Shown: piece after piece, positions 1 through 64,000 of the stretch | Layout of the letters: each line of letters opens with the position of its first letter | How positions within the stretch are numbered: position 1 is the first letter of the stretch | Notes under the pieces: model-generated | The model's database searches: none | What the model was told of the DNA's origin: nothing | What the model saw: only the letters and a program-made list of their open reading frames with translations | Made by a program: the position numbers and the translations under genes | Assembly: GCA_963823335.1 (NCBI GenBank) | Contig: CAWGLD010000004.1 | Location: 68,382 to 132,381, forward strand | Direction of reading: 5' to 3' | Source: an uncultured delta proteobacterium | GTDB lineage: Bacteria > Desulfobacterota > Desulfobacteria > Desulfobacterales > B30-G6 | DNA length: 64,000 nucleotides

Positions 1-2
1 AT

Positions 3-914
3 GTTTTCCCAGTGGCCAGTGCCGGCAGGATTTATGGCGATTTTCTTTTAGGTGCACTGCCTGCGGGAATCACACCTCGACTGGCCGGTCTGAAAGTTGT
101 CCTGGATTGCTCAAATGGTGCTACCAGCACAATAGCACCGGAATTATTTGCCCGTATAGGTGTGGAGGTAATCCCCCTGTCCACATCCCCGGACGGCACC
201 AATATCAACGCAGACTGTGGATCACAATGCCCTGAAACCCTTGCAAAAAGGGTTCTGGAATCCCGTTCGGACGTTGGGTTCGCATTTGATGGGGACGGAG
301 ATCGAGTGATTGCCGTTGATGAAACCGGAAAGATTCTTACGGGCGACCAGCTCATCGCTATTTTTTCAGGCTTCTATCATCAGCATCATCTGCTGAAAAA
401 TCAGACCGTTGTCACCACCGTAATGAGCAACATGGGGCTCGGCAAAACACTGTCTGACATGGGGGTTACCCACCTGAAATCAGCCGTGGGCGATCGCTAT
501 GTCATGGAACAGATGGTTGCATCCGGAGCGGTTATCGGCGGAGAGAATTCAGGGCATATCATTTTTCTGGACGCACATACCACCGGTGACGGCATACTGG
601 CTGCACTTCAGTTTCTGCGAGTGCTGGTTTCAGAAAAGAAACCGGCTTCCCGTCTCGCTGATATGATGACAGTTTTTCCCCAGGAGTTGATGAATGTCAC
701 CGTGAATATCAAGCCTGCTATCAGCGATATTCAGGGTTTGACCGAAGCCACCACGATCATTGAAAAACAGCTCGGTGACCACGGCAGGGTGCTCATACGT
801 TACTCAGGTACGCAACCCATGTGCCGGGTCATGGTGGAGGCATCAACCAAAGCCGAAGCTTCTCGATTTTGCGGACAATTAACCGAAATCATTCGAACCC
901 AAATAGGCATATAA
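3..914 (+). CDS. glmM: phosphoglucosamine mutase, C-terminal ~300 aa (5' end outside window)
   Basis: Frame open from window edge; FDGDGDR metal loop and GENSGHIIF sugar loop of alpha-D-phosphohexomutases; intrinsic terminator follows. Confidence 0.85.
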   Translation, partial: VFPVASAGRIYGDFLLGALPAGITPRLAGLKVVLDCSNGATSTIAPELFARIGVEVIPLSTSPDGTNINADCGSQCPETLAKRVLESRSDVGFAFDGDGDRVIAVDETGKILTGDQLIAIFSGFYHQHHLLKNQTVVTTVMSNMGLGKTLSDMGVTHLKSAVGDRYVMEQMVASGAVIGGENSGHIIFLDAHTTGDGILAALQFLRVLVSEKKPASRLADMMTVFPQELMNVTVNIKPAISDIQGLTEATTIIEKQLGDHGRVLIRYSGTQPMCRVMVEASTKAEASRFCGQLTEIIRTQIGI

Positions 915-916
915 AA

Positions 917-949
917 AACCCTGTGTGCATGTGAACACAGGGTTTTTTT
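917..949 (+). terminator. rho-independent terminator after glmM
   Basis: AACCCTGTGT (917-926) pairs with ACACAGGGTT (935-944), 8-nt loop, followed by a T7 run. Confidence 0.8.
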
Positions 950-968
950 CATATCATTTATAAAAAAA

Positions 969-1009
969 GCGGCGCAGCCGCGTCAAATAAAATCGCTTTG
1001 CGATTTTAT
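969..1009 (+). repeat. bipartite boundary hairpin motif, copy a
   Basis: GCGGC-gca-GCCGC GTCAAAT AAAATCG-ctttg-CGATTTTAT; stop codon (1006-1008) of the minus-strand gene lies inside the AT hairpin. Confidence 0.7.
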
Positions 1010-1707
1010 CTGCGGTCGCCTAAAATCCGCAGCAGCATCAAGAACAGGTTGATAAAATCGAGATAGAGCGTCAAGGCGCCCATGATGGCGCCTTTCCTGA
1101 CAACGGCGGCTCCGACATCGGCCGGTTGTGTCAGGGCCATGGTTTTCAGCTTCTGGGTATCGTAGGCCGTCAAACCAACGAATACCAACACGCCGATATA
1201 GCTGATGACCATGCTCATGGCCGAACTTCGAACGAACATGTTCACCACCGAAGCAATGATAATTCCGATGAGGCCCATGGTCATAAAGCCCCCTAAAGAT
1301 GTTAAATCCCGTTTGGTGGTCATGCCGTAAACACTGAAAGCCACAAAAGTGGCTGAACAGATAAAAAAAGTGGAAGTAATGGAGGATGCTGTATATATAA
1401 GAAATATAACGGAAAGAGTGGCGCCGTTGAGTGCGGCATACAGGACAAAGAGGGCCGTTGCCGTGGAGGCTTGAATTTTTTGGACCCTGGCGCTCAAGAA
1501 GAAAACAAGTGCCAGCTCACCGATAATAAGGCCATAGAATATGATCCGATTGCCAAAAATCACCTGTTGTATCGAAGGTGTGTTGGCCACATAATAAGCT
1601 ACGAAGCCGGTTAGGGCAAGCCCCATGGCCATCCAATTGTACACGCTGCGTATAAAGGTGTTCACCTGTACCTGGGCTTGTGTTTTTGACAATGCAACTG
1701 GTTGCAT
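1006..1707 (-). CDS. BAX inhibitor-1/YccA family (UPF0005) integral membrane protein
   Basis: Seven hydrophobic segments and overall resemblance to Bax1-I/YccA proteins; start placed at ATG 1707 preceded by AGGAGGAT; the longer ORF-track N-terminus has no RBS or homology support. Confidence 0.75.
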   Translation of the reverse strand: MQPVALSKTQAQVQVNTFIRSVYNWMAMGLALTGFVAYYVANTPSIQQVIFGNRIIFYGLIIGELALVFFLSARVQKIQASTATALFVLYAALNGATLSVIFLIYTASSITSTFFICSATFVAFSVYGMTTKRDLTSLGGFMTMGLIGIIIASVVNMFVRSSAMSMVISYIGVLVFVGLTAYDTQKLKTMALTQPADVGAAVVRKGAIMGALTLYLDFINLFLMLLRILGDRR

Positions 1708-1827
1708 GTTATCCTCCTGTTCTTCTTTATTTTTATGATTTTTCTTTTGCAGCTGGTGTTTTCCAACTTCCCATAATATAACACAACATCGGTTAATTTC
1801 AACCTGAATCGAACGATTCTTGACGTA

Positions 1828-2115
1828 ATGTATAGGCCCAAGATGAAACCAGACCAAATATATCACGATTTGATCGAACTGGCTGATAAATTCAAGATTT
1901 CTGTATCAGAACAAAATCTGCAGAAAACAGTTGTCAAAGCCGAATCCGGTTACTGTATCGTGAAAGAGCAGAAGCGTTTTATCGTTGACAAACACCTGTC
2001 TCTTCATAAAAAAATCGATGTTCTGGCAGCCTTTCTCAGTACACTGCCGCATGAGAACCTATACATCATGCCGGCCCTGAGGGAAGTGCTCTACAAATAC
2101 GCCAATGATAAATAG
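1828..2115 (+). CDS. hypothetical small protein (95 aa)
   Basis: Intact ORF divergent from the BI-1-like gene and upstream of xseA; no recognisable motif; start uncertain (ATG 1828 or 1843). Confidence 0.4.
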   Translation: MYRPKMKPDQIYHDLIELADKFKISVSEQNLQKTVVKAESGYCIVKEQKRFIVDKHLSLHKKIDVLAAFLSTLPHENLYIMPALREVLYKYANDK

Positions 2116-2238
2116 GGGGCCTATCAATTTTGGAATTTAAAAGTTTACATAATATACCTTATCAGACGTTATTGATTTATCAAATCAAATTCCTTGAAAA
2201 CAAACACGTGAATCCTATACCCCTTGGAACCTATTAGT

Positions 2239-3663
2239 ATGCAGCCTGCTCCTTCCCAGAGACATATTCTAACCGTTTCAGAACTCACTTCACAGATCAA
2301 GTCCCAACTGGAGACACGATTTCCTTTTATCTGGATCACGGGTGAGATTTCAAATTTTCGCGTTCCCGCATCAGGTCACTTCTATTTTTCCCTCAAAGAT
2401 TCCCAGGCTCAGATCAATGCCGTGATGTTTCGCGGTCAGAGCGGTCAATTAAAGTTTGAGCCCGAGGACGGCATGCAGATAAACGGGCTTGGACGCATAA
2501 GTCTGTATGAACCCAGAGGTACTTACCAGATTATTCTGGAATACATGGAACCCAAAGGTGTGGGCGCATTGCAGGTAGCGTTTGAGCAACTCAAACAGAA
2601 ACTGTCTTCCCAAGGCCTGTTCAATGATGAACATAAAGTACCCATTCCTTTTTTACCACATAAAATCAGTGTGATAACATCTTTAACCGGTGCTGTCATC
2701 CATGACATCATTCGTATTTTACAACGTCGTTTTGCCAACATTCCCCTGGAAATAATCCCGGCCAAGGTCCAGGGCGATGGTGCAGAAAAAGAGCTGATTG
2801 ACGCCATCCGTCTGCTGAACGATCGTTGTGATACCGATGTGGCCATTCTGGCACGGGGTGGCGGATCCCTCGAAGACTTGCAGCCGTTTAACACCGAGGG
2901 TCTTGCCCGCGAAATCTTTGCATCCAAAATACCCATCATTTCGGCAGTAGGACATGAAACCGATTTTACACTGGCCGATTTCGTGGCAGACCTGCGCGTA
3001 CCGACACCTTCGGCAGCAGCGGAAATCGTCGTGCCCTTGAAATCCGATCTGGAACGTCAGTGTAGCGCTCTGCAAAGAAAACTGATAACCACATTTTCAA
3101 ACTACCTTCGATTCCTGAAAACGTATCTCAGAGAGTTCTCCAGACGCCTTATCGATCCCCGCAAGCAAACCCAAGACTTGAGACTCCGGACAGATGATTT
3201 AGCCAACCGCATGATCCGGGCATTGTTTCAGGATATTCGACACCGTCAGGAACGGCTCCAGTGGCGCCTGGAAAAACTACACAGGTTTTCACCTGCCGCC
3301 AGATTGCCTTATCTTATATCAAAACATGAACAACTACACCATAACCTACTGTCTTCAATCAGTATATATATTAATAATAATAGCAGTAATCTACACACAA
3401 TCCGATCCAAATTGACAGCCTTGAGTCCCACGGCTATTCTTGAAAGAGGTTACAGCATCACCCGCCTGCTTCCCAGTGCTCAGGTGGTGCGGGATGCTCA
3501 AAGTGTCTCCACAGGAGATCGTTTGCAGATTCTTCTTGGTTCCGGGTCGTTGGAAGCCCAGGTTGTCAAGAGGTCGGTTGAAAAAAACAATCGCGAAAAC
3601 ACGCATGAAGTATCCATAAAGGATACATGTAGATACCCGGGTCCAAAGGCCGGCACTGATTGA
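2239..3663 (+). CDS. xseA: exodeoxyribonuclease VII large subunit
   Basis: N-terminal OB-fold region (WITGEISNF..ASGHFYFSLKD) and catalytic core (ARGGGSLEDL, SAVGHETDFTLADFVAD) typical of XseA; followed by xseB; start ATG 2239 vs TTG 2224 uncertain. Confidence 0.9.
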   Translation: MQPAPSQRHILTVSELTSQIKSQLETRFPFIWITGEISNFRVPASGHFYFSLKDSQAQINAVMFRGQSGQLKFEPEDGMQINGLGRISLYEPRGTYQIILEYMEPKGVGALQVAFEQLKQKLSSQGLFNDEHKVPIPFLPHKISVITSLTGAVIHDIIRILQRRFANIPLEIIPAKVQGDGAEKELIDAIRLLNDRCDTDVAILARGGGSLEDLQPFNTEGLAREIFASKIPIISAVGHETDFTLADFVADLRVPTPSAAAEIVVPLKSDLERQCSALQRKLITTFSNYLRFLKTYLREFSRRLIDPRKQTQDLRLRTDDLANRMIRALFQDIRHRQERLQWRLEKLHRFSPAARLPYLISKHEQLHHNLLSSISIYINNNSSNLHTIRSKLTALSPTAILERGYSITRLLPSAQVVRDAQSVSTGDRLQILLGSGSLEAQVVKRSVEKNNRENTHEVSIKDTCRYPGPKAGTD

Positions 3664-3713
3664 AGAACCTCGCAGCACAAGCTACGGGGAATGCGCTCGC
3701 TTTTTCGGTTCAA
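3660..3713 (+). repeat. ~55-nt repeat family C (TTGAAGAACCTCGCAGCA...CGGTTCAA), copy 1
   Basis: Near-identical to 11010-11061 and, with a 26-nt insertion, to 31140-31215; xseA stop codon TGA (3661-3663) is part of the repeat. Confidence 0.7.
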
Positions 3714-3736
3714 CCCTAAAAAACAGGAAAAAAAAG

Positions 3737-3967
3737 ATGCCCAAACAGACATTTGAAAAATCCATCCAACAGCTGGAAGAAATCGTCCAGGAGTTAGAAT
3801 CGGGCGATCTGCCTCTCGAAAAGGCCCTTCTTCGTTTCGAAGAAGGGATGAATCTTTCCAAGCGCTGTTCCAAGATGCTCGACGAAACCGAAAAAAAAAT
3901 CTCCGTACTTATTCGAGAAACGGACGGCACACTGTCCGAAAAACCCTTTCCCACAGACATGACCTAA
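3737..3967 (+). CDS. xseB: exodeoxyribonuclease VII small subunit
   Basis: 76-aa helical protein, FEKSIQQLEEIVQELESGDLPLEKAL..FEEG motif characteristic of XseB. Confidence 0.9.
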   Translation: MPKQTFEKSIQQLEEIVQELESGDLPLEKALLRFEEGMNLSKRCSKMLDETEKKISVLIRETDGTLSEKPFPTDMT

Positions 3968-3980
3968 GACGATTGGCGCG

Positions 3981-4871
3981 ATGATTGACTTTGAGAAATA
4001 TTTGAAAGCATACCAAAAGGATATAAATGCTAAAATTCTTTTGTTGCTGAAAGAATCTGATACGTCCAGCCGTATTGTGCAGGCCATGCAATATTCAATA
4101 TCAGCCGGCGGCAAAAGAATCCGCCCTATTCTGACCCTGGCCGCCGCCGAAGCCACCCATGCCCGGGCATTAGATGTATTGCCGGTCGCTTGTGCCATCG
4201 AAATGATTCACACCTATTCTTTGATTCACGATGATCTGCCGGCCATGGATAACGACACCCTCCGCCGCGGCAAGGCCACGTCACATGTTCAGTACGACGA
4301 GGCCACTGCCATTCTGACCGGGGATGCCCTGTTGACACTGGCCTTTGGCATTCTGTCTTCAACGGCGAACTACTCCCAGAAAAATCTGTCCCGACGCCTG
4401 AAGATCATTTATGTACTGGCAAAGGCTGCCGGGCACCAGGGCATGATCCTGGGTCAGATGCAGGATATCTGTGCCGAGGGCGACACATTAGACCTCGATG
4501 AACTCATTCGAATGCATTCCCTTAAAACAGGGGCCCTGATTGAAGCCTCTATTGTGGTGGGCGCTTTGTTTGGAAATGCCGATCAGACAAGAATGAATTC
4601 CCTACGTCACTATGCGAAAAACATCGGTCTGGCATTTCAGGTCATCGACGACATATTGAATGTTTCAGGAGACCCCGTAAAACTCGGAAAAGCAGTCGGA
4701 ACCGATACGGACAGAGGGAAAAACACTTTCCCGGGACTCATGGGAATGTCGAAGGCCACGGCATATGCCGAAAATCTCGTTCAAACCGCCTTGAAAGCAC
4801 TGGAGTTTTTTGATAACAAAGCAGATCCGTTGCGCGCTATTGCACGGTATATCATTGACCGAAACAACTAG
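3981..4871 (+). CDS. ispA: (2E,6E)-farnesyl diphosphate synthase / geranyltranstransferase
   Basis: First and second aspartate-rich motifs (LIHDDLPAMDNDTLRRG; FQVIDDILN); conserved xseB-ispA-dxs order. Confidence 0.9.
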   Translation: MIDFEKYLKAYQKDINAKILLLLKESDTSSRIVQAMQYSISAGGKRIRPILTLAAAEATHARALDVLPVACAIEMIHTYSLIHDDLPAMDNDTLRRGKATSHVQYDEATAILTGDALLTLAFGILSSTANYSQKNLSRRLKIIYVLAKAAGHQGMILGQMQDICAEGDTLDLDELIRMHSLKTGALIEASIVVGALFGNADQTRMNSLRHYAKNIGLAFQVIDDILNVSGDPVKLGKAVGTDTDRGKNTFPGLMGMSKATAYAENLVQTALKALEFFDNKADPLRAIARYIIDRNN

Positions 4872-4881
4872 AAGCGTTCTC

Positions 4882-5059
4882 AAAAAAGAACATCGAACGT
4901 TCACCATCGAATTTTGAATGAAACGATGGAGAAACAGCTATTCGCTCATAGCTGATAGCTGATAGCTCATAGGGTTTGATCAGGTTGCAGCTATCAGCTA
5001 ATATCATGTTTTCATTCGAAGTTGGACGTTCGATGTTCGATGTTGGACGTTCATCTTTT
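4882..5059 (+). mobile_element. miniature IVS-like palindromic element, family A (heptamer arms), copy R1
   Basis: Left arm 4882-4923 (..GAACATCGAACGTTCACCATCGAATTTTGAATGAAA) and right arm 5009-5059 (TTTTCATTCGAAGTTGGACGTTCGATGTTCGATGTTGGACGTTCATCTTTT) are reverse complements; interior holds a second hairpin of AGCTGAT units (4948-4972 vs 4988-5003). Confidence 0.8.
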
Positions 5060-5080
5060 AAAAAGGAGACACTACCTTTC

Positions 5081-6976
5081 TTGAATTTACTTGATAATAT
5101 ATCTTCCCCTCGTGATTTGAAAAATCTTTCTCGAAACAAATTGAAGTTCTTGTCAGGAGAACTGCGCAAACGTATCGTTGATGTTGTATCCCAAAAAGGT
5201 GGCCATCTCGCCTCCAGCCTGGGGACTGTTGAGTTAACCATTGCCCTGCATTACGTGTTTGAGACACCCGAAGATAAAATAATTTGGGATGTCGGGCATC
5301 AGGCTTATGCGCATAAAATCATCACCGGGCGAAATGACAGGTTCGAAACGATTCGGCAGTTTGGCGGCCTTTCGGGATTTACCCGAAAAAACGAAAGCCC
5401 GTATGACACTTTTTCAACCGGCCACAGCAGCACCTCCATCTCGGCAGGTCTCGGTATTGTGACCGCCAAACGTCTCAAGGGCCAGAAGTCAAAGGTGATT
5501 GCCGTTATCGGGGACGGTTCCATGACTGCCGGTCTGGCTTATGAAGCCTTGAATCAGATCGGTGGTTCACACAAGGACAAGGATCTGATCGTGATCCTGA
5601 ACGACAATGAGATGTCCATATCAAAAAATGTGGGTGCCTTATCCTCCCTTTTGAGCCGCACGCTTTCCCGTAAACGTCTGCAGGACTGGCGTAAGGATTT
5701 CGGTGTCTTTCTGAAATCACTGCCCCGGTTTGGTGATGACATTTATCAGTTTGCCAAGCGCTCAGAGGATTCCTTTAAAACCTTTATAACCCCCGGCATG
5801 CTTTTTGAAGCCTTTAATTTTGAATATTTCGGCCCAATCAACGGCCACAACATCGATCACCTCATCGATATTTTGAACAACATCAAATTTCGAGATGAAC
5901 CCGTCCTGCTGCATGTGGTAACCACCAAGGGCAAGGGTTACCTGCCGGCAGAAAAAAATCCGGTCTATTTCCATGGATGTAGCAGTTTCGATGTGGAAAC
6001 CGGAACATGCGTACCATCTGATATCGATATTCCCTCCTATACAGAGGTTTTCAGTCAAACCATGCTAACCCTGGCGGAATCGGATCAGAAGGTGCTGGCT
6101 GTCACAGCGGCCATGCCCGAAGGAACCGGTCTGGCTGCATTTTCAGACAAATTTCCGGATCGTTTTTTTGATGTGGGCATTGCCGAACAGCATGGTGTCA
6201 CCTTTGCAGCAGGACTGGCGACCGAAGGATTCAAACCGGTGGTGGCCATATACTCCACATTCCTGCAGCGGGCATTCGACCAGGTGCTGCATGACGTCTG
6301 TATAGAATCGCTTCACGTGGTGTTTGCCATCGACAGGGGAGGTATCGTGGGAGAGGATGGTCCCACCCACCAGGGGGTGTTCGACTATGCATACTTGAGG
6401 TGTCTGCCCAACATGGTTGTCATGGCGCCTAAAGATGAAAACGAACTTCGCCATATGCTCAAGACGGCCATATCCCATGACGGCCCCATCGCTGTACGGT
6501 ATCCCCGTGGAACCGGTGTGGGCACATCGCTGACCTCGCCCCTTTCTACGCTACCCATCGGCAAAGGAGAGGTTTTGAAACAGGGCGATGATCTGCTGAT
6601 CCTTGCCGTGGGGAGCAGCGTCAACGAAGCACTGGCAGCCCATACACAACTGAAGGCTGACAATATCGAGGCAACGGTAGTCAACTGCCGATTCATCAAG
6701 CCATTGGATACGGAATTGATAGGCAATCTGGCCAGGCGTATTCAGAAAGTCATCACTGTCGAAGAAAATGTACTCCATGGCGGTTTTGGAAGTGCCGTAC
6801 TCGAATGCTTGAACAATCAGGACATCGTCAATGTGCGGGTCAAACGGATCGGTATCGCAGATATCTTCGTGGAACATGGTCCACAGCGAAAATTACGGTC
6901 CGTCTATGGTGTGGACGCCGCTGCCATCGTCAATGCAGCCAGACAACTGATAGACAAATGGCCCGTTAAAAAATGA
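5081..6976 (+). CDS. dxs: 1-deoxy-D-xylulose-5-phosphate synthase
   Basis: GHQAYAHKIITGR motif, ThDP-binding GDGSMTAG...LNDNEMSIS; start set at TTG 5081 after AAAGGAG (5062-5068), because the ORF-track N-terminus (4976-5080) is a translated repeat arm. Confidence 0.9.
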   Translation: MNLLDNISSPRDLKNLSRNKLKFLSGELRKRIVDVVSQKGGHLASSLGTVELTIALHYVFETPEDKIIWDVGHQAYAHKIITGRNDRFETIRQFGGLSGFTRKNESPYDTFSTGHSSTSISAGLGIVTAKRLKGQKSKVIAVIGDGSMTAGLAYEALNQIGGSHKDKDLIVILNDNEMSISKNVGALSSLLSRTLSRKRLQDWRKDFGVFLKSLPRFGDDIYQFAKRSEDSFKTFITPGMLFEAFNFEYFGPINGHNIDHLIDILNNIKFRDEPVLLHVVTTKGKGYLPAEKNPVYFHGCSSFDVETGTCVPSDIDIPSYTEVFSQTMLTLAESDQKVLAVTAAMPEGTGLAAFSDKFPDRFFDVGIAEQHGVTFAAGLATEGFKPVVAIYSTFLQRAFDQVLHDVCIESLHVVFAIDRGGIVGEDGPTHQGVFDYAYLRCLPNMVVMAPKDENELRHMLKTAISHDGPIAVRYPRGTGVGTSLTSPLSTLPIGKGEVLKQGDDLLILAVGSSVNEALAAHTQLKADNIEATVVNCRFIKPLDTELIGNLARRIQKVITVEENVLHGGFGSAVLECLNNQDIVNVRVKRIGIADIFVEHGPQRKLRSVYGVDAAAIVNAARQLIDKWPVKK

Positions 6977-7734
6977 ACATCGAAAAAATTATGCCCACCC
7001 CCAAAAAAAGACTCGACCTTTCCCTTCTCGACAAAAAGCTCGCACCCACACGGCAGCGTGCCCAGGCCCTGATCCTGGCAGGCAGGGTGCTCGTCAACCA
7101 GGAACCCATGACCAAACCTGGAACCCGGATTTCCGAGGGTGATGCTGTCGTCATCAAGGGATCCGATATGCCTTATGTCAGTCGCGGCGGCATCAAACTG
7201 GCCGAGGCGCTCATCCGATTCCAGATCGATGCCGCCGGCCTGAACTGCATGGATATCGGAGCCTCCACCGGCGGTTTTACAGACTGTCTTCTCCAGAATG
7301 GCGCCTCCCGTGTAGTTGCAGTCGATGTCGGGTATGGACAGCTTGCCTGGAAACTGAGGCAGGACCCAAGAGTTACGCTTCTGGAAAGAACCAATATCCG
7401 CTACCTGAAGATTGAAAAAGTTCCATTCCCAGTCGATCTGGCTGTCATCGATGTCTCTTTTATCTCCTTGAAAATTGTCGTACCTGTTATTCGACAATTC
7501 CTTAAAAGCGATGCCACCGTTGTGACCCTAATCAAACCCCAGTTCGAGGTAGGCAGACATCATGTCGGCAAGAGGGGTGTGGTCAAAGATTCCCTTCTGC
7601 ATGAGGAAGTCACGCGATCCCTTGCGCAGTTTTTTGAAACGGCCGGATTCAAGGTTCATGGTATTGTCCCCTCCCCTATCACCGGCCCTAAAGGAAACAA
7701 GGAATTTCTTTGCCACTTGAAAATTAAATCGTAA
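6973..7734 (+). CDS. tlyA: TlyA-family rRNA 2'-O-methyltransferase (hemolysin A-like)
   Basis: N-terminal S4 RNA-binding domain plus FtsJ-type SAM fold (DIGASTGGFTDCLLQNGA); ATG overlaps dxs stop (ATGA). Confidence 0.85.
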   Translation: MNIEKIMPTPKKRLDLSLLDKKLAPTRQRAQALILAGRVLVNQEPMTKPGTRISEGDAVVIKGSDMPYVSRGGIKLAEALIRFQIDAAGLNCMDIGASTGGFTDCLLQNGASRVVAVDVGYGQLAWKLRQDPRVTLLERTNIRYLKIEKVPFPVDLAVIDVSFISLKIVVPVIRQFLKSDATVVTLIKPQFEVGRHHVGKRGVVKDSLLHEEVTRSLAQFFETAGFKVHGIVPSPITGPKGNKEFLCHLKIKS

Positions 7735-7747
7735 AACGATTTTATTT
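7721..7747 (-). repeat. boundary hairpin motif, copy b (AT hairpin only)
   Basis: AAATTAAATCG-taaaa-CGATTTTATTT; tlyA stop TAA (7732-7734) is in the loop; the GC hairpin is degenerate. Confidence 0.55.
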
Positions 7748-7822
7748 TAGGTTGCGCTTGATTTTTTTCTTCATTGCATATAATGCTTTTTATTTCCAGA
7801 CTCGATGAATCAAATTATAGGA

Positions 7823-7863
7823 GCGACCTAGTCGCATATTATAAAATCGTGTAACGATTTTAT
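7823..7863 (+). repeat. bipartite boundary hairpin motif, copy c
   Basis: GCGAC-cta-GTCGC ATATT ATAAAATCG-tgtaa-CGATTTTAT, immediately followed by GGGAGGAG RBS and the ATG at 7878. Confidence 0.75.
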
Positions 7864-7877
7864 TGGGAGGAGCATAG

Positions 7878-9951
7878 ATGAGTCAAGCATTGGACGAACT
7901 GAGAAACATAGCCCTTTTAGCTCATGGCAGTGCCGGTAAAACATCTCTGGCGGAAGCCATACTGTTCAAAGCCGGTATCACCAAGCGTATCGGAAGAGTC
8001 GAAGATGGTAACACCGTTATGGACTTTGAGCCTGAAGAGCTCAAGAGAAATACCAGTATCAGCAGTGGGTTCTGCCAGTATACCTGGAAAAAGCATACCA
8101 TCAACCTCATCGACACACCTGGAGACCAAAACTTTTTCAGTGACACCAAACTCTCTATGCAGGCTGCGGATGCCGTGGTTCTTCTGGTGGATGCCGTCGA
8201 CGGGGTCAAGGTACAAACCGAGCAGGCATGGGATTTTACTGCCGACCTGAATATGCCTTGCATTATTTTCATCAACAAGCTTGACAGGGAACGGGCCGAT
8301 TTTTCCCGCACATTGGAGGATATCTCTAACTGTCTTGACCTGAAGCCGATCACGCTTCACCTGCCCATAGGAAAAGAAGAAACATTCAAAGGTATTGTCG
8401 ATCTTGTCAGCATGAAGTCTTACATCTATGATGAGCAGGGAAACGTCACCAAGGGTGACATCCCAGACGATATGCAGAGCCAGGTCGAGTCCGAAAAAGA
8501 AAAATTGATAGAGGATGTCGCCGAGGCCGATGATGCGCTCATCGAGCGGTACCTGGAGGGGGAAACACTCAGCGATGAAGACATTAAAAACGCCCTGAAA
8601 AAAGGTGTTCTTTCCAGAGTCTTTGTGCCGGTACTGTGTGGCGCTGCCGTAAAAAACATCGGTATCGATACTCTTCATGGACACCATCAACAGCGTCATG
8701 CCATCACCGGAAGATAGTAAACCACGGACGGGCATCGATCCCAAAGATGACAGCAGCATCGAGCGTTCACCTGACCCGGATGAACCCTTTTCGGCTATTG
8801 TCGTTAAAACCATTGCCGACCCATATGCGGGCAGACTATCTATTTTCAAGGTTATCTCGGGCACATTGGGATCAGAAGGAAATATTTACAATTCCTCCAA
8901 AGAAATCAAGGAACGTTTCAACCAGTTACTTACCATTTTCGGCAAAGAACAAAAACCGGCCACTGGGGCAGGCCCCGGTTCCATCGTTGCCGTGGCAAAA
9001 CTGAAAGAGACAACCACAGGAGATACCCTGTGTGATGAAGGCAGTAAAATTCGGTATCAGTGCGCAGAACCACTGCCGACCCTCATTTCTTTTGCACTGC
9101 AACCCAAATCCAAGGGTGACGAAGATAAAATCTTCAGTTCTCTTTCCAAACTCCTCGAAGAGGATCCTGCCTTGAAGCTCGATCGAAACCTGGAAACGCA
9201 TCAGATTCTTCTGTCAGGTGCCGGCCAGGTCCATATCGAAGCCACCGTCGAAAAACTAAAACGAAAATACAATGTCGAAGTGAACTTGAGTACCCCCAAG
9301 GTACCCTACAAGGAGACCGTCAAGAAAAAAGCACGTGCACAAGGCAAACACAAAAAGCAATCCGGCGGGCATGGCCAATACGGCGACTGCTGGATCGACA
9401 TGGAGCCACTGCCCAGTGGGGCTGGTTTTGAATTTGTGGATGGTGTCGTGGGGGGTGTCATACCCAGGCAGTATATTCCTGCGGTGGAAAAAGGAATTAT
9501 CGAAGCGTCCCAAAAAGGGATCCTGGCCGGCTTCCCCTGTGTTGACTTCAAAGTAACCCTGAATGACGGCTCTTTTCATGCTGTTGACTCTTCTGAGATG
9601 GCCTTTAAAATTGCCGGATCACTGGCCTACAAAAAAGCAGCCGAAAGTGCCAATCCCATATTGCTGGAACCGATCATGAAGGTTACCATCACCACCCCCG
9701 ATGAATACATGGGTGATATTATGGGTGATCTGAACGGGCGGCGCGGCAGGGTCCTCGGCATGGACAGTGCCGGTAAATACCAGGTGATCAATGCCAACGT
9801 ACCCATGGCCGAATTCCTCACTTACGCCCCTGACCTGAGGTCCATGACCGGCGGCCGTGGCATTTATACCATGGAATTTTCTCACTATGACGAAGTTCCT
9901 TCACATTTGGTGGATAAAATCATCGAAGCGGTCGCGGCAGAACAAGAATAA
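7878..9951 (+). pseudogene. elongation factor G paralogue with reading frame broken by one extra base near 8676
   Basis: Two ORFs (7878-8717, 8677-9951) together give a colinear EF-G: G1 AHGSAGKTS, DTPGD, NKLD, then ..VLCGAAVKNIGIDTL | MDTINSVMPSPEDS.. continuing in the +1 frame; removing C8676 restores one ~690-aa frame. Confidence 0.8.
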
Positions 9952-9988
9952 CATCGTTTAACGATGCTATCATACGCGACGGTGTCGC
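9950..9988 (-). repeat. bipartite boundary hairpin motif, copy d (degenerate)
   Basis: AACATCG-tttaa-CGATG directly after the TAA stop (9949-9951), then GCGAC-ggt-GTCGC (9976-9988). Confidence 0.5.
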
Positions 9989-10000
9989 TATTGATCAAAA

Positions 10001-10040
10001 AAGGCGCCATGGAAAATACTTCCATGACGCCTTTTTTCTT
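10001..10040 (+). terminator. rho-independent terminator after the EF-G paralogue
   Basis: AGGCGCCATGGA / TCCATGACGCCT stem (one mismatch), 7-nt loop, T6 tract. Confidence 0.7.
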
Positions 10041-10068
10041 TTTGAGCGCTTGACGATACTGTTTGTCA

Positions 10069-10158
10069 GAACAACGTTCCGAATTATCTTTTGTTTCTTC
10101 CTTCCTCCTTCAAACCTATTCAAAATTCGACGTTGGACGTTCGATGTTCGATGTTCAC
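10069..10158 (-). mobile_element. miniature IVS-like element, family A, copy R2 (one arm truncated)
   Basis: Full arm CATTCAAAATTCGACGTTGGACGTTCGATGTTCGATGTTCAC on the plus strand (10117-10158); partner reduced to GAACAACGTTCCGAATT (10069-10085); interior GAAGAAACAAAAG resembles other copies. Confidence 0.6.
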
Positions 10159-10235
10159 TCCTTTGTTGACATAATAATGTCGACACGATCGGACAGGCCA
10201 GGATTCCCTATTCTCCCCCTCTGCCGGTTCAAGAA

Positions 10236-10946
10236 TCAGTCCGCCTGGACGACAAATGGACCTTCCGGAAAGCACTTTTTGCAGGGAGCATATCCTTCCC
10301 AGAAAGCTTCCCAAAGACTGGAAAAGAAAATTCTGTTCGCTCTGTTGGTTTGCAACCCGAATGGACAAGCCTCCCGATGAAATCGTCTGGATCGTTTATT
10401 GGCAAGGAGATTCAGCGCCTGTGCCTCCCATCCACGCCACATACCCTGTTTTCCTTGCATGGCAAGGCGCTGGGATTTTAGAAACAAATCATGATAACGA
10501 TGATTGGGAGGCGTGAACAAACAGTATGCCCATCCTTGCTCAAGCATCACCTTATTGATAAAAATCCTTTCGTGTGTATAGACATAGACAAGCCCTCTGC
10601 CGTAGCGATCCGATTTCTCTTCGCCGTAAGCTATATATACGTCTCGATTCCCCAGGAGTCGTGCATTATTATTTTTTGCTTCGATGCCAAAGGGCTCCAC
10701 GCTCCCGTTTCCGTTGTGTACTTCGGGGGCATTGATTCCAATGTACCGCACAAACTGGTTGTTATCCAAGAGAAGCGTATCCCCGTCCACGACACGCTTT
10801 ACATGGTGCGCATCCATGGCCGGAACTAGCGCCGGCGAAAAAAGAATTATCAGGCATATCAAAAAAGATGAACGTCCAACATCGAACATCGAACGTCCAA
10901 TTATGAATAAAAAAAACAATACCGAATTATTTCTGTTTCTTTTCAT
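10236..10946 (-). CDS. secreted thermonuclease (SNase-like) fused to a C-terminal Ada-type zinc-binding domain
   Basis: SNase core VVDGDTLLL...YIGINAPE...RYGRGLVYVY; C-terminus FHREACPFG..N...F.S...A...GYAPCKKC matches Ada_Zn_binding. The 5' end overlaps repeat R3; start may be ATG 10946 or the ATG inside the repeat arm (MFDVGRSSFLICLIILFSPALVPA signal-like). Confidence 0.75.
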   Translation of the reverse strand: MKRNRNNSVLFFLFIIGRSMFDVGRSSFLICLIILFSPALVPAMDAHHVKRVVDGDTLLLDNNQFVRYIGINAPEVHNGNGSVEPFGIEAKNNNARLLGNRDVYIAYGEEKSDRYGRGLVYVYTHERIFINKVMLEQGWAYCLFTPPNHRYHDLFLKSQRLAMQGKQGMWRGWEAQALNLLANKRSRRFHREACPFGLQTNRANRIFFSSLWEAFWEGYAPCKKCFPEGPFVVQAD

Positions 10947-11096
10947 CGGTTTTGATGCTCGTGCCGAAAATCTCAATTCTTCCGTTTCTTCCTTTCGCAG
11001 TTAAACACATTGAAGAACCTCGCAGCAAGCTACGGGGTTAGCGCTCGCTTTTTCGGTTCAAAATTCGATGTTGGACGTTCGATGTTCGATGTTCAA
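10861..11096 (+). mobile_element. IVS-like element, family A, copy R3 (carries a family C repeat in its interior)
   Basis: Left arm 10861-10905 AAAAAAGATGAACGTCCAACATCGAACATCGAACGTCCAATTATGAAT and right arm 11059-11096 AAAATTCGATGTTGGACGTTCGATGTTCGATGTTCAAA are complementary. Confidence 0.7.
11010..11061 (+). repeat. repeat family C, copy 2
   Basis: TTGAAGAACCTCGCAGCAAGCTACGGGGTTAGCGCTCGCTTTTTCGGTTCAA, aligns with 3660-3713. Confidence 0.7.
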
Positions 11097-11157
11097 ATTT
11101 TTTCTGTATCTTCTTTATTGGACGTAACCCTGCGATGTTTTATTGTTTCGGTTAAAA

Positions 11158-11198
11158 GCAACGGTGTCGCGTCAAATAAAATCGTTTCACGATTTTAT
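11158..11198 (+). repeat. bipartite boundary hairpin motif, copy e
   Basis: GCAAC-ggt-GTCGC GTCAAAT AAAATCG-tttca-CGATTTTAT; the stop (11187-11189) and last codons (..GIKS*) of the minus-strand gene are encoded by the AT hairpin. Confidence 0.75.
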
Positions 11199-12284
11199 TC
11201 CGCAGTGTCTCACCGCACTTTCATCAAGAATACTGGAAAGCCCCCCCCGGTCCGCAGGCAGGTATCCCATGACCTGTTCCCAGACATCGTCGTCTTCCAT
11301 ACAGAAATAGACTGTCAAATCTGGAGCAAATTTACGAATAACTGAAACCATGTGCTGGTATATTCGGATCCGAAGGGGCTTGAAATATCGCATTTTGCCG
11401 TCCAGACCTGGAATGAATTCTCCGTAAACAATCGTTGACCCAGGAAAACGCTGCTGGATGATCGGCTTCAGCTGCGGCATGAAACGGAAAGTGCCGATAC
11501 TTATCCAGACAATATTCTGTGGGGCTACATGGGCAAATATCTGTTTGATGATCTCTTCGTAATCGTTTTCACAGCCATCATATATGACCACCGGGTCGAA
11601 GTGAAATGCAATTGGATAGCCCCAGGATTCGCACGTTTGGGCAGCCCGGAGTCGAGATTCTATGCTTGCTGTACCCCGCTCCTCGGTTTTCGAAACGGCA
11701 AGGGAATTGATTGACCAGGAAAGAATTGTCTTTCGATGGTGGACCAATGATGCGAACGGTGCGATGGACACGGTCTTGGTTTTCAATTCGAGCACCGATC
11801 GTGATTGCGATGCAAACCGTTGCACTAGTCGGGTGTTTAAATCAGACCATTTCCCCCAGATGAGGCTGTCGGTAAATTCCCCCGTACCGATCCGGGATCC
11901 TTCTTCAAGGGACAAATGATGGTCCAGCTCAGCAAACAGATCGTCATGATTCACAAAAAACTGGCATATGGGTGGATGAAAATAGGTCTGCAGGATGCAG
12001 TATGCACAATCCATGGTGCAGAAGGTACCGATGTGAAGAATCTTGTATCCGCAGCAGGTATAGGATCGTGTTCCCGGGCATTCTTTAATGAACCTGCCCT
12101 TGTTGCGGGTCAACAAAAGGACCTCCTTACCGCTTTGGATCGGATCTTTTGCGCCGGAAAGCTGCTCAAAAAGTGCCTGGGTTTCATCTACCACACTGAA
12201 AGGGATATGGAGACGCGACACAATCTGCTTCACGACCGGTAAATCGAGGACATCTTTATGAACCAGTAGCTTTGAAATGGTCAT
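11187..12284 (-). CDS. spore-photoproduct-lyase-family radical SAM protein (DNA repair photolyase-like)
   Basis: CTMDCAYC radical-SAM CxxxCxxC cluster in an SPL/COG1533-like context; 365 aa. Confidence 0.6.
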   Translation of the reverse strand: MTISKLLVHKDVLDLPVVKQIVSRLHIPFSVVDETQALFEQLSGAKDPIQSGKEVLLLTRNKGRFIKECPGTRSYTCCGYKILHIGTFCTMDCAYCILQTYFHPPICQFFVNHDDLFAELDHHLSLEEGSRIGTGEFTDSLIWGKWSDLNTRLVQRFASQSRSVLELKTKTVSIAPFASLVHHRKTILSWSINSLAVSKTEERGTASIESRLRAAQTCESWGYPIAFHFDPVVIYDGCENDYEEIIKQIFAHVAPQNIVWISIGTFRFMPQLKPIIQQRFPGSTIVYGEFIPGLDGKMRYFKPLRIRIYQHMVSVIRKFAPDLTVYFCMEDDDVWEQVMGYLPADRGGLSSILDESAVRHCGIKS

Positions 12285-12349
12285 TTTGTGTACATGCTTT
12301 CAGGTTTTTCTTGACACAACTCAGAAGGATCTCTTAACATAATCGGGTC

Positions 12350-12574
12350 ATGGCACAGAATAATAATAAAAACAAACGATTGATCAGTCTGTTCTTTCTG
12401 GGGCTTCTCATGTTGAACTATCCGGTACTGTCCTTGTTCAACGTAAACACACCTGTCCTGGGAATCCCCCTGCTCTGCCTGTATCTTTTTTCAGTCTGGA
12501 TTGCCCTGATCCTTCTCATCAGTATCATCACACGTCGACCAAGAGGAACCCTGCAACAACCAGACAAGAACTGA
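12350..12574 (+). CDS. small two-TM membrane protein (possible DUF3311-type partner of SSS domains)
   Basis: 74 aa, two hydrophobic helices, directly upstream of the SSS-domain kinase. Confidence 0.45.
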   Translation: MAQNNNKNKRLISLFFLGLLMLNYPVLSLFNVNTPVLGIPLLCLYLFSVWIALILLISIITRRPRGTLQQPDKN

Positions 12575-12684
12575 GTGCGTTTCGCCCACGCTTTTTATAA
12601 TCATGAACAATTGGAATGCCGCAATACCGCGTACACGCTATTCCATCAGTTTGAGAAATACAACAGTAGACTTTACAAGACATT

Positions 12685-15399
12685 ATGTTAACAACAAAAA
12701 CCATTCTATTCTTTTCCTTTGCCTATATCGGCCTGCTTTTTGCCATCGCGTATTACGGTGACAAAAAGGCTGACGCCGGTAAAAGTATTATCAGCAATCC
12801 ATATATCTATGCACTTTCTATGGCGGTCTACTGCACGGCCTGGACCTTCTATGGCAGCGTGGGTCGCGCCGTGGCTTCCGGGCCTAATTTTCTCACCATT
12901 TATCTTGGACCAACGCTGATGATTGCCTTGAGCTGGTTTGTTCTGCGAAAAATAATCCGCATCAGCAAGACCTATCACATCACTTCCATTGCCGACTTTA
13001 TTGCCTCCCGATACGGGAAGAGCACGACATTGGGAGGATTGGTTTCAGTGATCGCCGTCATCGGAATTGTCCCCTACATATCCATTCAACTCAAAGCAAT
13101 ATCAAAAAGTTTTTTGATTCTGACAAGCCAGCCTACCAGCGTGGCTAAAATACCGGTGTTTTCGGATACCGCTTTCTACGTGGCTGTAATCCTGGCCGTG
13201 TTTTCAATCCTCTTTGGCACGCGTCATCTGGATGCTACTGAAAGACACGAGGGGCTTGTGGCAGCCATTGCATTTGAATCCGTCATGAAACTGGCGGCGT
13301 TTATTGCCGTTGGAATTTTTGTGACCTTCGGTCTTTTTGAGGGTTTTGGCGATCTGTTACAACAGGCCAGAGCCCTCCCGATGGCGGAAAACCTTTTCGG
13401 AATCAGCAAGGAGCCTGGCGCTTATGCCAATTGGGGATTTCAGATATTCGTATCCATGATGGCCATTCTGTTCCTGCCCCGCCAGTTTCAAGTGGCCGTA
13501 GTGGAAAATGTCAACGAAGAACACCTGAACAAGGCCATGTGGCTATTCCCCCTCTATCTGATGGCCATCAATTTTTTTGTCCTACCAGTGGCTGTCGGCG
13601 GTCTTCTCCATTTTCCGGGGGATCATATCGATCCCGACACCTATGTTCTGCTCCTGCCCATGTCACAGGAACACCCCGTTTTAACCTTGCTAGTATTTCT
13701 GGGTGGCATGTCCGCAGCAACCGGTATGGTTATTGTGGAAACCATCGCCCTTTCAACCATGATCTGCAACGAATTGGTCATGCCTATTCTGCTGCGTTTT
13801 CAGCCGTTGAGGTTGACTGAAAGACGTGATTTGAGCAGTCTTCTGCTGGGTATTCGAAGAAGCAGTATCGCCATGGTGCTTCTCCTGGGCTATATCTACG
13901 TTCGTCTGACAGGTGAGTTTTATCCACTTGTATCCATCGGTCTTTTATCATTTGTGGCCGTTACCCAGTTTGCACCAAGCATATTGGGGGGTATTTTTTG
14001 GAAAGGAGCAAACCGATCCGGTGCCCTGTGGGGTTTAACCGTCGGCTTTGTGGTCTGGATATATACCCTTTTTCTGCCTTATCTGGTCCACGGCGGTATC
14101 CTGCCGGCAAGCTTCATCTCCAACGGGCCTTTTGGTATTGAATGGCTCAGGCCTTACCAGTTATTCGGACTGCAGGGGCTCAGTGAAAAATCACATTCTG
14201 TTTTCTGGAGTATGTTTTTCAATATCGGTCTCTACGTAGGCATCTCTGTCTTTAAACAGCCCACGGCACTGGAACACACACAGGCAACGCTGTTTGTGGA
14301 CATATTCAAACACTCCGATGAAAAGGATGGAACACTCATGTGGCGGGGAAAAGCATCCCTGCCAGACCTGAGATCCATTCTAAGCCGCTTCCTTGGGGAA
14401 GAAAAAAGCAACGAAGCCCTATCCTCTTACGCCAGAAGCAACCGGATTAATTGGGATAAGGATATCATCGAAGATGCCGGTTTAATTTCCCATATCGAAA
14501 AACTGCTGGCCGGCGCCATAGGCTCTGCTTCCGCGCGTGTGATGATGGACACAGCCTTCAAGGAGGAACCCCCCAGCATCGATGAAGTCATGGAAATGCT
14601 GGATGAAACCCGCCATGCCATCGCCCACAGTCATGAACTGGAAAAAGCCACCACTGAGTTGAAACGGGCCAATGAACGTCTCACCGAGTTGGACAAATTA
14701 AAGGACGATTTTATTTCCACGGTCACACATGAACTCAAAACACCGCTTACATCTGTTCATTCTCTTACAGAAATTCTTCATGACAATCCTGCTTTAGATC
14801 TGGATCAGCGCAACAAATTCTTAAGCATTATTGTCAAGGAGACGGAACGATTATCACGGTTGATAAACCAGGTACTGAATTTCCAAAAAATTGAAGCCGG
14901 TCTTTCTGATTGGGAGTTTGCAGATATCGATATCAATCAGATTATTTTAGATTCGCTGACGGCTTCAGCTCAATTGCTGAGAGACAAGGGTATTCATCTG
15001 GAAAAGAATCTGGTGCATCCGATAAATGTAGTGCGGGGAGATCGTGATCAGCTCATGCAGGTTATGATGAACCTGATTTCCAACGCCATTAAATTCTGTG
15101 ATCAACAGCGTGGAAAAATCAACATAAGGCTCACCACGGAAATGGATTTTTTGAGGGTTGATATTGCCGATAACGGCACGGGTATCCACAAAAAAGACCA
15201 GGAAATAATCTTTGATAAATTCCGCCAGGCAAAAACCGATTCCAAGGGCAGGCCTGCCGGTACGGGTTTGGGTTTGACCATCACCAAGCAGATCATTGAA
15301 TTTCACCACGGCCGTATCTGGGTGGAAAGTGAGCCCGGGAAAGGCACTGTATTTTCATTTACCCTGCCGATATCGCAAGATTTAAAAGAACAGCATTAA
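12685..15399 (+). CDS. sensor histidine kinase with N-terminal sodium:solute symporter (SLC5/SSS) domain (CbrA/CrbS-type architecture)
   Basis: ~550-aa multi-TM SSS-like domain, then H-box FISTVTHELKTPLTSV and the N, G1 and G2 boxes (NLISNAIKF, DNGTGI, GTGLGLTI). Confidence 0.85.
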   Translation: MLTTKTILFFSFAYIGLLFAIAYYGDKKADAGKSIISNPYIYALSMAVYCTAWTFYGSVGRAVASGPNFLTIYLGPTLMIALSWFVLRKIIRISKTYHITSIADFIASRYGKSTTLGGLVSVIAVIGIVPYISIQLKAISKSFLILTSQPTSVAKIPVFSDTAFYVAVILAVFSILFGTRHLDATERHEGLVAAIAFESVMKLAAFIAVGIFVTFGLFEGFGDLLQQARALPMAENLFGISKEPGAYANWGFQIFVSMMAILFLPRQFQVAVVENVNEEHLNKAMWLFPLYLMAINFFVLPVAVGGLLHFPGDHIDPDTYVLLLPMSQEHPVLTLLVFLGGMSAATGMVIVETIALSTMICNELVMPILLRFQPLRLTERRDLSSLLLGIRRSSIAMVLLLGYIYVRLTGEFYPLVSIGLLSFVAVTQFAPSILGGIFWKGANRSGALWGLTVGFVVWIYTLFLPYLVHGGILPASFISNGPFGIEWLRPYQLFGLQGLSEKSHSVFWSMFFNIGLYVGISVFKQPTALEHTQATLFVDIFKHSDEKDGTLMWRGKASLPDLRSILSRFLGEEKSNEALSSYARSNRINWDKDIIEDAGLISHIEKLLAGAIGSASARVMMDTAFKEEPPSIDEVMEMLDETRHAIAHSHELEKATTELKRANERLTELDKLKDDFISTVTHELKTPLTSVHSLTEILHDNPALDLDQRNKFLSIIVKETERLSRLINQVLNFQKIEAGLSDWEFADIDINQIILDSLTASAQLLRDKGIHLEKNLVHPINVVRGDRDQLMQVMMNLISNAIKFCDQQRGKINIRLTTEMDFLRVDIADNGTGIHKKDQEIIFDKFRQAKTDSKGRPAGTGLGLTITKQIIEFHHGRIWVESEPGKGTVFSFTLPISQDLKEQH

Positions 15400-15447
15400 G
15401 CAATAAGCGGATAGCAGCTAAGTACTTATAGCTTACAGCTTGGATTC

Positions 15448-17646
15448 CTAAAATTTCAATCTGGCATAATAGGTCTTTTCCGAGGCTTTCCTGGCCTCAC
15501 CCAATGTCCGAATCCCCATATCCGCTAGCAGCGAGACAAGTTTGAGGAAAATATTAGCCGTCATAAGGGCATCCCCCATGGCGGTGTGGCGACCGGCCAC
15601 GTTGACGCCCAATCGGCCGGCAATGGCGGACAAGGCATGATCATCATGAGCGGAGTGGGCCACTGCTGATAGTAACAGCGTATCCAAAACAGGTTGGATA
15701 AATTTTACACCCGTTCGGTTCTCACACATCTGGAGCATGCGCATATCAAAGGCTGCATTATGAGCGACCAATATGGTCTCCTCCGAAAATTTTAAAAAAT
15801 TCGGCAGAACCACATCGATGGTGGGTTGGTTTTTCACCATATCGTTGTCGATCCCATGAATATGGGTCGAAGATGCTGGTATACTTCGTTGGGGATTAAT
15901 CAATTGATTGAATGGTTCTTCAGTTAGAATGCGTCCGTTAATAATTCGGAGTGCGCCGATGGATATTATTTCGTCACCGCTGGAAGGATCCAGACCAGTG
16001 GTTTCTGTATCAAAAACAGTATAGGCAAGCTCGTTTAACAAGTGCGAATCCAAGTTGGGGCTTTGACCGGGTTGATTGAATAAATCAAAGGCATAGAATT
16101 CGGGCCGACTTTCGGGTAGTACCGAGGCACGACGTATGGCTTTCTGTTCCTGGGGTCTAAATAGGGGTACATGCATGCGCAGGAAAGAACGCTTTTCACC
16201 ATGATGCTCACGATAGGCCCATATTTCAATTCCATGATGTTCTAAAATCTCCTTGGGATGCAAGGGCATACGCTCATCTAAAAAAGCAAGCTGCATGTTT
16301 TCCCACTGTCGTATTTTCTCAATACTTATGGGTTTACCTGCCCACATAATATCCACAAAAGCGAATTCGTTCTCAAGTGAGTATTCACACCGATAGTGTG
16401 TGACTTCGGCCTCTTCACTAATCCGTTGTAGAAAAAACAAAAGGACCATCATAATAGCATAGGTATCTACCTTAATCCACGACTCCGCCGAATCAAATTT
16501 AAAGCTTAAATCAATATCCAGCTTTGCGGCTGCCCTTTTTTGCAGCGCCACCAGCAGTTCACTGATGGTGATCGGCATTGTGGGCCAGTGTTTGTGCGTC
16601 TGTTTGAATGTTTGGTTACCCTCCCGCTGAATTAACTTCTCCAGTGATTGAGACTCCGTATAAATGATCTCCAGCAACTGTTGCTGTTGTGAACTGCTTA
16701 CATTGGGGTATTCACGTATTACCTCAATAGCTGATTTGACGCTGGCAACAGAGTGCCGGACTTCTTGCTGAAAAGATTGCAACAAAAATCCAGATCGAGC
16801 TTCACCTCGTAATTCCTGGGTAATTTCATTGAAGATGATAACAAAACCGGAGAACTCACGTTGGGAGCTCAATATGGGCGATGCCTCCGCTCGCAGCAAC
16901 CGATTGGCCAAATCAGTGATTACAAAATTGGAACTTACATTTTCCTCATTTTTTTCAAGTCGCTGATGGATTTCCTCCAGGGCATACTGAAGAATGTTCC
17001 CCTCAACAAAATCTGAGACAGGCCGGCCGATGCCAATGTGAACTTTACCGGACGTTGTCGCTTCTACTGAATCGGTTTTACCTGTTGAGGCGGAGGGGCG
17101 CCCGATGGTAGCCTTTTCACTGAAAAACCGTTTGGCCTGGGAATTGTAAAGAATGATTCGACTATCCTTGTTGCAAATCAATACCGCGTCCGGCAGTTCT
17201 GCCATGATGGCAGCTAAAATGTTCTTTTCCTCCTCCAACTCTGCCTTGGCCACCTGGACGCGCTTAAAAACGCTCTTCTCAAGGGTTTCATATTTTTCTG
17301 CGGCTGAATTAACCTGTTGAATAAGATGCCCCATTCCAAAAGCAGTGTCCATCTGAATGCGATGATGTGGATTGGCGGTGTAAATCAGTGCGATTTCTTC
17401 AGATACTTTGGACAGCGGGATAACCAGTTTTAAGAATATGCGTGCCAGAAAAAATCCAAGCAACGCGATTACAGCCAGGCAAAAAACCAAGACCACGGGG
17501 ATATAGGCACAAATACCCTCCTGGTTGGCGAAATTACTATGATTTGCGGATTGATGCCAGAAAAGCATCATCAATGCAAGTCCCAGCAAGGCTGCTACAC
17601 TGAGGGACATGCACAGGGCCCACCAGATTTTGTTTTTATTTTTCAT
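15448..17646 (-). CDS. membrane sensor (2 TM, linker, PAS-like region) fused to a C-terminal DnaQ/epsilon-type DEDDh 3'-5' exonuclease
   Basis: ExoI FDTETTGLD, ExoII AHNAAFDMRML, ExoIII HTAMGDALMTANIF in the last ~190 aa; two N-terminal hydrophobic helices; the central region weakly resembles DHp/CA of histidine kinases. Confidence 0.8.
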   Translation of the reverse strand: MKNKNKIWWALCMSLSVAALLGLALMMLFWHQSANHSNFANQEGICAYIPVVLVFCLAVIALLGFFLARIFLKLVIPLSKVSEEIALIYTANPHHRIQMDTAFGMGHLIQQVNSAAEKYETLEKSVFKRVQVAKAELEEEKNILAAIMAELPDAVLICNKDSRIILYNSQAKRFFSEKATIGRPSASTGKTDSVEATTSGKVHIGIGRPVSDFVEGNILQYALEEIHQRLEKNEENVSSNFVITDLANRLLRAEASPILSSQREFSGFVIIFNEITQELRGEARSGFLLQSFQQEVRHSVASVKSAIEVIREYPNVSSSQQQQLLEIIYTESQSLEKLIQREGNQTFKQTHKHWPTMPITISELLVALQKRAAAKLDIDLSFKFDSAESWIKVDTYAIMMVLLFFLQRISEEAEVTHYRCEYSLENEFAFVDIMWAGKPISIEKIRQWENMQLAFLDERMPLHPKEILEHHGIEIWAYREHHGEKRSFLRMHVPLFRPQEQKAIRRASVLPESRPEFYAFDLFNQPGQSPNLDSHLLNELAYTVFDTETTGLDPSSGDEIISIGALRIINGRILTEEPFNQLINPQRSIPASSTHIHGIDNDMVKNQPTIDVVLPNFLKFSEETILVAHNAAFDMRMLQMCENRTGVKFIQPVLDTLLLSAVAHSAHDDHALSAIAGRLGVNVAGRHTAMGDALMTANIFLKLVSLLADMGIRTLGEARKASEKTYYARLKF

Positions 17647-17918
17647 TGAGGTTTTGTGAGCAAATTGGTTACCGCATCGATAATCTGTTGGTTGAAAAAT
17701 GGTTTGGTGATGGTTTCATCCGCCCCTAACACCATTCCCTTGGCAATATCAACATCACGCCCTTTGGCTGTCAAGAAGATTATTTTGAATTGTAAAAAAA
17801 TCGATCTAGGCGGTTCGATGTCCATCTTTGCGATTGTCCGATAGCCTCTTGACCACTTGACCCCTCTAGTTATATTGTATCTTACAAAAAGTGATCGTAT
17901 GTATTTCACCATGACCAC
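17643..17918 (-). pseudogene. truncated response-regulator receiver (only the C-terminal ~45 aa are homologous)
   Basis: ..KIIFLTAKGRDVDIAKGMVLGADETITKPFFNQQIIDAV.. parallels residues ~80-127 of the 20335-20700 receiver; 17716-17786 vs 20399-20469 differ at ~5 of ~71 nt; phospho-acceptor Asp region absent; stop overlaps the exonuclease ATG (ATGA). Confidence 0.7.
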
Positions 17919-17953
17919 CGATCAGATGGGGATCCACCTGTAAAGGGAATAGT

Positions 17954-20284
17954 ATGAACACCGAAGCCTTTGAATACCTTTCCAAGATGCCGCATTTCTC
18001 TTTTCTCCCGGAGGAGGATATCCGGGCAGTTGCGGAAAAAGCAACTGTAAAGCACCATAGCAAGGGGACTGTTTTTGCCAGACAGGGCAAGAGTGTCGTG
18101 GACAGCATTTATGTTATCACCAGCGGTGTTCTCGAACTTCTGGATGAAAAAAAGGGAACACGCATGCATTCCGGTTTGATTGTGGCCGGTGAAGTGTTCG
18201 GCGGTATCAGTATCATGATGAACGGCGGCATTTCCCTGCGAACCGTCATCGTCGATGAGGACTGCAGCGGCTATGAGATTCCCGAAGAAACCTTCCAGGA
18301 CATATGCCGAAGGAACAAAGCCTTCTACGAGTATTTTCTTGAAAATTTCAGCAGCAACATCATCGACAAATCCATTACCTCACTGATCGAAACCGGTCAG
18401 TTGAGTCTTTTCCTGGCGGGTGTCGACCCATTCTCGTTTTTGCCTGAAGAGGAGCTGGTTGAGATCGCGGCCAGGCTTTCCGCAGTTCAGTACCCTAAGA
18501 ACAAGGTCCTCTTTATCCAGGGAAGAACCCGCATCGGGCATTTATACATTCTCCACAAAGGTTCGGCCGAGCGGTATTACGAGGAAGCCGGCAAAAAAAC
18601 CATGTTATCGGTTCTGGGAGAGGGCGACAGCTATGGCGGGATATCGATCCTCTTGAACGACGGTATTTCGGTGCGGACACTTCAGGTCAAGGACAATTCC
18701 TATTTCTATCTTCTCCCCAAAGATGTATTTCTGGATATATGTAAGCGCTATCCGGATTTTTCAGAATTTTATACGGACATTTTCGGCAAGCGTATGTTGG
18801 AAAAATCATATGCTGCCATCATTGCCAAAACCGCTCAGCCCGGCGTAGAGGGGCTCCAGTTTTTCAACCAGCCCATTTCCACCCTGTATACCAAAAAGCC
18901 CATATTCGGGCATGTTGATCTGTCCATCCGTGACGCGGCCAATCTGATGGTGGAATATAAGATCAGTTCCTTGTTCATCAAGGATGACGATGGCAAGTGC
19001 GTGGGCGTACTTACCGAAAAAGATCTGACCCGCAAGGTGATTGTGTTTGCCTGGGATGTGGACCGCCCGGTGTCCGAAATTATGACGTCTCCGGTGCACG
19101 CCATTTCGGGTCAGGCATTGATATTCGAAGCCCTGATGATGATGATGACGGAGGGGATTCGCCACCTGGCCATAGTGGGCAGCAATGAAGATATCGTGGG
19201 GATTATCTCCAACCGTGACATTCTGGCGGCGCATGGGCAGTCGCCCGTCTTCCTGCTGCGGGAACTGGCCAACGCCGACAGCATGGAGGAGATCATCGAC
19301 TGTCACAACAAACTGCCCCAACAGGTCCGGACCCTCATCAACGGCGGTGCCCAGGCCAAAAACCTGACCCGCTTCATCACCACCTTATCCGACACCATCC
19401 TGAAGAAATTGATCGAGTTTACGCTCAATGAGTTGGGCCCCCCGCCGGCAAAGTTCGTGTTCATGATTCTGGGAAGTGAGGGTCGCAACGAACAGACACT
19501 CAAGACCGATCAGGACAACGCCATTGTCTTTGAAGATGTGCCCGAGGGAGAACTGGAAAAGACCATGGCCTATTTTCTGACTTTTGGCGAAAAGGTCTGC
19601 GGCCTGCTGGATGACGCCGGGTATGCGTTTTGCAATGGCAATGTCATGGCCAAAAACCCCAAGTGGTGTCAGCCGTTGTCCCAGTGGAAATCCTATTTTT
19701 CCGGATGGATCCATGCCGCCGGGGCCAAAGACCTTCTCCAGGCCACCATATTTTTCGATTTTCGGTGTGGCTACGGAGACACCGGACTGATCAACAGTCT
19801 CAGAGAATTCCTTTTTGAAACCCTGGATGGCTGGTCAGGGTTTTTTACACCATTTTCGGAAAATGCCCTGCGCCTCAGGCCACCCATCGGCTTCTTCAGG
19901 AATTTCTTGGTGGCGACCAAGGGCAAGCACAAGGACACGTTTGATATCAAGAGCGCCATGACCCCCATCGTGGACTTTGCCCGGATCTACGCCCTGAAGA
20001 CCCGAATAGCCGAAACCAACACCCTCGAACGTCTGGAACAGCTGCGCATCAAACAGGTGTTGAAACAGCCGCAATACGAAGAACTTGAAAAAGCCTACAG
20101 TTTTCTGCTGCAGATCCGTTTCGTCCGTCAGGTCACGGCAATTATGGGTGAAAAATCCAAACCGGACAACCGCATCAACCCCAAAAAACTGACCCGCATC
20201 GAGCAGAAAATGCTCAAGGAGATCTTCACCCGCGTGGAGAAGTTCCAAACCCGGCTGGAGGTCGATTTTATCGGCCGGGCCTGA
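17954..20284 (+). CDS. signal-transduction protein: two cNMP-binding domains, CBS pair, DUF294 nucleotidyltransferase and DUF294_C
   Basis: Two CAP-type cNMP-binding folds, tandem CBS (..ISSLFIKDDDGKCVGVLTEKDL.., ..IRHLAIVGSNEDIVGIISNRDIL..), NTase motif GSEGRNEQTLKTDQDNAIVFED. Confidence 0.85.
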   Translation: MNTEAFEYLSKMPHFSFLPEEDIRAVAEKATVKHHSKGTVFARQGKSVVDSIYVITSGVLELLDEKKGTRMHSGLIVAGEVFGGISIMMNGGISLRTVIVDEDCSGYEIPEETFQDICRRNKAFYEYFLENFSSNIIDKSITSLIETGQLSLFLAGVDPFSFLPEEELVEIAARLSAVQYPKNKVLFIQGRTRIGHLYILHKGSAERYYEEAGKKTMLSVLGEGDSYGGISILLNDGISVRTLQVKDNSYFYLLPKDVFLDICKRYPDFSEFYTDIFGKRMLEKSYAAIIAKTAQPGVEGLQFFNQPISTLYTKKPIFGHVDLSIRDAANLMVEYKISSLFIKDDDGKCVGVLTEKDLTRKVIVFAWDVDRPVSEIMTSPVHAISGQALIFEALMMMMTEGIRHLAIVGSNEDIVGIISNRDILAAHGQSPVFLLRELANADSMEEIIDCHNKLPQQVRTLINGGAQAKNLTRFITTLSDTILKKLIEFTLNELGPPPAKFVFMILGSEGRNEQTLKTDQDNAIVFEDVPEGELEKTMAYFLTFGEKVCGLLDDAGYAFCNGNVMAKNPKWCQPLSQWKSYFSGWIHAAGAKDLLQATIFFDFRCGYGDTGLINSLREFLFETLDGWSGFFTPFSENALRLRPPIGFFRNFLVATKGKHKDTFDIKSAMTPIVDFARIYALKTRIAETNTLERLEQLRIKQVLKQPQYEELEKAYSFLLQIRFVRQVTAIMGEKSKPDNRINPKKLTRIEQKMLKEIFTRVEKFQTRLEVDFIGRA

Positions 20285-20334
20285 TACCTGCCATGAAAAC
20301 ACGCATTGAAGTTCTGAAAGTCGCCAAAGCTAGG

Positions 20335-20700
20335 CTATTTAAGAAGCCTTTGCACGCATTCCACGATCTGCTTGTTAAAAAAAGGTTTCGTGATGTATTC
20401 ATCCGCCCCCAAGACCATTCCCTTGGCAATATCAACTTCACGCCCTTTGGCTGTTAAGAAAATTATTTTAATGTGCTTCCACTCGGGTTCGAGTTTGACT
20501 ATCTCGCAAACTTCAAAGCCATCGATGCCCGGCAGCATGATATCCAGCAAAATCAGATCTGGACGTTCCTTGGATATGGCTTCCAAGGCTTCCTCCCCGC
20601 TTTGGGCCACAGCGGTTTCATAACCGTTCTTTTCCATCAAAAACTGCAGGGGCAAAACGATATTGGGCTCGTCATCGACGATGAGAATTTTCCGGGTCAT
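20335..20700 (-). CDS. single-domain CheY-like response regulator
   Basis: ILIVDDEP, DLILLDIMLPGIDG, IIFLTAKG, ITKPF; start set at ATG 20700 (MTRKILIVDD). Confidence 0.85.
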   Translation of the reverse strand: MTRKILIVDDEPNIVLPLQFLMEKNGYETAVAQSGEEALEAISKERPDLILLDIMLPGIDGFEVCEIVKLEPEWKHIKIIFLTAKGREVDIAKGMVLGADEYITKPFFNKQIVECVQRLLK

Positions 20701-20838
20701 TATAAAATCAAACACCACCGGCGTCTGCCGAAGAATTAAGGTTTGCTAAAATTTGCGGAATGGATGGGTTTTGTTGTATCCGCCGGCCCGGCGAATCAGG
20801 CCGGCGGATAATTGGTTAGGTGTTAAACGACCTTGTGG

Positions 20839-22593
20839 TTACCCTTTTATAGGCACCCGAATCTCCTCCACGAGAGCCTGAATGTGCTCGGGTGGTGCTT
20901 CGGTACTGCGGGCCACAACCCAGGCCACAGCAAAATTGATCAAAGCACCGACAAAACCGAAAGACTGGGGTCCGATACCAAGAAACCAGTGTTCCGCAGT
21001 GTCCGGCAGCATGGCTGTCGATTTTATGAAGAACCAGCCCTTAAAGACGAAAATATAGACCAGGGTGGTTCCCAGACCGGCCAACATGCCGGCAATGGCG
21101 CCTTTGTCATTCATTTTTTTGTTGAAGATGCCCATCATAATGGCCGGGAAGATGGAAGAGGCGGCCAGACCAAAAGCCAAGGCCACCACCTGGGCGGCAA
21201 AACCCGGCGGGTTCAAACCAAGATAACCGGCCACGAGAATGGCACCACCAATGGCAATCCGGCTGAAGAGCAGCTCTTTTTTATCATCGATGTCCGGCAT
21301 GAGCCAGCCTTTGAGCACGTCGTGGGAAACAGCCGTGGCAATGGCCAGCAGCAGACCGGCTGCCGTGGAAAGCGCCGCGGCAATACCACCGGCGGTTACC
21401 AGGGCGATTACCCAGAAGGGCAGATTGGCGATTTCCGGGTTGGCCAGAACCATGATGTCCCGGTCAACCTTGGTCATTTCATTGCCCTTCCAGCCGTAGC
21501 TTTCAGCTTCTTTCAGGCCTTTTTCATCATAGTACTGGATCCTGCCGTCATTGTTCTTGTCTTCAAACACCAAAAGACCGGTTTGTTCCCAGCTCGTAAA
21601 CCAGCTAGGTACCTTGGCGTATTCGATATTGCCCTCAGCACTTCCGACAGCACCAGTCTGAATGGTATGCATCAGGTTCATGCGGGCCATGGCGCCCACT
21701 GCCGGGGCGGTTGTGTAGAGAATGGCGATGAACACCAGCGCCCATCCTGCGGATGAACGCGCATCCTTGACCTTGGGCACCGTAAAGAAGCGCATGATAA
21801 CGTGCGGAAGGCCAGCCGTGCCGATCATCAACGACATGGTTAGACAGAAGATGTTGATCATGGAATCCTTCTGGGCCGTGTAGGCTGAAAAGCCTAACTC
21901 CACCAGAATCGTATCCAGTTTATCCAACAGGTAAACACCGCTGCCGTCAGCCAGGGTGGCACCTAATCCCAACTGGGGAATGGGAATATTGGTAAGGGTC
22001 AGGGAGATGAAGATGGCCGGTACGGTGTATGCAAAAATCAGCACACAGTACTGGGCTATCTGGGTGTTGGTAATCCCCTTCATGCCCCCGAACACCGCAT
22101 AGATGAAAACAATGGCCATGCCGATGGGGATCGCGATTTCAAAAGGGACGCCCAGGGCACGGGAAAAAACAACCCCGATGCCCCTCATCTGGCCGATAAC
22201 GTAGGTCACCGAGGCCACCACCAGGCAAAGCACCGCCACCATCCTGGCTGTTTTGGAATAAAATCGTTCACCGATAAATTCGGAGACGGTGAATTTTCCG
22301 AATTTTCGTAAATAAGGTGCCAGGAGCATGGCCAGCAGACAATAACCGCCGGTCCATCCCATGAGGTAAACACACGCATCATAGCCCATGAAGGAAATCA
22401 GACCTGCCATGGAAATAAACGATGCAGCCGACATCCAGTCCGCGCCGGTGGCCATCCCGTTGAGGACCGGATGAACCCCCTTGCTGGCAACATAAAAGTC
22501 ACTAGTGCTTTTGGCTTTCGACCGGATCGCAATATAAATGTACAGGGCAAAAGTGGCCCCAACAACCAATATTGTCCATGCTTTTAATCCCAT
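20839..22593 (-). CDS. actP: cation/acetate symporter (SSS family)
   Basis: 584-aa multi-TM SSS transporter with ActP-like sequence, preceded by its small subunit and by acs. Confidence 0.8.
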   Translation of the reverse strand: MGLKAWTILVVGATFALYIYIAIRSKAKSTSDFYVASKGVHPVLNGMATGADWMSAASFISMAGLISFMGYDACVYLMGWTGGYCLLAMLLAPYLRKFGKFTVSEFIGERFYSKTARMVAVLCLVVASVTYVIGQMRGIGVVFSRALGVPFEIAIPIGMAIVFIYAVFGGMKGITNTQIAQYCVLIFAYTVPAIFISLTLTNIPIPQLGLGATLADGSGVYLLDKLDTILVELGFSAYTAQKDSMINIFCLTMSLMIGTAGLPHVIMRFFTVPKVKDARSSAGWALVFIAILYTTAPAVGAMARMNLMHTIQTGAVGSAEGNIEYAKVPSWFTSWEQTGLLVFEDKNNDGRIQYYDEKGLKEAESYGWKGNEMTKVDRDIMVLANPEIANLPFWVIALVTAGGIAAALSTAAGLLLAIATAVSHDVLKGWLMPDIDDKKELLFSRIAIGGAILVAGYLGLNPPGFAAQVVALAFGLAASSIFPAIMMGIFNKKMNDKGAIAGMLAGLGTTLVYIFVFKGWFFIKSTAMLPDTAEHWFLGIGPQSFGFVGALINFAVAWVVARSTEAPPEHIQALVEEIRVPIKG

Positions 22594-22606
22594 AATTTAT
22601 CTCCTT

Positions 22607-22864
22607 TTATTCTTCTTCAACGCCAAATTCTTTGTCAAGTTTGCCCACCAGGCGGGCATAAATGAAGATTAATGCCACGAAGATATACATGGACCCTTGT
22701 TGTGCGAACCAGAACCCGAGTTTGTACCCTCCAATTTTTATGGCGTTAAGAGGATGGACAAGAATGATTCCAAACCCGAACGAAACCACGAACCAAACGA
22801 TTAGGCAGATGATTACCAGCCTTATATTTCTCCGCCAGTATTCCGCCCTTGTTAAGTCTGCCAT
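22607..22864 (-). CDS. small membrane subunit of solute:sodium symporter (DUF4212)
   Basis: 85 aa, two TM, ..GYKLGFWFAQQGSMYIFV.. motif typical of DUF4212 proteins encoded upstream of actP. Confidence 0.75.
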   Translation of the reverse strand: MADLTRAEYWRRNIRLVIICLIVWFVVSFGFGIILVHPLNAIKIGGYKLGFWFAQQGSMYIFVALIFIYARLVGKLDKEFGVEEE

Positions 22865-22993
22865 AGACCTTTCCTCCTTTTCAATGGGTTAATAAACAAC
22901 GTCCGTTAATAAAAATGGTGCTTGCTTTCTCCAGGTATTGCCTGCATCTTGCACGGTTATTATAAAAGATCCAGGGGTTACACGATTAAACGA

Positions 22994-25027
22994 TCATGAT
23001 TGAACCATCTTCTTGATGGATGCGACGATCTCAGGATTGGCGAGCGTGGAGACGTCGCCTTCATCTACTTTGTTGGAGATAGCACCCAAAACACGCCGCA
23101 TGATTTTTCCTGACCGTGTTTTGGGCATATCGGCAACAATCCAGACCTTTCTGGGTTTGGCGATCTTGCCAATCTCCGTGCTCACGGCATCGGATATTTT
23201 TTTGGCCATTTCTTCGCTGGCCTCATAGCCAGGCTTGAGAGCAATATAAAGATCCGGCTCCTTGCCTTTGATTTCATGATTCACCGGAACGACCGCCGCC
23301 TCAGCCACTTCTTCCACCGTCATTGCAGCCGATTCGATTTCCTTGGTGCCCAGACGGTGGCCGGACACATTGATCACATCGTCGATGCGACCGAGAATAC
23401 GGAAATAGCCGTCCTGCGACTCAACAGCGGCGTCTCCGGTCAGGTACGGCCAATCCTGCCAGCGCTTGCTTTCCGGGTCCTTGCAGTATCTGGCATAGTA
23501 GGTATCCACAAAACGGTCCCGGTCTCCCCAGATGGTCTGAAAACCGCCCGGCCAGGGATTCTGGATACAGATATTGCCGGCTTTTCCGGCGCCCTGGGGC
23601 AGCACTTCACCCTCGTCATCCAAAATAATAGGATGGATGCCCGGCATACCTGGCCCGGCACTTCCCGGTTTCATGGGCGTGATGCCCGGCAGCGTGCTGC
23701 ACAGAAAGCCACCCGTTTCGGTCTGCCACCAGGTATCAACGATGATGGCTTCTCCTTTACCGACCACTTCGTGATACCACTTCCATACTTCCGGCTCGAT
23801 AGGCTCTCCTACTGTGGTCATATGTTTGAAGTGATAGTTGTATTTGGCGGGCTCTTCCGGTCCTAATTTTCTCAAGGCCCGAATGGCCGTTGGTGCTGTG
23901 TGAAAGATATTCACATCCAGGTCCTGGGCGATTCGCCAGGCCCGACCGGCATCCGGAAACGTGGGAACGCCTTCATATACGACAGTCGAAGCGCAGATCG
24001 ATAGCGGACCATAAACGATGTAGGAATGTCCTGTAATCCAGCCGATATCGGCCATACACCAGTAAACATCTTCAGGATGAATATCCTGGACGTATTTACA
24101 TGTACCGGCAACGTAGGATAGGTAACCGCCTGTGCCGTGCTGACATCCCTTGGGTTTACCCGTGGTGCCGCTGGTATACATGAGAAATAGCGGTGCTTCC
24201 GCCGGCATGGGAACCGGGTCGACCCTGGCACCATAAAAATCATTTAAAAGATCGTTTACAAAGAAATCCCGCCCTTCCTTCATCGGTGTCGGAGCGGAAG
24301 CCTTGCCTGGATAACGTTGCCAGACCAGAACCTTGTCGACCTTCTGGCCGTCTTTCTCGGCCAGATCGCAGGCAATATCGGCATTCTGTTTGTGATCCAG
24401 CAGCGTACCACTTCTGTAATATGCATCGGCGGTAATCAATACCCTGCTGTTGGAGTCTACGATGCGATCGGCACAGGCCCGCCCGCTGAACCCACCGAAT
24501 ACCTGTGAATGGATAACACCCAAACGTGCACATGCCAGCATGGTGATGGGAAGTTCGGCAAGCATGGGCATGTGCAAGGTAACACGGTCTCCGGCTTTTA
24601 GCCCGGCAAAATCTCTTAGAAGGGCTGCAAATTCATTTACCCTGACATAAAGTTCCTGATAGGTTACGTGCTCATATTTCTCATCCATGGGTTCAGGGAC
24701 GAAGTGTATGGCTGTCTTGTTCTTGTTTTTTGCCAGGTGCCTGTCAACGCAGTTGTAACTTGCATTGATCTTGCCCCCCACAAACCATTTCCAGCATGGG
24801 GCATCACTGGTGTCCAATGTGGTATGCCAGTATTCATACCAGTCCAGCAGGTCGGCATACTCTTTGAAGCAATTGGGAAAATTGTCCAATGCAAAGCGAT
24901 CATAGACAGCAGGATCGCTCATGTTGGCCTGGGCCACAAACTGGTAAGAGGGATAATAATAATCCTCCTCACCCCAGTGAACCGCAATCTGCGCTTCTGA
25001 TGTTTCAACAACTTCTTTTTCCGCCAT
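22994..25027 (-). CDS. acs: acetyl-CoA synthetase (AMP-forming)
   Basis: YTSGTTGKPKG AMP-binding motif, WWQTETGG, C-terminal ..PKTRSGKIMRR..; 677 aa. Confidence 0.9.
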   Translation of the reverse strand: MAEKEVVETSEAQIAVHWGEEDYYYPSYQFVAQANMSDPAVYDRFALDNFPNCFKEYADLLDWYEYWHTTLDTSDAPCWKWFVGGKINASYNCVDRHLAKNKNKTAIHFVPEPMDEKYEHVTYQELYVRVNEFAALLRDFAGLKAGDRVTLHMPMLAELPITMLACARLGVIHSQVFGGFSGRACADRIVDSNSRVLITADAYYRSGTLLDHKQNADIACDLAEKDGQKVDKVLVWQRYPGKASAPTPMKEGRDFFVNDLLNDFYGARVDPVPMPAEAPLFLMYTSGTTGKPKGCQHGTGGYLSYVAGTCKYVQDIHPEDVYWCMADIGWITGHSYIVYGPLSICASTVVYEGVPTFPDAGRAWRIAQDLDVNIFHTAPTAIRALRKLGPEEPAKYNYHFKHMTTVGEPIEPEVWKWYHEVVGKGEAIIVDTWWQTETGGFLCSTLPGITPMKPGSAGPGMPGIHPIILDDEGEVLPQGAGKAGNICIQNPWPGGFQTIWGDRDRFVDTYYARYCKDPESKRWQDWPYLTGDAAVESQDGYFRILGRIDDVINVSGHRLGTKEIESAAMTVEEVAEAAVVPVNHEIKGKEPDLYIALKPGYEASEEMAKKISDAVSTEIGKIAKPRKVWIVADMPKTRSGKIMRRVLGAISNKVDEGDVSTLANPEIVASIKKMVQS

Positions 25028-25236
25028 TTATAGCCCTCCTTCATGGTAAGACCGCATAAAAATCCACAACCAGCATTTTTACGGGTGTTTATAGGTTTAA
25101 GACATCAGGTATTAGTTAGTTGAGCCATTTGAAATTGCCTTGTTTCAAAGCCGGAAACTCACCACTAAAACCAACTGATTTCGTGTTTCATTCGAAATCA
25201 AATTAAATGACGATCCCCTGTGCCAAATTTGTTTGG

Positions 25237-25887
25237 CTATCTTCCTGCTGTCTTGGGATGCTTCTTGATTCCGGCGCCAAATATTTCAAAGGCTGTCTCA
25301 AGGGTATCCCTGAGATAATCCTTGTCCTCGTTGATGATGCTTTTGCTTGTTTCCCAGAGAACGACCCCTGAAAACAGGGCCCAGAAAGTATCGGCAATTG
25401 CCATAGGGTGTTTATCTATGAAAATACCTGTCTGGACGCCTTCTTTGAACAGTTTGGCCATTTCCGAAAGTGATCGTTTTGATAAGTCCTTGATCTCTGA
25501 CAGTAGTTCAGGTGTCAAATTTTTTAAGGTGTCGCTGGATTGCAGATGAAACATGTTAATGAGGATCATCGGGTCAAACTCATACACATCAAACATGGCT
25601 TCTTTGAGACCCGATATCCGCGCTTCAATATCTGAATATGTGTCACTGTTGAGATGTTCCAGGCGTATCAACAGATAGTGTAGAATTCTGAGAGACAGTG
25701 ATGCGTACAGTTCGTCTTTGTTCTTGAAATAGAGATAGAGTGTTCCGGGGCTTAGCTCTGCTTCATGGGCGATATCTTCCATGGTGGCTCTGGTAAAGCC
25801 TTTTTCAGAGAATACACGTTTGGCAGCCACGATGATTTGTTGCCGCCTTCTCTCGCGTTCTCTTTCCTTGCGTTCATGTATTCCCAT
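25237..25887 (-). CDS. TetR/AcrR family transcriptional regulator
   Basis: N-terminal HTH ..FSEKGFTRATMEDIAHEAELSPGTLYLYFKNKDELY.. Confidence 0.85.
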   Translation of the reverse strand: MGIHERKERERERRRQQIIVAAKRVFSEKGFTRATMEDIAHEAELSPGTLYLYFKNKDELYASLSLRILHYLLIRLEHLNSDTYSDIEARISGLKEAMFDVYEFDPMILINMFHLQSSDTLKNLTPELLSEIKDLSKRSLSEMAKLFKEGVQTGIFIDKHPMAIADTFWALFSGVVLWETSKSIINEDKDYLRDTLETAFEIFGAGIKKHPKTAGR

Positions 25888-25964
25888 ATTTAATGAACCT
25901 TATTCATTTCTTTAAAAATCCTATAATCTTTATATATTATTTGTCAAGTAAAATATGTTCACTT

Positions 25965-26011
25965 ATAAAATCGTTACACGATTTCATCGTATGGTGAGGC
26001 GACGATGTCGC
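25965..26011 (-). repeat. bipartite boundary hairpin motif, copy f
   Basis: ATAAAATCG-ttaca-CGATTTCAT ... GCGAC-gat-GTCGC between the ParB-like stop (26027) and the TetR start (25887); the AT hairpin faces the TetR gene. Confidence 0.65.
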
Positions 26012-26026
26012 TATGGGGGTGACGGT

Positions 26027-27004
26027 TTATGTGTTCGTATTGAAGGGGGATTGGAAAATATTTTTGAGGTGTGGGTTGACAAGCGTTTGGTTGAGAATGT
26101 CAACCTGCTCTCTATAACCAGCCTCGTTTTTGAATGACATATTCAGTTTCAGGAACGATCCTTCGAAATATTCAGGGGGGGACAAGCTGATACTGCTGCC
26201 CAGATTAAGCATGCGAAGGCTACGTTGGAAAGTTTCTTCAGCAAGTGAAAGATTCGGGAAACGCCGCCTGCGTAAATTCGATCTCACGACCCTTGTTTTC
26301 TGCAGGTTGTCCAGGTCCTTGTCAGCCAAGACATCCGGGATACCTTCGGACAACAGTACCGCATGGGTACTGAGCTGCTCACGATGACAGATTTCTTTGA
26401 GGTGGGAGCAGATTTCCTTCTGCTTGTTCTGGTTCAACTTGAGTTGTACAAAAAACCTGGCCAACAAAATTCCCGTAGCTGTATCGAATTCCTGGAGTTC
26501 GGCGGCTATATTCAGAGATATTCTGTTCTGATAAACCCCTTCCTGAATCGGATGGGGAAGTCGACAGATCCCAAGGATTTTTTCGATATGATGAAGGTTT
26601 TCGGGCAACCCGAGATTTTTCGCCTCTGTAGACAAGCCTTCCCGGTCTTCCGTGTACGCTTCCAGCAATAACAGCGCCCGGGAAATCTCCAGGAGATCGA
26701 GTTTTCTCTGTGAAAGGTTGTCGGCAATGGCTATGCGGATGCATTCGAGGGGTAAACTTGCTGCAGGCATCACTTTGGCCGGAATTTGCCGATGATTCAG
26801 TTTCTGCATGGCCTCAATTCGACGAAAGCCTGCAACGATACGATATCGGTGGTCCTTATTTTGAACAAGGACAGGCGGGTTGATCAGACCCACGTGTCCT
26901 ATGGATTTGGCGATATTTTCCCCGGCTCCCGACGTGCTGATTCTGTAGGTTTCGTCTTCTAGGTCAATGACGGCCAAATCCAGAACCATCACCCTATAGG
27001 ACAT
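26027..27004 (-). CDS. ParB/sulfiredoxin-fold N-terminal domain protein (ParB-like nuclease domain)
   Basis: ..[27 protein letters not shown].. ParB-box; the rest is helical with no recognisable HTH; start overlaps the purC 3' end by 11 nt. Confidence 0.65.
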
Positions 27005-27890
27005 CGTCCCTGCCCGTCAGCTGGGTTAAAGCCTCCTTGTATTTCTGGTAGGTTTTCTGCACAACGGTGTCCGGAAGCGGTGGAGGGGGCGGCTCCTTTT
27101 TCCATTCGATGGCGCTCAGATAATCTCTCAGATATTGTTTGTCAAAGCTCTTCTGAGGGCCACCCGGGGCATACGTCTCCTTGGGCCAGAACCTGGAAGA
27201 ATCCGGTGTGAGAACTTCATCGATGAGGATAATTTCATTTCCGATTTTCCCGAACTCAAATTTCGTGTCGGCAATGATAATCCCTTTCTGATCAGATATT
27301 TCAGAACCCTTGTTGTATATTGCAAGACTGAGACGTTTGACTTCCCCGGCAATGTCTTTTCCCACCATCCGGGCAGCCTCATCAAAATCGATATTGATGT
27401 CATGAAGTCCGATGTCTGCTTTGGTGGATGGCGTAAAGATGGGTTCGGGGAGTTTGTCCGACTCCTTGAGGCCCTCCGGCAGGCCAATACCGCAGACACT
27501 GCGGTTTTCCTGGTAAGATTTCCATCCGGATCCGGAAAGATAGCCCCGGACGACACACTCGATGGACAGGGGTTCTGTTTTCCGAACCAGCATGCTTCTG
27601 CCGTGCAATTGTTCGGCATAGGGCCTGCAGACGGCAGGGTATTCAGCGACATCACTTGAAATAACATGATTGGGCACCAGGGCCTTCATGGCCTCGAACC
27701 AGAACAAAGATATCTGGGTCAGGATAATGCCCTTCCCCGGAACCGGATCGTTCATGATGACATCGAATGCGGAAATCCTGTCTGTTGCCACCATCAACAA
27801 GGCATCATCCAGGTCATATACATCACGCACCTTACCCCTTTTCAACAGTTTCAAATCTTTAAAGTCTGTTTCCAGAACATGTTGACGCAT
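26994..27890 (-). CDS. purC: phosphoribosylaminoimidazole-succinocarboxamide (SAICAR) synthase
   Basis: ..[22 protein letters not shown].. and ..[10 protein letters not shown].. motifs; start set at ATG 27890. Confidence 0.9.
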
Positions 27891-27913
27891 GATCACAATA
27901 CCTTTCAATTCAA

Positions 27914-28264
27914 TTATTTTTTGAACACGTCAATGAATTTAAGCAGAATCATCCGTTCCTTATCATTGATCTTTGAAAACTGGATACCCGCCTCATAAGT
28001 ATCTTTGGCTCTTTCTTTCAGGAAAATGATCTGCCCTTCAATATTGACGAGTTCTTCTTCGATGCCGATGGTTATCGAAATACCTGTCTGGGGATCAATG
28101 CGTTTGTAGGTTTCGAGCAACATGCCGGATTCCGACACATTGAGTGTTCTGCCCATACCCTGATGACATGGCTCACCGTCTTCACCCATACAGACATAAC
28201 TCAGAAGGTTCGTCGATTCTACCCGTATAGATTTACGTTTATCGCTGTCATTCATCCTGTCCAC
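27914..28264 (-). CDS. PilZ domain protein (c-di-GMP receptor type)
   Basis: RKSIRV (RxxxR) and [10 protein letters not shown] (D/NxSxxG) PilZ motifs; 116 aa. Confidence 0.75.
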
Positions 28265-28288
28265 CTGTCGTTGGGATGATTCTGTCCA

Positions 28289-29458
28289 TTAGCTCATCAA
28301 TTCTTTCTGCCGATTGTTCAGTACCTTTGTTAAGAAATGAGTGCATGTCGCGATATTATCAATAAAATTCTTGAAGGAGGTGGAAATGTTGTCGTATTCC
28401 TGTTGGATGATATCCGGGTTAAGTGTCTGAATTTTCAGGTCTTTTGAGGCCAGCACAGAGGCAAATTCAGGTTCATGACCAAGATCTAAAAATGGTATAT
28501 AACCAAAAAAATCATCACGTTCCAGATGCGCTAAAGGCACAAAACCATCATCGGTTTTCTGAACCAGCGATGCTTTGCCGTGTTGAACACGGAACAAGCG
28601 TCTCTCATCGTCGCCCTGCTCGATTACCTTCTGGCGATACTTCAGATAGTCATCAAGATCTATCTGTTTCGTTGAATACTCCACCACTCGATCGGTGACA
28701 TGACGCAATCTCCTGTCCAGGCTCATGACAAATGCCTTGAACTCGTATGACATCTTAGAATATTCCTGGGCAAGCCGTTGTGAGTCGAGAACACCCAGTT
28801 GAACATCTCCCACGGCCTTGGCGGAATACATCCGCGAATGATTTCGCACCAGGAAAGACGATATACTGCCGACAAAGGAGCCGTTTCCGATCTGACAAAG
28901 TGTCAAAGGTCCTGAATCGGTCTCCCTGATGATATCAATGACACCCTCGAGAACCACCCATACCCAGTTGCCGTGTCTACCCTCTTGCAGTATGGTATCA
29001 CCGTCATGAAACTCTTCTTCATCGACAACATACATATAATCGATCAAAGGGCCCCAAATAATCGGAAGCGCTGCACCGAAATCAGAATACTTGGCTGTTC
29101 GAGTGTCCACGGAGACCGGCCCCAGTCTTTCGGTGTGACCTTCGTCCAGCATCTTCAGACCATCCAAAATGATCCCCATGCGTCCTTTGGTGATGACCCT
29201 TTCACTCGTTACACGCGTCGTTGTAAACTCAAATTCACCATCGGTCCAGCCAAACAGCGAGTAAAGCGCATCCAGTCCCGAAAGCATGCCGCAAGAAGCA
29301 TTGATTGGATTCCCGTTGTCAAAATAAATAATGCCGGGTTCGGGCGCATATGGGCTTATGATCCGTAATATACCTGAACTACCGTTCCCGCCCAGAAGCT
29401 GCATGAGATCGCCGAGGTTTAGAAATTTGATGTTTCCCTTTAGTTTCTCTTCTTTCAT
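28289..29458 (-). CDS. DUF4388 (PATAN-like) domain protein with two cyclic-nucleotide-binding domains
   Basis: N-terminus GNIKFLNLGDLMQLLGGNGSSGILRI...IYFDNGNPINA..GLDALYSLFGWTDGEFEF fits DUF4388; two CAP-type cNMP folds follow. Confidence 0.7.
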   Translation of the reverse strand: MKEEKLKGNIKFLNLGDLMQLLGGNGSSGILRIISPYAPEPGIIYFDNGNPINASCGMLSGLDALYSLFGWTDGEFEFTTTRVTSERVITKGRMGIILDGLKMLDEGHTERLGPVSVDTRTAKYSDFGAALPIIWGPLIDYMYVVDEEEFHDGDTILQEGRHGNWVWVVLEGVIDIIRETDSGPLTLCQIGNGSFVGSISSFLVRNHSRMYSAKAVGDVQLGVLDSQRLAQEYSKMSYEFKAFVMSLDRRLRHVTDRVVEYSTKQIDLDDYLKYRQKVIEQGDDERRLFRVQHGKASLVQKTDDGFVPLAHLERDDFFGYIPFLDLGHEPEFASVLASKDLKIQTLNPDIIQQEYDNISTSFKNFIDNIATCTHFLTKVLNNRQKELMS

Positions 29459-29465
29459 CGAATAC

Positions 29466-30080
29466 CTACTGTGCCCATTTTAATTCTTTTTGCAAAGCTT
29501 TTAACGTCATCTGAATGCATTCTTTCAGCGTATCTCCGACTCCGGTGCCCTTGGTGGCGCTACCCGGAAATGCGGGGACCTTTAACTGGCGATTGAGGTC
29601 TTTCTCCATTTGCTCTATCGACATCAAGGGAATGCCTTCATCCGCCAGATCTCTTTTATTGTATTGAAGCACCAGCGGTATTTTGAAGATATTCAGGCCG
29701 TACTCCTTTAAATTCTTCTGCAGGTCTTTGAGAGACAGCATATTTTTTTCTCGTCTGACCTCAAGGGAATCGGCCACGAAAACAATACCATCAACACCCC
29801 TGAGAACCAGTTTACGGGTCGCAGTGTATTGCACCTGCCCTGGTACTGTATACAGCTGCACCTTGATATCACACCCCCTGATCTTGCCAAAACCCATGGG
29901 AAGAAAATCAAAAAAGAGCGTTCGGTCACCTTCTGTGTTAATGGAAACCATCTCACCGGTTATCTGTTTCGAATACTTTTTGAATACATATTCCAGATTC
30001 GTGGTTTTGCCACCACGGCCCGGGCCATAATAGACAATCTTGCATTCGATTTCTCTTTTTTTCAGGTTAAATATGGCCAT
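29466..30080 (-). CDS. MglA-like Ras-superfamily small GTPase
   Basis: IVYYGPGRGGKTTNL P-loop, DRTLFFDFLP, LYTVPGQV (MglA-type G3), QYNKRDL (NKxD); start set at ATG 30080. Confidence 0.8.
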   Translation of the reverse strand: MAIFNLKKREIECKIVYYGPGRGGKTTNLEYVFKKYSKQITGEMVSINTEGDRTLFFDFLPMGFGKIRGCDIKVQLYTVPGQVQYTATRKLVLRGVDGIVFVADSLEVRREKNMLSLKDLQKNLKEYGLNIFKIPLVLQYNKRDLADEGIPLMSIEQMEKDLNRQLKVPAFPGSATKGTGVGDTLKECIQMTLKALQKELKWAQ

Positions 30081-30103
30081 ATGGTACGACTCCAAATGAA
30101 GAA

Positions 30104-30136
30104 ATAAAATCGCATAACGATTTTATACAACGCGAC
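30104..30136 (-). repeat. boundary hairpin motif, copy g (GC half-site only)
   Basis: ATAAAATCG-cataa-CGATTTTAT ACAAC GCGAC, 24 nt upstream of the MglA-like start; the AT hairpin faces the gene. Confidence 0.6.
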
Positions 30137-30196
30137 AGGAATTTAGTTGAATTTTTTTTATACCACAATCAACTGTTGCCCAAAAGCCCTTTCTTA

Positions 30197-31102
30197 CTAT
30201 TTGCTCGTGATCTTTATATCAAGACAAAAATCTCCCTGTTTGGGACCGGATTTAATTTCTGATTTAGCGGCTACAGTACCGGACCCGCTGAACATGGCTA
30301 TGGGGGAAAAAAACTGAAGATCTGCTAATGCATCACCATCTTGAATGTGTTCAATGGTTTTAGCATTATTCTTGGAAATAATCAGACTGAGCATATTACC
30401 CGATTGAAAGTTTACGTCAAATTCAACAACCTTGCCTTTTGCAGGTCCCTCATTAAAATAGACGCCGATAGAGCTTATATCGATAAATTCTTCTTCCTCA
30501 GGCTCCTGGAGCGTTTCCTCCTTAATCATCAGCGAAGTGAGATCTCTCTGGATGCCCTTGCTTTTCAGTATCTCCACAAGAAAGAGACGAATTTTCTCCA
30601 ACTGGCCTGGAGAGAACGGCCCGTTTAAGGCCCATTCTTCATATTGATCCGCAGCAGCATTCTCAGAATTGAGTTGGATGTGGCACCGCAATACATTCTT
30701 AGCGGCCACAACCCGATGTGATTCTTTGTCGATCAGTTTCTTGAATTCGATCAATGCCCGCTCAAACTGCCCGAATTTTGCAAGGGCGATTGCCCCTTCC
30801 AGAATCGCTTCTTCTTTACTGTCCGTCTTTGAAAATGAGAACAGATTCTTGATAAGATCCTGGGCTTTTTCCGAAAGCTCAGGTGACGATGGCCCTTTTT
30901 CAACCCGTTGGGTATCTGAATCCAGCAGTCGGATCTTGTTGGCGATGCCTGTAAGGACCTTCTCTTTGTTCTGAATTCTGTCGTGCTCTCGAACCCGTTG
31001 CCCGGCTTCGGTATATTTACCTCTCGCTTCGTCAAGCAGGCCATGTTTTTTATAAAGGTCGGCCTCCTGAAGCAGCCTCTTGATGGATTCCTTAAATCCC
31101 AT
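30197..31102 (-). CDS. hypothetical protein, helical/TPR-like N-terminal part and PilZ-like beta-barrel C-terminal part
   Basis: Intact ORF with GAGGGA RBS before ATG 31102; the domain assignment is a weak by-eye impression. Confidence 0.5.
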   Translation of the reverse strand: MGFKESIKRLLQEADLYKKHGLLDEARGKYTEAGQRVREHDRIQNKEKVLTGIANKIRLLDSDTQRVEKGPSSPELSEKAQDLIKNLFSFSKTDSKEEAILEGAIALAKFGQFERALIEFKKLIDKESHRVVAAKNVLRCHIQLNSENAAADQYEEWALNGPFSPGQLEKIRLFLVEILKSKGIQRDLTSLMIKEETLQEPEEEEFIDISSIGVYFNEGPAKGKVVEFDVNFQSGNMLSLIISKNNAKTIEHIQDGDALADLQFFSPIAMFSGSGTVAAKSEIKSGPKQGDFCLDIKITSK

Positions 31103-31139
31103 TATTTCCCTCATTATCGTATACGTCGCTCAACGATTA

Positions 31140-31215
31140 TTGAAGAACCTCGCAGCATGCGTAGCACTGCCGAACGGCAGAACCTACGGGGAATGCACTC
31201 GCCGTTGCGGTTCAA
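31140..31215 (+). repeat. repeat family C, copy 3 (with internal CTGCCGAACGGCAG hairpin insertion)
   Basis: TTGAAGAACCTCGCAGCA..CTACGGGGAATGCACTCGCCGTTGCGGTTCAA; lies 38 nt upstream of the 31102 start codon. Confidence 0.65.
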
Positions 31216-31574
31216 ACGCGATCCAGTCGCTCTAAATCGAAAGGTGCTACAGCCCTTGGCTGCTTAACCCACCCATTTCATAGCATGACTGATTTTATAT
31301 CTTTCTAACCCGCAATCTAGCTCTTTATCCTGTTTTCATATAAAATGTCAATAATTGAACTACATATAAATGTATTGACATCGATATCGAGTGTGCTAAA
31401 AAATTAAATTTCGCGACAAATTTATGAAATGTGACATGACGTCATCTCAAAAAAATAGTTTTGGTTCCCCGCAAAAAAGCGGGATCTTCGTCAAGTTCAC
31501 GGCGGGCCCTTCAACCCGCAGGCGCCCACAGAAAGTGCCCTTGGGGTGCATACTGAAGTATTCCGAGGAATTGA

Positions 31575-32648
<1,074 letters not shown>

Positions 32649-32653
32649 ACAAC

Positions 32654-32811
32654 AAATGAACATCGAACGTCCAACGTCCAACATCGAATTTTGAATGGGT
32701 AAGAATGAAGAAACAGACTTATTCTTTAGATAGAAAAACCGCTCGATTTTTCGACATTGTCTTTATTCTTTTCATTCGACGTTCGATGTTCGATGTTCGA
32801 TGTTCATCTTT
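32654..32811 (+). mobile_element. miniature IVS-like element, family A, copy R4
   Basis: Arms 32654-32699 and 32769-32811 are complementary; the interior starts GAATGGGTAAGAATGAAGAAACAG like other copies; it abuts the uvrC stop codon. Confidence 0.8.
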
Positions 32812-34645
32812 ATTTTCCCAATCCCTTTTTCAATGCCTGAGCTAACTTGCGATTCATCCCGGGCAGGGCTGCCAGAACGTCCAAATCCGCCGCTCCCACC
32901 GACTCGACACTCCCGAAATATTTCAGCAACAGCGCTTTTTTCTTTGGACCCACACCATGAATATCATCCAGCGCCGAATGCATGGCCTGCTTGCCGCGTA
33001 GTTTTCTATGATACTGAATAGCAAAGCGGTGCGCCTCATCCCTGACTTTTTGCAATAAAAGAAGACCATCCAGATCCCTCCCAAACGATACTGGATTGGC
33101 CCTTCCCCTCTGGTAGATCTTGTCCCTGACTTCGCCTTTTTTTTCATCTCTCTTTGCAATACCAACAATCTCGAAACGCTCGATCAGCCCCAGTCTATTG
33201 ATGATATCACCTGCAATGTTCAGCTGTCCTTTGCCGCCATCAACCACCAGAAGATCGGGCGCAGGGTCGCGTTTCTGGGTCTTGCCGTATCGCCGTCCCA
33301 ATACCTCAGCCATTGCTGCGTAATCATCGTGCATTTTGGCTGTGGTAAGACGGTATGTGCGATAAGCCGTTCTTTTCGGTCGTCCGTTTTCAAATACCAC
33401 CATACCGGAGACCGATGCCCGGCCGAATATATGGGAGTTGTCGAAGCACTCTATTCTTCTTGGCAGACGCTCCATCTTCAGACGTTTTTTGAGTCGCATC
33501 AATAACGCCATATCGGCGGCGTTGGATGCCAATGATTCCCGCAATCCATTTTCCGCATTTTCCATGGCCATCAAAAGGAGACCTTTTTTCTCTCCTCTCC
33601 GAGGATGGTGAACCTTAACCTTGCCCCCCCTGGACTCTTTCAGTATGCCTTCGATAATTTCTGCATCTTCAAGATAATGGGATACGAGAATTTCCGGTGG
33701 GATCATGTATGCCTGTTCATAAAACTGACGCAAAAATCCGGCAAGAATACCCTCTTCCGTAGCCAGAACCTTTTCAAAAACAAATTGACGTTTCCCCAAG
33801 AGAAAACCACCTCGGACATACAACATGGCTATCATGGCATGGTCTGAAGATGTCACCAGTGCAATGACATCCCGATCCCTCAAGTCGGTGCATACTGAAA
33901 GCTGCTTTTCAAGGGTCTTTTCAAGGGCAAAGAGTTTATCTCGCAATTCTGCGGCTTTTTCATATTGCTCCAATTCCGCCTGTAGATTCATCTCTTTCTT
34001 TATTTTCATGATCAGGTCTGGTGTTCGTCCATTCAGAAACAAAACGACTTCCTGTATCAAGGCACCATAAGTTTTTTTGTCGACATCCATACAACAGGGA
34101 GCAAGGCATCGTCGCATCTGATAGTGCAGGCAGGGTCTTGTTCTCTGGCTGAATTCCCTGTCCGAGCACTTGCGAAGCTTGAAGGTCCGGTTCACAATTT
34201 TAAGGGATTGCCTCACCGCCCCTGCCGATGTAAAAGGGCCGAAATAAAGGGTTCCGTCTTTTCTGATTTTCCGGACGATGGATATTTTTGGGTACGAATG
34301 GCGTGTGTTTATACGCAGGCAAGGATAGCGCTTATCGTCTTTCAGAATAACATTATATCTGGGTCTGTATTTCTTGATCAGATTTGACTCGAGGATCAGG
34401 GCTTCCTTTTCAGATCCGACAAGAATAATATCGAAAGCAGCCACCCTGCTCACCAGAACGCTTATCTTGGAATCCGTATGTTTTGATTTTGAAAAATAGG
34501 ATGCCAGTCGCTTCTTCAGCTGCGCCGCTTTCCCCACGTATATAATCTTACCCTCAATGTCCTTCAGCAGGTAGACACCCGGTCCTGAAGGTGTTCTTGA
34601 AAATTGTTTTTGTATGTCTGAAATAGCTGATAGCTCAGAGGTCAT
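32810..34645 (-). CDS. uvrC: excinuclease ABC subunit C
   Basis: GIY-YIG N-terminus (GVYLLKD..IIYVGKA), UVR domain, endonuclease V-like domain and C-terminal (HhH)2. Confidence 0.92.
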   Translation of the reverse strand: MTSELSAISDIQKQFSRTPSGPGVYLLKDIEGKIIYVGKAAQLKKRLASYFSKSKHTDSKISVLVSRVAAFDIILVGSEKEALILESNLIKKYRPRYNVILKDDKRYPCLRINTRHSYPKISIVRKIRKDGTLYFGPFTSAGAVRQSLKIVNRTFKLRKCSDREFSQRTRPCLHYQMRRCLAPCCMDVDKKTYGALIQEVVLFLNGRTPDLIMKIKKEMNLQAELEQYEKAAELRDKLFALEKTLEKQLSVCTDLRDRDVIALVTSSDHAMIAMLYVRGGFLLGKRQFVFEKVLATEEGILAGFLRQFYEQAYMIPPEILVSHYLEDAEIIEGILKESRGGKVKVHHPRRGEKKGLLLMAMENAENGLRESLASNAADMALLMRLKKRLKMERLPRRIECFDNSHIFGRASVSGMVVFENGRPKRTAYRTYRLTTAKMHDDYAAMAEVLGRRYGKTQKRDPAPDLLVVDGGKGQLNIAGDIINRLGLIERFEIVGIAKRDEKKGEVRDKIYQRGRANPVSFGRDLDGLLLLQKVRDEAHRFAIQYHRKLRGKQAMHSALDDIHGVGPKKKALLLKYFGSVESVGAADLDVLAALPGMNRKLAQALKKGLGK

Positions 34646-34653
34646 AGCTTACT

Positions 34654-36648
34654 TTATAACTCAAACAACATGGCTTTTTTCAATTCTGCAATCTGGTCAC
34701 GGAGGATCGCGGCCCTTTCAAATGCGAGTTCCTTTGCGGCCGCTTTCATTTCCGCTTCCATCTGCTTTAGGGCTGTTTCGAGACTCACTTCGCTGTCATA
34801 GCCCTGTAGGCGCTCTGACACCTTGTCCAAATCGAGATAGTCTGCATCAGCTCCGGTTGAAAACGAACCAGCGATCTCTTTTTGAATTGATTTGGGGGTA
34901 ATTCCGTGAGTGTCGTTATAGGTTTTCTGAATCGTGCGTCTTCTGTTTGTCTCGTCAATCGCCCTCTGCATGGAATCCGTTATGACATCGGCGTACATGA
35001 TGACACATCCGCTGAGATTTCGAGCGGCACGACCACATGTCTGTATCAAAGATCGCGTAGAACGTAGAAATCCTTCCTTGTCAGCATCGAGAATGGCAAC
35101 CAGGGATACTTCGGGGATGTCCAGGCCTTCACGGAGAAGGTTGATACCGACCAGAACATCAAACCTGCCCATGCGAAGATCCCTGATAATATCCATCCGC
35201 TCCAGCGTGTTGATATCCGCATGCAGGTATCTGACCTTCACTTCAAGGTCAGAATAGTATTCGGTTAAATCCTCGGCCATCCGTTTGGTCAGCGTGGTGA
35301 CAAGTACCCTTTCCTTCTTTTGACTACGCCCGCGAATCTCCATGAGCAGGTTATCTACCTGGTTTTTGGCACTTCGAACGACAATTTCAGGATCCAGCAA
35401 CCCGGTTGGGCGAACAATCTGTTCGGCGATTGCGTGGGACCCTTTTTCCAATTCATATTCAGCAGGTGTCGCCGACACATAGACAGCCTGCTTTATTTTT
35501 GAGACGGTCTCCTCAAATTTCAGCGGCCGGTTGTCAAGTGCGGAAGGAAGACGGAAACCGTATTCCACCAGCGTCATTTTTCGGGATCGGTCCCCTTTGT
35601 ACATGGCCCGCAGCTGTGGAACGGCAATATGACTTTCATCGATGAACAGGAGGTAGTCCTCCGGAAAGTAATCTAGAAGTGTGGGCGGAGGGTCCCCCAC
35701 CGACCGACCGGTAAAATGACGGGAATAATTTTCAATCCCATTGCAGTACCCGATTTCCTGGATCATCTCCATATCAAACTGGGTCCTTTCTTCGATCCGT
35801 TGTTCCTCGATGTATTTTTTCGTCTCCCTGAAGCTTTGTACACGCTCCTTCAGCTCTTGCTGAATCGTCTGGACCGCTCTTCGTCTTTTCCTGGCCTGCA
35901 TGACGTAGTGGCTAGCAGGGAAAATGGCGGTTCGCCGAATTCTTCGGTGGACAGTTCCTTTCAGGGCATCGATTTCTGAGATGGATTCAATCTGGTCTCC
36001 AAAAAAGTCGATGCGTACGGCAAGGCTTTCTTCATAGGCGGGAAACACCTCCAGGCGGTCTCCGCGAACTCTGAAAACTCCCCGATGAAAATCCATGTCA
36101 TTTCTTTCGTACTGCATGGCAACGAGTCGGGCCAGAACGGTATCCCGACCAATCTCCAGACCTTCTTCGATTTCGACCTTCATGGACAGGTATTCCTCAG
36201 GTTCTCCCAGCCCAAAAATACAGGAAACACTGGCCACCACGATGACATCCTGACGCGTCAAAACCGATCGGGTAGCGGAATGCCGCATTTTATCGATCAT
36301 CTCATTGATGGAGGAATCTTTTTGGATATAGGTGTCACTGGAGGGAATGTAAGCTTCCGGCTGGTAGTAATCGTAATAAGAAACAAAGTACTCGACAGCA
36401 TTTTCCGGGAAAAGCGAATGAAACTCATTGTAGAGCTGGGCAGCCAGTGTCTTGTTGGGAGCAAGCACCAGTGTAGGCTTGCCCACGATAGCAATCGTAT
36501 GCGCCATGGTAAATGTTTTTCCGGAACCGGTCACACCCAACAGAACCTGATGCTGTTCACCACGCATCAAGTTTCCACTCAAGGTTTTTATGGCATCCGG
36601 CTGGTCACCCGTTGGTGTGAAGTCAGAAACTAGTTTGAAAGGGGGCAT
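34654..36648 (-). CDS. uvrB: excinuclease ABC subunit B
   Basis: GVTGSGKT Walker A, DESH box, C-terminal UVR domain (..[11 protein letters not shown]..). Confidence 0.95.
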
Positions 36649-36682
36649 GGGCTCAATTAGGATCTTACTATGATGAATTTAT

Positions 36683-36843
36683 AAAAGATGAACATCGAAC
36701 ATTGAACATCGAACGTCCAATGCTGAATGCAAAGAAAAGTTCAATATTGAATAATTAAGCAGTTTTTCCAAGACATACACCTGTTTCTTCATTTACCCCA
36801 TTCAAAATTCGATGTTGGACGTTCGATGTTCGACGTTCATTTG
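36683..36843 (-). mobile_element. miniature IVS-like element, family A, copy R5 (inverted orientation)
   Basis: Arms 36683-36735 and 36796-36843; the minus-strand interior GAATGGGGTAAATGAAGAAACAGGTGTATGTCTTGGAAAAACTGCTTAATTATTC aligns with the 5' end of the 48567 ORF; the cysS stop TGA lies in the arm terminus. Confidence 0.8.
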
Positions 36844-38285
36844 TCAATTTCCCAGTGAGTCCCATCCGGACGGTCCTTGAGAACAATATTCATGGATGCC
36901 AGCTGTTCTCTGATCTGATCGGCCCTTTGCCAGTTTTTCTCCTGTCTTGCAACCTCACGGTCAGCGATCAATGTTTCAATTAATTTTGCGTCGATTGTTT
37001 CCTGTGCCAGAACAGATTCACGTTGAACATTGAAGTAGACATCCGGCGTATCGCCACCGATGCCCAGCACAGCCCCCATCCGCAGTATTTCCAATCTGAT
37101 GGCGAACAGCGATAACAACACATCCCGGGTATTCATGCTGGTTTCATGCTCATCCATGATACGGTTGGCATGCCTTACGGCATTGAAGATGACGGCGATA
37201 CCGTTGGCGGTATTGAAATCATCATCCATAGCTCGACAAAAATCCTTCCAGAATGGCATGACTGCCGGTGTCGTAGAAGGCTTCTTCACCCCGGCGAGAG
37301 TCTCATCTATTCGAAGAAGCAGGGCATAAATCCGGTCCAGAGCAGTTCGTGACGCCTCCATGGAATCCTGGTTGAAATCAATAGGCTTTCGATACTGTTT
37401 CGAGAGCAGAAAAAGCCTGATGGACTCTGGGTGGTAATGCTGAATGACATCTTTTATCATCCGGAAATTGCCCAGAGACTTGGACATTTTTTCCTTGTCT
37501 ATATTCACAAACCCGTTATGGATCCAGTATCGAACAAAATCACGTCCATGTACCGCCTCTGACTGGGCAATTTCATTTTCATGATGAGGGAATATCAGAT
37601 CTCTGCCACCTCCATGAATATCGAAGGTTTCGCCCAGGTATTTGGCACTCATGGCCGAGCATTCGATGTGCCAACCCGGTCGCCCCTTCCCCCATGGGCT
37701 GTCCCATGACGGTTCACCCTCTTTTGCAGATTTCCAGAGAATAAAATCGAAGGGATTACCCTTGCGGGGGTCTACTTCCACGCGGGCCCCCGGATCCATG
37801 TCTTCCAGATGACGATTCGATAATTTGCCATAGGCATCAAAGGTTTCAACAGCAAAAAAAACATCCCCATCGACCACGTAGGCAACCTTCTTTGCTATCA
37901 GCTTTTCGACGAGTTGAATCACATCGTCAATATGCTCCGTTACCCTCGGCTCAAAACTGGCTCTTTCCACCTTCAGGGCATCCATGTCCCGGTAGAATTC
38001 CTCGATATATTTATCAGCCAGCGCTTTCGGATCCATACCGCTTTCTGCTGCACGACGTATGATCTTGTCGTCGATGTCGGTAAAATTTCTCACGTAGACA
38101 ACGTCATAACCCTTGGTTTTCAAATATCGGGAGATCACGTCGAATACAACCACGGACCGGGCATGCCCAATGTGGCAGGAGTCATAAACCGTTGGTCCAC
38201 AAACGTACATGAGCACCTTTTCAGGCTCAATGGTTTGGAACAATTCTTTCTTCTGGGTTAAGGTGTTATAGATGGAAATGGGCAT
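36837..38285 (-). CDS. cysS: cysteine--tRNA ligase
   Basis: HIGH (CHIGHARS) and KMSKS motifs; 482 aa. Confidence 0.95.
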   Translation of the reverse strand: MPISIYNTLTQKKELFQTIEPEKVLMYVCGPTVYDSCHIGHARSVVVFDVISRYLKTKGYDVVYVRNFTDIDDKIIRRAAESGMDPKALADKYIEEFYRDMDALKVERASFEPRVTEHIDDVIQLVEKLIAKKVAYVVDGDVFFAVETFDAYGKLSNRHLEDMDPGARVEVDPRKGNPFDFILWKSAKEGEPSWDSPWGKGRPGWHIECSAMSAKYLGETFDIHGGGRDLIFPHHENEIAQSEAVHGRDFVRYWIHNGFVNIDKEKMSKSLGNFRMIKDVIQHYHPESIRLFLLSKQYRKPIDFNQDSMEASRTALDRIYALLLRIDETLAGVKKPSTTPAVMPFWKDFCRAMDDDFNTANGIAVIFNAVRHANRIMDEHETSMNTRDVLLSLFAIRLEILRMGAVLGIGGDTPDVYFNVQRESVLAQETIDAKLIETLIADREVARQEKNWQRADQIREQLASMNIVLKDRPDGTHWEIDK

Positions 38286-38357
38286 ATGTGTTATCTTTCT
38301 AAATAGTTATTTGTGATACCATTATAAGTGCTTATCAACTTCTTGGGTGACTATTCT

Positions 38358-38522
38358 GAGTCAGGGTTTGAGGGGTGGAGGGGTGCGGCTTGCAGGATAA
38401 TAGACAATAAACTGTATATTACTAAACACCTAATAGTCTGCTGTCTACTACTTGTTGTCCGGGTATACCCTCCAACCCATCAAACCTCCAACCCTCCAAC
38501 CCTTCAATCCTCCAACCCTTCC
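38358..38522. repeat. long imperfect hairpin with octamer-unit arms (GGGTTNAN type)
   Basis: GAGTCAGGGTTTGAGGGGTGGAGGGGTGCGG (38358-38388) vs CCGGGTATACCCTCCAACCCATCAAACCTCCAACCCTCCAACCCTTCAATCCTCCAACCCTTCC (38459-38522); the right arm runs into the ispF 3' end (..EGLED*). Confidence 0.6.
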
Positions 38523-39004
38523 TTAAGCAGTGCCACACACATGGCACCAATCCCTTCGCCTTTTCCAAAACAACCAAGTCCCTCATGTGTCGTGGCCTTA
38601 ACATGCATACATGTGGCCGGAACCTCTAATGCATCGGCCATGTTCGACTGCATCTCATCCAAATAGGGTGCGAGCCTTGGTGACTCCGCTATGATAACGG
38701 CATCGGCATTCATAAGTGAAAAACCGTTCTTTTCCAAAAGACGCCCGGTCTTTCTCAACAAGTGAAGACTGGACACGTCTTTGTACTGCGGGTCTGTATC
38801 GGGAAAGAGCCGGCCGATATCTCCCAAATGTGCGGCTCCCAGCAATGCATCGATCACCGCATGAATCAGCACATCCGCATCTGAATGCCCCAGCAACCCT
38901 TTTCCATAGGGTATATCGACACCACCCAGTACCAGTTTTCTTCCCTGGGTCAATTGATGTACATCATAACCCATGCCGATTTTTATCACAGATAAAATCC
39001 TCAC
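38504..39004 (-). CDS. ispF: 2-C-methyl-D-erythritol 2,4-cyclodiphosphate synthase
   Basis: GMGYDVHQL, LLGHSDADVLIHA, ATTHEGLG motifs; GTG start overlapping the upstream TAG by 1 nt. Confidence 0.9.
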   Translation of the reverse strand: MRILSVIKIGMGYDVHQLTQGRKLVLGGVDIPYGKGLLGHSDADVLIHAVIDALLGAAHLGDIGRLFPDTDPQYKDVSSLHLLRKTGRLLEKNGFSLMNADAVIIAESPRLAPYLDEMQSNMADALEVPATCMHVKATTHEGLGCFGKGEGIGAMCVALLKEGLED

Positions 39005-39909
39005 TACTTAATTCCCGTAATATTGAAAATTTTTACAGGCTGGTATTTTCCTTTTGCATTAATAGGATTGAGTGCATCCATCGTAAATAACGCGTGGACT
39101 TCCTTGAGGGTATTTTCCGATATGATGATCTGCCCAGCTTTTGCGGCGGAACAAATTCTTGAAGCTGTGTTTACCGTATCTCCAATAACAGAATAATTCA
39201 TGGTTTGGGTTGAACCGATATAGCCGGCTACCAGACTCCCGGTGTTGATCCCGATGCCGATTTTGATTTCCTTCTGACCTCTTGCCCTCAAAGAAGTGTT
39301 GAAATTCACGAGTTCTCTTTGAATATCGATGGCTGCAAAGCATGCTCTGGCGGCATCGTCTTCATGGGTCACCGGGGCACCCCATATGACCATCATGGCA
39401 TCACCGATAAACTTGTCGACCGTGCCCTCATGCCGGAAGACGATATCCACGATTATTTCGTAGTGTTCGTTCAGTATTTGCAGTACTTCTGCAGCAGGGA
39501 TATCTTCGCTCATGGCTGTAAAATCGCGTATATCGACAAACATCACGGTGGCTGTACGATTTTCGCCACCCTTTTCAACGGTCAGGCTGCCGGAAACAAC
39601 CATCTCGGCCAGATCCGGAGAGAGTAAGCGCTGAAATCTCTCCCGGGTAGCTATCTCCTTGAGGCTCCGCTCTTCGGCTTTCTTTCTCTGATTGATGGTA
39701 AATTGCGCATGGGACCCGAAAATGACGAACAGGCAGATAACGATCAGACGCGGCCAGATATCATCAGCTCCGGCACCAAAAAGAATACTGCCGAAACTGT
39801 ATCCGTATGACCCAAACAACGACAGGATGGTATCCAGGATCCAGTATACGCCGGCGATACCCAAGCCGATCAGAACCATTTTATCTGTCAATCCGACGCG
39901 CATTTTCAT
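39004..39909 (-). CDS. membrane-anchored class III adenylate/guanylate cyclase
   Basis: Two or three N-terminal TM helices; CYCc core VMFVDIRDFT..., KFIGDAMMVIWGAP, GINTGSLVAGYIGS, SVIGDTVNTASR. Confidence 0.85.
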   Translation of the reverse strand: MKMRVGLTDKMVLIGLGIAGVYWILDTILSLFGSYGYSFGSILFGAGADDIWPRLIVICLFVIFGSHAQFTINQRKKAEERSLKEIATRERFQRLLSPDLAEMVVSGSLTVEKGGENRTATVMFVDIRDFTAMSEDIPAAEVLQILNEHYEIIVDIVFRHEGTVDKFIGDAMMVIWGAPVTHEDDAARACFAAIDIQRELVNFNTSLRARGQKEIKIGIGINTGSLVAGYIGSTQTMNYSVIGDTVNTASRICSAAKAGQIIISENTLKEVHALFTMDALNPINAKGKYQPVKIFNITGIK

Positions 39910-40135
39910 GCTTTCTCCAAATTTCGTAAAATGAATTTTTCATTTAAAGCAGATCTTATTTCTTTTTTCAAGCATGTTGCACCTTCTGCTTGTATGTGTT
40001 TTATTTCTTGACAAATACACCTATTTATGAGAAATATACTTTGTATATATTTATAGATAAAAGTTGTATATGTATATACCACCAAATGACAATTGCATAT
40101 AAAGTCATAAAATATCTTCACAACGGAGACCCCCC

Positions 40136-42019
40136 TTGGCCACGAAAGACGAAATTTCCTCCACAGAAAAGCTGCTGGGTCTGATTCGCCAAAAGGAAAA
40201 CAGGGTGGAACCCCCCGCGGAACCGGAACCTTCAAAAAAAAAGCAGCAGCCGACGCAGCCGACAATGCTTTCAACTGTCGTTCCCATGAGAAAAAAAACC
40301 AGCGTCGGTATCGATATCGGCTACCATGAACTCAAACTGGCCATGGTCAACCAGATATCTGACAAGCGTTACGAATTGATCGACTTTATCAGTATCCCCT
40401 ATGAAGACGATATCACATCCAGCAGTTCGAAGTTTCCTCAATTCTTACGCGATACCTTAAATGATTTCTGTGGCAAACATAGAAAAGCTGCTTTGTGGAA
40501 TGCCATATCGTCAGCCAAAGTCGAAACCCGAAATCTCAAAATCCCCAAAGTCTCCAAAAAACAGATTGACAATGCAACGTATTGGACCTTGAAAAAAGAT
40601 TTGTCTTTCAATGAAGACGAAATGGTTTTCGACTACGAAGTTCTCGGCGATGTCGTTGAGGACGGCATCAATAAAATTGAAGTAATGGCCTACATCGCTC
40701 CCCGGCAGGATATCACCCAGCAGAAAAATCTATTTGAAAAGATCGGTTTTCCCCTGACAGGTATCTCCATAGTTCCTTTTGCACTTCAGAATCTGTTTCG
40801 AACCGAGGTGGTTGACACCCTTGGAAAAGATATCTGCAGCCTGTTCATCGGAAGAGACTGGTCAAGAATCGTTATTTATTCCAACGGAAATCTCATCCTT
40901 TCAAGAGGTATCAAAGCCGGAATCCGTAGTATGATCGAAGCTGTTGCCCAAGAAATCAGCAAAAGCAAAATGGACATAGCCCAGCAATCGATTCAACCTT
41001 CCGAAAGCAGCATTTTCGGTATCGAAGAAGAGAGTTACATTCTGGACCTCGACGAAGCCCGGAAGATCTTCTTTGATCACATCACCAATGCTGAGCCGAT
41101 TCGGCTTGAGGAAACCGGTCATGTCCTCAGAGAGCACGATGTATTCGGCATGATTCAACCGGCGCTGGAGCGTCTTGTCAAACAGGTTGAGAGAACCTTG
41201 TCACATTATTATCTCCACTTTAACAAAGAACGTGTAAGCAAGGTCTATGTGTCCGGCCAGATGAGTGTCTACGAACGACTGTTCGTATTCATGAAAGAAC
41301 AGCTCGACATTCCCATCGATACCATGAATCCCTTTTCGATGAAATTAAACTATTTGGGCATTGCCACCATACCCGAAACCCTGTCAGAGAAAGAAGCTTT
41401 TGCTCCAGCCATTGGCATGGCTCTTTCCAATAATTCCCTGACATCAAATTTCATCTACACCTATAAAGACAAGCAACGATACGATAACGCACGCAAGGTT
41501 AACAGGGGCATATTCGCCAGTATTCTTGTTTTTCTGGCCATATGTTTCGGGCTGTTTCTGTGGGGTAACAACCTGATCGATCAGAAAAAATTGCAACTGG
41601 CAAAACTTCAGACAGAGGTTGAAAGTTTCAAACCCCTGGTCAATAAAAACCTCATCATCAATCTGGCAACAAAAACCCAGAATAAGCGTAAGGCCATCAA
41701 ACAACTCGGGGAAAAATATAAGGGCATAGCAATAATAAGTGAGATATCATCCATTACCCCATCCGAAATAAGGTTGCTCAGCATATCAGCCAATATGGGT
41801 CAAAAAAAACAACAAGATGGTCAACCACCCAGGCAACAGCTTGAGATGGAGGGGGTCGTCCTTGGTGACCGTCTTACATTTGAATCAATTCTGGCCGGAT
41901 ATATCGTCAAGCTGAAGGATTCGCCCATGTTTGGGACACCCAGCATTGAAAACAAGTCATTTAAATATCTCGACCACCAAGAAGTGTTGCTTTTTTCAGC
42001 TAAACTTGACCTGGTTTGA
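40136..42019 (+). CDS. type IV pilus assembly protein, PilM-like actin-fold ATPase domain fused to a PilN-like TM/coiled-coil part (MshI-like)
   Basis: PilM-type fold (VGIDIGYHELKLAMV...), a later TM helix (IFASILVFLAICFGLFLW) and a PilN-like C-terminus; TTG start 40136 after GGAG. Confidence 0.7.
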   Translation: MATKDEISSTEKLLGLIRQKENRVEPPAEPEPSKKKQQPTQPTMLSTVVPMRKKTSVGIDIGYHELKLAMVNQISDKRYELIDFISIPYEDDITSSSSKFPQFLRDTLNDFCGKHRKAALWNAISSAKVETRNLKIPKVSKKQIDNATYWTLKKDLSFNEDEMVFDYEVLGDVVEDGINKIEVMAYIAPRQDITQQKNLFEKIGFPLTGISIVPFALQNLFRTEVVDTLGKDICSLFIGRDWSRIVIYSNGNLILSRGIKAGIRSMIEAVAQEISKSKMDIAQQSIQPSESSIFGIEEESYILDLDEARKIFFDHITNAEPIRLEETGHVLREHDVFGMIQPALERLVKQVERTLSHYYLHFNKERVSKVYVSGQMSVYERLFVFMKEQLDIPIDTMNPFSMKLNYLGIATIPETLSEKEAFAPAIGMALSNNSLTSNFIYTYKDKQRYDNARKVNRGIFASILVFLAICFGLFLWGNNLIDQKKLQLAKLQTEVESFKPLVNKNLIINLATKTQNKRKAIKQLGEKYKGIAIISEISSITPSEIRLLSISANMGQKKQQDGQPPRQQLEMEGVVLGDRLTFESILAGYIVKLKDSPMFGTPSIENKSFKYLDHQEVLLFSAKLDLV

Positions 42020-42034
42020 AACGGCCGTTTGGGC

Positions 42035-42604
42035 ATGAAAGCAGGGTCGACAAACAAGATAATGGAAACATCAATGGCTATCAGTAAGCTGCCGACGAAA
42101 AATGTCATGGTCATCATTCTGTTCGGTGGGGGAATCATTTTTTTTGTGCTCCTGTCTATCTTTCCCAACTATATTGCCTACAGCAACATTGAAAATGAAA
42201 TCAATATGCTGAAAAGCCAGATCGAAGAGCAGAAAATCCTTTCCCCTATTTTTTCAGATTTGTCTAAGAAGGCGAGCTTTCAAGATCCGGAAAGCCTTCC
42301 TTTTCCTAAAAAAGAAAAATTATCTAAAAACGAGACCAGTAATATATCAGGCATCATTCAAGACATTATTCTGCTGAACGACTTTAAGCTCAACAGTATC
42401 TTAACCGATGTCGGTGGCTTGATGGATGGGTCTGGGATACTCAAAATAAATATTGAAATTTCTGGAGATTTCATGAATCTTCGGAACTTGATACTTCAAC
42501 TCGGGACCCTGCCCTATCTTGAGCACATTGAAAACATACGTATAGACAACACTACTGACAGACAACTGATCCTGTTGAAGCTCTGGGTCGCTCAAGAGGC
42601 ATAA
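42035..42604 (+). CDS. PilO/MshJ-like pilus assembly protein
   Basis: N-terminal TM, coiled coil, C-terminal alpha/beta domain; position after the MshI-like gene; start ATG 42035 (TTG 42029 possible). Confidence 0.55.
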   Translation: MKAGSTNKIMETSMAISKLPTKNVMVIILFGGGIIFFVLLSIFPNYIAYSNIENEINMLKSQIEEQKILSPIFSDLSKKASFQDPESLPFPKKEKLSKNETSNISGIIQDIILLNDFKLNSILTDVGGLMDGSGILKINIEISGDFMNLRNLILQLGTLPYLEHIENIRIDNTTDRQLILLKLWVAQEA

Positions 42605-42700
42605 AATTGTTTCATGCATTTGTGAAAGGCAAACAGCTGCTGCTTGTATTTAAAACAAGATACTGTCTTCTTGACCCCTTGGATTTTCGGACCCTGAATT

Positions 42701-43222
42701 ATGGCGAATAGAGAAAAAATTATTCTTCTGGTGATGATCATCGTTATCGCTTATGGCGGCTACACCTACTTTTCAAACCCCGGCGCCAAGACCATCATCG
42801 ATAATTCGAAACAAAATCTTTCGGAATTGAAAGATTTCGTCATAGGTGCCGCTACAAATCTTTCCAATGAAACCATATCAGCCGCCGACAGATATATCAT
42901 CGATCAGGCTGAAAAAGTATGGCCACAGGATCCTTTCCTGCAGGTCGGGACACGTCTCACATCCGAACCGTTTAAAGCCAGTGCCGAGGTCACGGTTCAA
43001 ACGGTTCAAATATCCTACACAGGATTTCTACAGACATCCGATGCGCTCATCGCCATCATCAATGGGACCGAGTATGAAACCGGCGATCAACTGAAGGAGA
43101 CAGGCTATTATGTTAAAAAGATATTGCCGGCCAAGATAGTCCTGGGGATTGAAAACAATCCCGACACCATTACCCTTCCATTGGATGAACCCGTTAACAT
43201 GTCATTGGAAGAAAAGGAATAA
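42701..43222 (+). CDS. MshK/PilP-like pilus assembly protein
   Basis: N-terminal TM; C-terminal ..ALIAIINGTEYETGDQLKETGYYVKKILPAKIVL.. motif typical of MshK/GspC-type secretin partners. Confidence 0.55.
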   Translation: MANREKIILLVMIIVIAYGGYTYFSNPGAKTIIDNSKQNLSELKDFVIGAATNLSNETISAADRYIIDQAEKVWPQDPFLQVGTRLTSEPFKASAEVTVQTVQISYTGFLQTSDALIAIINGTEYETGDQLKETGYYVKKILPAKIVLGIENNPDTITLPLDEPVNMSLEEKE

Positions 43223-43231
43223 GCGTTCAAA

Positions 43232-44815
43232 ATGAAAAGACAAATTACATATTCGTTTATCGTTCGATGGATGCTTTCTGTCATTTTCCTGATTTCTTTA
43301 TTTTCCGGCTGTGCGCATAAACAGGAGGAAACAGAGGCTGATCAGTTTTTCAAACAATGGAAAACGACTGCTGAAAAATCCAAAGGCTTTTCTCCTCAGT
43401 CACGAAAACGCACCATCAAACTGCCACCGCGTGTTCTGACCGTCCAAGAAGCTGAAAAAGAGAAATCAGACAAGGAAAAACCGCTTCCAACCAAGAAAAT
43501 TACCATGCGTATGCATCAAACCGATGTGAGCGTACTTCTGAGAGCTTTGACGCGCGCAGTCGGTATAAATCTGATTGTCAACGAAAACGTAAAAGGCACC
43601 GTCAACATCGATATCAAAGATGCTTCCTGGGATCAGGTTTTTCTGAGTATCCTCAATACCCAGGGTCTCTCTTATGCCTGGGATGGGGACATCATTCGTA
43701 TCGTGACCCCGGACGATATAAACAGAAATCTGGAACGCCTGACAACCGATCAGAAAATCAAGGCCCAGGAAAAAGACATGGAACTGGTGGAACCACTGAT
43801 TACCCAGGTCATTGAGGTTGAGTTTTCCGATGCCAACAAACTCAAAGAAAGTCTTTCCGTGTTCCTGTCAGGAAACAAGGAAGGTAAGCCCATCGGATCC
43901 GTCATGGTGGATGAACACACCAATTCTCTTATCATTCAAGCTATTTATAGCGATCTCGAAAGAATGGTTCCGTTGATTGTGGAACTTGACAAACCGACGC
44001 CGCAAATACTGATTGAGGCACATATTGTCCAGGCCACCAAAGATGCATCCATGGAACTCGGTATTCAGTGGGGCGGTCTCTATAACAACGGGGATGTCTG
44101 GGTCACACCGGGAGCGAATTCGACCGGTGTTCTCGGTAACCCCCTCTCAAATGGGGGTATCAATCCCACCTCCGGCAACGTCGCCAATTCGGGCGGCATC
44201 ATCAATCCATTTGAAGGAGCCACAGGTCTGACGCTTGGTTTTGCCCTCGAGGATATCGGTAACGGTATTCTGTCGGCCCAGCTGTCCGCGATGCAACGTG
44301 AAGGAAAGGTCAACATTCTTTCAAGCCCTTCCATTACAACACTTGACAACCAGAAGGCCATTATCGAAAGCGGGAAGGAAGTCCCCTATCAAACCGTAGA
44401 GAACGATGAAGTCAAAATTGAATACAAAAAGGCCGTACTGAGCCTTGAGGTAACCCCGCATGTCATCGGAGGCAATACCCTAAAACTCAATATCAATACC
44501 AGAAAGGACGAACTCGATTTTGTCAACTCCGTGGGAGGGAACCCCGCCATCAGGACCAAGAGTGCCGTCACCAATGTGCTTCTTTTCGATGGGCAGACCA
44601 CCGTTATCGGTGGTCTGAGCGAGGAAAATTCCGACAATACAGACAAAGGGGTGCCGTGGCTCAAAGACATACCGATTTTAGGTTATCTCTTTGCGGGGAA
44701 AAGATCCATCGACAGCCTCGATGAGGTACTGATTTTTATTACGCCCCATATCCTGGGTGAGCAGTTTGTTGACGAAGTGGATGATTCGTCAGCTGAAAGC
44801 ACGCCCGACTCCTGA
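43232..44815 (+). CDS. secretin (PilQ/MshL family), lipoprotein signal
   Basis: LFSGC lipobox; secretin N domains and C-domain (..VPWLKDIPILGYLF..VLIFITPHIL..). Confidence 0.88.
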   Translation: MKRQITYSFIVRWMLSVIFLISLFSGCAHKQEETEADQFFKQWKTTAEKSKGFSPQSRKRTIKLPPRVLTVQEAEKEKSDKEKPLPTKKITMRMHQTDVSVLLRALTRAVGINLIVNENVKGTVNIDIKDASWDQVFLSILNTQGLSYAWDGDIIRIVTPDDINRNLERLTTDQKIKAQEKDMELVEPLITQVIEVEFSDANKLKESLSVFLSGNKEGKPIGSVMVDEHTNSLIIQAIYSDLERMVPLIVELDKPTPQILIEAHIVQATKDASMELGIQWGGLYNNGDVWVTPGANSTGVLGNPLSNGGINPTSGNVANSGGIINPFEGATGLTLGFALEDIGNGILSAQLSAMQREGKVNILSSPSITTLDNQKAIIESGKEVPYQTVENDEVKIEYKKAVLSLEVTPHVIGGNTLKLNINTRKDELDFVNSVGGNPAIRTKSAVTNVLLFDGQTTVIGGLSEENSDNTDKGVPWLKDIPILGYLFAGKRSIDSLDEVLIFITPHILGEQFVDEVDDSSAESTPDS

Positions 44816-44822
44816 TAAGAAC

Positions 44823-46496
44823 ATGGACTACTTCAGTATTCTGAATTTAAATAAAGAACCTTTTTCCAATTCTCCGGACCCAGATTACTTTTTCAACTCC
44901 CAGCAGCATGTCAGCTGCCTACAGAAACTGGAATTGTCCTTGCGGCTCAGACGGGGGTTGAATGTGGTTATCGGGGAAGTCGGGACCGGGAAAACGACCC
45001 TCTGCCGCCAGCTTCTGCGACGGTTTTCCGATGACAGTGAAATCGAGTCACATCTAATCCTAGATCCCCATTTCAGCACGCCCCATGAGTTTCTGCTGGC
45101 CGTGACGGAAATGCTCACCCATGAAAAACACGCCGAAAATATCGATGACTACAAACTGAAAGAACACATCAAAAACACCCTTTTCACCAAAGGCGTCGAT
45201 GAAAACAAAACCGTTATTCTCATCATCGATGAAGGCCAGAAAATTCCGATCTTTTGTCTCGAATTACTGAGAGAGTTTCTCAATTTTGAAACAAACGATT
45301 ATAAATTGCTTCAGATCGCAATTTTTGCCCAGAGAGAATTTGACAATACTCTCAAAAAACATGCCAATTTCGCTGACCGGATAAATCTCTACCACCTGCT
45401 GAAGCCGATGAATTTCAGCGATACACGCGCCATGATCCAGTATCGTCTGAACCAGTCGAGCGCTGCGGCAAAACGACTTGCCCTGTTCACCTACCCTGCC
45501 CTGTGGGCTATTTACCGAGCCACGAATGGCTATCCGCGTAAAATTGTCAACATCTGCCACCGCAGCATTCTGACGATGATCATTCAGAATAAAAGCAAAG
45601 CCAACTGGTTTTTGGTTCAATCGTGCATACGAAGGGTCTTTTCTTCCGGGAAAAAACGATCATGGCAATTTGCAGCCATTCTCATTATTGTTCTCCTCGG
45701 TACCATCTTCACCATCCCTAGATGGCTTCCAAATCAGACCACAACACCCTTTTTAAAAGAAACCGAAGCTTCCAGAGAAACCGATACCGTGTCCATGAAC
45801 CCCGGGCCGGCAGCCCCACCCTTGACAAACGTTGGCTCGGATACCATCGTAACTTCCAATGCCAATGCGACTCCGCAAACAGATGTACCCGTCATGCCGG
45901 ACACGTCAAACCTGTCAGGAGACGTCCCTGAAACCCCGGATAGAGCCCAGCTGCAGGCTTCTGTCACCAGCGTTTCAGATGTGACACCTCCTGAAATACA
46001 CGAAGTCCCCGGAGTACTGGGACAAATTAAAGTCAAGCGGCATGAGACCCTCGGTGGACTCATCCAGACAATTTACGGGGCTTTCCACAAGACCCATCTC
46101 CAGTCTGTCCTCCGGATCAACCCGCACATAAAAAACCCGGACACCATCAGCATAGGTGAAGTGATCCTTTTCCCGGCCATTGCTTCCCATGTGGAAGAGC
46201 CGCCATTGAAACGATGGTGGGTTCAAATTGCCCAGGAGGATACCCTGGAAGCCGTTTTCATGTTTTTACGCCAGCACACCACCGTCGCTCTTTCCGCACG
46301 TCTGGTCCCACATTGGAACCGTTCTTCAGGACTTCAATTTTCAGTGCTTCTTAGCCAGCCTTTTTTTGATGAGGCTTCAGCTGTCAACAAGCTTGAACAT
46401 CTTCTTTCAAGCAGCGGTACAAAAGCAGGGATCGTTTCCGATTGGGACTCACACACTGTTTTTTATGCAAATCCTTATCAAAACACGAACACGTAA
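44823..46496 (+). CDS. ExeA/MshM-like AAA ATPase with TM segment and C-terminal LysM/SPOR-like peptidoglycan-binding region
   Basis: ..FSNSPDPDYFF..., GEVGTGKTT Walker A, IIDEGQ Walker B; C-terminal ..IKVKRHETLGGLIQTIYG..INPHIKNPDTISIGEVILFP.. LysM-like; start ATG 44823. Confidence 0.8.
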   Translation: MDYFSILNLNKEPFSNSPDPDYFFNSQQHVSCLQKLELSLRLRRGLNVVIGEVGTGKTTLCRQLLRRFSDDSEIESHLILDPHFSTPHEFLLAVTEMLTHEKHAENIDDYKLKEHIKNTLFTKGVDENKTVILIIDEGQKIPIFCLELLREFLNFETNDYKLLQIAIFAQREFDNTLKKHANFADRINLYHLLKPMNFSDTRAMIQYRLNQSSAAAKRLALFTYPALWAIYRATNGYPRKIVNICHRSILTMIIQNKSKANWFLVQSCIRRVFSSGKKRSWQFAAILIIVLLGTIFTIPRWLPNQTTTPFLKETEASRETDTVSMNPGPAAPPLTNVGSDTIVTSNANATPQTDVPVMPDTSNLSGDVPETPDRAQLQASVTSVSDVTPPEIHEVPGVLGQIKVKRHETLGGLIQTIYGAFHKTHLQSVLRINPHIKNPDTISIGEVILFPAIASHVEEPPLKRWWVQIAQEDTLEAVFMFLRQHTTVALSARLVPHWNRSSGLQFSVLLSQPFFDEASAVNKLEHLLSSSGTKAGIVSDWDSHTVFYANPYQNTNT

Positions 46497-46760
46497 AAGA
46501 AGGATTCAAGGATTCCAGGGGTCCAGGGTTCGAGTGAGATGAAGTGAGGCATCAGCTAAATGCTTAAAAATTGTAAAGAGTTAAAAGTTGTGGATTGGAA
46601 ACACAGACGATGATATCCGGTGTTTTGGATTATATGAACAAGAAAAAGCTTCAGGGATTAAGAGAGGAGCTTGGGGATGTAGAGAGAATGCTAAAAGCGA
46701 TGATCAAATCCCTGGAAAACAAACACTTCAATCCTTGAATCCTGGACTCCTTGAACCCTT
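46497..46760 (+). mobile_element. IVS-like palindromic element, family B (octamer arms) with a four-helix-bundle gene remnant
   Basis: Left arm AAGAAGGATTCAAGGATTCCAGGGGTCCAGGGTTCGAGTGAG (46497-46538) pairs imperfectly with CACTTCAATCCTTGAATCCTGGACTCCTTGAACCCTT (46724-46760). Confidence 0.7.
46568..46738 (+). pseudogene. 3' fragment of a four-helix-bundle (23S rRNA IVS protein family) gene
   Basis: The open frame reads ..ELKSCGLETQTMISGVLDYMNKKKLQGLREELGDVERMLKAMIKSLENKHFNP*, matching the last two helices of PF05635-type proteins; the N-terminal half is absent. Confidence 0.6.
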
Positions 46761-46812
46761 TCTCCCAACTTGTTGGGAGAAGAACTAAAGAATAAAACAA
46801 GCGAGATAAACT

Positions 46813-48525
46813 GTGAAAACAAAAAAGAAGTTTGGAGAAATGCTCATGGAGGCCGGGTTGCTGAGCGAAGATCAGCTAAAACAGGCCATCATCGACCATA
46901 AACGAACGAACATGAAACTGGGACAGTATCTTGTTCGTGAGGGAATTGTCAGCGGATCTCAGGTGGTCGATATAATATCAAAACAGCTGAAAATAAAAAA
47001 ATACAACCCTGACGACTATCCCGTCGATATCGAGCTCTCCAAAGTAATACCCCTGGAACTTGCCCAGAAATTCCAGGCCGCGCCATTAAGAAAGAGCAAA
47101 TTCCTCCTGACCCTCGCAATGACCGATCCCATGGATATTACCGCACTCGATTCCATCGAAGTTTACACCAATACGGAAGTTGAAGCGGTTATCTCAACAT
47201 ACCAGGAGCTCAACCACTTGATCGGCAGCCTGTATGGCACCTACTCCGGCATCGATGGTGTTCTTGAAGGCATGCAGGATATGCAGATTGAAAGAGATGA
47301 CGATGAAGACACGTCACGGGCGGCCATCGAAGATATCGAGGTCAGCTCCCTGCAGGACATGGCCGAAGAAGCGCCGGTTATACGTCTCGTCAACTCGATT
47401 CTTTCCCAGGCAGTCAGGGAGGGCGCCAGTGATGTCCATATCAGCCCGGAAAAAGATTATGTCCAGGTGAGGTTTCGGGTTGACGGCAAACTTCATGAAC
47501 TGCCGGCGCCACCCAAGACCATGATATTACTTATCATATCAAGACTGAAGATTCTCTCCAACATGGACATCTCGGTTTCGAGAATTCCCCAGGATGGACG
47601 TTTCACCATCAAAATGGATGAAAAGGAAATCAACATCCGATCGTCCACCATCCCCACTATTTATGGGGAAAATATGGTCTTGCGACTTCTTGACACAAGC
47701 GGCGGGGTGCACTCTCTTGAAGAACTGGGAATGTCCATGGCTGATATTCGCAAACTTGAACCCATGATCCACAAACCCTATGGCATGATTTTGAGCACCG
47801 GACCCACGGGTAGCGGCAAGAGTACGACACTTTATTCAATCCTCAAAAGGATCAATCAGCCCGATATCAATATTATCACCATAGAAGACCCGGTTGAATA
47901 CCGTATCAACAAGATCAGACAGATCCAGCTCAACCGAAAAGCCGGGATGACTTTCGCAAGCGGACTGCGTTCCATCATGCGGCAGGATCCTGACGTCATC
48001 ATGGTCGGCGAAATCCGGGATCCTGAAACTGCCTCGATTGCCGTTCAGTCAGCTCTTACCGGCCACCGGGTGCTGAGCACGGTTCATACAAACGATGCCG
48101 CCGGTGCCATTACGCGCTTTATTGACATGGGCATCGAACCTTTTCTGGTTTCTTCGGTAATGCTTGTATCCATCGCACAACGCCTCGTCAGGAAAGTTTG
48201 CCCTTACTGTAAGAAACCCCACACCCCGCCGGCCTTGGCACTGGAATACTGGGGTCTCAACCACGCAGAAAATCCAAATTTCATGCAAGGCAATGGATGT
48301 TTTAACTGTATGGACAAAGGGTATAAGGGAAGAATCGGTGTATATGAAATCCTTATAATCGATGAAATGGTCCAGGATATGATTCTCAAAAGAAATTCAT
48401 CTCAGGAAATAGCCCGTGCAGCTATTCAGGCAGGGACATTGAAAACACTCAGGGATGACGCCGCAAAAAAGATTCTCCAGGGTATTACGACCATTGAAGA
48501 AGCTGCATCAGCGGTGATCGTATAG
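46813..48525 (+). CDS. type IV pilus/T2SS assembly ATPase (GspE/PilB family) with N-terminal MshEN-type domain (MshE-like)
   Basis: N-terminus FGEMLMEAGLLSEDQLKQAI (T2SSE_N/MshEN), Walker A GPTGSGKST, Asp and His boxes, tetracysteine CPYC..CFNC; GTG start. Confidence 0.88.
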   Translation: MKTKKKFGEMLMEAGLLSEDQLKQAIIDHKRTNMKLGQYLVREGIVSGSQVVDIISKQLKIKKYNPDDYPVDIELSKVIPLELAQKFQAAPLRKSKFLLTLAMTDPMDITALDSIEVYTNTEVEAVISTYQELNHLIGSLYGTYSGIDGVLEGMQDMQIERDDDEDTSRAAIEDIEVSSLQDMAEEAPVIRLVNSILSQAVREGASDVHISPEKDYVQVRFRVDGKLHELPAPPKTMILLIISRLKILSNMDISVSRIPQDGRFTIKMDEKEINIRSSTIPTIYGENMVLRLLDTSGGVHSLEELGMSMADIRKLEPMIHKPYGMILSTGPTGSGKSTTLYSILKRINQPDINIITIEDPVEYRINKIRQIQLNRKAGMTFASGLRSIMRQDPDVIMVGEIRDPETASIAVQSALTGHRVLSTVHTNDAAGAITRFIDMGIEPFLVSSVMLVSIAQRLVRKVCPYCKKPHTPPALALEYWGLNHAENPNFMQGNGCFNCMDKGYKGRIGVYEILIIDEMVQDMILKRNSSQEIARAAIQAGTLKTLRDDAAKKILQGITTIEEAASAVIV

Positions 48526-49012
48526 AAACTAATGAACATCGAACATCGAACGTCCAACATCGAATTTTGAATAAAAAGATAAAGAAACAGGCGTATGATC
48601 TGGAAGAAAGGTTGCTCGAGTATTCGGTGAGAATCGTAAAACTCGTTGAACAACTTCCAAATACCAAGGCAGGCAGTCATATTGCGGGGCAATTGTTAAG
48701 ATCTGGAACTTCACCATACCCAAATCATGGTGAAGCTCAGGCAGCGGAATCCCCGAAAGACTTTATCCATAAATTACGTATTTCATTAAAGGAACTCAGG
48801 GAAACCCAGCGATGGTTAAAATTAATACAGCGAGTACCACTAATTAAAAAGCCTGAACTATTGAAGGATATTATCGAGGAAACTGAAGAATTAATTAAGA
48901 TTTTCGTCGCGAGCATTAAAACTGCGGAAAAGAGAAAGAGATAATTCATTATTGTTTGTTTTTCATTCGACATTGGACGTTCGATGTTCGATGTTGGACG
49001 TTCATCTTTAAA
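48526..49012 (+). mobile_element. full-length IVS-like palindromic element, family A, copy R6 (carries an intact ORF)
   Basis: Left arm 48531-48572 and right arm 48961-49009 are near-perfect reverse complements enclosing the 48567-48944 ORF. Confidence 0.85.
48567..48944 (+). CDS. four-helix-bundle protein (23S rRNA intervening-sequence protein family, PF05635/TIGR02436-like)
   Basis: ..AGQLLRSGTSPYPNHGEAQAAESPKDFIHKLRISLKELRETQRWLKLI.. fits the family signature; 125 aa with no internal Met; the TTG start lies inside the left arm. Confidence 0.8.
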   Translation: MNKKIKKQAYDLEERLLEYSVRIVKLVEQLPNTKAGSHIAGQLLRSGTSPYPNHGEAQAAESPKDFIHKLRISLKELRETQRWLKLIQRVPLIKKPELLKDIIEETEELIKIFVASIKTAEKRKR

Positions 49013-49042
49013 TAACCAAGAAAACCCAACAAACAGGTTATT

Positions 49043-50266
49043 ATGCCGACATATTCATACCAGGCCATTAACGAATCCGGTTCCACTGTCACCGGTGAGG
49101 TCGAAGCCGAATCCACGGACATGGCCAACAACATTCTTTCCGCCAGGGGGTACCTGCCATCACGGGTGGTTGAAAAGGGTCAGATAGTACCCAGTGATTT
49201 TAGCAAACAGCTCAGAGAACGCTTCACATTCATCAAACCGCCTGAACTGATACTCTTTACCAAACAGTTCAAGACACTTATTAAAGCGGGTATACCCATC
49301 TTGAAAATTTTTAAGGTCATTGAAAATCAGACCGAAAACATTGTCTTAAAAGATATGGTCCTGTCTATTTCGCAGGATGTACAGCAAGGGTCCAGTCTTC
49401 ATGACGCGTTCCGGAAACACCCCAAGGCCTTTTCGCCTCTTTACTGCAGCATGTTGCGCGCTGGGGAAGCCAGCGGGGCATTGCCGGAGATACTGGAACG
49501 TCTGATTTATATCCTCGAACATGAGCACAAGATAAAGTCCGAGATTCGGGCAGCGCTTTCTTATCCCATCATCGTTATTTCCTTTTTAGGCATCGCTTTT
49601 TTTGTTCTCCTGACCTTTGTCATTCCTAAATTTGTCACGATTTTCGAAAGATCGAGTGTCGCACTCCCGCTGCCGACACAGATCTGCATGCTGATGTACC
49701 AGGTTCTTGCCAATTACTGGCTGATAATGCTCGTTGGTCTCATTGGCGGCATCGTATTTCTGAACTACTATTTAAAAACCGAACAGGGGCTTTTGGCCAA
49801 AGACACCTTACTGATGCGTCTTCCTCTCTTAGGACCACTTTTTGCAAAAGCCGCCATGGCAAGGTTTGCGAGTATTTTCTCTATCCTGCAGGCCAGTGGT
49901 GTTCCCGTCCTCGACTGCATTCGCATTTTAACGGAAACCATTGGGAATCAGGCTATTTCAAAAGAATTCGCCCTTGTAACAGAACGTCTTGAGGAAGGGC
50001 GTGGACTGGCGGAGCCATTGAAATCCGCTAAGTATTTTCCGCCGATTGTCATCAATATGATCGCCATCGGAGAAGAATCGGACAACCTCGAAGACATGCT
50101 CAACGAAATTGCGTTGCATTACGATTCTGAACTCGAATATGCCATGAAAAAACTGTCCGAGGCCCTCGGACCTTTATTGACACTCGGGCTGGCAGTTGTG
50201 GTCGGTTTTTTTGCCCTCGCGATCTATCTGCCCATGTGGGATATGACCAAGATGAGCGGATTATAA
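49043..50266 (+). CDS. type IV pilus/T2SS inner-membrane platform protein (GspF/PilC family, MshG-like)
   Basis: Two T2SSF repeats, three TM segments, 407 aa. Confidence 0.88.
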   Translation: MPTYSYQAINESGSTVTGEVEAESTDMANNILSARGYLPSRVVEKGQIVPSDFSKQLRERFTFIKPPELILFTKQFKTLIKAGIPILKIFKVIENQTENIVLKDMVLSISQDVQQGSSLHDAFRKHPKAFSPLYCSMLRAGEASGALPEILERLIYILEHEHKIKSEIRAALSYPIIVISFLGIAFFVLLTFVIPKFVTIFERSSVALPLPTQICMLMYQVLANYWLIMLVGLIGGIVFLNYYLKTEQGLLAKDTLLMRLPLLGPLFAKAAMARFASIFSILQASGVPVLDCIRILTETIGNQAISKEFALVTERLEEGRGLAEPLKSAKYFPPIVINMIAIGEESDNLEDMLNEIALHYDSELEYAMKKLSEALGPLLTLGLAVVVGFFALAIYLPMWDMTKMSGL

Positions 50267-50303
50267 AATCTCTCCGCGATTTTATTTGGCGCGATGTTGT
50301 CGC
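50263..50303 (-). repeat. bipartite boundary hairpin motif, copy h
   Basis: ATAAAATC-tctccgc-GATTTTAT TTGGC GCGAT-gtt-GTCGC; the platform-gene stop TAA (50264-50266) is inside the AT hairpin. Confidence 0.7.
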
Positions 50304-50536
50304 TTATAAATGCACGATATAAATTCCTACTTTTAAAATCCTGAGAAACCAGACATACTATGAATATTTCAGATGGTTTCAGAGATCGAATATAGTTTAT
50401 ACCGCTTGTCATAATACTGTTCCGAAAATAGGATGGCGGCATAAGGGGTTGTAGCAGAAAAAAGGTCCTCAATCGGAACGTTTTTCTGACAACCCCTATA
50501 TAACTATATGTAATCATTATTATGCAATAAAAACTA

Positions 50537-50577
50537 GCGACGCAGTCGCGTCAAATAAAATTGCGGAGCAATTTTAT
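50537..50577 (+). repeat. bipartite boundary hairpin motif, copy i
   Basis: GCGAC-gca-GTCGC GTCAAAT AAAATTG-cggag-CAATTTTAT; the loop carries the only GGAG upstream of ATG 50576, which overlaps the motif end; inverted relative to copy h. Confidence 0.75.
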
Positions 50578-51892
50578 GAAGGATATCCGATTCAACATCA
50601 GTCTGTACGTCATTATTCCCGTTATCATCGCGGGTATCTCCATATTGGCTACCATCGCCTCCTTCAACATCACCACCTACTATTTCAAACGCGGTTTTGA
50701 CCCCACATGGCCGGTGGCTTTCTGGGGTAGCATCATGATCATCGTAACAGCTGTTTTTGGTGTTTTAATCGTCAAGTTCATCATCGATCCCATGAAACGA
50801 TTCGCACGAAACACCGAAAATTTAGGCGTACTCGGACGAATGCCCAAAACAGACAAACCGGATGACATGGAACGATTTTCACAACTTTTCGACCAGGTCA
50901 CCGATATTTTGGGTCAAGTGGAGGCCCGGGAGCTATTCCCGAATATCGTGGGCCAGAGTAAAGTCATGCGGGGGGTCTTGAAACAGATTCTCCAGGTTGC
51001 CAAGACGGATTCCACTGTCCTCATTCTCGGTGAGACCGGCACCGGAAAAGAGTTGATTGCCCAAAGTATTCATCAGCACAGCAAGCGAAGGGAAAAGGAT
51101 TTCATTGCCCTCAACTGTGCCGCCATCCCTGAAAATTTGCTTGAAAGCGAATTGTTCGGCCATGAAAAAGGCGCCTTCACCGGAGCTTCTTCCCGAAAAC
51201 TCGGCAAATTTGAAATTGCCCACAACAGCACCCTTTTCATGGACGAAATCGGCGACATGCCCATGGAAACCCAGACAAAGGTATTGCGGGCGATCCAGGA
51301 AAATCAATTTGGTCGCGTGGGGGGTGTCAAAACCATCAAGGTCAACGTTCGTTTTATTACCGCCACGCATCAAGATCTGACATCCCTGGTCAAGCAGGGG
51401 AAATTCCGTCAGGACCTCTATTACCGGCTGAATGTTTTTGCCATCCATCTGCCCCCTTTGCGTGAAAGACGGGAAGATATTCCGCTGCTTGTCGACAGTT
51501 TTCTGGGGAAACAGAATAAACAATTTAACGTAACATCGGAAACCATGCAGCTTCTAACCGCCTATGACTGGCCTGGAAATGTACGTGAACTTGAAAATGC
51601 CATCGAAGCTGCAACCATCATTACTGAAGACGTCATCCAACCCAAACACCTGCCGTCATCTATTACCAACACGTTTGGCAAATCCATAGCAAATAAAATA
51701 GACACGCTTCCTAAAATGAATCTGGATAATCGTATCCATGAGCTTGAAAAAGGGATGATCATCGATGCATTGACCACGACAGGTGGCATCCAGAAGAAGG
51801 CAGCCTTTCTTTTAGGCATCAAGGAACGCAGTTTATGGCATCGGATCAAAAAGTATGATATTGATGCGAGCTCTTTCAAACAACAAATGTAG
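50576..51892 (+). CDS. sigma-54-dependent transcriptional activator, membrane-anchored (2 TM), no receiver domain
   Basis: Two N-terminal TM helices; AAA+ core with GETGTGKE, GAFTGA, and C-terminal Fis-type HTH (..QKKAAFLLGIKERSLWHRIKK..). Confidence 0.88.
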   Translation: MKDIRFNISLYVIIPVIIAGISILATIASFNITTYYFKRGFDPTWPVAFWGSIMIIVTAVFGVLIVKFIIDPMKRFARNTENLGVLGRMPKTDKPDDMERFSQLFDQVTDILGQVEARELFPNIVGQSKVMRGVLKQILQVAKTDSTVLILGETGTGKELIAQSIHQHSKRREKDFIALNCAAIPENLLESELFGHEKGAFTGASSRKLGKFEIAHNSTLFMDEIGDMPMETQTKVLRAIQENQFGRVGGVKTIKVNVRFITATHQDLTSLVKQGKFRQDLYYRLNVFAIHLPPLRERREDIPLLVDSFLGKQNKQFNVTSETMQLLTAYDWPGNVRELENAIEAATIITEDVIQPKHLPSSITNTFGKSIANKIDTLPKMNLDNRIHELEKGMIIDALTTTGGIQKKAAFLLGIKERSLWHRIKKYDIDASSFKQQM

Positions 51893-52215
51893 TATTTCAA
51901 CTACAATATTTGGTGCTTTACAATTATATTAACTATTTCAGCATGTTTAGATTCGTTGTTGCAATAATTATTTTAGATATTTTACTAACCTCGAGTTGTT
52001 TCACTTGACAGACACGTAAAAAACTCTAAATTTTTACCATACCTGTAACGCCAGGTATCCAGAACCTATAGTAAACATAGGTTTTTTTCGTTCACAAAGA
52101 TGATATCTTTAGGGCTTGTTGACATCTTTTTACAAGGGTATATCAATGATTTATTCATGTTTTGTTCCTTCTTTTTTTGTCGATAGTGATAATCTTTTTA
52201 CTTAATTCACAAATC

Positions 52216-52231
52216 TGGCATTTTATGTGCA
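52216..52231 (+). promoter_or_regulatory. sigma-54 (-24/-12) promoter upstream of the pilin gene
   Basis: TGGCATTTTATGTGCA: GG and GC dinucleotides at the canonical TGGCAC-N5-TTGC spacing, 87 nt upstream of ATG 52318. Confidence 0.6.
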
Positions 52232-52317
52232 CTAACTTTCATCAGATATATTGCCACCTAAGCAAATTTAATGTTTGATACGGTTTTGAAATTGGAATTC
52301 ATCACAAGGAGAATCAA

Positions 52318-52734
52318 ATGCAGGCAAAAACAGTTAAAATGAGGCAGCAGAAAAAAAAGGAAGAAGGTTTCACGCTTGTGGAGGTCATTGCTGTATTGGT
52401 CATACTTGGCATTCTGGCAGCAGTTGCCATTCCTAAATTTTTTGACATGCAGGACACCGCCAGGCAAAAGGCCATTTTGGGCGCCGTCGGCGAACTGAAT
52501 GGACAAGTTGCGCTTGCTTTTGCACAAAATGCATTGAATGGCGGAGTCGCCGGTAATTATTCTGGCTATACAGGTGACATAGGTCCCGAGTTCGTTCTCA
52601 CCGGCCAGGCTGCAGATGCACCGGGCACAGGCACGATCGCTTTTGCCACCCCCCCTGGTGTTCACATTTATACGCTTACGTGGGCAGCCGGTGATACTGA
52701 ATCGCCGGGGTACTTTTCGGTAACTTTCCCTTAA
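52318..52734 (+). CDS. type IV major pilin (MshA-like), no cysteines
   Basis: Class III signal ..KKKEEG|FTLVEVIAVLVILGILAAVAIPKF with Glu+5; AAGGAG RBS; 138 aa. Confidence 0.88.
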   Translation: MQAKTVKMRQQKKKEEGFTLVEVIAVLVILGILAAVAIPKFFDMQDTARQKAILGAVGELNGQVALAFAQNALNGGVAGNYSGYTGDIGPEFVLTGQAADAPGTGTIAFATPPGVHIYTLTWAAGDTESPGYFSVTFP

Positions 52735-52782
52735 TGATTTAGTCTGGCCGTGATCTGGACGCACTTATTTAACGGAATGAAT

Positions 52783-52804
52783 CCCCCCGCGGCATGCCGC
52801 GGGG
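52783..52804 (+). terminator. GC-rich perfect palindrome after the pilin gene (attenuator/terminator-like, no clear U tract)
   Basis: CCCCGCGGCA|TGCCGCGGGG perfect 20-nt palindrome ~50 nt after the pilin stop. Confidence 0.45.
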
Positions 52805-52989
52805 TATCGTTCAACTGATTCTGCCGATTCCAGCGCAGGAAGCTGCGGGGTATCAGACCCTGAAAGAGATTAACTTACTCAAGATTCCACTATCTCGACA
52901 AAGATCGAATTCTCATTCCTGTCGTCTTTGCCAACATGGCAATTTTTGTATCCTGTTCGATGTGTCAATACCTTTAACCTGAAAACATA

Positions 52990-53517
52990 GTGCCCCGTAT
53001 GTCAATAGTACCTGATTGCAAAAATGAAAATGGCTTTTCCCTTGTCGAAATCATAGCTGCTCTGGTCATTGTCGTCATCATCAGCACAGTTGTTATCAGC
53101 CGGTCCGGTTCTTTTACAACCGACCTGGTTTCCCAGACAGAGATCCTAAAAGTCCATCTTCGTCACGCCCAGTCTCTTGGGATGATCGGATCAGATCCAA
53201 GTGCTGTTTATGGTATAAAATGCGACACCAATTTTTATTGGATGTTCAAAGGCATCGATCCGGACCTTAATATCCTTATGCTCACCGATGATCAGCGATA
53301 CAACACCAACAATGACGGCAAACTCGATTTAACCCCAAAAAAAATAGCCATAGGAACCGCTTTCACTGTAATTTTTGACCAGCGGGGGATTCCCTACCGT
53401 TCCTATACAAATGAAACCGACAACGACCCATATTCTGAAGATCTCTTGATTGACGTAACAAAGGCAGGCGATGTCGAGACCATCACCGTAACACTGCACA
53501 CGGGGTTTATACCTTGA
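52990..53517 (+). CDS. minor pilin / pseudopilin with prepilin-type N-terminus
   Basis: ..KNENG|FSLVEIIAALVIVVIIS..; start uncertain (GTG 52990 or ATG 52999). Confidence 0.7.
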   Translation: MPRMSIVPDCKNENGFSLVEIIAALVIVVIISTVVISRSGSFTTDLVSQTEILKVHLRHAQSLGMIGSDPSAVYGIKCDTNFYWMFKGIDPDLNILMLTDDQRYNTNNDGKLDLTPKKIAIGTAFTVIFDQRGIPYRSYTNETDNDPYSEDLLIDVTKAGDVETITVTLHTGFIP

Positions 53518-53924
53518 TGAACAGATTCAAAATGCCTTCCATTTTCAAATCCCAGAAAGGATTTACCCTCCTGGAGATCATTGCCACCCTGATCCTGGTT
53601 GGTATTTCTGCGGCGGTTATGTATCCCGTTATGCGAACAAACCTGATCCGAAGTGCCGAACCCGTAAACCGTTTAAATGATCATCAGCTTCTTATTCAGG
53701 AGATGGACAAATGGACCGGCATTTATCGGGATGAAATTAAAAATAACTCCCTGGACATCGTCAATTTCAAATCAAATGTTGATTCAAATGCCAATTATCT
53801 GGACAGTACATCCTATATCAACAGCTTCAACGGCGGTGCCTATGCCACTCAGGGAACCAATAAGATATTGCGTGTCACTCTGATAAACAACGACCAGACA
53901 CTGGTAGCCTTGTTTGCAGAATGA
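53517..53924 (+). CDS. minor pilin / pseudopilin with prepilin-type N-terminus
   Basis: ..KSQKG|FTLLEIIATLILVGISAA..; ATG overlaps the preceding TGA. Confidence 0.7.
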   Translation: MNRFKMPSIFKSQKGFTLLEIIATLILVGISAAVMYPVMRTNLIRSAEPVNRLNDHQLLIQEMDKWTGIYRDEIKNNSLDIVNFKSNVDSNANYLDSTSYINSFNGGAYATQGTNKILRVTLINNDQTLVALFAE

Positions 53925-53984
53925 CATCGCCCAGCGACGTCATCAAACGCGATCTCGTCGCTTTTTTAAACGAAAGTTTTACAC

Positions 53985-54575
53985 ATGAACAATCACACGA
54001 CAATAAACAATAGAAGCCATCTCAACAATGGTTTCAGCTTGGTAGAACTGATAGTAAGCCTGACCCTTGCGGGAATTCTGGCGCTGGCGCTCATGACCAT
54101 CGTGGTCACCGCTCTCAATGGGTTTTCACTTTCAAGAGACGCTGCCGGCGTCACCCAGAAAGCCAATCTGGCTCTCTCCCGTATCCGGATTGAGCTCTTG
54201 AATGCCACGGACATCACCACTGCCGAAGCAAACAGAATCATTTACGAAACCGCTCAAGGCACCTATGAAATCCTGAAAACAGGTAACATCATCACCCTGG
54301 AAAAAACAGACGCCGCATCACCTATAGCGGCCAGAACCCTGGTGGACAATATCCTGGCAGACTACGGAACAGACAATTTTCTTGCTTACCAAAAACGGAA
54401 TGCCTCGACATGGACACCTTCTGACGACATCTCGGAGCTGTATGCCATCACGTTGATGCTCAGATTTACAAACTACCCCCGTTCCATAGAGACCATGGTC
54501 AACCCACGCAACAACCAGGTAAGGAATGCACCATTGCTCGTTATGGCAACTGTTTTTCAAACAGAGCGTTTATAA
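53985..54575 (+). CDS. minor pilin / pseudopilin with prepilin-type N-terminus (PilW/MshO-like)
   Basis: ..HLNNG|FSLVELIVSLTLAGILAL.. Confidence 0.7.
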   Translation: MNNHTTINNRSHLNNGFSLVELIVSLTLAGILALALMTIVVTALNGFSLSRDAAGVTQKANLALSRIRIELLNATDITTAEANRIIYETAQGTYEILKTGNIITLEKTDAASPIAARTLVDNILADYGTDNFLAYQKRNASTWTPSDDISELYAITLMLRFTNYPRSIETMVNPRNNQVRNAPLLVMATVFQTERL

Positions 54576-54668
54576 CCGCTGTCGGATAGGTGTAGATGCC
54601 GTTAGCCTTTTTTTGTTTTAGTTCTTTAACTGCAAAATTGTGTATTTAATGGCAAAAAAATAAGAACA

Positions 54669-54761
54669 ATCACGAAAACACGCACGAATTATCCGTACAG
54701 GATAAATCTGAAAAACACGAAAGTTTTCATGGTCTTTTTCGTGGTTTCGTGCTTTCGTGAT
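54669..54761. repeat. hairpin with CACGAAA-unit arms
   Basis: ATCACGAAAACACGCACGAA (54669-54688) vs TTCGTGGTTTCGTGCTTTCGTGAT (54738-54761), reverse complements apart from a 4-nt indel. Confidence 0.6.
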
Positions 54762-54832
54762 AAAAGATCTTTTTCTTTTCCGGTTTATCCGGGACGGGTT
54801 TTAGGTGTTACGTTTTAGCTAGGTCACAAGGT

Positions 54833-57601
54833 ATGAACCTAATTCAAAATTCAACATTAAACATTAAAAATTGCCCCTCTCCACTGGCCAATGCATCTGG
54901 CGCTGTTCTGCTGACAGTGGTGATTATTATCATTATCGTCGGCATGGCGGGTGTTGCCATGTATTCCTTGACCAGCACATCCACTTTTACCCAGTTGTAC
55001 GCCCAGAATGCAACCAGAGCCTATTATCTGGCTGAATCCGGTTTCAGGGTGGTTGCCAGCGAATACAATAATGCCGATGATGACGAGAAATTGGATGTTC
55101 TGGGAAATCTGCATGGGACAACCCTCAGCCTGCCGGGCAATACCGGGCAATTCGATATGAGGCTTTACCCGTACTGGTTTTATGTCAGCAGCGCCTACAC
55201 AGCCAACAGCACCAGCATCAATGTTAAAATACCGGGTGGCACACCTTTGAGAAACCCGGCCGATACCGGCTCCCCCAGGGTATCGCTTCCCAACAGCGGT
55301 TACCTGAAACTGCAGAGCAAAAGCCAGTTGGCTGCCATATCCTCGGTGTCTCCCGGTTCTCCTGCAGATGGCGCTACGATTACCTTCGGTATCAATCCAG
55401 GATTCCCCTATGACATTCAGACCGATGAGGAGCTTTTTCTGGTCTATACGGACAATAACACCACCAGCCAACCAGCGGTTCCCCAAGATGGCAGCATCGA
55501 TTTCCCAGGCACCAATCCGGTTGCCCAGTTACTGCCGGCCCAGAACGGTTCCTTCAGGGTATACAACGAAGACAACGATAAAATGGACTATACCTATTTG
55601 GAAAAATTTCCACCGGCTGTCGATCCCGGGAACCCCCCAACCACCATTACACTGAGCGGCATCCAGCACCAGAACGACGGCGACCCATCCGTGTTCCCGT
55701 TTACCATCGACAACACCTCCGAAATATACTTTGGCCGGAACCTGGCTGTCTTTTCCACCTCCACCTTCGGAACCGGTACCATGGCTGCCAGAAAGACCGT
55801 GGGCAATTATACCGATGTGGGGCTGGATGGCGGTTTTTTCAAGGATAAAGACACCATTTCTTTTGAGAAGGAGATTGGCGATTTCACGCCTACCATGAGC
55901 GATCCGGGACCGGGATATCCTGACCCCATTGAAATCGACACCACCAATAAAACCATTAAACTGGGCGGCAATCTCATCGATGAATACGGTTCTGTCTGGT
56001 ACAAGGGCTATACGGACATCGCCGACTGTATTCAGGGCAACTGCCTTTTGGGCCGGGGTTTTCGGGCTTATTTCGAGTTTACATTTGACAACACGGACAA
56101 TTCCATCGCCAGCACGGATTTCGGCGACGGGTTCACCTTTTCTCTTGTCAGCGGTGCCAATTACACCAATGGTGATACCGGTTTAGGTGGCGAGTACATG
56201 GGATATGCCGGCCCAGGTCTTTCCAGCAACGGACTGCAGCCGCCCAAACTGGCAGTCGAGATCGATACCTACCCGAATACAGGTGCCGGCAGTGTGTGCA
56301 ACGACAGTACTGATAGTCGGCGCGACGATGAGCCTGTGGCCAACCACACCGCCCTGGTTTACTGGGGTGAAGAAAGCGTCGGTTCTATTGATGCTCAGGG
56401 CGGATACATTCGTATCGGATCCGCATCACCTTCCGTTGGGGAGCCCGAGGACTGGAGCTCCTCCCAAGGAACCATCAGCTTCTGGTTCAAACGCGATACC
56501 ATTTTCTACGGTGACGGAAATACGAGCGGTGACAGGCTGTGGGGACAGGACGCCAACATGGAAACCCGTTTTTCCGGCACAACAGGCTCAAATTTTTTTC
56601 TCGACTGGGGTACTGGTGGTGAAGGTTCAATCAATGCAATCAACCCGTTTACCGGGGCTGGCACATGGTACTTTATTGCCATCACATGGGATGATGCAAC
56701 GGATCAATTGAAAGTTTATTCCGGCAATCAAACCACCGTCTCACTTCTTGCGGAAAATCTGGCCTGGACAGGAGATATGAACGCCCTTGGAATAATTACT
56801 GAAAATCTTTTCCTGAACTCCAGCGGTGGCAACAGTTCGAAAAATTTTGCTGCCGATGGTAACGGCTCAGACCTGCGTTACTACAATGTCGCCAGGAGTC
56901 TGTCCGATATAGAAAGCGATTACAAGGTGCGGCGGACCGGCAGTGAAGCCGGCCTGCAGGCCTATTTCCCCTTGCAGGCGGATCTGTTGGATGCCGGCCC
57001 CACCGGCATAGCAGACTCCTCGACCATAGGGAACACGGACTGGTCCACAGACACCATCGCCGCTTTCGATTGTGGAACGGTATTAGCAGTGAAAAGAGCA
57101 ACGTATGACGACAACCGCCATGGCGCCGGCGGCAGCCCCACCACCACCACTCCTCAGAACTCCCTGAACAGCAATAGCGGCAACGGCTATGACGGGTACC
57201 ACCAGGTCACGGGTTCCAGTCCCAACTGGCTTGAAGATGGATCGCCGCACAGACTCCGCATGGAACTGATACGACCTCTCATTCTGGCGGCCGACGGCGA
57301 CATCGACGCGTTCTATGATTACCAGGTAAAAATCTGGATCGACTGCGCCACCTGTTCGGCAGCTGAGCTAGCCCAGTTCAAGGACGTACGGGCGGATTTT
57401 TCGGCCAGTCTTCCACAGATCGAAAAAACCATTAATAGAGGAAACTCCCTGAAAATCGACCCTGCTGATCATCTCGACTTGTTACGTGTCCTGTTCGGAT
57501 TTACCCAGGGTACCGGCGGTGCGACACAGAACATTACCCTTCGCAACCTCGAACTTTATTTTCTGAAGGAATACCCGGTGTCCTACCCGGCTGCATGGTA
57601 A
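54833..57601 (+). CDS. large pilus-associated protein: PilX-like N-terminal anchor, legume-lectin-like domain and LamG-like domain (MshQ/PilY1 functional analogue)
   Basis: N-terminal hydrophobic helix AVLLTVVIIIIIVGMAGVAMY; LAVEIDT (56249-56269) fits the legume lectin beta-chain signature [LIV]-[STAG]-V-[DEQV]-[FLI]-D-[ST]; ..GTISFWFKRD...WYFIAITWDDATDQLKVYSGN.. resembles Laminin_G_3. Confidence 0.65.
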   Translation: MNLIQNSTLNIKNCPSPLANASGAVLLTVVIIIIIVGMAGVAMYSLTSTSTFTQLYAQNATRAYYLAESGFRVVASEYNNADDDEKLDVLGNLHGTTLSLPGNTGQFDMRLYPYWFYVSSAYTANSTSINVKIPGGTPLRNPADTGSPRVSLPNSGYLKLQSKSQLAAISSVSPGSPADGATITFGINPGFPYDIQTDEELFLVYTDNNTTSQPAVPQDGSIDFPGTNPVAQLLPAQNGSFRVYNEDNDKMDYTYLEKFPPAVDPGNPPTTITLSGIQHQNDGDPSVFPFTIDNTSEIYFGRNLAVFSTSTFGTGTMAARKTVGNYTDVGLDGGFFKDKDTISFEKEIGDFTPTMSDPGPGYPDPIEIDTTNKTIKLGGNLIDEYGSVWYKGYTDIADCIQGNCLLGRGFRAYFEFTFDNTDNSIASTDFGDGFTFSLVSGANYTNGDTGLGGEYMGYAGPGLSSNGLQPPKLAVEIDTYPNTGAGSVCNDSTDSRRDDEPVANHTALVYWGEESVGSIDAQGGYIRIGSASPSVGEPEDWSSSQGTISFWFKRDTIFYGDGNTSGDRLWGQDANMETRFSGTTGSNFFLDWGTGGEGSINAINPFTGAGTWYFIAITWDDATDQLKVYSGNQTTVSLLAENLAWTGDMNALGIITENLFLNSSGGNSSKNFAADGNGSDLRYYNVARSLSDIESDYKVRRTGSEAGLQAYFPLQADLLDAGPTGIADSSTIGNTDWSTDTIAAFDCGTVLAVKRATYDDNRHGAGGSPTTTTPQNSLNSNSGNGYDGYHQVTGSSPNWLEDGSPHRLRMELIRPLILAADGDIDAFYDYQVKIWIDCATCSAAELAQFKDVRADFSASLPQIEKTINRGNSLKIDPADHLDLLRVLFGFTQGTGGATQNITLRNLELYFLKEYPVSYPAAW

Positions 57602-57641
57602 TCGAATCGCAAGGCGATTCGATCTGTCGCGGCTTCGCCGC
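57599..57641 (-). repeat. variant boundary hairpin motif, copy l
   Basis: TAA stop then ATCGAATCGC-aag-GCGATTCGAT CTGTC GCGGC-ttc-GCCGC: the same two-hairpin layout, with the first stem sequence diverged. Confidence 0.5.
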
Positions 57642-57803
57642 TCTTACTGGGTGTAGTCCCATTTTATTGTTGGCATCTATTATTGCCGCATTCATGACCA
57701 GGCCGGCTCCTCATTTTTTCCTTTCTTGATTTTTCCACAGAATCAGCTTAAAAGACCGGCAGTGATTTGATCGCGTGACGAATGCAGGTTGTCCTGGTTT
57801 ATT

Positions 57804-57974
57804 AAAGAGATGAACATCGAGCATCGAACGTCCAACATCGAATTTTGAATGGGAAAAGATGAAGAAATGGGCCAATGATCTTTAATAAAGTCCGCTTGAC
57901 TATTCGTCGGTATTGTTTTTTTCTTTTCATTCGATGTTGGACGTTGAATGTTCGATGTTGGACGTTCATCTTTT
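57804..57974 (+). mobile_element. miniature IVS-like element, family A, copy R7
   Basis: Arms 57804-57852 and 57922-57974; interior GAATGGGAAAAGATGAAGAAATGGGCCAATGATC... Confidence 0.8.
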
Positions 57975-58070
57975 AAATCTTTACTTTGGCATAAATGCAG
58001 TTTGTACTTGATATGCCAATAGATACGATCGATTTTTTGTAAAACGTCATTGTTTTATCGCTTGGGAACC

Positions 58071-58300
58071 AATGAACGTCGAACATCGAACGCTCAACAT
58101 CGAATTTTGAATGGGTATAAATGAAGAAACAGGTGTATGTTGAATGGGAAAAGATGAAGAAATGGGCCAATGATCTTTAATAAAGTCCGCTTGACTATTC
58201 GTCGGTATTGTTTTTTTCTTTTCATTCGATGTTCATCTTTTAAACCTTTTTTGATTCATCATTGGACGTTCGATGTTCGATGTTCGATGTTCATCTTTTA
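58071..58300 (+). mobile_element. IVS-like element, family A, copy R8, containing a nested partial copy of R7
   Basis: Outer arms 58071-58113 and 58259-58300; 58141-58243 repeats the R7 interior plus a truncated arm. Confidence 0.7.
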
Positions 58301-58396
58301 AATATTTACTACGGCATAAATACTGTTTGTACTTGATATGCCAATAGATACGATGGATTTCTTGTAAAATGTTAATTGTTTTAAAGCCGGGGAACC

Positions 58397-58631
58397 AATG
58401 AACATCCAACATCGAACGTCCAACATCGAATTTTGAATTTAAAAGATGAAGAAACAAGTATATGATTTCCTGTCATTCCCGTGTGTTTGCTCCTTAGCAG
58501 GAATGGGACGAGAGTCCAGTGGACACTATATATGCACGGCTTACCCGAATTTTTTAAGAAGTTGCTAACTTCAGCATTAAATATTTCTTTTCATTCGACG
58601 TTGGATGTTCGATGTTGGACGTTCATCTTTT
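58397..58631 (+). mobile_element. IVS-like element, family A, copy R9 (longer interior)
   Basis: Arms 58397-58440 and 58586-58631; the interior begins AAAAGATGAAGAAACAAGTATATGATTTCC (the ORF 5' homology). Confidence 0.75.
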
Positions 58632-58660
58632 AAAAAGTTCTGTAAAGGAATTTAATTAAA

Positions 58661-60838
58661 TTGAACATAAATACCATTCTGAAAAAATACAAAACTTCTG
58701 AAAGAAAAACACTCTCAGAACACGAATCCAAACAGATACTGCAGGCCTATGGTATCCCTGTTGTCCGGGAGACCGTCGCTACAACAAAAGAAAACGCAGT
58801 GGCGGCAGCCCTGGAAATCGGCTTCCCCATCGTTTTGAAGGGACTGGGTGCCCGGTTGACCCACAAGACCGAGCGCGGTCTGGTGCATACGCACCTGAAA
58901 ACCAAAACCGAGGTTCGATCAGCCGCCGAGAACATACAGCAAAAGGCCGGGAGTGATCTGGAAGGCTTTCTTGTCCAGCCCCAGATCCAGGGGAAAAGGG
59001 AGTGGATCGCGGGTCTTTCCCATGACGATCAGTTCGGACCGGTCATCATGTTCGGTGCCGGCGGCATTTTAACCGAAGCCATCTCGGATGTGACCTTCCG
59101 CCTTGCGCCTTTGTCACCTGAGGACGCCCAGGCGATGATCCATGAAATCAAATCATCTGCCTTACTCGACAATTTCCGGGGCGAGGCAAAAATTGACAAA
59201 ATACAGCTCGTTAAAGTTCTCACAGGTTTGAGTAAACTTGTCCAAGATCATCCTGAAATTGTCGAGGTGGATATCAACCCCCTCATCGCGACTCCCAGCG
59301 GGGATTTAATGGCCGTCGATGCGCTGGTGGTTGTGGGTACCAAACACCAAACAGCCGCCTCACCTCCCAGCACCTTCCAACCGGAGTCTCTGATGCCCTT
59401 CTTTTATCCCAAATCCATTGCCTTTATCGGTGCCTCTGCCACCATGGGCAAGTGGGGCCACATGCTGGTGGCAAACACCAAAAGCGGCGGCTATGCGGGA
59501 AAGATATACCTTGTCAATCCAAAAGGGGGGAAAATTGTGGGCCAAGAGGCCTATCGATCCCTTTCCGATATTCACGACCCGGTCGACCTTGCCATCGTCA
59601 CCATACCGGCCGAACATGTGATAAGCCTGATTCCGCAGCTACAGGCAAAAGGCATCCATCACATGCTTCTGATAACCTCAGGATTCTCCGAAACCGACAA
59701 CGCCGGAAAAAAACGCGAAAAAGAACTGGTCGCATCGGCGCGGCAGGCCGGAATCCAGATACTGGGTCCCAACACCATGGGTATCTGCAATCCCCACGTG
59801 GCTCTCAACTGCACCAGCCTGCCCGTACAACCGAGACCGGGATCCACCGCTCTTGTATCCCAATCCGGGAACATGGGCACCCAGTTCCTGGCCTTTGCAG
59901 AACATCAGGGCATCGGTATCCGTGGTTTTTGTGGGTCCGGCAATGAAGCCATGACCACCATCGAAGACTTTCTGGAAGTTTTTGAAGCGGATGAGCTCAC
60001 AAAAACCGTCATGCTCTATATCGAAAGTGTCAAAAATGGCCGTCGCTTTTACGAGACCGCCAGGCGTCTGGGGAAAATAAAACCGATTATTCTGATGAAA
60101 GGCGGACAAACTCAAGCCGGCATCAAGGCGGCAGCCAGCCATACCGGAGCGTTGAGTACCGATGCCAGAATTTTCAATTCGGTTTGCAGGCAGGCAGGCA
60201 TTGTCAAGGTGGAACAGTCCATGGATCTGCTCGATCTGGCTGCGGCCTTCTCTTCCCTGCCGCTGCCCAAAGGCAATCGTGCCGGTATCATGACCCTTGG
60301 GGGCGGCTGGGGTGTGGTCACCGCCGATCTGTGTAACGAATACCATATAGACGTTCCAGACCTGTCCCCCGGTCTGATCGAGCAGATCGACAAGTGGCTG
60401 CCCCCTTTCTGGAGCCGATCAAACCCCATCGATCTCGTTGGAGAACACAACGACACCCTGCCGCTGACAATTATCGAAGAACTCTTAAAATGGGACGGCT
60501 GTGATGCCGTTATCAATCTCGGTATCATGGGTCGCAAACATCTGGCCGGACTCTATGTCGATGCTGTCAAGCGTTCTGACCCCATGTACGAGCCCTCATT
60601 TTTAGACAGCATTAAAGAAACACTAGCGGCATTTGAAAAAAGATATGTCGAAGAAATCGCCAGACTCATGGAGATCTACCAGAAACCCGTTATCGGCGTC
60701 TCCCTCTTGACAGATGCCCTGGATCGTACCACGTATTTGGTTGAAAACTGCCCATACAAAGGTGTTTTCTACACAACCCCGGAGCGCGCCGTTAAAACGC
60801 TGGCTAAAATGGTGCAATACAGTAAGTATAAAACGTAG
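58661..60838 (+). CDS. ADP-forming (NDP-forming) acyl/acetyl-CoA synthetase, fused ATP-grasp + CoA-binding + ligase-CoA domains
   Basis: N-terminal ATP-grasp (..LSEHESKQILQAYGIPV..), then CoA-binding ..PKSIAFIGAS....GG.. and SCS-alpha-like domains with a phosphohistidine-type loop (AASHTGAL); TTG start. Confidence 0.8.
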   Translation: MNINTILKKYKTSERKTLSEHESKQILQAYGIPVVRETVATTKENAVAAALEIGFPIVLKGLGARLTHKTERGLVHTHLKTKTEVRSAAENIQQKAGSDLEGFLVQPQIQGKREWIAGLSHDDQFGPVIMFGAGGILTEAISDVTFRLAPLSPEDAQAMIHEIKSSALLDNFRGEAKIDKIQLVKVLTGLSKLVQDHPEIVEVDINPLIATPSGDLMAVDALVVVGTKHQTAASPPSTFQPESLMPFFYPKSIAFIGASATMGKWGHMLVANTKSGGYAGKIYLVNPKGGKIVGQEAYRSLSDIHDPVDLAIVTIPAEHVISLIPQLQAKGIHHMLLITSGFSETDNAGKKREKELVASARQAGIQILGPNTMGICNPHVALNCTSLPVQPRPGSTALVSQSGNMGTQFLAFAEHQGIGIRGFCGSGNEAMTTIEDFLEVFEADELTKTVMLYIESVKNGRRFYETARRLGKIKPIILMKGGQTQAGIKAAASHTGALSTDARIFNSVCRQAGIVKVEQSMDLLDLAAAFSSLPLPKGNRAGIMTLGGGWGVVTADLCNEYHIDVPDLSPGLIEQIDKWLPPFWSRSNPIDLVGEHNDTLPLTIIEELLKWDGCDAVINLGIMGRKHLAGLYVDAVKRSDPMYEPSFLDSIKETLAAFEKRYVEEIARLMEIYQKPVIGVSLLTDALDRTTYLVENCPYKGVFYTTPERAVKTLAKMVQYSKYKT

Positions 60839-60878
60839 GGTCCGAGGGTTCAAGGGTGATACAAGGGTTCGAGGGTAG
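60838..60878. repeat. octamer-unit arm (family B type), possible left arm of a composite hairpin
   Basis: GGGTCCGAGGGTTCAAGGGTGATACAAGGGTTCGAGGGTAG; overlaps the TAG stop of the synthetase; candidate partner at 61645-61682. Confidence 0.5.
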
Positions 60879-61045
60879 CTGACGGCTATCGGCGGAGAGC
60901 AGCATCCCAGCCTCCGGGCGTTCCAGCATGCAAAGATGCAAGGACAAGCTATAAACCAGCGGCTATAGACTGTTAGCCGCCTACAGCCTAACAGTCTATC
61001 AGTCTAACAGCCTCCCGTTAGGCAAAGCCTGTGGGATTAAATAGA

Positions 61046-61086
61046 GCGGCAAGACCGCGCTTCATAAAATTGCGGAGTGATTTTAT
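61046..61086 (+). repeat. bipartite boundary hairpin motif, copy j (degenerate GC hairpin)
   Basis: GCGGC-aaga-CCGC GCTTC ATAAAAT-tgcggagtg-ATTTTAT; the loop is nearly identical to copy i (TTGCGGAG). Confidence 0.6.
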
Positions 61087-61090
61087 TATT

Positions 61091-61258
61091 ATGTACAATA
61101 AATATCTCAAAACATTCGACTTCGAAGTCGGTCATCTCATTAAAAGTCCCTGCAAGAACTGCAGGCATTATTATATCTTCCCTCGATGCATCGCTGAATG
61201 CACACTTCTGGATAAAATACAGGATGTGTTGTCGACGGTGGTATCCAGTACACGATAA
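61091..61258 (+). CDS. small Cys-rich hypothetical protein (55 aa)
   Basis: MYNKYLKTFDFEVGHLIKSPCKNCRHYYIFPRCIAECTLLDKIQ..: CxxC plus two further Cys; preceded by motif copy j; coding status uncertain. Confidence 0.35.
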   Translation: MYNKYLKTFDFEVGHLIKSPCKNCRHYYIFPRCIAECTLLDKIQDVLSTVVSSTR

Positions 61259-61266
61259 ACAGGTTT

Positions 61267-61408
61267 AAAAATGATGAACGTCGAACATCGAACGCTCAAC
61301 ATCGAATTTTGAATGGAGAGATGAAAAAACAGATGCGGGACTCGGGTTTAACTATTTCTTTTTATTCGACGTTGGACGTTGGATGTTCGATGTTGGACGT
61401 TCATCTTT
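61267..61408 (+). mobile_element. miniature IVS-like element, family A, copy R10
   Basis: Arms 61267-61316 and 61361-61408; interior AGAGATGAAAAAACAGATGCGGGACTCGGG. Confidence 0.8.
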
Positions 61409-61487
61409 AAGATCTTTTTAAACCCAAATCGGATACCTGCAAGAAAGCTTTATTCAATTGGCATAAATGATACTCCGATAGAAGTTT

Positions 61488-61599
61488 AAAAATGATGAAC
61501 GTCGAACATCGAACGCTCAACATCGAATTTTGAATGGAAAGATGAAAAAACAGATGCGGGACTCGGGTTTAACTATTTCTTTTTATTCGACGTTCATCT
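61488..61599 (+). mobile_element. miniature IVS-like element, family A, copy R11 (right arm truncated)
   Basis: The left arm and interior are nearly identical to R10; the right arm is reduced to TTTTTATTCGACGTTCATCT. Confidence 0.75.
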
Positions 61600-61644
61600 C
61601 AAGAAAACTTACTACAGCAAAAATCCTGGCTACTGCTCAGAGCT

Positions 61645-61682
61645 TACCCTCCGAACCTCCAACCCTACAAACCCCCGACCCT
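61645..61682. repeat. octamer-unit arm, candidate partner of 60838-60878
   Basis: TACCCTCCGAACCTCCAACCCTACAAACCCCCGACCCT; its reverse complement resembles the 60838 arm; abuts the minus-strand stop at 61681. Confidence 0.4.
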
Positions 61683-63063
61683 ATCTCTTCCCCAATTTCG
61701 CCACCGTTTCAATATGATATGTATGCGGAAACATATCCACCGGTTGTACTTCCAGCAAGTCATAGGATTCCCCTAAAAGGCCGACATCCCTTGCCAGCGA
61801 GGCCGGATTGCAGGAAACATAGACAATCCTGGCCGGTGCCAGCCTGAGAACCTGTTGGATTACGTCCTTGTGCATACCGGCCCTGGGGGGGTCGATCACC
61901 ACTACCTGTGGTTTTTCAGCGAGCTGGGGAAGTTTATCCTTGATGTCTCCCTGGACAAACCGACAATTGGATACATGGTTGATCCGACAATTTCTTTCGG
62001 CATCCCTCACTGCAGATTCGACCTGTTCAATACCGACAATCTGTTTTGCCGAATCCGCCAGATAAATGGCAATCGTGCCGGTGCCACTGTATAAATCAAG
62101 AACCGTTTCATGCCCCTGCAGTTCCGCATACTGCCTGGTCTTTTCATAGAGAGTTTGTGCACCCACGCTGTTTGTTTGAAAGAAGGAGTTCGCAGAGATA
62201 ATATATTCGAAAGACCCGATCCTTTCTTTGAAAAAAGGATCACCAGCCAGCAGGACTTCCGACTCTCCGATGGCCACGCTCGATTTCCGGCCGGTAATAT
62301 TATTGATAACCGAGACGACATCGGAATATCGTTCCATCAGTTGGTGTGCCAGGGGTTTCAATACCCTGGTATTCTCGTAACTGGTGACGATGTTGACCAT
62401 CCAGTGGCCATAGAAGGCTGAATTTCTGAGCATGACAAAACGCCAGAACCCCTCATGGCTTCTCAGTCCGTATGGCGGCAGTTCAGAACGCCTGATGGCC
62501 TGTCTGATAAATGCCAGAATATCGTTCCCCAGGTTTGGATGCAGCAGACAGACTTCTGTATCGATCACTTTGTTAAACGTCCCCGGAACATGGAGCCCCA
62601 GAGCAAAGGTTCGATCCAGATCATCTCTATCCATCTCGTTCGGCAGTACCCATCGCCTGTCCGAACACGAAAATTCCATTTTATTTCTGTACCCCAGCAC
62701 TTGCTTAGATGGGATTGTCTTATGGACCAAAACCGTCTCGATCCGGCCTATGTGCGCCAGCGCTTCTGCCACATGCTGCCGTTTGTAGACAAGTTGTTTT
62801 TCATAATCCAGGAATTGCCATTTGCAGCCACCGCAGTGACCACTGTAAGGACAGGCAGGATCGACTCTGTCCGGAGAAGGTGTCAACAGATCGATGATCC
62901 TTGCTTCAGCATAATTCTTCTTTTTACGGGTAATCTGGGCCAGAACCACATCACCGGGCACTGCCTTTTCCACAAACACGGCAAACCCATCCGGTTTTGC
63001 GAGTCCCCTTCCACCAAACGCGATGTGGGATATTTCCAGGGTAATTTGCTGGCCTTTTTTCAT
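61681..63063 (-). CDS. rlmD: 23S rRNA (uracil-C5)-methyltransferase, RlmD/RumA family (TRAM + Fe-S cluster + SAM MTase)
   Basis: N-terminal TRAM (..LEISHIAFGGRGLAK..), Cys cluster CPYSGHCGGCKWQ, SAM motif VLDLYSGTGTIAI, catalytic ..VVIDPPRAG.. and ..IVYVSCNP..; start set at ATG 63063. Confidence 0.8.
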   Translation of the reverse strand: MKKGQQITLEISHIAFGGRGLAKPDGFAVFVEKAVPGDVVLAQITRKKKNYAEARIIDLLTPSPDRVDPACPYSGHCGGCKWQFLDYEKQLVYKRQHVAEALAHIGRIETVLVHKTIPSKQVLGYRNKMEFSCSDRRWVLPNEMDRDDLDRTFALGLHVPGTFNKVIDTEVCLLHPNLGNDILAFIRQAIRRSELPPYGLRSHEGFWRFVMLRNSAFYGHWMVNIVTSYENTRVLKPLAHQLMERYSDVVSVINNITGRKSSVAIGESEVLLAGDPFFKERIGSFEYIISANSFFQTNSVGAQTLYEKTRQYAELQGHETVLDLYSGTGTIAIYLADSAKQIVGIEQVESAVRDAERNCRINHVSNCRFVQGDIKDKLPQLAEKPQVVVIDPPRAGMHKDVIQQVLRLAPARIVYVSCNPASLARDVGLLGESYDLLEVQPVDMFPHTYHIETVAKLGKR

Positions 63064-63242
63064 AATTTTTTTCCAAATTTTTTTTTGGCGCGGCTTCGCT
63101 GCTTTAAGCCTTGCGCTAAAGCAAAAATTTCGTAATACCCTGCTTGTCCTGACGGAGCGCAATAAAAGTCCCGTTCAAGATCAAAGATCCCGATTTATGG
63201 GGCATTGCAGGGCATTACGAAAAGTTAGTCTTCTCAATATAA

Positions 63243-63283
63243 GCGACAAGGTCGCGTCAGATAAAATTGTGACACAAATTTAT
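63243..63283 (+). repeat. bipartite boundary hairpin motif, copy k
   Basis: GCGAC-aag-GTCGC GTCAG ATAAAATTG-tgaca-CAAATTTAT; the stop of the 63280-63843 gene is inside the AT hairpin. Confidence 0.7.
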
Positions 63284-63843
63284 TTATTGAGCAATTTGCT
63301 GACGGCCTGGCCTCGCCACTTTCCTCTTCCCGAAGGTGTAGGAATATTATCCATATCCAGTTGGCGGGCGATTTTGTCATAGCTGAAGCCCTGTGCTCGC
63401 ATATCCCTTATCATGTCTAACGGTGTCGTTTCTACCAGGGCCGGGTCCTCATCCATGTTTTCCAAAACCGCAATGTTGGTTTGTCTTTCTGCCGTTTCAT
63501 CCAGCAGGTCGGCAGGGTCGCTTTCTTCGCTTCCGGTTCCAGTCAGTTTTTTTAAATACAGGGCGATGGCTTCCATGGCTTTGGCCTTGCGCTTTTCGAT
63601 TTCCAGAAAGTCTTTTTTGTCCGCAACCATCGTTTCAAGCAACGTCTTTACCGGTGGCAACAGTTTTGCTATGGTTACATACGCATTTTCCGCTATGTTG
63701 CCTTTGGTGTAATTGCCCCGTTTTCTTTTGTCCATACTGTTGTGCCTGTCACCGGGCCGATAAGGCATGTTGTCATTCCCTTTTCTGGTACGATCATAGC
63801 GCTTGTCTTTCCCGGTCCGAAGACTGTGGAGAAAGTCGTTCAT
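63280..63843 (-). CDS. hypothetical protein with C-terminal recombinase/resolvase-type DNA-binding segment
   Basis: The C-terminus ..GFSYDKIARQLDMDNIPTPSGRGKWRGQAVSKLL.. resembles the ..LN..GIPT..G..W....V..IL motif of serine-recombinase 'Recombinase' domains; the basic, low-complexity N-terminus has no catalytic motif. Confidence 0.5.
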   Translation of the reverse strand: MNDFLHSLRTGKDKRYDRTRKGNDNMPYRPGDRHNSMDKRKRGNYTKGNIAENAYVTIAKLLPPVKTLLETMVADKKDFLEIEKRKAKAMEAIALYLKKLTGTGSEESDPADLLDETAERQTNIAVLENMDEDPALVETTPLDMIRDMRAQGFSYDKIARQLDMDNIPTPSGRGKWRGQAVSKLLNK

Positions 63844-64000
63844 AAAATACCCCCATTTTTTGGTTCAAATACTTGGATAAAGACTCCAGTCAAATATCCC
63901 GACTTGCGGGAATTAGAAACAATTACCACATGCGGATTGAATCACAATACTTTCATTTCGAAACAAGAACAGCACAAAACCGGCAACGTCTAACCTAAGT

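Follow-up and report, generated by a model that had tools for sequence, protein, structure and literature searches.

A decayed member of an IVS-like repeat family in the ispA-dxs spacer of an uncultured Desulfobacterales bacterium

The ispA-dxs spacer in the window (the whole stretch of 64,000 nucleotides analysed here) was found to be occupied by an ORF-less, inverted-repeat element of about 180 bp (4882-5062). It descends by internal deletion and decay from a multicopy family of IVS-like (intervening-sequence-like) cassettes, designated family A, and behaves like a miniature inverted-repeat transposable element (MITE); its membership of the family and its derived origin are held with high confidence. 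The overall reading, that a decayed IVS-like repeat copy is read through with the operon, is plausibly cleaved by RNase III and has little effect on dxs, is considered reasonably probable. It is an IVS-like, MITE-like element outside rRNA.

Structure of the element

The polyprenyl synthetase gene ispA (3981-4871, forward strand; PF00348, E 2.4e-61, ORF list) ends with a TAG stop at 4869-4871, 10 nt ahead of the element. The left arm (4882-4923, forward strand) consists of GAACATC-type tandem heptamers with the terminal GAATTTTGAATG. The right arm (5009-5062, forward strand) is made up of TTTTCATTCGA, TTCGATG/TTGGACG heptamers and GTTCATCTTTTAAA, and the dxs frame is open throughout it. An earlier note on this DNA had placed the left arm and the start of the right arm at these positions; the right end that it gave, 5059, had to be moved to 5062, as far as the family-conserved GTTCATCTTTTAAA reaches. 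Together the arms carry the inverted family A signature, ATGAAC(ATCGAAC)n...GAATTTTGAATG on the left and TTTTCATTCGA...(GATGTTC)n...GTTCATCTTT(T)AAA on the right, and show 94% (left, over 33 nt) and 98% (right, over 54 nt) agreement with the consensus of the family. TRF returned a period of 7 for the right arm at 5015-5052. In the alignment the left arm is a short variant, the commonest form minus one heptamer and with two substitutions; its distance of 23 nt from ATGAAC to GAATTTTGAAT is one seen in 10 of 51 copies, against 30 nt in 41. The arm lengths of 23 and 38 nt are both among the discrete 7-nt classes of the family.

The start of an S23p ORF is still recognizable directly after the left arm, where CGATGGAGAAACAG at 4924-4937 aligns with the start motif AAGATGAAGAAACAG. 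The vestige itself (4926-4955, forward strand), ATGGAGAAACAG, corresponds to ATGAAGAAACAG of the family (M-K-K-Q) when aligned with other copies. Just the first four codons remain, and the vestige now reads as a 9-codon ORF, MEKQLFAHS-stop.

The interior also holds a nested hairpin of AGCTGAT/AGCTCAT heptamers (4943-5002, forward strand), with a perfect 12-bp core (4956-4967 with 4989-5000) and a period-7 array at 4944-4972 by TRF. Its left strand, ATAGCTGATAGCTGATAGCTCATAG, was located at 4948-4972 as previously described, and the facing strand, GCAGCTATCAGCTAAT, at 4987-5002, one position off the 4988-5003 given for it. That this second hairpin is independent was borne out, its heptamer type being distinct from that of the arms and occurring at other sites too. 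At L110:2735-2790, behind the stop of a gene, AGCTGAT-type heptamers make up an arm, and (AGCTGAT)n arrays were found in 87 viral-contig stretches, with 9 of 102 arrays present as hairpins. Judged by its sequence, the inner hairpin belongs to a separate, widespread repeat type unrelated to the arms of the element.

The RNA of a 204-nt region containing the element was predicted to fold with a dG of -73.7 kcal/mol, compared with -44.3 +/- 3.7 kcal/mol for shuffled sequences (z -8.06; 0 of 200 shuffles folded as well). As in IVSs, the bordering complementary sequences form a stable stem-loop in this prediction, with about 34 arm-arm pairs arranged as a 16-bp and a 13-bp stem separated by a 7-nt bulge; the longest uninterrupted helix is the 16-bp one. 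Rfam covariance models gave no match at the gathering score in the window and none at E <= 1 in 4700-5200.

Repeat family A and its full-length members

At least 10 family copies are present in the 64-kb window. A 29-nt core of the right arm had 9 window matches at <= 3 mismatches (0.00 expected) and matched at least 120 metagenome contigs. The 56 distinct paired elements comprised miniature forms of 117-350 bp and full-length forms of about 480-610 bp. The arms are built of tandem GAACATC/GATGTTC-type heptamers, 4-6 per arm in intact members, and their length changes across the family solely in 7-nt steps. Each copy terminates in GTTCATCTTT(T), and many start after an A-run or directly follow stop codons.

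Consensus matching placed miniature copies at 10863-11095 (reverse strand; 233 bp, beside an SNase-like gene), at 32656-32811 (forward strand; filling a convergent spacer) and at 36682-36840 (reverse strand), the last with a terminal ATGAAC whose TGA is the stop codon of the gene upstream (36837-38285, reverse strand). A solo left arm lies at 10118-10157 (reverse strand; 97.5% over 40 nt). Three copies on the forward strand form a cluster at 57810-58634 (57810-57977, the compound 58072-58302, and 58398-58634), with spacer modules of about 95 nt recurring between them, and two miniature copies occupy 61274-61599 (forward strand; 61274-61408, and 61495-61599 with a truncated right arm).

The full-length member of the window (48532-49009, forward strand) lies between T2SSE-like and T2SSF-like genes and contains an S23p ORF (48567-48944) that matched PF05635 (E 5e-15) and TIGR02436 (E 6.9e-26). 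Its top PDB match was 2rld_A (E 3e-17), from an entry with 5 chains. A mutation has turned the canonical ATG of this copy into ATA; the frame of the ORF is open from a TTG that lies in the left arm. The ORFs of intact members encode a four-helix bundle of 121-125 aa belonging to the S23p ("23S rRNA IVS protein") family, which occurs in the intervening sequences of 23S rRNA and is homologous to DGR Avd, and the full-length ORFs have N-termini of the form MKKQ.YDLEERLLEY. When 10 full-length ORFs were compared with the window copy, nine were 83-89% identical and the tenth (L166) 65%. The median dN/dS was 0.09 at a mean dS of about 0.7; the S23p ORF of the family is under purifying selection. The arms were 85-89% identical and the ORF 83% identical in nucleotides, a comparison that supports no conclusion on whether the arms are the more conserved, because the loci were picked by exact arm match.

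Nested, graded remnants of the ORF, mostly C-terminal, were found in about 17 miniature copies, and full-length and miniature copies share an identical arm type, as do MITEs that are internal-deletion derivatives. The description of the ispA-dxs element as "miniature IVS-like" was justified by the PF05635/TIGR02436 gene in the full-length member and by these ORF remnants. Further MITE features of the element are that it is short, non-coding, bounded by terminal inverted repeats and multicopy; a transposase-encoding parent and a target-site duplication (TSD) are the features that it does not share, the sole ORF of the family being that of the four-helix-bundle protein. No TSD was found in the flanks of the 56 elements, which are rich in A on the left, rich in T/A on the right and bordered by recurrent modules.

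Homologues of S23p fall into at least 7989 clusters, and many of those in databases are annotated 20-80 residues too long. An S23p ORF between inverted heptamer arms was also found in a Nitrospirota MAG (L072), its arms being of an unrelated GAATKCG type. None was found in viral contigs bearing family A arms or AGCTGAT arrays. No rRNA was detected by Rfam in the window, nor were rRNA signature motifs seen in about 200 fetched loci carrying the family. A second repeat family of the window (46498-46760) was considered as a possible S23p derivative and rejected, since its putative C-terminal remnant had no PF05635 match in Pfam.

Distribution among relatives

The ispA-dxs spacer is 210 nt long in the window; in 45 relatives it is mostly 3-70 nt long or holds unrelated inserts. 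The spacer comparison had been set beforehand as the test of an ancestral origin, and distant relatives proved to be without the element sequence, so by this test the element is not ancestral. In the nearest relative (L002) the spacer is 50 nt long and holds, in the same place and orientation, a 25-31-nt stub resembling the left arm, with an alignment score of 29 (shuffle maximum 25) that was the highest of 47 relatives.

Synteny between the window and this relative is unbroken over 15 kb except at element sites. Three sites differ in element content, one copy in the relative occupies a site that is empty in the window, and the SNase-like gene flanked by family pieces has no counterpart there; the two genomes thus show the presence/absence polymorphism of MITEs. 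Neither a TSD nor a clean empty site was found at these polymorphic sites, where the spacers were too diverged for alignment. Since these marks were not found, and since S23p is to our knowledge not a known transposase, the mobility of the family is deduced only from the presence/absence differences and the copy number. On this comparison the element is lineage-specific and was gained in the recent ancestry of the host Desulfobacterales lineage. Its insertion left the dxs Shine-Dalgarno sequence and TTG start undamaged.

The dxs start

The dxs gene (5081-6976, forward strand; Pfam DXP_synthase_N) begins with TTG 5081, and positions 1-274 of the DXP_synthase_N profile match residues 4-281 of the protein read from this codon. 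Its Shine-Dalgarno sequence, AAAGGAG, lies at 5062-5068 (forward strand) as had been claimed; in place of the 2-nt gap reported between element and motif, the conserved end of the element abuts or overlaps the A-run of the motif. The nearest relative has an AAGGAGA motif at an equal distance from its TTG. The position of the TTG is common to L002, L003, L006, L011, L014, L021, L024 and L077, and nucleotide homology with L002 picks up again at 5080.

Upstream of this codon an open stretch of the dxs frame reaches back to TTG 4976, which gives the 35 codons of extension mentioned in the earlier note; the peptide quoted there, MFSFEVGRS..., begins at ATG 5006 and accounts for 25 codons. For the identical contig, a gene call in public data likewise starts dxs at ATG 5006. 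The note had called the extension false, and this was upheld by the Pfam domain at residue 4, the TTG shared by the relatives and the homology with L002 from 5080. Going by these alignments, the conserved TTG 5081 is the true start, and the upstream "extension" is repeat DNA mis-annotated by the gene caller.

Transcription and predicted processing

In 30 of 36 cases the gene upstream of a family element was co-oriented with it (p 7e-5), counting paired elements only and not taking the S23p ORF itself as an upstream gene. From this co-orientation downstream of genes it follows that the elements are probably read through. The ispA-dxs copy is co-oriented within the xseB-ispA-dxs operon and would probably be transcribed by read-through; its co-transcription with the operon is judged likely. 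In the mRNA its arms would pair into a long stem, a plausible RNase III substrate. Fold prediction gave 20-43 arm-arm pairs for each of the window copies, and the arm duplex was slightly stabler in the sense than in the antisense strand in 39 of 56 elements, a small difference among copies that are not phylogenetically independent.

RNase III excises rRNA IVSs (PMC4990558) and binds or cleaves Correia elements (PMC2649163). By analogy, cleavage of the arm stem by RNase III is put forward as a serious if tentative possibility. Cleavage would cut the transcript into an ispA half and a dxs half, in the manner of rRNA IVS excision and Correia processing, and from this likeness we infer that endonucleolytic processing might uncouple ispA from dxs. 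The net effect on dxs would probably be small, and the element is better regarded as a selfish insertion that is tolerated than as a dedicated regulator; the ispA-dxs copy is probably harmless.

It is also possible, if somewhat doubtful, that the element is transcribed with a hairpin that is neither cleaved nor regulatory, a neutral selfish insertion leaving the expression of ispA and dxs unaffected. The arm duplex of this copy is the weakest among the 56 elements (-39 kcal/mol, mean -49.5), and its helices do not exceed 16 bp; classical RNase III substrates have a longer helix, of roughly 20 bp. Accessibility of the Shine-Dalgarno sequence and start codon is predicted to be essentially the same with or without the element: the unpaired probability of GGAG was 0.29 with it and 0.27 without it (partition function), and a local hairpin from the Shine-Dalgarno sequence to the start is present in either case. 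Occlusion of the Shine-Dalgarno sequence by the element was rejected, as accessibilities with, without and downstream of it were nearly equal. The nearest relative has the same operon with the arm stub only, so the hairpin is not needed for ispA-dxs expression. Nor did the arms show copy-specific compensatory change when the duplex energy of each left arm with its own right arm was compared with that for the right arms of other elements (means -49.5 and -49.6 kcal/mol; permutation p 0.68); arm pairing is a property of the family that is not maintained copy by copy. Telling against a wholly inert hairpin, RNase III cuts similar long imperfect stems in rRNA IVSs and Correia elements (PMC4990558, PMC2649163), and the orientation bias suggests that the transcribed strand matters.

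A part as intrinsic terminator, attenuator or 3'-end stabiliser, in which the stem followed by CAUCUUUU would terminate or shield ispA transcripts and fewer would continue into dxs, is unlikely. The consensus scan did find a terminator-like site inside the right arm (stem 5023-5053 followed by TCTTTTAAAA), the GTTCATCTTT(T) ends and initial A-runs of the family give the sense strand the layout of a hairpin with a U-tract behind it, and many copies sit right behind stop codons. However, terminator-like sites in the region were at chance level (2 found, 2.2 expected), the U-tract has just 4 U and is interrupted, and the base of the stem is AU-rich. Copies moreover lie inside operons, between genes needing co-expression (ispA/dxs, T2SSE/T2SSF), and the scan found no good sigma-70-like promoter for dxs between the element and the gene. 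A candidate internal dxs promoter, TTGATC-17-TAATAT (4976-5004), was discarded, as it matched at only 8 of 12 positions and went unreported by the promoter scan.

Less likely again is a role at the DNA level, with arms that extrude as a cruciform or slip in replication and make the site a hotspot of recombination or rearrangement in place of an RNA element. Exact 7-nt steps in arm length do indicate replication slippage, compound, truncated and solo-arm forms exist, the SNase-like gene between family pieces is missing from the nearest relative, and the antisense fold is nearly as stable as the sense fold. Slippage and rearrangement nevertheless follow from the repeat structure without having to be its function, and a pure DNA role leaves the co-orientation with upstream genes unexplained. 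A native cis-regulatory dxs leader (riboswitch or thermosensor) or a coding N-terminal extension of Dxs, to which the position immediately 5' of the Shine-Dalgarno sequence, the open frame of the right arm and the public gene call from ATG 5006 might point, is highly improbable and effectively refuted, the sequence being missing in all relatives save for the L002 stub, present at 10 or more unrelated sites of the window and unmatched in Rfam even at E <= 1, and the Dxs domain and conserved TTG beginning at 5081.

Comparison with known elements

The preferred reading, a decayed and read-through IVS-like copy, places the element near the 23S rRNA IVSs of Leptospira and Coxiella burnetii that carry an S23p ORF (PMC4990558). 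Intact family members likewise encode a PF05635/TIGR02436 protein enclosed by complementary arms forming a long stem. In the Coxiella IVS the S23p ORF has heptameric repeats next to it (PMC4990558), and in family A, too, heptamers stand by the ORF start. ORF-less or decaying versions, sporadic spread among relatives and a sense orientation in the host transcript are shared as well. The ispA-dxs copy differs in having lost the ORF and in lying between protein-coding genes, whereas rRNA IVSs lie in a 23S or 16S helix within the pre-rRNA; the family also differs in its high copy number (at least 10 per 64 kb). Excision by RNase III without re-ligation is a feature of rRNA IVSs (PMC4990558) and could be extended to the ispA-dxs element by analogy only.

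Correia elements (CREE) of Neisseria and similar co-transcribed bacterial MITEs (PMC2649163) are, like the element, ORF-less, multicopy inverted repeats (100-250 bp) that are intergenic, often intra-operonic, and present or absent between related genomes; both would be expected to form hairpins in RNA to which RNase III can bind or which it can cut. Their sequences are unrelated, however, and in the element the arms are tandem heptamers instead of a unique TIR, the search for a TSD was negative, and in the full-length partner a gene for a four-helix-bundle protein stands in place of a transposase gene.

Intergenic heptanucleotide repeats (LSSR, Mrazek et al.; PMC4679880) resemble the arms and the inner hairpin in their period of 7, a copy number varying by slippage, a position just upstream of start codons and a sporadic phylogenetic distribution. 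Those of the TAACTGA type occur in Beggiatoaceae, Cyanobacteria and Bacteroidetes (PMC4679880), whereas the units here, GAACATC and AGCTGAT, occur as inverted pairs that enclose, or once enclosed, a gene. The Avd protein of DGRs (PMC10053308), a pentameric four-helix bundle, shares its fold and Pfam family with the protein of intact members. Unlike a DGR, the full-length copy has no adjoining reverse transcriptase or template/variable repeat, its neighbours being T2SSE and T2SSF, and the ispA-dxs element is without any Avd-like ORF.

Implications

As far as the sequences tell, the heptamer-armed S23p architecture spans Desulfobacterota, one Nitrospirota MAG and, according to PMC4990558, the Coxiella IVS. 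A wider reading, which must be called speculative and rather doubtful, is that S23p hairpin cassettes form a class of their own among the mobile or selfish elements of bacteria, one that has mostly gone unnoticed, with rRNA IVSs as the special case that landed in rRNA. A pentameric, Avd-like S23p would then recognise the 5-6 tandem heptamers of an arm, as RNA or DNA, and aid the spread or maintenance of cassettes in trans, perhaps by way of an RNA intermediate. ORF-less miniature copies, that between ispA and dxs included, would be parasites of the S23p system, and intra-operon read-through sites (ispA/dxs, T2SSE/T2SSF, cmr3/cmr2) would be colonised preferentially. No publication was found in which S23p cassettes located outside rRNA are described as dispersed repeats or as a MITE family, which, with incomplete coverage of the literature, is absence of evidence only.

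For the organism, an essential isoprenoid operon bears a long predicted RNA hairpin that may split its transcript. The dxs start is fixed at TTG 5081, and with it a recurring annotation error is recognised, in which gene callers extend ORFs into open repeat arms. The nature of IVS elements and of the S23p protein has been debated since the early 1990s; in the Coxiella study a "remnant of transposition" and a "mobile element whose ORF aids mobility" were still unproven ideas (PMC4990558). Family A provides material on which such ideas can be tested: hundreds of copies outside rRNA, full-length beside deleted forms, an ORF under purifying selection (dN/dS about 0.09), heptamer-quantised arm lengths, presence/absence differences between genomes about 80% identical, and a marked preference for co-oriented sites downstream of genes. 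The "23S_rRNA_IVP genes associated with cas operons" (PMC3936711) would be reread as insertions and not as functional partners.

Structure of the ispA-dxs element and its family

The element between ispA and dxs was placed at 4882-5062. Its L arm, read directly from the sequence, spans 4882-4923; the R arm begins at 5009 and runs to the family-conserved end GTTCATCTTTTAAA at 5062, where it abuts the dxs Shine-Dalgarno sequence (SD) AAAGGAG (5062-5068). The RNA from 4872 to 5075 was predicted to fold at -73.7 kcal/mol, compared with -44.3 +/- 3.7 in dinucleotide shuffles (z -8.06). The arm core GGACGTTCGATGTTCGATGTTGGACGTTC was found nine times in the window at ≤3 mismatches (0.00 expected). 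The element matches the family A consensus at 53 of 54 positions in the R arm and 31 of 33 in the L arm, the latter being of a short class common to 10 of 51 copies. The start motif of the family ORF is kept (ATGGAGAAACAG vs ATGAAGAAACAG in the family), and nothing is left of the ORF beyond it.

Copies in the window were located by blastn-short with consensus arms, which are period-7 tandem arrays. In addition to the ispA-dxs element (+), paired copies were found at 10863-11095 (-, miniature), 32656-32811 (+), 36682-36840 (-), 48532-49009 (+, full length), 57810-57977 (+), 58072-58302 (+, compound), 58398-58634 (+) and 61274-61408 (+), together with one at 61495-61599 (+) whose R arm is truncated and a solo L arm at 10118-10157 (-). 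The 125-aa ORF of the full-length copy hits PF05635 ("23S rRNA-intervening sequence protein") in Pfam at E 5e-15 and TIGR02436 ("four helix bundle protein") in NCBIfam at E 6.9e-26; its top hit in the PDB is the five-chain entry 2rld (E 3e-17). Since the ORF of this member belongs to the S23p (23S rRNA intervening sequence, IVS, protein) family, the label "IVS-like" used in the earlier note is justified for family A.

The ORF (48567-48944), the sole full-length S23p ORF in the window, lies between T2SSE-like (MshEN) and T2SSF-like genes. It has ATA at the canonical ATG site (AAGATAAAGAAACAG vs AAGATGAAGAAACAG in other copies) and is open only from a TTG within the L arm; either it has become a pseudogene recently, or the TTG may be used as start. 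The TGA stop of gene 36837..38285(-) falls in the terminal ATGAAC of the copy at 36682-36840; the gene's end thus comes from the insertion or has been replaced by it.

A conserved module of ~60-95 nt, ACAACCCCGTATGGCATAAATGCAACCTGTGAACGTTTACAAAATAACTTAGCGCTTATGGGG, follows many copies (L116, L198, L151, L095, L117 and other comparison loci); its window versions at 57978-58071 and 58303-58397 contain GGCATAAATGCAGTTTGTACTTGATATGCC. Conserved left flanks, for example TTTTGCCCAGGAAGGACTGAAAAAA or ATTGTTTTAAYGCTGGRAAAC, precede many copies. No Rfam match was obtained for these modules. Because of them the family A unit may extend further, or may itself lie within other repeats. Other hairpin-type elements in the window have short tandem repeats as arms: AAGGATTC 8-mers (46498-46760), GGAGGGTG/ACCCTCCA 8-mers (38360-38520) and GGGTTCA/ACAGTCTA units (60838-61015). 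In the first of these, a possible remnant of the S23p C terminus gained no support from Pfam.

Family A beyond the window

Metagenome contigs were scanned for the exact 26-nt R-arm core, with matches on at least 120 contigs, and 56 distinct paired elements were taken from the window and the matched loci. Miniature elements measured 117-350 bp and full-length ones ~480-610 bp. Arm lengths fell only into 7-nt classes (L 23 or 30 nt; R 31, 38 or 45 nt). Full-length S23p ORFs at ten loci were 65-89% identical to that of the window (nine at 83-89%, L166 at 65%). Partial ORF remnants in ~17 miniature copies were mostly C-terminal (e.g. residues 64-125, 78-125, 93-125 and 101-125), a nested pattern that would be expected of internal-deletion derivatives. 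Median pairwise dN/dS of the ORF was 0.09 at a mean dS of ~0.7; strong purifying selection acts on it. A protein search returned at least 7989 homologous clusters, the best 120 all being ≥81% identical.

No rRNA signature was present at any family A locus examined, and Rfam gave no match for the window or the element region. Exact R-arm cores also occur on eight predicted viral contigs (IMG/VR, L203-L211), in nine stretches from which the S23p ORF is absent; these could reflect carriage by phages or prophages, or host DNA that was mis-binned. About 70 nt downstream of a miniature copy, at L133:~2230-2320, is a tRNA-like sequence (...GGGTTCAAATCCCACCCCTTCGGCCA).

Comparison with relatives

The window belongs to a Desulfobacterales MAG (assembly ENA ERZ25039603). 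A Dxs-based scan of species-representative genomes yielded 80 loci. Dxs of the nearest relative, L002, is 89% identical to that of the window, and all other relatives are at ≤71%. The ispA-dxs spacer is 210 nt in the window and mostly 3-70 nt in relatives, and apart from an L-arm-like stub in L002 no family A arms were found in relatives' spacers.

Synteny with L002 extends over ~15 kb, with 76-82% identity at the nucleotide level. Homology stops at 4870 and returns at 5080, one base ahead of TTG 5081. In L002 the spacer is 50 nt, with AACAGCCAGGGCCCGGCATCGATTTCTGAAT directly past the ispA stop; this aligns with positions 10-41 of the L arm and shares its orientation. Its local score of 29 (maximum of 25 in 2000 shuffles) was the highest among the spacers of 47 relatives. 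Most simply, the element would have been inserted once, before the two lineages separated, and L002 would later have lost all but the arm stub by deletion. Alternatively, each lineage may have acquired its own insertion at a hotspot, since unrelated elements occupy this spacer in other relatives: inverted arms of CTAAAGTG repeats (L027:7846-8001) or GGTTCA repeats (L077:1892-2210) and a different inverted-repeat insert (L070:4802-4970). The spacers of L036, L045 and L048 likewise hold unrelated elements with short tandem repeats. In Desulfobacterota the spacer looks like a recurrent landing site, occupied repeatedly. Under either history the element is of derived origin and does not represent an ancestral regulatory feature.

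Copies elsewhere in the syntenic region differ as well. The miniature copy at L002:17407-17541 has a 48-nt spacer as its window counterpart, and window block 10037-11203 (solo arm, SNase-like gene, miniature copy) is absent from L002, which has ~200 nt instead. The SNase-like gene, which also encodes an Ada Zn-binding domain, lies at 10236-10817(-) between the solo arm (10118-10157) and the miniature copy (10863-11095); a degenerate arm-like stretch at L002:13020-13060 is the sole remnant of the block there. An EF-G-like gene (7878-9951) is divided between two ORFs, 7878..8717 and 8677..9951, which overlap; the L002 alignment runs through them unbroken, and a frameshift or assembly error is possible.

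Nested hairpin

Within the element ATAGCTGATAGCTGATAGCTCATAG (4948-4972) faces GCAGCTATCAGCTAAT with a perfect 12-bp core (4956-4967/4989-5000). The hairpin and its left side were as described earlier; the right side was off by one and lies at 4987-5002. The interior (4935-5008) bears no relation to the S23p ORF. AGCTGAT/AGCTCAT heptamers also build an arm directly past a gene stop at L110:2735-2790, and (AGCTGAT)n arrays of ≥18 nt were found in 87 viral-contig stretches, from unrelated genomes and often GC-rich; 9 of 102 viral-contig arrays form small intergenic hairpins (e.g. L277:808-861). The interior is therefore an independent hairpin nested in a family A shell, as had been proposed. A small AGCT-rich hairpin of similar composition (GATAGCAGCTAAG...CTTATAGCTTACAGCTT) lies at 15400-15448, in the spacer after a 904-aa gene; L002 has a family A copy at that position.

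Start codon of dxs

The Pfam DXP_synthase_N profile (positions 1-274) covers residues 4-281 of the protein starting at TTG 5081. Relatives' dxs genes have TTG at the equivalent position, L002 has AAGGAGA equally far upstream of it, and the DNA upstream of 5081 is repeat present at many non-coding sites; the start is therefore TTG 5081. The frame is open from TTG 4976, 35 codons upstream (the length given in the earlier note), but the peptide quoted there begins only at ATG 5006. A public gene call for the identical contig also starts dxs at ATG 5006. The N-terminal extension is an annotation artefact.

Transcription context and possible mode of action

In predicted folds, the two arms of every window copy form 20-43 base pairs with each other. 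Paired elements mostly share the orientation of the upstream gene (30 of 36; p 7e-5), and that of the downstream gene in 23 of 35 cases. Window copies, often a few nt past a stop codon, occupy the ispA|dxs and T2SSE|T2SSF spacers and a site upstream of a gene that we take to be UvrB-like from a reading of its translated N-terminus alone. This placement fits dependence on read-through transcription, as for rRNA IVSs.

By analogy, the arm stem of the ispA-dxs copy (16 bp and 13 bp around a 7-nt bulge) would be an RNase III substrate. In the Coxiella IVS, where heptameric repeats adjoin the S23p ORF, RNase III cuts in the middle of the inverted-repeat stem (PMC4990558), and RNase III also binds Correia elements, which it either cleaves or protects (PMC2649163). 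Several results argue against a strong effect. The arm duplex is the weakest of 56 (-39 vs a mean of -49.5 kcal/mol), arms do not covary with their own partners (p 0.68; 56 paired elements), the sense-strand stability advantage of family A elements is small, predicted SD accessibility is nearly unchanged by the element (0.29 vs 0.27 in its absence), and L002 operates with an arm stub alone. The R arm holds a terminator-like hairpin with TCTTTTAAAA; such sites are no commoner than chance.

Relation to known systems

The ispA-dxs element lacks the rRNA location that defines an IVS, and its S23p ORF has been lost. It resembles miniature inverted-repeat transposable elements in form and copy number, in being a deletion derivative and in its polymorphism; no transposase or target-site duplication was found for family A. 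In a Nitrospirota MAG a divergent S23p ORF lies between 36-nt inverted arms of GAATTCG/GAATGCG (GAATKCG) heptamers (L072:8922-9443, also delimited as 8960-9443), the same architecture in another phylum with unrelated arm sequence.

The literature searched contained no account of S23p cassettes that form a repeat family dispersed outside rRNA. 23S_rRNA_IVP genes wedged between cas genes, e.g. cmr3|cmr2, were interpreted as functional association (PMC3936711), a CPR study placed an S23p-type protein domain in 16S and 23S rRNA insertions alike, and heptanucleotide tandem repeats are a known class of sporadic distribution (PMC4679880). That S23p hairpin cassettes form a distinct mobile class, with heptamer arms recognised by the protein, is a speculative reading. 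The ispA-dxs element itself is an ordinary, decaying repeat copy and probably close to neutral; family A is the more interesting object.

Follow-up and report, generated by a model that had tools for sequence, protein, structure and literature searches.

A membrane-anchored sensor exonuclease and a DUF294 nucleotidyltransferase in a signalling module attached to monocarboxylate genes

A simpler version of the gene pair described here is known from Pseudomonas, in which PP_0353 encodes the exonuclease and PP_0354 the DUF294 protein. Published work places this pair under the direct control of CrbS/R (MxtR/ErdR), and its mutants have mild phenotypes. Specifically, loss of PP_0353 impairs growth on pyruvate, as does deletion of actP-I, but loss of PP_0354 does not; growth on propionate is lowered by both deletions. 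An RNase T-domain gene shows cofitness with the DUF4212/SSF symporter in both Shewanella amazonensis and Pseudomonas stutzeri; fitness data exist for this symporter family (10.1101/072470). Expression of the neighbouring symporter depends on the RNase T-domain gene according to a speculation by Price et al., and Henriquez et al. speculated on mRNA degradation.

The original prediction, made for a 64,000-nucleotide stretch of DNA from an uncultured delta proteobacterium (the window), described a divergent pair of such genes and held that no function is established for either protein class. That statement holds at the level of biochemistry but overlooks the Pseudomonas genetics described above. 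Also missed were an SLC5-fused kinase and an intact single-domain receiver (Table 1). Both are members of the same module, and the kinase-like region of the exonuclease protein therefore becomes interpretable.

Table 1. Features of the locus (window coordinates)
Feature	Coordinates	Strand	Basis
Small hydrophobic ORF, 74 aa, directly upstream of SLC5-fused kinase	12350-12574	+	ORF, hydropathy
SLC5 (sodium:solute symporter)-fused histidine kinase, 904 aa, no receiver domain	12685-15399	+	Pfam
Sensor-exonuclease gene, 732 aa: TM hairpin, PAS, pseudo-histidine-kinase, DEDDh exonuclease	15448-17646	-	ORF, Pfam, AlphaFold2, Foldseek
DEDDh (DnaQ/PolC-type) 3'-5' exonuclease domain, aa 541-732, full catalytic set	15451-16026	-	RNase_T, PDB, Foldseek
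Near-invariant linker motif, aa 513-523	16078-16110	-	Family conservation
CA-like alpha/beta domain (pseudokinase), aa 357-496	16159-16578	-	Pfam, ThkA alignment, column counts, Foldseek
DHp-like two-helix hairpin, aa 276-346, H298 at H-box position	16609-16821	-	Sub-threshold HisKA, AlphaFold2
PAS domain, aa 150-275	16822-17199	-	Weak Pfam, AlphaFold2, Foldseek
Two transmembrane helices, aa 6-31 and 41-81, ~10-residue loop between	17404-17631	-	Hydropathy scan, AlphaFold2
Remnant of second receiver copy, last ~49 codons	17643-17789	-	Response_reg profile, 88% nt identity, ATGA overlap
Promoter-like site TTGACA-18-GATATT, within receiver remnant, upstream of exonuclease gene	17745-17774	-	10/12, consensus match only
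Inserted DUF294 cassette: gene and own 110-nt upstream region, promoter-like site 17849-17876	17844-20288	+	Identity to L008
DUF294 gene, 776 aa: two cNMP-type domains, CBS pair, GlnD/GlnE-type nucleotidyltransferase, DUF294_C	17954-20284	+	ORF, Pfam
Tandem cyclic-nucleotide-binding-type domains, aa ~10-130 and ~158-275	17981-18778	+	Pfam cNMP_binding (two), Foldseek
CBS pair, aa 305-427	18866-19234	+	Pfam CBS, two stretches
DUF294 nucleotidyltransferase (aa 453-589) and DUF294_C helical domain (aa 630-771)	19310-20266	+	Pfam 2e-47 and 4e-42
Intact single-domain response regulator, 127 aa, ancestral translational partner of exonuclease gene	20335-20718	-	Response_reg 8e-30
Monocarboxylate symporter: SSF permease 20839-22593, DUF4212 small subunit 22607-22864	20839-22864	-	Pfam
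AMP-forming acetyl-CoA synthetase (acs), 677 aa	22994-25027	-	ACAS_N/AMP-binding annotation of orthologues
TetR regulator, next after acetyl-CoA synthetase gene	25237-25887		TetR match

A four-part signalling module at monocarboxylate genes

Both genes belong to a conserved, phylogenetically wide four-part signalling module attached to genes for the uptake and activation of monocarboxylates (acetate, pyruvate and lactate-type). The module consists of an SLC5 kinase, a single-domain receiver, a membrane-anchored PAS-pseudokinase-DEDDh exonuclease and a CBS/cNMP-gated DUF294 nucleotidyltransferase; no DNA-binding regulator is encoded within it. Among 80 species-level Desulfobacterales loci found through DUF294, 36-37 have this gene within 8 kb of the sensor-exonuclease family, and it lies within that distance at 18 of 31 metagenome loci identified by way of the exonuclease family. 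At several exonuclease loci, DUF294 is missing from the surrounding 7-10 kb. The two genes also lie side by side in Paracoccus, Marivivens, Ciceribacter and Cupriavidus, and their usual companions are the SLC5-fused histidine kinase, a single-domain receiver gene overlapping the exonuclease start, the DUF4212/SSF permease and acs. In Paracoccus denitrificans, an operon with overlapping stops and starts carries DUF294, a small ORF, SLC5 kinase, receiver and exonuclease. The order is acs, DUF4212, SSF, DUF294, a 162-aa hypothetical ORF, receiver and exonuclease in Marivivens, and SSF, SLC5 kinase, receiver, exonuclease, DUF294 and acs in Cupriavidus.

At three loci (L158, L160, L161), exonuclease, CBS and DUF294 domains are encoded in one uninterrupted ORF with both catalytic motif sets intact, an arrangement that resembles the bifunctional GlnD/GlnE. 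Furthermore, a cluster of nine members, drawn from three independent sources, consists of fusions between the PAS-pseudokinase module and DUF294. Co-occurrence of the two families, within single polypeptides as well as across phyla, is far above chance, and the tie to acetate metabolism that had been proposed is a real link to acetate/monocarboxylate genes.

The SLC5-fused protein of the window is the presumed active kinase of the module. It matches HisKA (5e-16), HATPase_c (7e-30) and, weakly, SSF in Pfam, and synteny between its gene and the exonuclease gene extends over Desulfobacterales, Paracoccus and Cupriavidus. The small hydrophobic ORF that precedes it has no Pfam match; at L001, L002, L007 and the Paracoccus locus L094, an ORF of 73-81 aa stands in the corresponding place, which is also that of cbrX upstream of cbrA.

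In Desulfobacterales, synteny around the exonuclease gene includes a spore-photoproduct-lyase (SPL)-like radical SAM gene and an SNase/Ada gene. The top sequence matches of the exonuclease are PolC/DnaQ exonuclease domains, and the YDFDLF part of its linker may loosely resemble beta-clamp-binding peptides. These features would fit a DnaQ paralogue that serves proofreading or repair amid incidental neighbours, a role that we consider highly improbable. The SPL and SNase genes are absent from the module outside Desulfobacterales, whereas linkage to acs, permease and kinase genes is constant in three phyla-level groups; the protein is anchored in the membrane and bears a signalling input module, and the published phenotypes are carbon-source specific.

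Domain organization of the two enzymes

For the N-terminal part of the exonuclease protein, hydropathy scanning, weak Pfam PAS matches and AlphaFold2 agree with the predicted pair of transmembrane helices and PAS-like stretch. The scan finds exactly two hydrophobic segments, which form a hairpin (helices 4-34 and 42-90) in the model (pLDDT 77.7), followed by a long helix, a PAS domain, a two-helix DHp, an alpha/beta CA-like domain and the exonuclease. The PAS region weakly matches PAS_9, PAS_4 and PAS in Pfam, has a five-strand PAS topology in the model and retrieves PAS-containing kinases in Foldseek.

The central region had been read as faintly resembling DHp and CA domains while lacking ATP-lid G boxes, and the present analysis bears this out. 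A HisKA match (aa 289-340) falls below the Pfam cut-off at 20.7 bits, and the corresponding hairpin is modelled as helices 276-312 and 318-346. HATPase_c is matched neither by this protein nor by any of 60 diverse family members (0/60), 58 of which carry RNase_T. An alignment to the ThkA CA domain and family column counts show neither an N-box Asn nor a G2 box, and Foldseek retrieves the kinase relatives WalK, VicK, YF1 and ThkA with E down to 4e-21. The central region is a kinase fold whose ATP-binding boxes have been lost. An H-box His is present only in the subclade of the window, being replaced by A, G, S, T, R or E elsewhere in the family, and the adjacent R297 is invariant. Because the window's own protein keeps this His, a phosphotransfer like that of ChpT/Spo0B could still occur here.

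The complete DnaQ-type exonuclease of the original prediction is confirmed by RNase_T (aa 544-700, 3e-35), by a match to PDB 2p1j (4e-32) and by PolC, DnaQ and DinG exonuclease domains that superimpose at 1.5-2.5 Å rmsd in Foldseek. Its DEDDh residues (D546, E548, D634, H687, D692) are invariant across the family, and the domain is predicted to be catalytically intact. About 20 residues N-terminal to it, the linker motif SRPEFY(A/D)FDLF is kept from Desulfobacterota to Alpha- and Betaproteobacteria, at pLDDT below 50-60 in the model.

In the divergent gene, Pfam finds all of the domains previously described: two cNMP domains, a CBS pair and DUF294. The last groups, together with DUF294_C, with GlnD/GlnE/kanamycin nucleotidyltransferase-type enzymes (Pfam clan, PMC3710099). 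GlnE is matched weakly by hhalign, with the GS..DxD and FDIK..IVDF motifs aligned, and the nucleotidyltransferase motif GS...DxD (G507-S508...D519-x-D521, D602) is invariant. In Foldseek, the N-terminal domains of the DUF294 protein best match the tandem CNB pair of PKA/PKG regulatory subunits (E 6e-15); the phosphate-binding cassette of the DUF294 protein is atypical and longer (GGISxxxNxGxSxRT), and a cyclic-nucleotide ligand is putative. The CBS pair matches PDB CBS proteins at E 2e-17 in a profile search.

Such cNMP-type and CBS domains are typical nucleotide sensors, both enzymes handle nucleotides, and DEDDh enzymes include nanoRNases. DUF294 might therefore respond to cNMP or adenylate ligands by making an (oligo)nucleotide, linear or cyclic, which the DEDDh domain would degrade as oligoribonuclease does pGpG. 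We regard this messenger turnover as very unlikely, since DUF294 has no similarity to CD-NTase/cGAS-type or GGDEF synthases, PADLOC matches generic domains only, none of the conserved module members is an effector carrying a messenger-binding domain, and the GlnE-like FDIK..IVDF motif points to GlnE/GlnD-type chemistry.

Rearrangement of the receiver-exonuclease junction

The exonuclease gene is ancestrally coupled to a receiver gene. As had been noted, its ATG overlaps the TGA (ATGA) of a receiver remnant, a 91-aa ORF in which only the last ~49 codons are receiver-like and which covers Response_reg profile positions 69-110 only. The suggestion of a former translational coupling is upheld by overlapping receiver and exonuclease genes in about 36 of 43 relatives, whether or not the H-box His is present. 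The receivers that overlap the exonuclease start in relatives are orthologues of the intact receiver in the window. The remnant is a copy of the 3' end of that gene (104 nt, 88% identical to 20366-20469), and locus L011 retains another piece of the same lost copy.

Both genes of the predicted divergent pair are intact and divergent in the window, but their layout is a recent lineage-specific rearrangement and not a conserved arrangement. A 2.45-kb cassette whose DUF294 gene belongs to a paralogue clade normally unlinked to the module entered at the junction between receiver and exonuclease, and the receiver remnant was left behind. This cassette is 85% identical in nucleotides to locus L008, which has no exonuclease gene nearby, and its promoter-like site matches the consensus at 10 of 12 positions.

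The origin of the cassette bears on whether the two proteins work together. Orphan and cluster clades separate in the DUF294 tree, some genomes have both, and the window's gene falls in the clade normally unlinked to the module; its closest relatives (L008, L009, L010, L012, L013) lack a nearby exonuclease gene. Because of this placement and the promoter-like site of its own, the partnership is less certain than for cluster-clade paralogues. The locus is also a mosaic of blocks with differing relatedness, and an orphan-clade DUF294 with its own promoter and an unrelated function might have landed at a recombination-prone junction, only cluster-clade DUF294 working with the exonuclease. We consider such a coincidence unlikely. 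The insertion lies exactly at the junction, the arrangement is also kept in a second species (L011), and dN/dS values against that locus (0.23 for the exonuclease gene, 0.17 for DUF294) point to purifying selection on both. Furthermore, another orphan-clade DUF294 (L014) reached the same cluster independently, and the full domain architecture is common to both clades. At L001, L004, L006 and L007, the loci of the nearest exonuclease relatives, no cluster-type DUF294 lies within 10 kb, which is consistent with loss, and the insertion therefore restores the usual pairing.

A possible writer/eraser cycle

The best explanation as a whole, to which we give roughly an even chance, combines the four-part module and the local rearrangement with a receiver-gated exonuclease that opposes DUF294 in a writer/eraser cycle. 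The native arrangement was rebuilt by insertion, between the receiver and exonuclease genes, of a DUF294 paralogue cassette that brought along its promoter region, after which the duplicated receiver copy decayed. The SLC5 kinase would report substrate transport by phosphorylating the receiver, and gene coupling and fold suggest that the phosphorylated receiver may dock on the DHp/CA surface of the pseudokinase. Such docking would need no phosphotransfer, because the H-box His is dispensable in most of the exonuclease family. A model is provided by DivL, a pseudokinase that senses DivK~P via repurposed kinase domains (PMC4211667). The docking signal would pass from the pseudokinase to the fused exonuclease and gate it.

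The exonuclease domain is closest to proofreading-type nucleases of the PolC/DnaQ/DinG kind, which act on nucleic-acid 3' ends, and this counts against removal of a mark from a protein; to our knowledge, no DEDDh enzyme takes a nucleotidyl group off a protein. The exonuclease might instead trim particular mRNAs or small RNAs at their 3' ends (e.g. those of permease, acs or glyoxylate-shunt genes), with DUF294 tailing those ends or acting independently, and monocarboxylate use would be regulated post-transcriptionally. RNA-end control is favoured by the existence of poly(A) and CCA-adding enzymes among Pol-beta-fold transferases. The speculations of Price et al. and Henriquez et al. tend in the same direction. 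We nonetheless find it doubtful. The clan grouping (PMC3710099) and the GlnE motif alignment place DUF294/DUF294_C with protein- or small-molecule-modifying types, not RNA-tailing enzymes. In addition, Pfam finds an RNA-binding domain in neither protein, no Rfam element was found in the locus, and a membrane anchor is not obviously required for such a nuclease.

If the writer/eraser explanation holds, DUF294 would integrate nucleotide or energy ligands and put a nucleotidyl group on a shared target, most plausibly a membrane component of the permease/acetate-activation pathway, and the DEDDh domain would take this group off as 5'-NMP. Such a cycle, put forward in the original prediction, draws indirect support from the exonuclease-CBS-DUF294 fusions, from the intactness of both catalytic motif sets and from the pyruvate defect seen on loss of the Pseudomonas exonuclease but not of DUF294. 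The propionate defect of both Pseudomonas deletions is not predicted by a simple antagonistic model. The cycle formed by the two enzymes would tune monocarboxylate uptake.

Architecture of the two proteins

The original prediction described the exonuclease protein as a membrane sensor with a PAS-like stretch, a region resembling the DHp and CA domains of sensor kinases but lacking ATP boxes, and a complete DnaQ-type exonuclease, with its ATG overlapping the stop of a receiver-gene remnant. A divergent gene was said to encode two cNMP-binding domains, a CBS pair and a DUF294 nucleotidyltransferase. All of these features were recovered, which confirms the observation. In a hydropathy scan, the exonuclease protein is hydrophobic at aa 6-31 and 41-81 and nowhere else. 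Pfam searches of the 732-aa chain returned weak PAS matches, a sub-threshold HisKA match (20.7 bits), no match to HATPase_c, and RNase_T at aa 544-700 (3e-35). An AlphaFold2 model with 42 homologues in the alignment (mean pLDDT 77.7) places a TM hairpin, a long helix, the PAS domain, a DHp hairpin (276-346) and a CA-like alpha/beta domain (357-496) in succession, with the exonuclease last, behind a linker that is poorly ordered. Compared with the PDB using Foldseek, the model matches the PAS-DHp-CA kinases WalK, VicK, YF1 and ThkA (E 4e-21 to 4e-12), so both the helical hairpin and the alpha/beta fold of sensor kinases are present. The exonuclease domain superimposes on those of PolC, DnaQ and DinG at 1.5-2.5 A rmsd, an RNase H-like fold.

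The kinase-fold region is a pseudokinase without kinase chemistry. Alignment columns and comparison with ThkA place F/Q/R at the N-box Asn positions and DERMPLH in place of the G2 box, and among 60 diverse family members sampled with Pfam, RNase_T is found in 58 and HATPase_c in none. The exonuclease residues D546 and E548 (FDTETTG), D634 (HNAAFD), H687 and D692 do not vary, either across 42 family members or across 43 locus-derived members. The H-box His is kept in 33 of the 42 sequences of the close-relative alignment; among the locus-derived members it is confined to the subclade of the window (7 loci), the others carrying A/G/S/T/R/E. Despite the loss of this His, the Arg before it and the helix face after it are conserved, and the receiver gene is still coupled. 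ChpT and Spo0B likewise combine a DHp domain with a degenerate CA domain that does not bind ATP, and their mode of phosphotransfer could apply to the subclade that keeps the His. Unlike these proteins, most of the exonuclease family has replaced the residue, so phosphotransfer through the DHp domain cannot be the general mechanism and was rejected as such.

The family is large. Residues 1-535, which exclude the exonuclease domain, retrieved 1157 cluster representatives at E<=1e-3 and 210 at E<=1e-30 from 1.84 billion sequences, and nearly all of the best 150 representatives are 700-730 aa long. A linker motif, SRPEFY(A/D)FDLF, hardly varies among Desulfobacterota, Alpha- and Betaproteobacteria, although it lies in a region of low model confidence. 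The motif resembles a short docking motif and is loosely reminiscent of peptides that bind the beta clamp; in the P0316 fusion protein described below it is degenerate, and 227-aa stand-alone exonucleases lack it. At two of the compared loci a second pair adjoins the first: a receiver with a sensor-exonuclease in L104, and a shorter RNase_T gene with its own receiver in L092.

In the DUF294 protein, the nucleotidyltransferase motif G-[SG]-x(9-13)-D-x-D is present as G507-S508...D519-Q-D521, followed by D602, and all of these residues are invariant in the family. DUF294_C is a C-terminal helical domain of the KNTase_C clan (as described in PMC3710099) that also gives a weak GlnD_UR_UTase match in Pfam; alignment with GlnE is weak (hhalign E 0.21). 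In the model of its N-terminal half, the protein forms a tandem CNB unit resembling that of PKA/PKG regulatory subunits, and the CNB beta-barrel fold is supported both by Pfam (1e-26, two stretches) and by Foldseek. The cNMP cassette retains GE and RT at a spacing of about 16 residues, compared with about 9-10 in the canonical form (GE...R-[ST]-A), and both cNMP-type domains carry the extended family form F/YGGISxxxNxGxSxRT. Judged from these sequences, the ligand may be something other than cAMP or cGMP. Structure and literature searches found no solved structure or characterised member of the DUF294 family; most literature matches for 'DUF294' proved to concern DUF2946.

Coordinates of features in the window and, where a locus is named, in compared loci
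Feature	Position	Strand	Description
EF-G paralogue	7878-9951		two frames
EF-G frame split	near 8632-8669		beside an A6 run
SNase/Ada-Zn gene	10236-10976		10236-12284 together with the SPL-like gene
SPL-like radical SAM gene	11187-12284		
Small ORF	12350-12574		74 aa, two TM; directly upstream of SLC5-fused kinase
SLC5-fused histidine kinase	12685-15399	+	
Exonuclease gene	15448-17646	-	732-aa ORF
Linker motif	16078-16110		aa 513-523
Region keeping 3' end of lost receiver copy	17643-17953		
Receiver remnant	17683-17786		copy (88%) of the intact receiver's 3' end
Hexamer pair in remnant	17745-17774		TTGACA-18-GATATT
DUF294 cassette	17844-20288		2.45 kb; DUF294 gene plus 110 nt of its own upstream region
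DUF294 gene	17954-20284	+	776 aa; two cNMP-type domains, CBS pair, DUF294 2e-47, DUF294_C 4e-42
Extended cNMP cassette, first domain	18188-18244		aa 79-97
Extended cNMP cassette, second domain	18617-18679		aa 222-242
Intact single-domain receiver	20335-20718	-	127 aa
Corresponding site in intact receiver	20428-20457		TTAACA
L011 receiver fragments	7737-7853		promoter region, first codons, short middle piece
L158 fusion ORF	2101-4239		
L160 fusion ORF	5266-7521		
L161 fusion ORF	6185-8662		
L104 second receiver/sensor-exonuclease pair	14130-16136		
L092 second RNase_T gene with receiver	9028-10570		

Association of the two enzyme families

Scanning a single genome per species with the DUF294 alignment as query yielded 80 loci, every one of the Desulfobacterales type. 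In 36-37 of them DUF294 has a sensor-exonuclease gene of this family no more than 8 kb away, against a chance expectation of about 0.4%, which is our own rough estimate, taking both genes as single-copy among about 4000 genes, and not a computed control. The arrangements include receiver-exonuclease-DUF294-SPL, receiver-exonuclease-reversed SLC5 kinase-DUF294, and acs-DUF4212-SSF-DUF294-receiver-exonuclease. Three loci of close DUF294 relatives without a nearby exonuclease (L008-L010) had suggested chance adjacency, an explanation that the scan and a neighbour-joining tree confine to one paralogue clade. In this tree the DUF294 proteins fall into a cluster-associated clade and an 'orphan' clade normally located elsewhere in the genome, and some genomes carry both. 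The window's DUF294 protein belongs to the orphan clade, whose members occur inside the cluster only in the lineage of the window and L011, a second species, and in L014. The orphan clade has thus rejoined the cluster at least twice independently. This happened in a lineage for which, among the closest relatives of the exonuclease, no cluster-type DUF294 occurs within 10 kb.

Starting from the exonuclease, a search of metagenomes recovered 31 loci encoding a full-length fused protein, many of them with short flanks; DUF294 is present in 18, a receiver lies directly upstream in at least 20, and an SLC5 kinase is found in at least 17. Plasmid, chromid and genome records were used to establish taxonomic breadth. 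In Paracoccus denitrificans PD1222, a plasmid 1 operon with overlapping stops and starts encodes DUF294 (494 aa), an 81-aa ORF, the SLC5 kinase, the receiver and the exonuclease (706 aa). Marivivens carries acs, DUF4212, SSF, DUF294, a 162-aa hypothetical ORF, receiver and exonuclease; Ciceribacter has DUF4212, SSF, DUF294 and exonuclease; and Cupriavidus necator has, on two replicons, SSF, SLC5 kinase, receiver, exonuclease, DUF294 and acs. The module thus shares with the CrbS/CrbR system an SLC5-fused kinase beside acetate genes.

The two families are also joined in single chains. Three metagenomic loci (L158, L160 and L161) contain uninterrupted ORFs that combine RNase_T, a CBS pair, DUF294 and DUF294_C with both catalytic motif sets intact, and the L161 ORF directly follows acs, DUF4212 and SSF. 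These are Rosetta-stone fusions of the exonuclease and DUF294 families. In a second type, represented by a cluster of nine proteins (811 aa; P0316 with P0455-P0462) from NCBI, JGI and ENA, the PAS-pseudokinase is followed by DUF294/DUF294_C where the exonuclease would otherwise stand; the two parts meet at the first strand of the exonuclease domain, and the fusion looks like the product of an in-frame deletion within an exonuclease-DUF294 tandem. Genuine stand-alone exonucleases are about 227-254 aa long: two proteins of 227 aa share 62% identity with the exonuclease domain of the window's protein, and L164 encodes one of about 254 aa. In L163-L165 the short exonuclease lies directly downstream of a DUF294 gene with one cNMP domain. 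Apparent short exonucleases of about 280 aa were discarded as truncated calls of the fused form or as products of frameshifted long-read assemblies.

These neighbourhoods demonstrate that the DUF294-exonuclease pair belongs to the module, that the receiver gene is coupled to the exonuclease gene, and that in some organisms the enzymes are fused. The module extends to Desulfobacterota, Alphaproteobacteria and Betaproteobacteria, far beyond the published Pseudomonas pair, and in most lineages sampled the exonuclease carries a dead kinase module together with a coupled single-domain receiver. A pairing beyond chance, as the original prediction required, is therefore supported; the adjacency in the window itself proved to be a local rearrangement. 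Taken as a whole, the original interpretation is supported in part.

Origin of the arrangement in the window

Gene order is shared with related Desulfobacterales through dxs, an ftsJ-like gene, the EF-G paralogue, SNase/Ada, the SPL-like radical SAM gene, the small membrane ORF, the SLC5-fused kinase, the exonuclease, DUF294 where present, the single-domain receiver, the SSF permease, DUF4212, acs, TetR, a ParB-like gene and purC. The SPL-like and SNase/Ada-Zn genes are syntenic with the module throughout Desulfobacterales and absent from its proteobacterial versions. The EF-G paralogue is either a pseudogene or split by an assembly homopolymer error; if the latter, other frameshifts in the contig need care.

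Comparison of window positions 15001-25045 with L001, L004, L006 and L007 using blastn revealed a recombination mosaic. The block from acs to the receiver is contiguous with L007 (80% identity), and the receiver 3' remnant together with the exonuclease gene matches L004 best, at 82% identity, the exonuclease gene alone being only about 65% identical to L001/L006. The acs gene is closest to L001/L006 (86-87%). The DUF294 cassette is 85% identical to L008, where the gene is flanked by unrelated genes. In the closest exonuclease relatives (L001, L002 and L004-L007; 83% to 41% identity), a receiver gene of 96-124 aa lies upstream and ends at or a few bases from the exonuclease start, with overlap in all but L007, and no DUF294 gene occurs within 10 kb of the exonuclease.

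The window's exonuclease ATG overlaps the stop (ATGA) of a 91-aa ORF in which only the last ~49 codons are receiver-like, and 307 nt separate the divergent exonuclease and DUF294 ORFs. The same gene order is found in L011, a Microflora Danica MAG. Unlike L011, which retains the beginning and a middle piece of the lost receiver copy, the window retains its 3' end. Because the two hold different fragments, their ancestor had the DUF294 cassette, a complete second receiver copy and the exonuclease, and the redundant copy went on to decay independently in each lineage. Promoter-like matches (10 of 12 positions, by consensus only) lie at the cassette start and inside the receiver remnant. Within the remnant, a single change from TTAACA to TTGACA relative to the intact receiver gene brings the -35 hexamer closer to consensus, in front of an exonuclease gene that is no longer coupled to a receiver gene.

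These data bear on the rival reading that DUF294 is an incidental neighbour in the window's genome alone. The imported cassette with its own upstream region and the close DUF294 relatives without a nearby exonuclease are what such a reading would predict; the shared order in L011 and the dN/dS values between the two species (0.23 for the exonuclease, 0.17 for DUF294), which indicate purifying selection on both genes, speak for retention of the pair.

Known systems and a candidate circuit

The Pseudomonas counterpart of this pair is known and biochemically unsolved. Pflu5625 of P. fluorescens, a cAMP-binding/CBS/nucleotidyltransferase protein, is CrbS-dependent with a CrbR motif in its promoter, and its deletion gives no acetate phenotype (PMC5715377). 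ErdR of P. putida binds the operon made up of PP_0354 (DUF294) and PP_0353 (RNase_T); both genes are dispensable on acetate, and growth on pyruvate is delayed by deletion of PP_0353, likewise by deletion of actP-I, but not by deletion of PP_0354 (PMC9927547). Growth on propionate is affected by either deletion in Pseudomonas, and the function of the pair is called unclear (10.64898/2026.09.07.749794). PA3232-PA3235 are up ~16-fold on propionate (PMC9765439). An RNase T-domain gene near DUF4212/SSF is cofit with symporter genes in Shewanella amazonensis and Pseudomonas stutzeri, and Price et al. speculate that it is needed for symporter expression, with an ambiguous COG label (10.1101/072470). 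The pair is among the genes most dependent on the Pseudomonas two-component system for acetate and short-chain fatty acids, and the searched literature assigns it no molecular function since its 2017 report as a CrbS/R target.

The window's module shares with PP_0354/PP_0353 (PA3233/PA3232; Pflu5625), members of the CrbS/CrbR (MxtR/ErdR) regulon, the same two enzyme families and the link to an SLC5-fused kinase, acs and an acetate/pyruvate permease; the P. aeruginosa pair adjoins actP/yjcH. The gene order of L163-L165, DUF294 followed by a short exonuclease, is a further likeness to the Pseudomonas operon. Gene neighbourhoods and literature thus agree in placing DUF294 and RNase_T in one functional unit with acs and a permease. 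Control in Pseudomonas is transcriptional, via DNA-binding CrbR/ErdR, whereas the window's module encodes no DNA-binding regulator. The window's exonuclease has its own TM-PAS-pseudokinase input and receiver coupling, a probable difference from PP_0353 as the published descriptions present it. Like CrbS, CbrA and RpuS, the window's kinase joins an N-terminal sodium:solute-symporter-like domain to HisKA/HATPase_c, with a small ORF upstream and a monocarboxylate link; unlike them it has no receiver (Response_reg) domain, and the sole regulator of the module is a stand-alone receiver rather than a LuxR- or NtrC-type protein. The small ORF recalls cbrX upstream of cbrA, and an ORF of 73-81 aa keeps this position in relatives and Paracoccus. 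The window's version of the known pair is marked by receiver coupling, the local rearrangement and a probable gating by the pseudokinase; in a literature search of incomplete coverage, no paper was found that describes the fused pseudokinase, the coupled receiver or the fused enzymes.

With one apparently active kinase (the SLC5-fused protein), one receiver and no DNA-binding output encoded, the simplest circuit would run from the SLC5 kinase to the receiver and on to the pseudokinase-exonuclease. An analogous pair is DivL-DivK of Caulobacter, in which a histidine-kinase fold that lacks a working phosphoacceptor and ATP site has a single-domain receiver as its partner. Both elements of such a pairing were found here, in a kinase fold without kinase chemistry and in the receiver-exonuclease gene overlap. 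By analogy with DivL, which senses DivK~P (PMC4211667), information would pass from receiver into kinase-like protein, with the phosphorylated receiver predicted to bind the DHp/CA surface. The outputs differ, in that DivL acts on CckA and carries no fused enzyme, while a fused exonuclease would be the output in the window's protein; beyond the kinase fold the two proteins are not related in sequence.

DUF294 and the exonuclease would act antagonistically on one nucleotidyl mark, paralleling bifunctional GlnD/GlnE. DUF294 combines a nucleotidyltransferase of the Pol-beta type with a helical domain for substrate binding that belongs to the same Pfam clan, and as in GlnD/GlnE its chain holds small-molecule sensor domains and, in the three Rosetta-stone fusions, a second hydrolytic domain. 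Unlike a DEDDh eraser, the removing activity is an HD domain in GlnD and a second transferase-like domain in GlnE, and their targets, PII and glutamine synthetase, are not encoded at the window's module. To our knowledge, a de-nucleotidylase of DEDDh fold would be the first. Against antagonism, the nuclease domain is most like proofreading exonucleases, and both deletions affect growth on propionate.

Rival readings give the pair a role in RNA 3'-end control, in nucleotide messenger turnover or in DNA repair. The domain shares the fold and five catalytic residues of DnaQ, PolC and DinG (40% identity to a Thermotoga PolC-type exonuclease domain); unlike these, the window's exonuclease is membrane-anchored, lies on a signalling module and is without polymerase or helicase. 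No Rfam element was found at window positions 9000-27000. Antagonism is favoured by the one-chain fusions, by the occurrence of the input module on either enzyme (on DUF294 in the P0316 cluster) and by the GlnD/GlnE-type transferase. Anti-phage defence by a CBASS-like transferase and nuclease was set aside, as PADLOC gave only generic DEDDh/cNMP matches and the context is core metabolic and syntenic.

Under antagonism, the pyruvate asymmetry between the PP_0353 and PP_0354 deletions fits an inhibitory mark, for which the putative eraser would be required and the writer dispensable, and membrane anchoring of the exonuclease protein suggests a membrane-proximal target. The complete scheme, in which DUF294 writes the mark, the DEDDh domain erases it, and a phosphorelay switches the eraser through a fused DivL-like pseudokinase and so sets the activity of a monocarboxylate permease or an acetate-activation step at the membrane, is speculative, and we think it unlikely to hold in every part. 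The comparative findings yield testable ideas: a target that DUF294 would modify and the exonuclease would restore, docking of the receiver on the pseudokinase, and epistasis of the two genes. Should the scheme hold, two-component systems would gain a new type of output, a hydrolase of nuclease fold, and the uptake of acetate, pyruvate and propionate would come under a new form of post-translational control, with a bearing on pathogen metabolism, acetate-based bioprocesses and carbon cycling by sulfate reducers.

Follow-up and report, generated by a model that had tools for sequence, protein, structure and literature searches.

How MglA proteins are regulated where their genes are not coupled to mglB is the question raised by a cassette of four co-directional genes on the minus strand (27914-31102) of a 64-kb stretch of DNA, here called the window. 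MglA is a Ras-like polarity switch, and in a published census 390 of 449 MglA genes were coupled to an mglB gene (PMC4316618). The present cassette, whose host lineage is one of sulfate reducers, encodes a TPR-like protein (TPRx), MglA, a PATAN-CNB-CNB protein and a PilZ protein, and bears on how the uncoupled MglA proteins are regulated. It is a genuine, conserved and uncharacterised variant of an association already known, since PATAN genes beside mglA, and MglA without MglB, had both been described before (Makarova 2006, in the citation of Wuichet; Wuichet 2014; Milner 2014).

Gene content of the cassette

The genes and domains of the cassette are as follows.

30197..31102, minus strand: TPRx, 301 aa; TPR-like helical array, acidic linker and C-terminal six-stranded beta-barrel
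29466..30080, minus strand: mglA, group-1 MglA-family small GTPase, 204 aa (phmmer and motifs)
28289..29458, minus strand: PATAN-CNB-CNB, 389 aa (Pfam PF14332, and PF00027 in two stretches)
29141..29440, minus strand: PATAN (DUF4388/PatA_N) domain, residues 7-106 of PATAN-CNB-CNB (Pfam)
28763..29017, minus strand: CNB-A, residues ~148-232 of PATAN-CNB-CNB (alignment to PKG I CNB-A)
28418..28636, minus strand: CNB-B, residues ~275-347 of PATAN-CNB-CNB (alignment to PKA RI-alpha CNB-B)
27914..28255, minus strand: pilZ, single-domain PilZ, 113 aa (Pfam and c-di-GMP motifs)

All four ORFs proposed in an earlier, sequence-only reading are present, and independent gene calls on identical metagenome contigs agree with them (products of 301, 204, 389 and 113 aa); the longest ORF of mglA reaches a TTG at 30095. 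The PATAN-CNB-CNB gene begins with an ATG at 29458, 8 nt beyond the final base of the stop codon of mglA (29466), a spacing that had been noted correctly and that suggests translational coupling at this junction. The gap between TPRx and mglA is about 100 nt. A short gap is by itself no mark of a functional unit, since purC begins only 23 nt after pilZ at the present locus (median 68 nt). No terminator-like site was found between the cassette genes on the minus strand, and scans for promoters and terminators returned nothing above shuffled expectation.

MglA and the search for MglB

In phmmer searches the GTPase aligned over its full length with MglA of M. xanthus (6hjh, E 4.1e-60) and of T. 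thermophilus (3t12, E 1.5e-55). Its P-loop (G1), GPGRGGKTT at residues 19-27, fits GxxxxGK[ST] and reads GPGR[C/G]GKTT in ~78 orthologues, this one position (C or G) being the sole variation among their GTPase motifs; G3 (TVPGQ) and G4 (NKRD, for NKxD) are invariant. The stretch GDRTLFFDF (unchanged in 77 of the 78 orthologues) is aligned with TDRTLFFDF in 6hjh and contains the intrinsic arginine finger that adjoins the threonine of G2 (in M. xanthus, R53-T54). Under the definition of Wuichet & Sogaard-Andersen 2014 (PMC4316618), the DRT, TVPGQ and NKRD motifs make the protein, already read as MglA-type, a true group-1 MglA, and with G21, R53 and Q82 retained it is, as judged by its motifs, a catalytically complete switch. 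Position 22 of the P-loop is Arg in all orthologues versus Leu in M. xanthus (Leu22), and Arg22 is a minority variant, found in 16 of ~131 MglA family representatives. The MglA homologues among the best 120 matches listed are close orthologues, all 204 aa long, with 83-94% identity. A Rosetta-stone fusion of MglA with PATAN, MglB, TPRx or PilZ was found in none of 150 family representatives, many of which carry long C-terminal extensions.

Using a verified MglB (6h5b_B) as phmmer query, we obtained no match at E<=10 among the ORFs of at least 50 aa in the window, nor in the 10 kb to either side of the cassette at 80 related loci. Pfam found no Robl_LC7 domain in ten small ORFs of the window or in ten proteins of the cyclase and pilus region described below. 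The 80 loci hold at most one MglA-like gene each, and neither a second MglA nor any MglB was found there. The lack of an adjacent Roadblock-type gene, as first noticed, is thereby borne out in the window and its relatives; the broader label "without MglB" holds for this local range, but the GTPase keeps G21, a residue reported to co-occur with a genomic mglB, while the MglB-less Bdellovibrio MglA has S21 (Milner 2014, PMC3983030). Pointing the other way, Desulfococcus oleovorans Hxd3 has in Table S2 of the 2014 census a single 204-aa MglA beside a PATAN gene; it does not appear in Table S3 (orphan MglB) and has no MglB listed at all (PMC4316618). These clues conflict. Going by gene order and protein length only, the D. 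oleovorans module would be the present one.

The PATAN-CNB-CNB protein

Both assigned domain types were recovered by Pfam, PATAN (PF14332) at residues 7-106 with E 3.8e-16 and 59.7 bits against a gathering cut-off of 25, and cNMP_binding (PF00027) in two stretches with E 1.1e-22, above the gathering cut-off. The protein has 1611 homologues, and the full-length architecture is common to the best 120 matches listed, which are close orthologues.

The AF2 model of the PATAN domain (pLDDT 72, topology b-a-b-b-b-a-b-a) was compared as residues 1-120 with the PDB by Foldseek and gave no match at E<0.1; among the 50 matches listed there was no MglB structure, Roadblock, longin or other known GAP/GEF fold. 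PATAN as a hidden Roadblock/MglB analogue was accordingly rejected as unsupported. The suggestion that the PATAN-cNMP protein acts as GAP or GEF finds nothing in its favour here, because neither a Roadblock-like fold nor that of any other known GAP is seen in the model.

A ligand-competent CNB domain was defined by the phosphate-binding cassette G-E ... R-[ST]-A. Of the two cNMP domains only the first keeps the phosphate-binding Arg: in CNB-A, Arg209 is invariant in the orthologues, the ribose-binding Glu of the cassette is replaced by Ser in nearly all of them (Asp or Gly in a few), and RTA has become RMY in the present lineage. The cassette of CNB-B is degenerate, HEPEFASV versus NRP(R/K)AATV in the alignment, with both key ligand residues gone (Arg to Glu, Glu to Tyr) and "EPE/EPD" kept across orthologues. 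The Pfam match stands at the level of the fold, but with these replacements the description of the module as wired to cNMP is doubtful.

TPRx and the PilZ protein

In the AF2 model of TPRx (pLDDT 80), nine helices (TPR-like array, residues 3-181) are joined by an acidic, disordered linker (194-205) to a barrel of six strands (211-300). Pfam matches to TPR were sub-threshold only, and Foldseek matches of the helical part are TPR proteins; 118 of the 120 homologues listed have no Pfam domain on record and the other two have TPR_16. The barrel is the best conserved part (motifs VEFDVNFQSGN and IKSGPKQGD[FY]CLDI). It matches the PilZ-containing PP4397 (2gjg) with an rmsd of 3.2 A over 91 columns, at rank 44 and E 0.017. 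At the sequence level the barrel was rejected as a PilZ domain: it has no PilZ Pfam match at E<=0.1 and no RxxxR, its hhalign probability against the neighbouring PilZ family is 0.7%, and a DISSIG string on its first strand is probably out of register with [DN]xSxxG. Of the proposed TPR-like protein with a PilZ-like barrel, the TPR-like fold and the resemblance of the modelled barrel thus stand, but at fold level only. TPRx is a candidate effector or adaptor of MglA.

The stand-alone protein of 113 aa is the canonical PilZ it was taken for, scoring 31.6 bits with PF07238 (cut-off 22.5) and carrying intact RKSIR (RxxxR) and NVSESG (NxSxxG) motifs. Of 69 orthologues, 68 retain both RxxxR and [DN]xSxxG; two of the related loci (L070, L071) lack the gene. 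The canonical motifs predict a c-di-GMP receptor; the idea of c-di-GMP input through both PilZ-like domains is supported by the motifs of this protein and weakened for the TPRx barrel, which lacks RxxxR.

Conservation and surroundings

The cassette is kept in ~75 species-level genomes of Desulfobacterales (Desulfosarcina, Desulfatitalea), that is, in ~75 of 80 related loci, including the complete genomes of the cultured strains Desulfosarcina alkanivorans PL12 (NZ_AP021874.1, cassette near 1.04 Mb), D. widdelii PP31 (NZ_AP021875.1, near 1.02 Mb) and D. variabilis (NZ_CP159846.1, near 4.97 Mb). Across 75 genomes the gap between mglA and the PATAN gene has a median of 9 nt (IQR 7-15). The surroundings, uvrB-uvrC-mdh-[cassette]-purC-parB-like-tetR-acs, are equally syntenic across the family, and since this holds for the whole neighbourhood from uvrB to acs, adjacency within the cassette is weak, non-independent evidence of coupling. 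The four genes stay contiguous despite changes in their neighbours, mdh being missing in L073 and L075 and purC in L055, L063, L067 and L068. Remoter PATAN-CNB homologues of ~43% identity (L076-L078) have no mglA nearby. The cassette is probably inherited vertically in Desulfosarcinaceae-type Desulfobacterales.

Outside the cassette, the window holds the following features, of which the cyclase and the MshEN-type ATPase by the pilus cluster had been recognised before and are confirmed by Pfam.

39004..39909, minus strand: class III nucleotidyl cyclase, membrane-anchored (Pfam Guanylate_cyc, E 1.7e-31)
40136..57601, plus strand: MSHA/T2SS-like type IV pilus cluster (Pfam matches)
46813-48525, plus strand: MshE-like ATPase with MshEN domain, within the pilus cluster

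The cluster, 9-26 kb from the cassette and on the opposite strand, contains genes for a PilM-like protein, a secretin, an MshM-like AAA ATPase, the MshE-like ATPase, a PilC-like protein and a sigma-54 activator, as well as short ORFs with pilin-like N-termini. The ATPase has two tandem MshEN-type motifs (residues 6-29 and 35-58). Either the cyclase or the pilus cluster may be linked to the cassette.

Explanations of the cassette

As a whole, the locus is best explained as a signalling cassette built around the MglA switch, a reading that we consider to have about an even chance of being right. What was observed directly is which genes are present, the state of their domains and motifs, and their conservation. 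MglA-GTP would bind the TPR protein encoded upstream, in parallel to SgmX in Myxococcus and Bd2492 in Bdellovibrio, and would also cooperate with the translationally coupled PATAN-CNB-CNB protein, cyanobacterial PATAN domains being reported to contact the motor of type IV pili. A c-di-GMP input may come from the small PilZ protein, and the output would likely be the place or timing of type IV (MSHA-like) pilus assembly. Such protein-protein contacts, the pilus output and any CNB ligand are proposed from gene context. Speaking for this explanation are the identity of MglA as a group-1 protein with intact G1-G4 and arginine-finger motifs, the conservation in ~75 of 80 loci with a 9-nt median gap and contiguity where neighbours change, the lack of terminator-like sites between the genes on the minus strand, the recurrence of PATAN-mglA in several phyla, the interaction of PATAN with the pilus motor, the known TPR partners of MglA, the intact PilZ motifs, and the pilus cluster with its MshE-type ATPase 9-26 kb away. 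Against it count the synteny of the whole region, the short purC-pilZ gap, the loci L076-L078 without mglA, and a TPRx barrel and a CNB-B without ligand-binding motifs; moreover, we know of no experiment on any PATAN-MglA pair.

The signalling cassette does not require that MglB be absent elsewhere in the genome, and it is quite possible, if short of an even chance, that this is an ordinary MglA with a canonical MglB at an unlinked locus, its neighbours serving as accessory factors for localisation or as effectors, so that gene order alone would account for the "missing MglB". There is precedent in 59 of 449 MglA genes unlinked to mglB and 328 orphan MglB genes (PMC4316618); the presence of all catalytic residues typical of group-1 proteins that depend on a GAP, the G21-mglB correlation (Milner 2014) and the single MglA-like gene in any of the loci agree with it. 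The D. oleovorans Hxd3 census without any MglB (PMC4316618) does not, nor do Arg22 and the length of 204 aa, which distinguish this clade from other Desulfobacterales, whose MglB-coupled MglA has 201 aa. The reverse, namely a lineage without MglB in which the PATAN-CNB protein (or TPRx) took over as a cyclic-nucleotide-gated GAP or GEF of MglA, seems quite unlikely. It would fit the failure to find an MglB-like ORF in the window or within +/-10 kb in 80 loci and a Robl_LC7 domain in twenty window proteins, the D. oleovorans entry with its single 204-aa MglA by a PATAN gene and no orphan MglB (PMC4316618), the apparent translational coupling, the Arg22 variant and the conserved Arg of CNB-A. 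However, MglA keeps G21, R53 and Q82, and G21 is reported to go with mglB, the MglB-less Bdellovibrio protein having S21 (Milner 2014); no PDB match of the PATAN model is Roadblock, longin or otherwise GAP/GEF-like; the cassette of CNB-B is degenerate and the ribose-binding Glu is lost from CNB-A; and the MglB search covers 64 kb and 80 loci of +/-10 kb, with the D. oleovorans module identified from gene order and length only. Since PATAN elsewhere sits beside MglA and MglB together (Sfum_0316, Dalk_2485; PMC4316618), it can be argued to be an accessory and not a substitute.

Alternatively, the four genes may be neighbours by descent without forming a functional unit, the GTPase acting outside pili, in positioning at the division site or of the cytoskeleton (as SofG) or at the envelope. 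This we regard as unlikely. Conservation is just as high over the entire neighbourhood with its repair and purine genes, the ~100-nt gap between TPRx and mglA allows separate promoters, pilZ is dispensable in L070 and L071, distant PATAN-CNB homologues occur without a nearby mglA, and the pilus cluster is at least 9 kb away on the opposite strand. Set against this are the mglA-PATAN junction of 7-15 nt kept in 75 genomes, the independent adjacency of PATAN and MglA in Gemmatimonadetes, Myxococcales and Syntrophobacterales (PMC4316618), and TPR and c-di-GMP-receptor partners of MglA known experimentally (PMC3983030).

Very unlikely, in our view, is an MglB-independent MglA cycle in Desulfosarcinaceae, in which the clade-specific Arg22 (the position of Ras G13) would alter the hydrolysis mechanism and PATAN-CNB would set the nucleotide state or output of MglA through a small ligand of CNB-A. 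If true, it would give PATAN domains, which are described as widespread, with more than a dozen reported in M. xanthus, their first biochemical function, as small-GTPase regulators. For the signalling cassette that we prefer, regulation or readout of MglA by PATAN-CNB would tie small-GTPase polarity control to second-messenger signalling in non-gliding anaerobes; if MglB is encoded elsewhere in cassette-bearing genomes, the finding shrinks to an accessory-gene neighbourhood. In either case, one GTPase and three likely partners form a compact, defined four-protein set for binding, GTPase and ligand assays.

Comparison with known systems

With the MglA/MglB module of M. xanthus and T. thermophilus, the present locus shares the GTPase, as evidenced by the full-length alignment (E 4e-60) and the group-1 hallmarks (Arg by the G2 Thr, TVPGQ, NKxD). 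In contrast to the large majority of MglA genes (390/449), its mglA has no adjacent mglB and is instead surrounded by genes for a PATAN-CNB, a TPR-barrel and a PilZ protein; the M. xanthus MglA is 195 aa long with Leu22 in the P-loop, the present one 204 aa with Arg. SgmX, reported as a TPR effector of MglA-GTP in pilus formation in M. xanthus (PMC7519303), resembles TPRx as a TPR-type protein, and by analogy TPRx would act downstream of MglA. SgmX, however, has 14 TPRs and no beta-barrel, whereas TPRx has about four helical hairpins and a PilZ-like barrel.

Bdellovibrio bacteriovorus offers a hub of MglA, the TPR protein Bd2492, RomR and CdgA as receptor for c-di-GMP, Bd2492 forming a 1:1 complex with MglA in a species without MglB (PMC3983030). 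Both cases combine an mglA without a neighbouring mglB, a TPR protein, a c-di-GMP receptor and a link to type IV pili, the receptor being predicted and the pilus link proposed from gene context in the present case. The absence of MglB is genome-wide for Bdellovibrio only, whose MglA has S21 and is presumed GTP-locked, whereas the present MglA has G21. Moreover, the partners in the Bdellovibrio hub are not encoded next to mglA as the likely partners are here, and for c-di-GMP the hub relies on a degenerate GGDEF protein, with no PATAN protein, in place of the PilZ and PATAN of the cassette.

The PATAN-REC regulators of cyanobacteria (PatA, PixG, PixE, TaxP1) likewise have an N-terminal PATAN domain. 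In Synechocystis, PATAN response regulators are reported to interact with the motor of the type IV pilus, in the case of PixE with its ATPase PilB1 (bioRxiv 10.1101/2021.06.11.447907). Their sensor is a phospho-receiver fed by chemotaxis-like systems, in contrast to the tandem CNB domains of the present protein, whose gene is coupled to that of a small GTPase.

Also close to our cassette are the PATAN-mglA(-mglB) neighbourhoods of PMC4316618 (Table S2), in which a PATAN gene lies directly beside a group-1 mglA. In several phyla PATAN genes repeatedly adjoin mglA, whether mglB is there or not, and they were seen by mglB and mglA in the surveys of 2006 and 2014 (Makarova et al. 2006, as cited in PMC4316618, is given there as having already described such neighbourhoods). 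The Dole_2371 entry of D. oleovorans Hxd3 (204-aa MglA, no MglB listed) looks like the present arrangement. These surveys recorded "PATAN" only; the present locus adds that PATAN is fused to a pair of CNB domains, that genes for a TPR-barrel and a PilZ protein adjoin, and that the arrangement is conserved across the Desulfosarcinaceae.

Gene cassette and its conservation

An ORF scan of the window revealed four minus-strand ORFs at 27914-31114, with products of 301, 204, 389 and 113 aa in gene calls on identical metagenome contigs. Pfam recognised PatA_N/DUF4388 (PATAN) and two cNMP_binding (CNB) stretches in the 389-aa protein, a PilZ domain in the 113-aa protein, and matched the 204-aa protein to generic small-GTPase families; TPR matches in the 301-aa protein, here TPRx, were all sub-threshold. 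The cassette is flanked downstream by purC, a ParB_N-like gene, tetR and acs, and upstream by mdh, uvrC and uvrB. The gene description of the sequence-only reading was accurate.

Using the PATAN-CNB protein alignment, we found 80 related loci, one genome per species, nearly all labelled Desulfobacterales or unclassified delta-proteobacterium, with one MAG carrying the label Myxococcota, and including cultured Desulfosarcina and Desulfatitalea strains. About 75 of the 80 display the order uvrB-uvrC-(mdh)-TPRx-mglA-PATAN/CNB-pilZ-purC-parB-like-tetR-acs, with median gaps of 102 nt from TPRx to mglA, 9 nt (IQR 7-15) from mglA to PATAN, 51 nt from PATAN to pilZ, 68 nt from pilZ to purC and -11 nt from purC to the parB-like gene; the cassette is therefore stable and its mglA-PATAN junction tight. 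It is real and conserved. Because the housekeeping flanks are equally conserved, synteny at the family level is weak evidence of function. The four genes are still together where mdh is absent (L073, L075) and are not split where purC is absent (L055, L063, L067, L068); L070 and L071 lack pilZ, and mglA is missing from the surroundings of the most distant PATAN-CNB homologues (L076-L078). Among the latter, the homologue in L077 (8870-11250, a high-GC Thermodesulfobacteriota MAG) shows 43% identity, and the PATAN-CNB architecture is thus not confined to the MglA cassette. Inspection by eye places a cold-shock-like gene upstream of this homologue and, downstream, a gene whose product carries C-terminal Cys-rich (zinc-ribbon-like) repeats.

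The purine gene purC and the gene of the ParB-like (ParB_N-domain) protein (window 26027-27908; loci L002-L081) form a very stable pairing, overlapping by 11 nt in nearly all of the 65 genomes compared.

MglA and its putative partner proteins

In a search of PDB sequences, the GTPase matched MglA of M. xanthus (E 4e-60) and T. thermophilus (E 1.5e-55) at full length, followed by Arl and Rab proteins at about 1e-4; the criteria of Wuichet and Søgaard-Andersen (2014), applied to its sequence, place it in MglA group 1. Its motifs, namely the P-loop, an Arg beside the G2 Thr (DRT), TVPGQ and NKRD, are invariant in about 78 orthologues, bar one P-loop position occupied by C or G (GPGR[C/G]GKTT). 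Residue 22 (codon ~30015-30017), Leu22 in M. xanthus, is Arg in all of these orthologues; among the 150 best MglA-family representatives, Arg was found there in about 16 of 131 recognisable P-loops (~12%), Leu being dominant. We take this position to be that of Ras G13 and of the cis-acting Arg48 of hGBP1. MglA identity ranges from 83 to 94% among the 120 best matches, compared with 53-94% for PATAN-CNB among the matches listed, and by this measure MglA is much more constrained than its putative partner.

Many MglA-like cluster representatives (P0361-P0510) are 300-800 aa long, with an N-terminal GTPase and long C-terminal extensions, in which no match to PATAN, MglB, TPRx or PilZ was found.

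CNB residues were read from an alignment to PKG and PKA domains. The first domain keeps the invariant cassette Arg, its cassette Glu being replaced by Ser and RTA reading RMY in this lineage; the second carries conserved Arg to Glu and Glu to Tyr substitutions. Canonical cyclic-nucleotide binding would thus be possible in one of the two domains at most. Both c-di-GMP motifs are conserved in the 113-aa PilZ protein. The AF2 model of TPRx (pLDDT 80) comprises nine helices, an acidic disordered linker and a six-stranded barrel; Foldseek matched the helical part to TPR proteins and the barrel to the PilZ protein PP4397. TPRx has no RxxxR motif, and hhalign gave a probability of 0.7% against the neighbouring PilZ family. 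Conservation within TPRx is nevertheless highest in the barrel, which suggests a putative binding surface there.

Is MglB replaced or encoded elsewhere?

With the M. xanthus sequence (confirmed against 6h5b_B) as query, phmmer found no MglB at E<=10 among ORFs of at least 50 aa in the window and 80 loci, where no second MglA was found either; Pfam detected no Robl_LC7 in twenty proteins of the window, ten of them encoded by small ORFs and ten by the cyclase/pilus region. The claim that no Roadblock gene is adjacent holds over this range. A stronger form of the proposal, in which PATAN-CNB would take the place of MglB as GAP or GEF of MglA, appears improbable: the PATAN model (pLDDT 72), compared with the PDB, has neither a significant neighbour nor Roadblock resemblance, and the analysis yielded nothing positive for such a role. 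A canonical MglB encoded at an unlinked locus is a serious alternative, somewhat short of an even chance. Indirect clues on this point are opposed. In the 2014 census (PMC4316618), Desulfococcus oleovorans Hxd3 has one MglA (204 aa), adjoining a PATAN gene (Dole_2371), and does not appear among the orphan MglBs, and the MglA of other Desulfobacterales, 201 aa long, is coupled to MglB; on the other side, G21-type MglA co-occurs with mglB, Bdellovibrio MglA being S21 in an MglB-less genome (Milner 2014, PMC3983030), and the cassette MglA is G21.

Cyclase, pilus cluster and other features of the window

39004-39909, class III cyclase
40136 (start), MSHA/T2SS-like pilus cluster, strand opposite to the cassette

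These genes lie 8-26 kb from the cassette and fit a second-messenger and pilus theme. The N-terminus of the pilus-cluster ATPase (46813-48525) has two tandem MshEN-type motifs of 24 residues (~46828-46986), KFGEMLMEAGLLSEDQLKQAIIDH at residues 6-29 and KLGQYLVREGIVSGSQVVDIISKQ at residues 35-58, spaced by five residues, presumably the arrangement of c-di-GMP-binding MshE. Between the ATPase and PilC-like genes lies a member of the '23S rRNA intervening sequence protein' family (PF05635; 48567-48944), an odd insertion for a pilus operon.

Elsewhere, an exact 38-nt repeat, TTGGACGTTCGATGTTCGATGTTGGACGTTCATCTTTT, occurs inverted at 5022-5059 (+) and 10863-10900 (-). The two copies are separated by 5.8 kb, and both sit where an ORF has its 5' end (4976-6976; 10236-10976). 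Internally repetitive (TTGGACGTTC twice), the repeat may be a regulatory site or small repeat element. Possible gene remnants are a truncated response-regulator receiver at 17643-17918, whose 91-aa ORF matches the REC profile in its C-terminal portion alone, and, close to the end of the window, an ORF for a recombinase fragment (63280-63843).

Comparison with known systems

The most plausible reading, to which we give about even chances, is that the cassette forms an MglA-centred signalling unit, all of whose interactions are inferred; TPRx would serve as TPR adaptor, PATAN-CNB as sensor protein and PilZ as receptor, with pili or polarity as the output. In Bdellovibrio, which lacks MglB, MglA is accompanied by a TPR partner and a c-di-GMP receptor (PMC3983030), and cyanobacterial PATAN regulators bind the pilus motor (bioRxiv 10.1101/2021.06.11.447907). 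Work on the MglA/SgmX network of M. xanthus listed two PATAN proteins among its candidates, both uncharacterised. The occurrence of PATAN genes close to mglA and mglB was already on record in 2006 (cited by Wuichet) and again in 2014, MglB-containing arrangements included, with 59 of 449 MglA genes uncoupled from mglB (PMC4316618). The cassette is a variant of this known PATAN-mglA association, and the variant itself is new.
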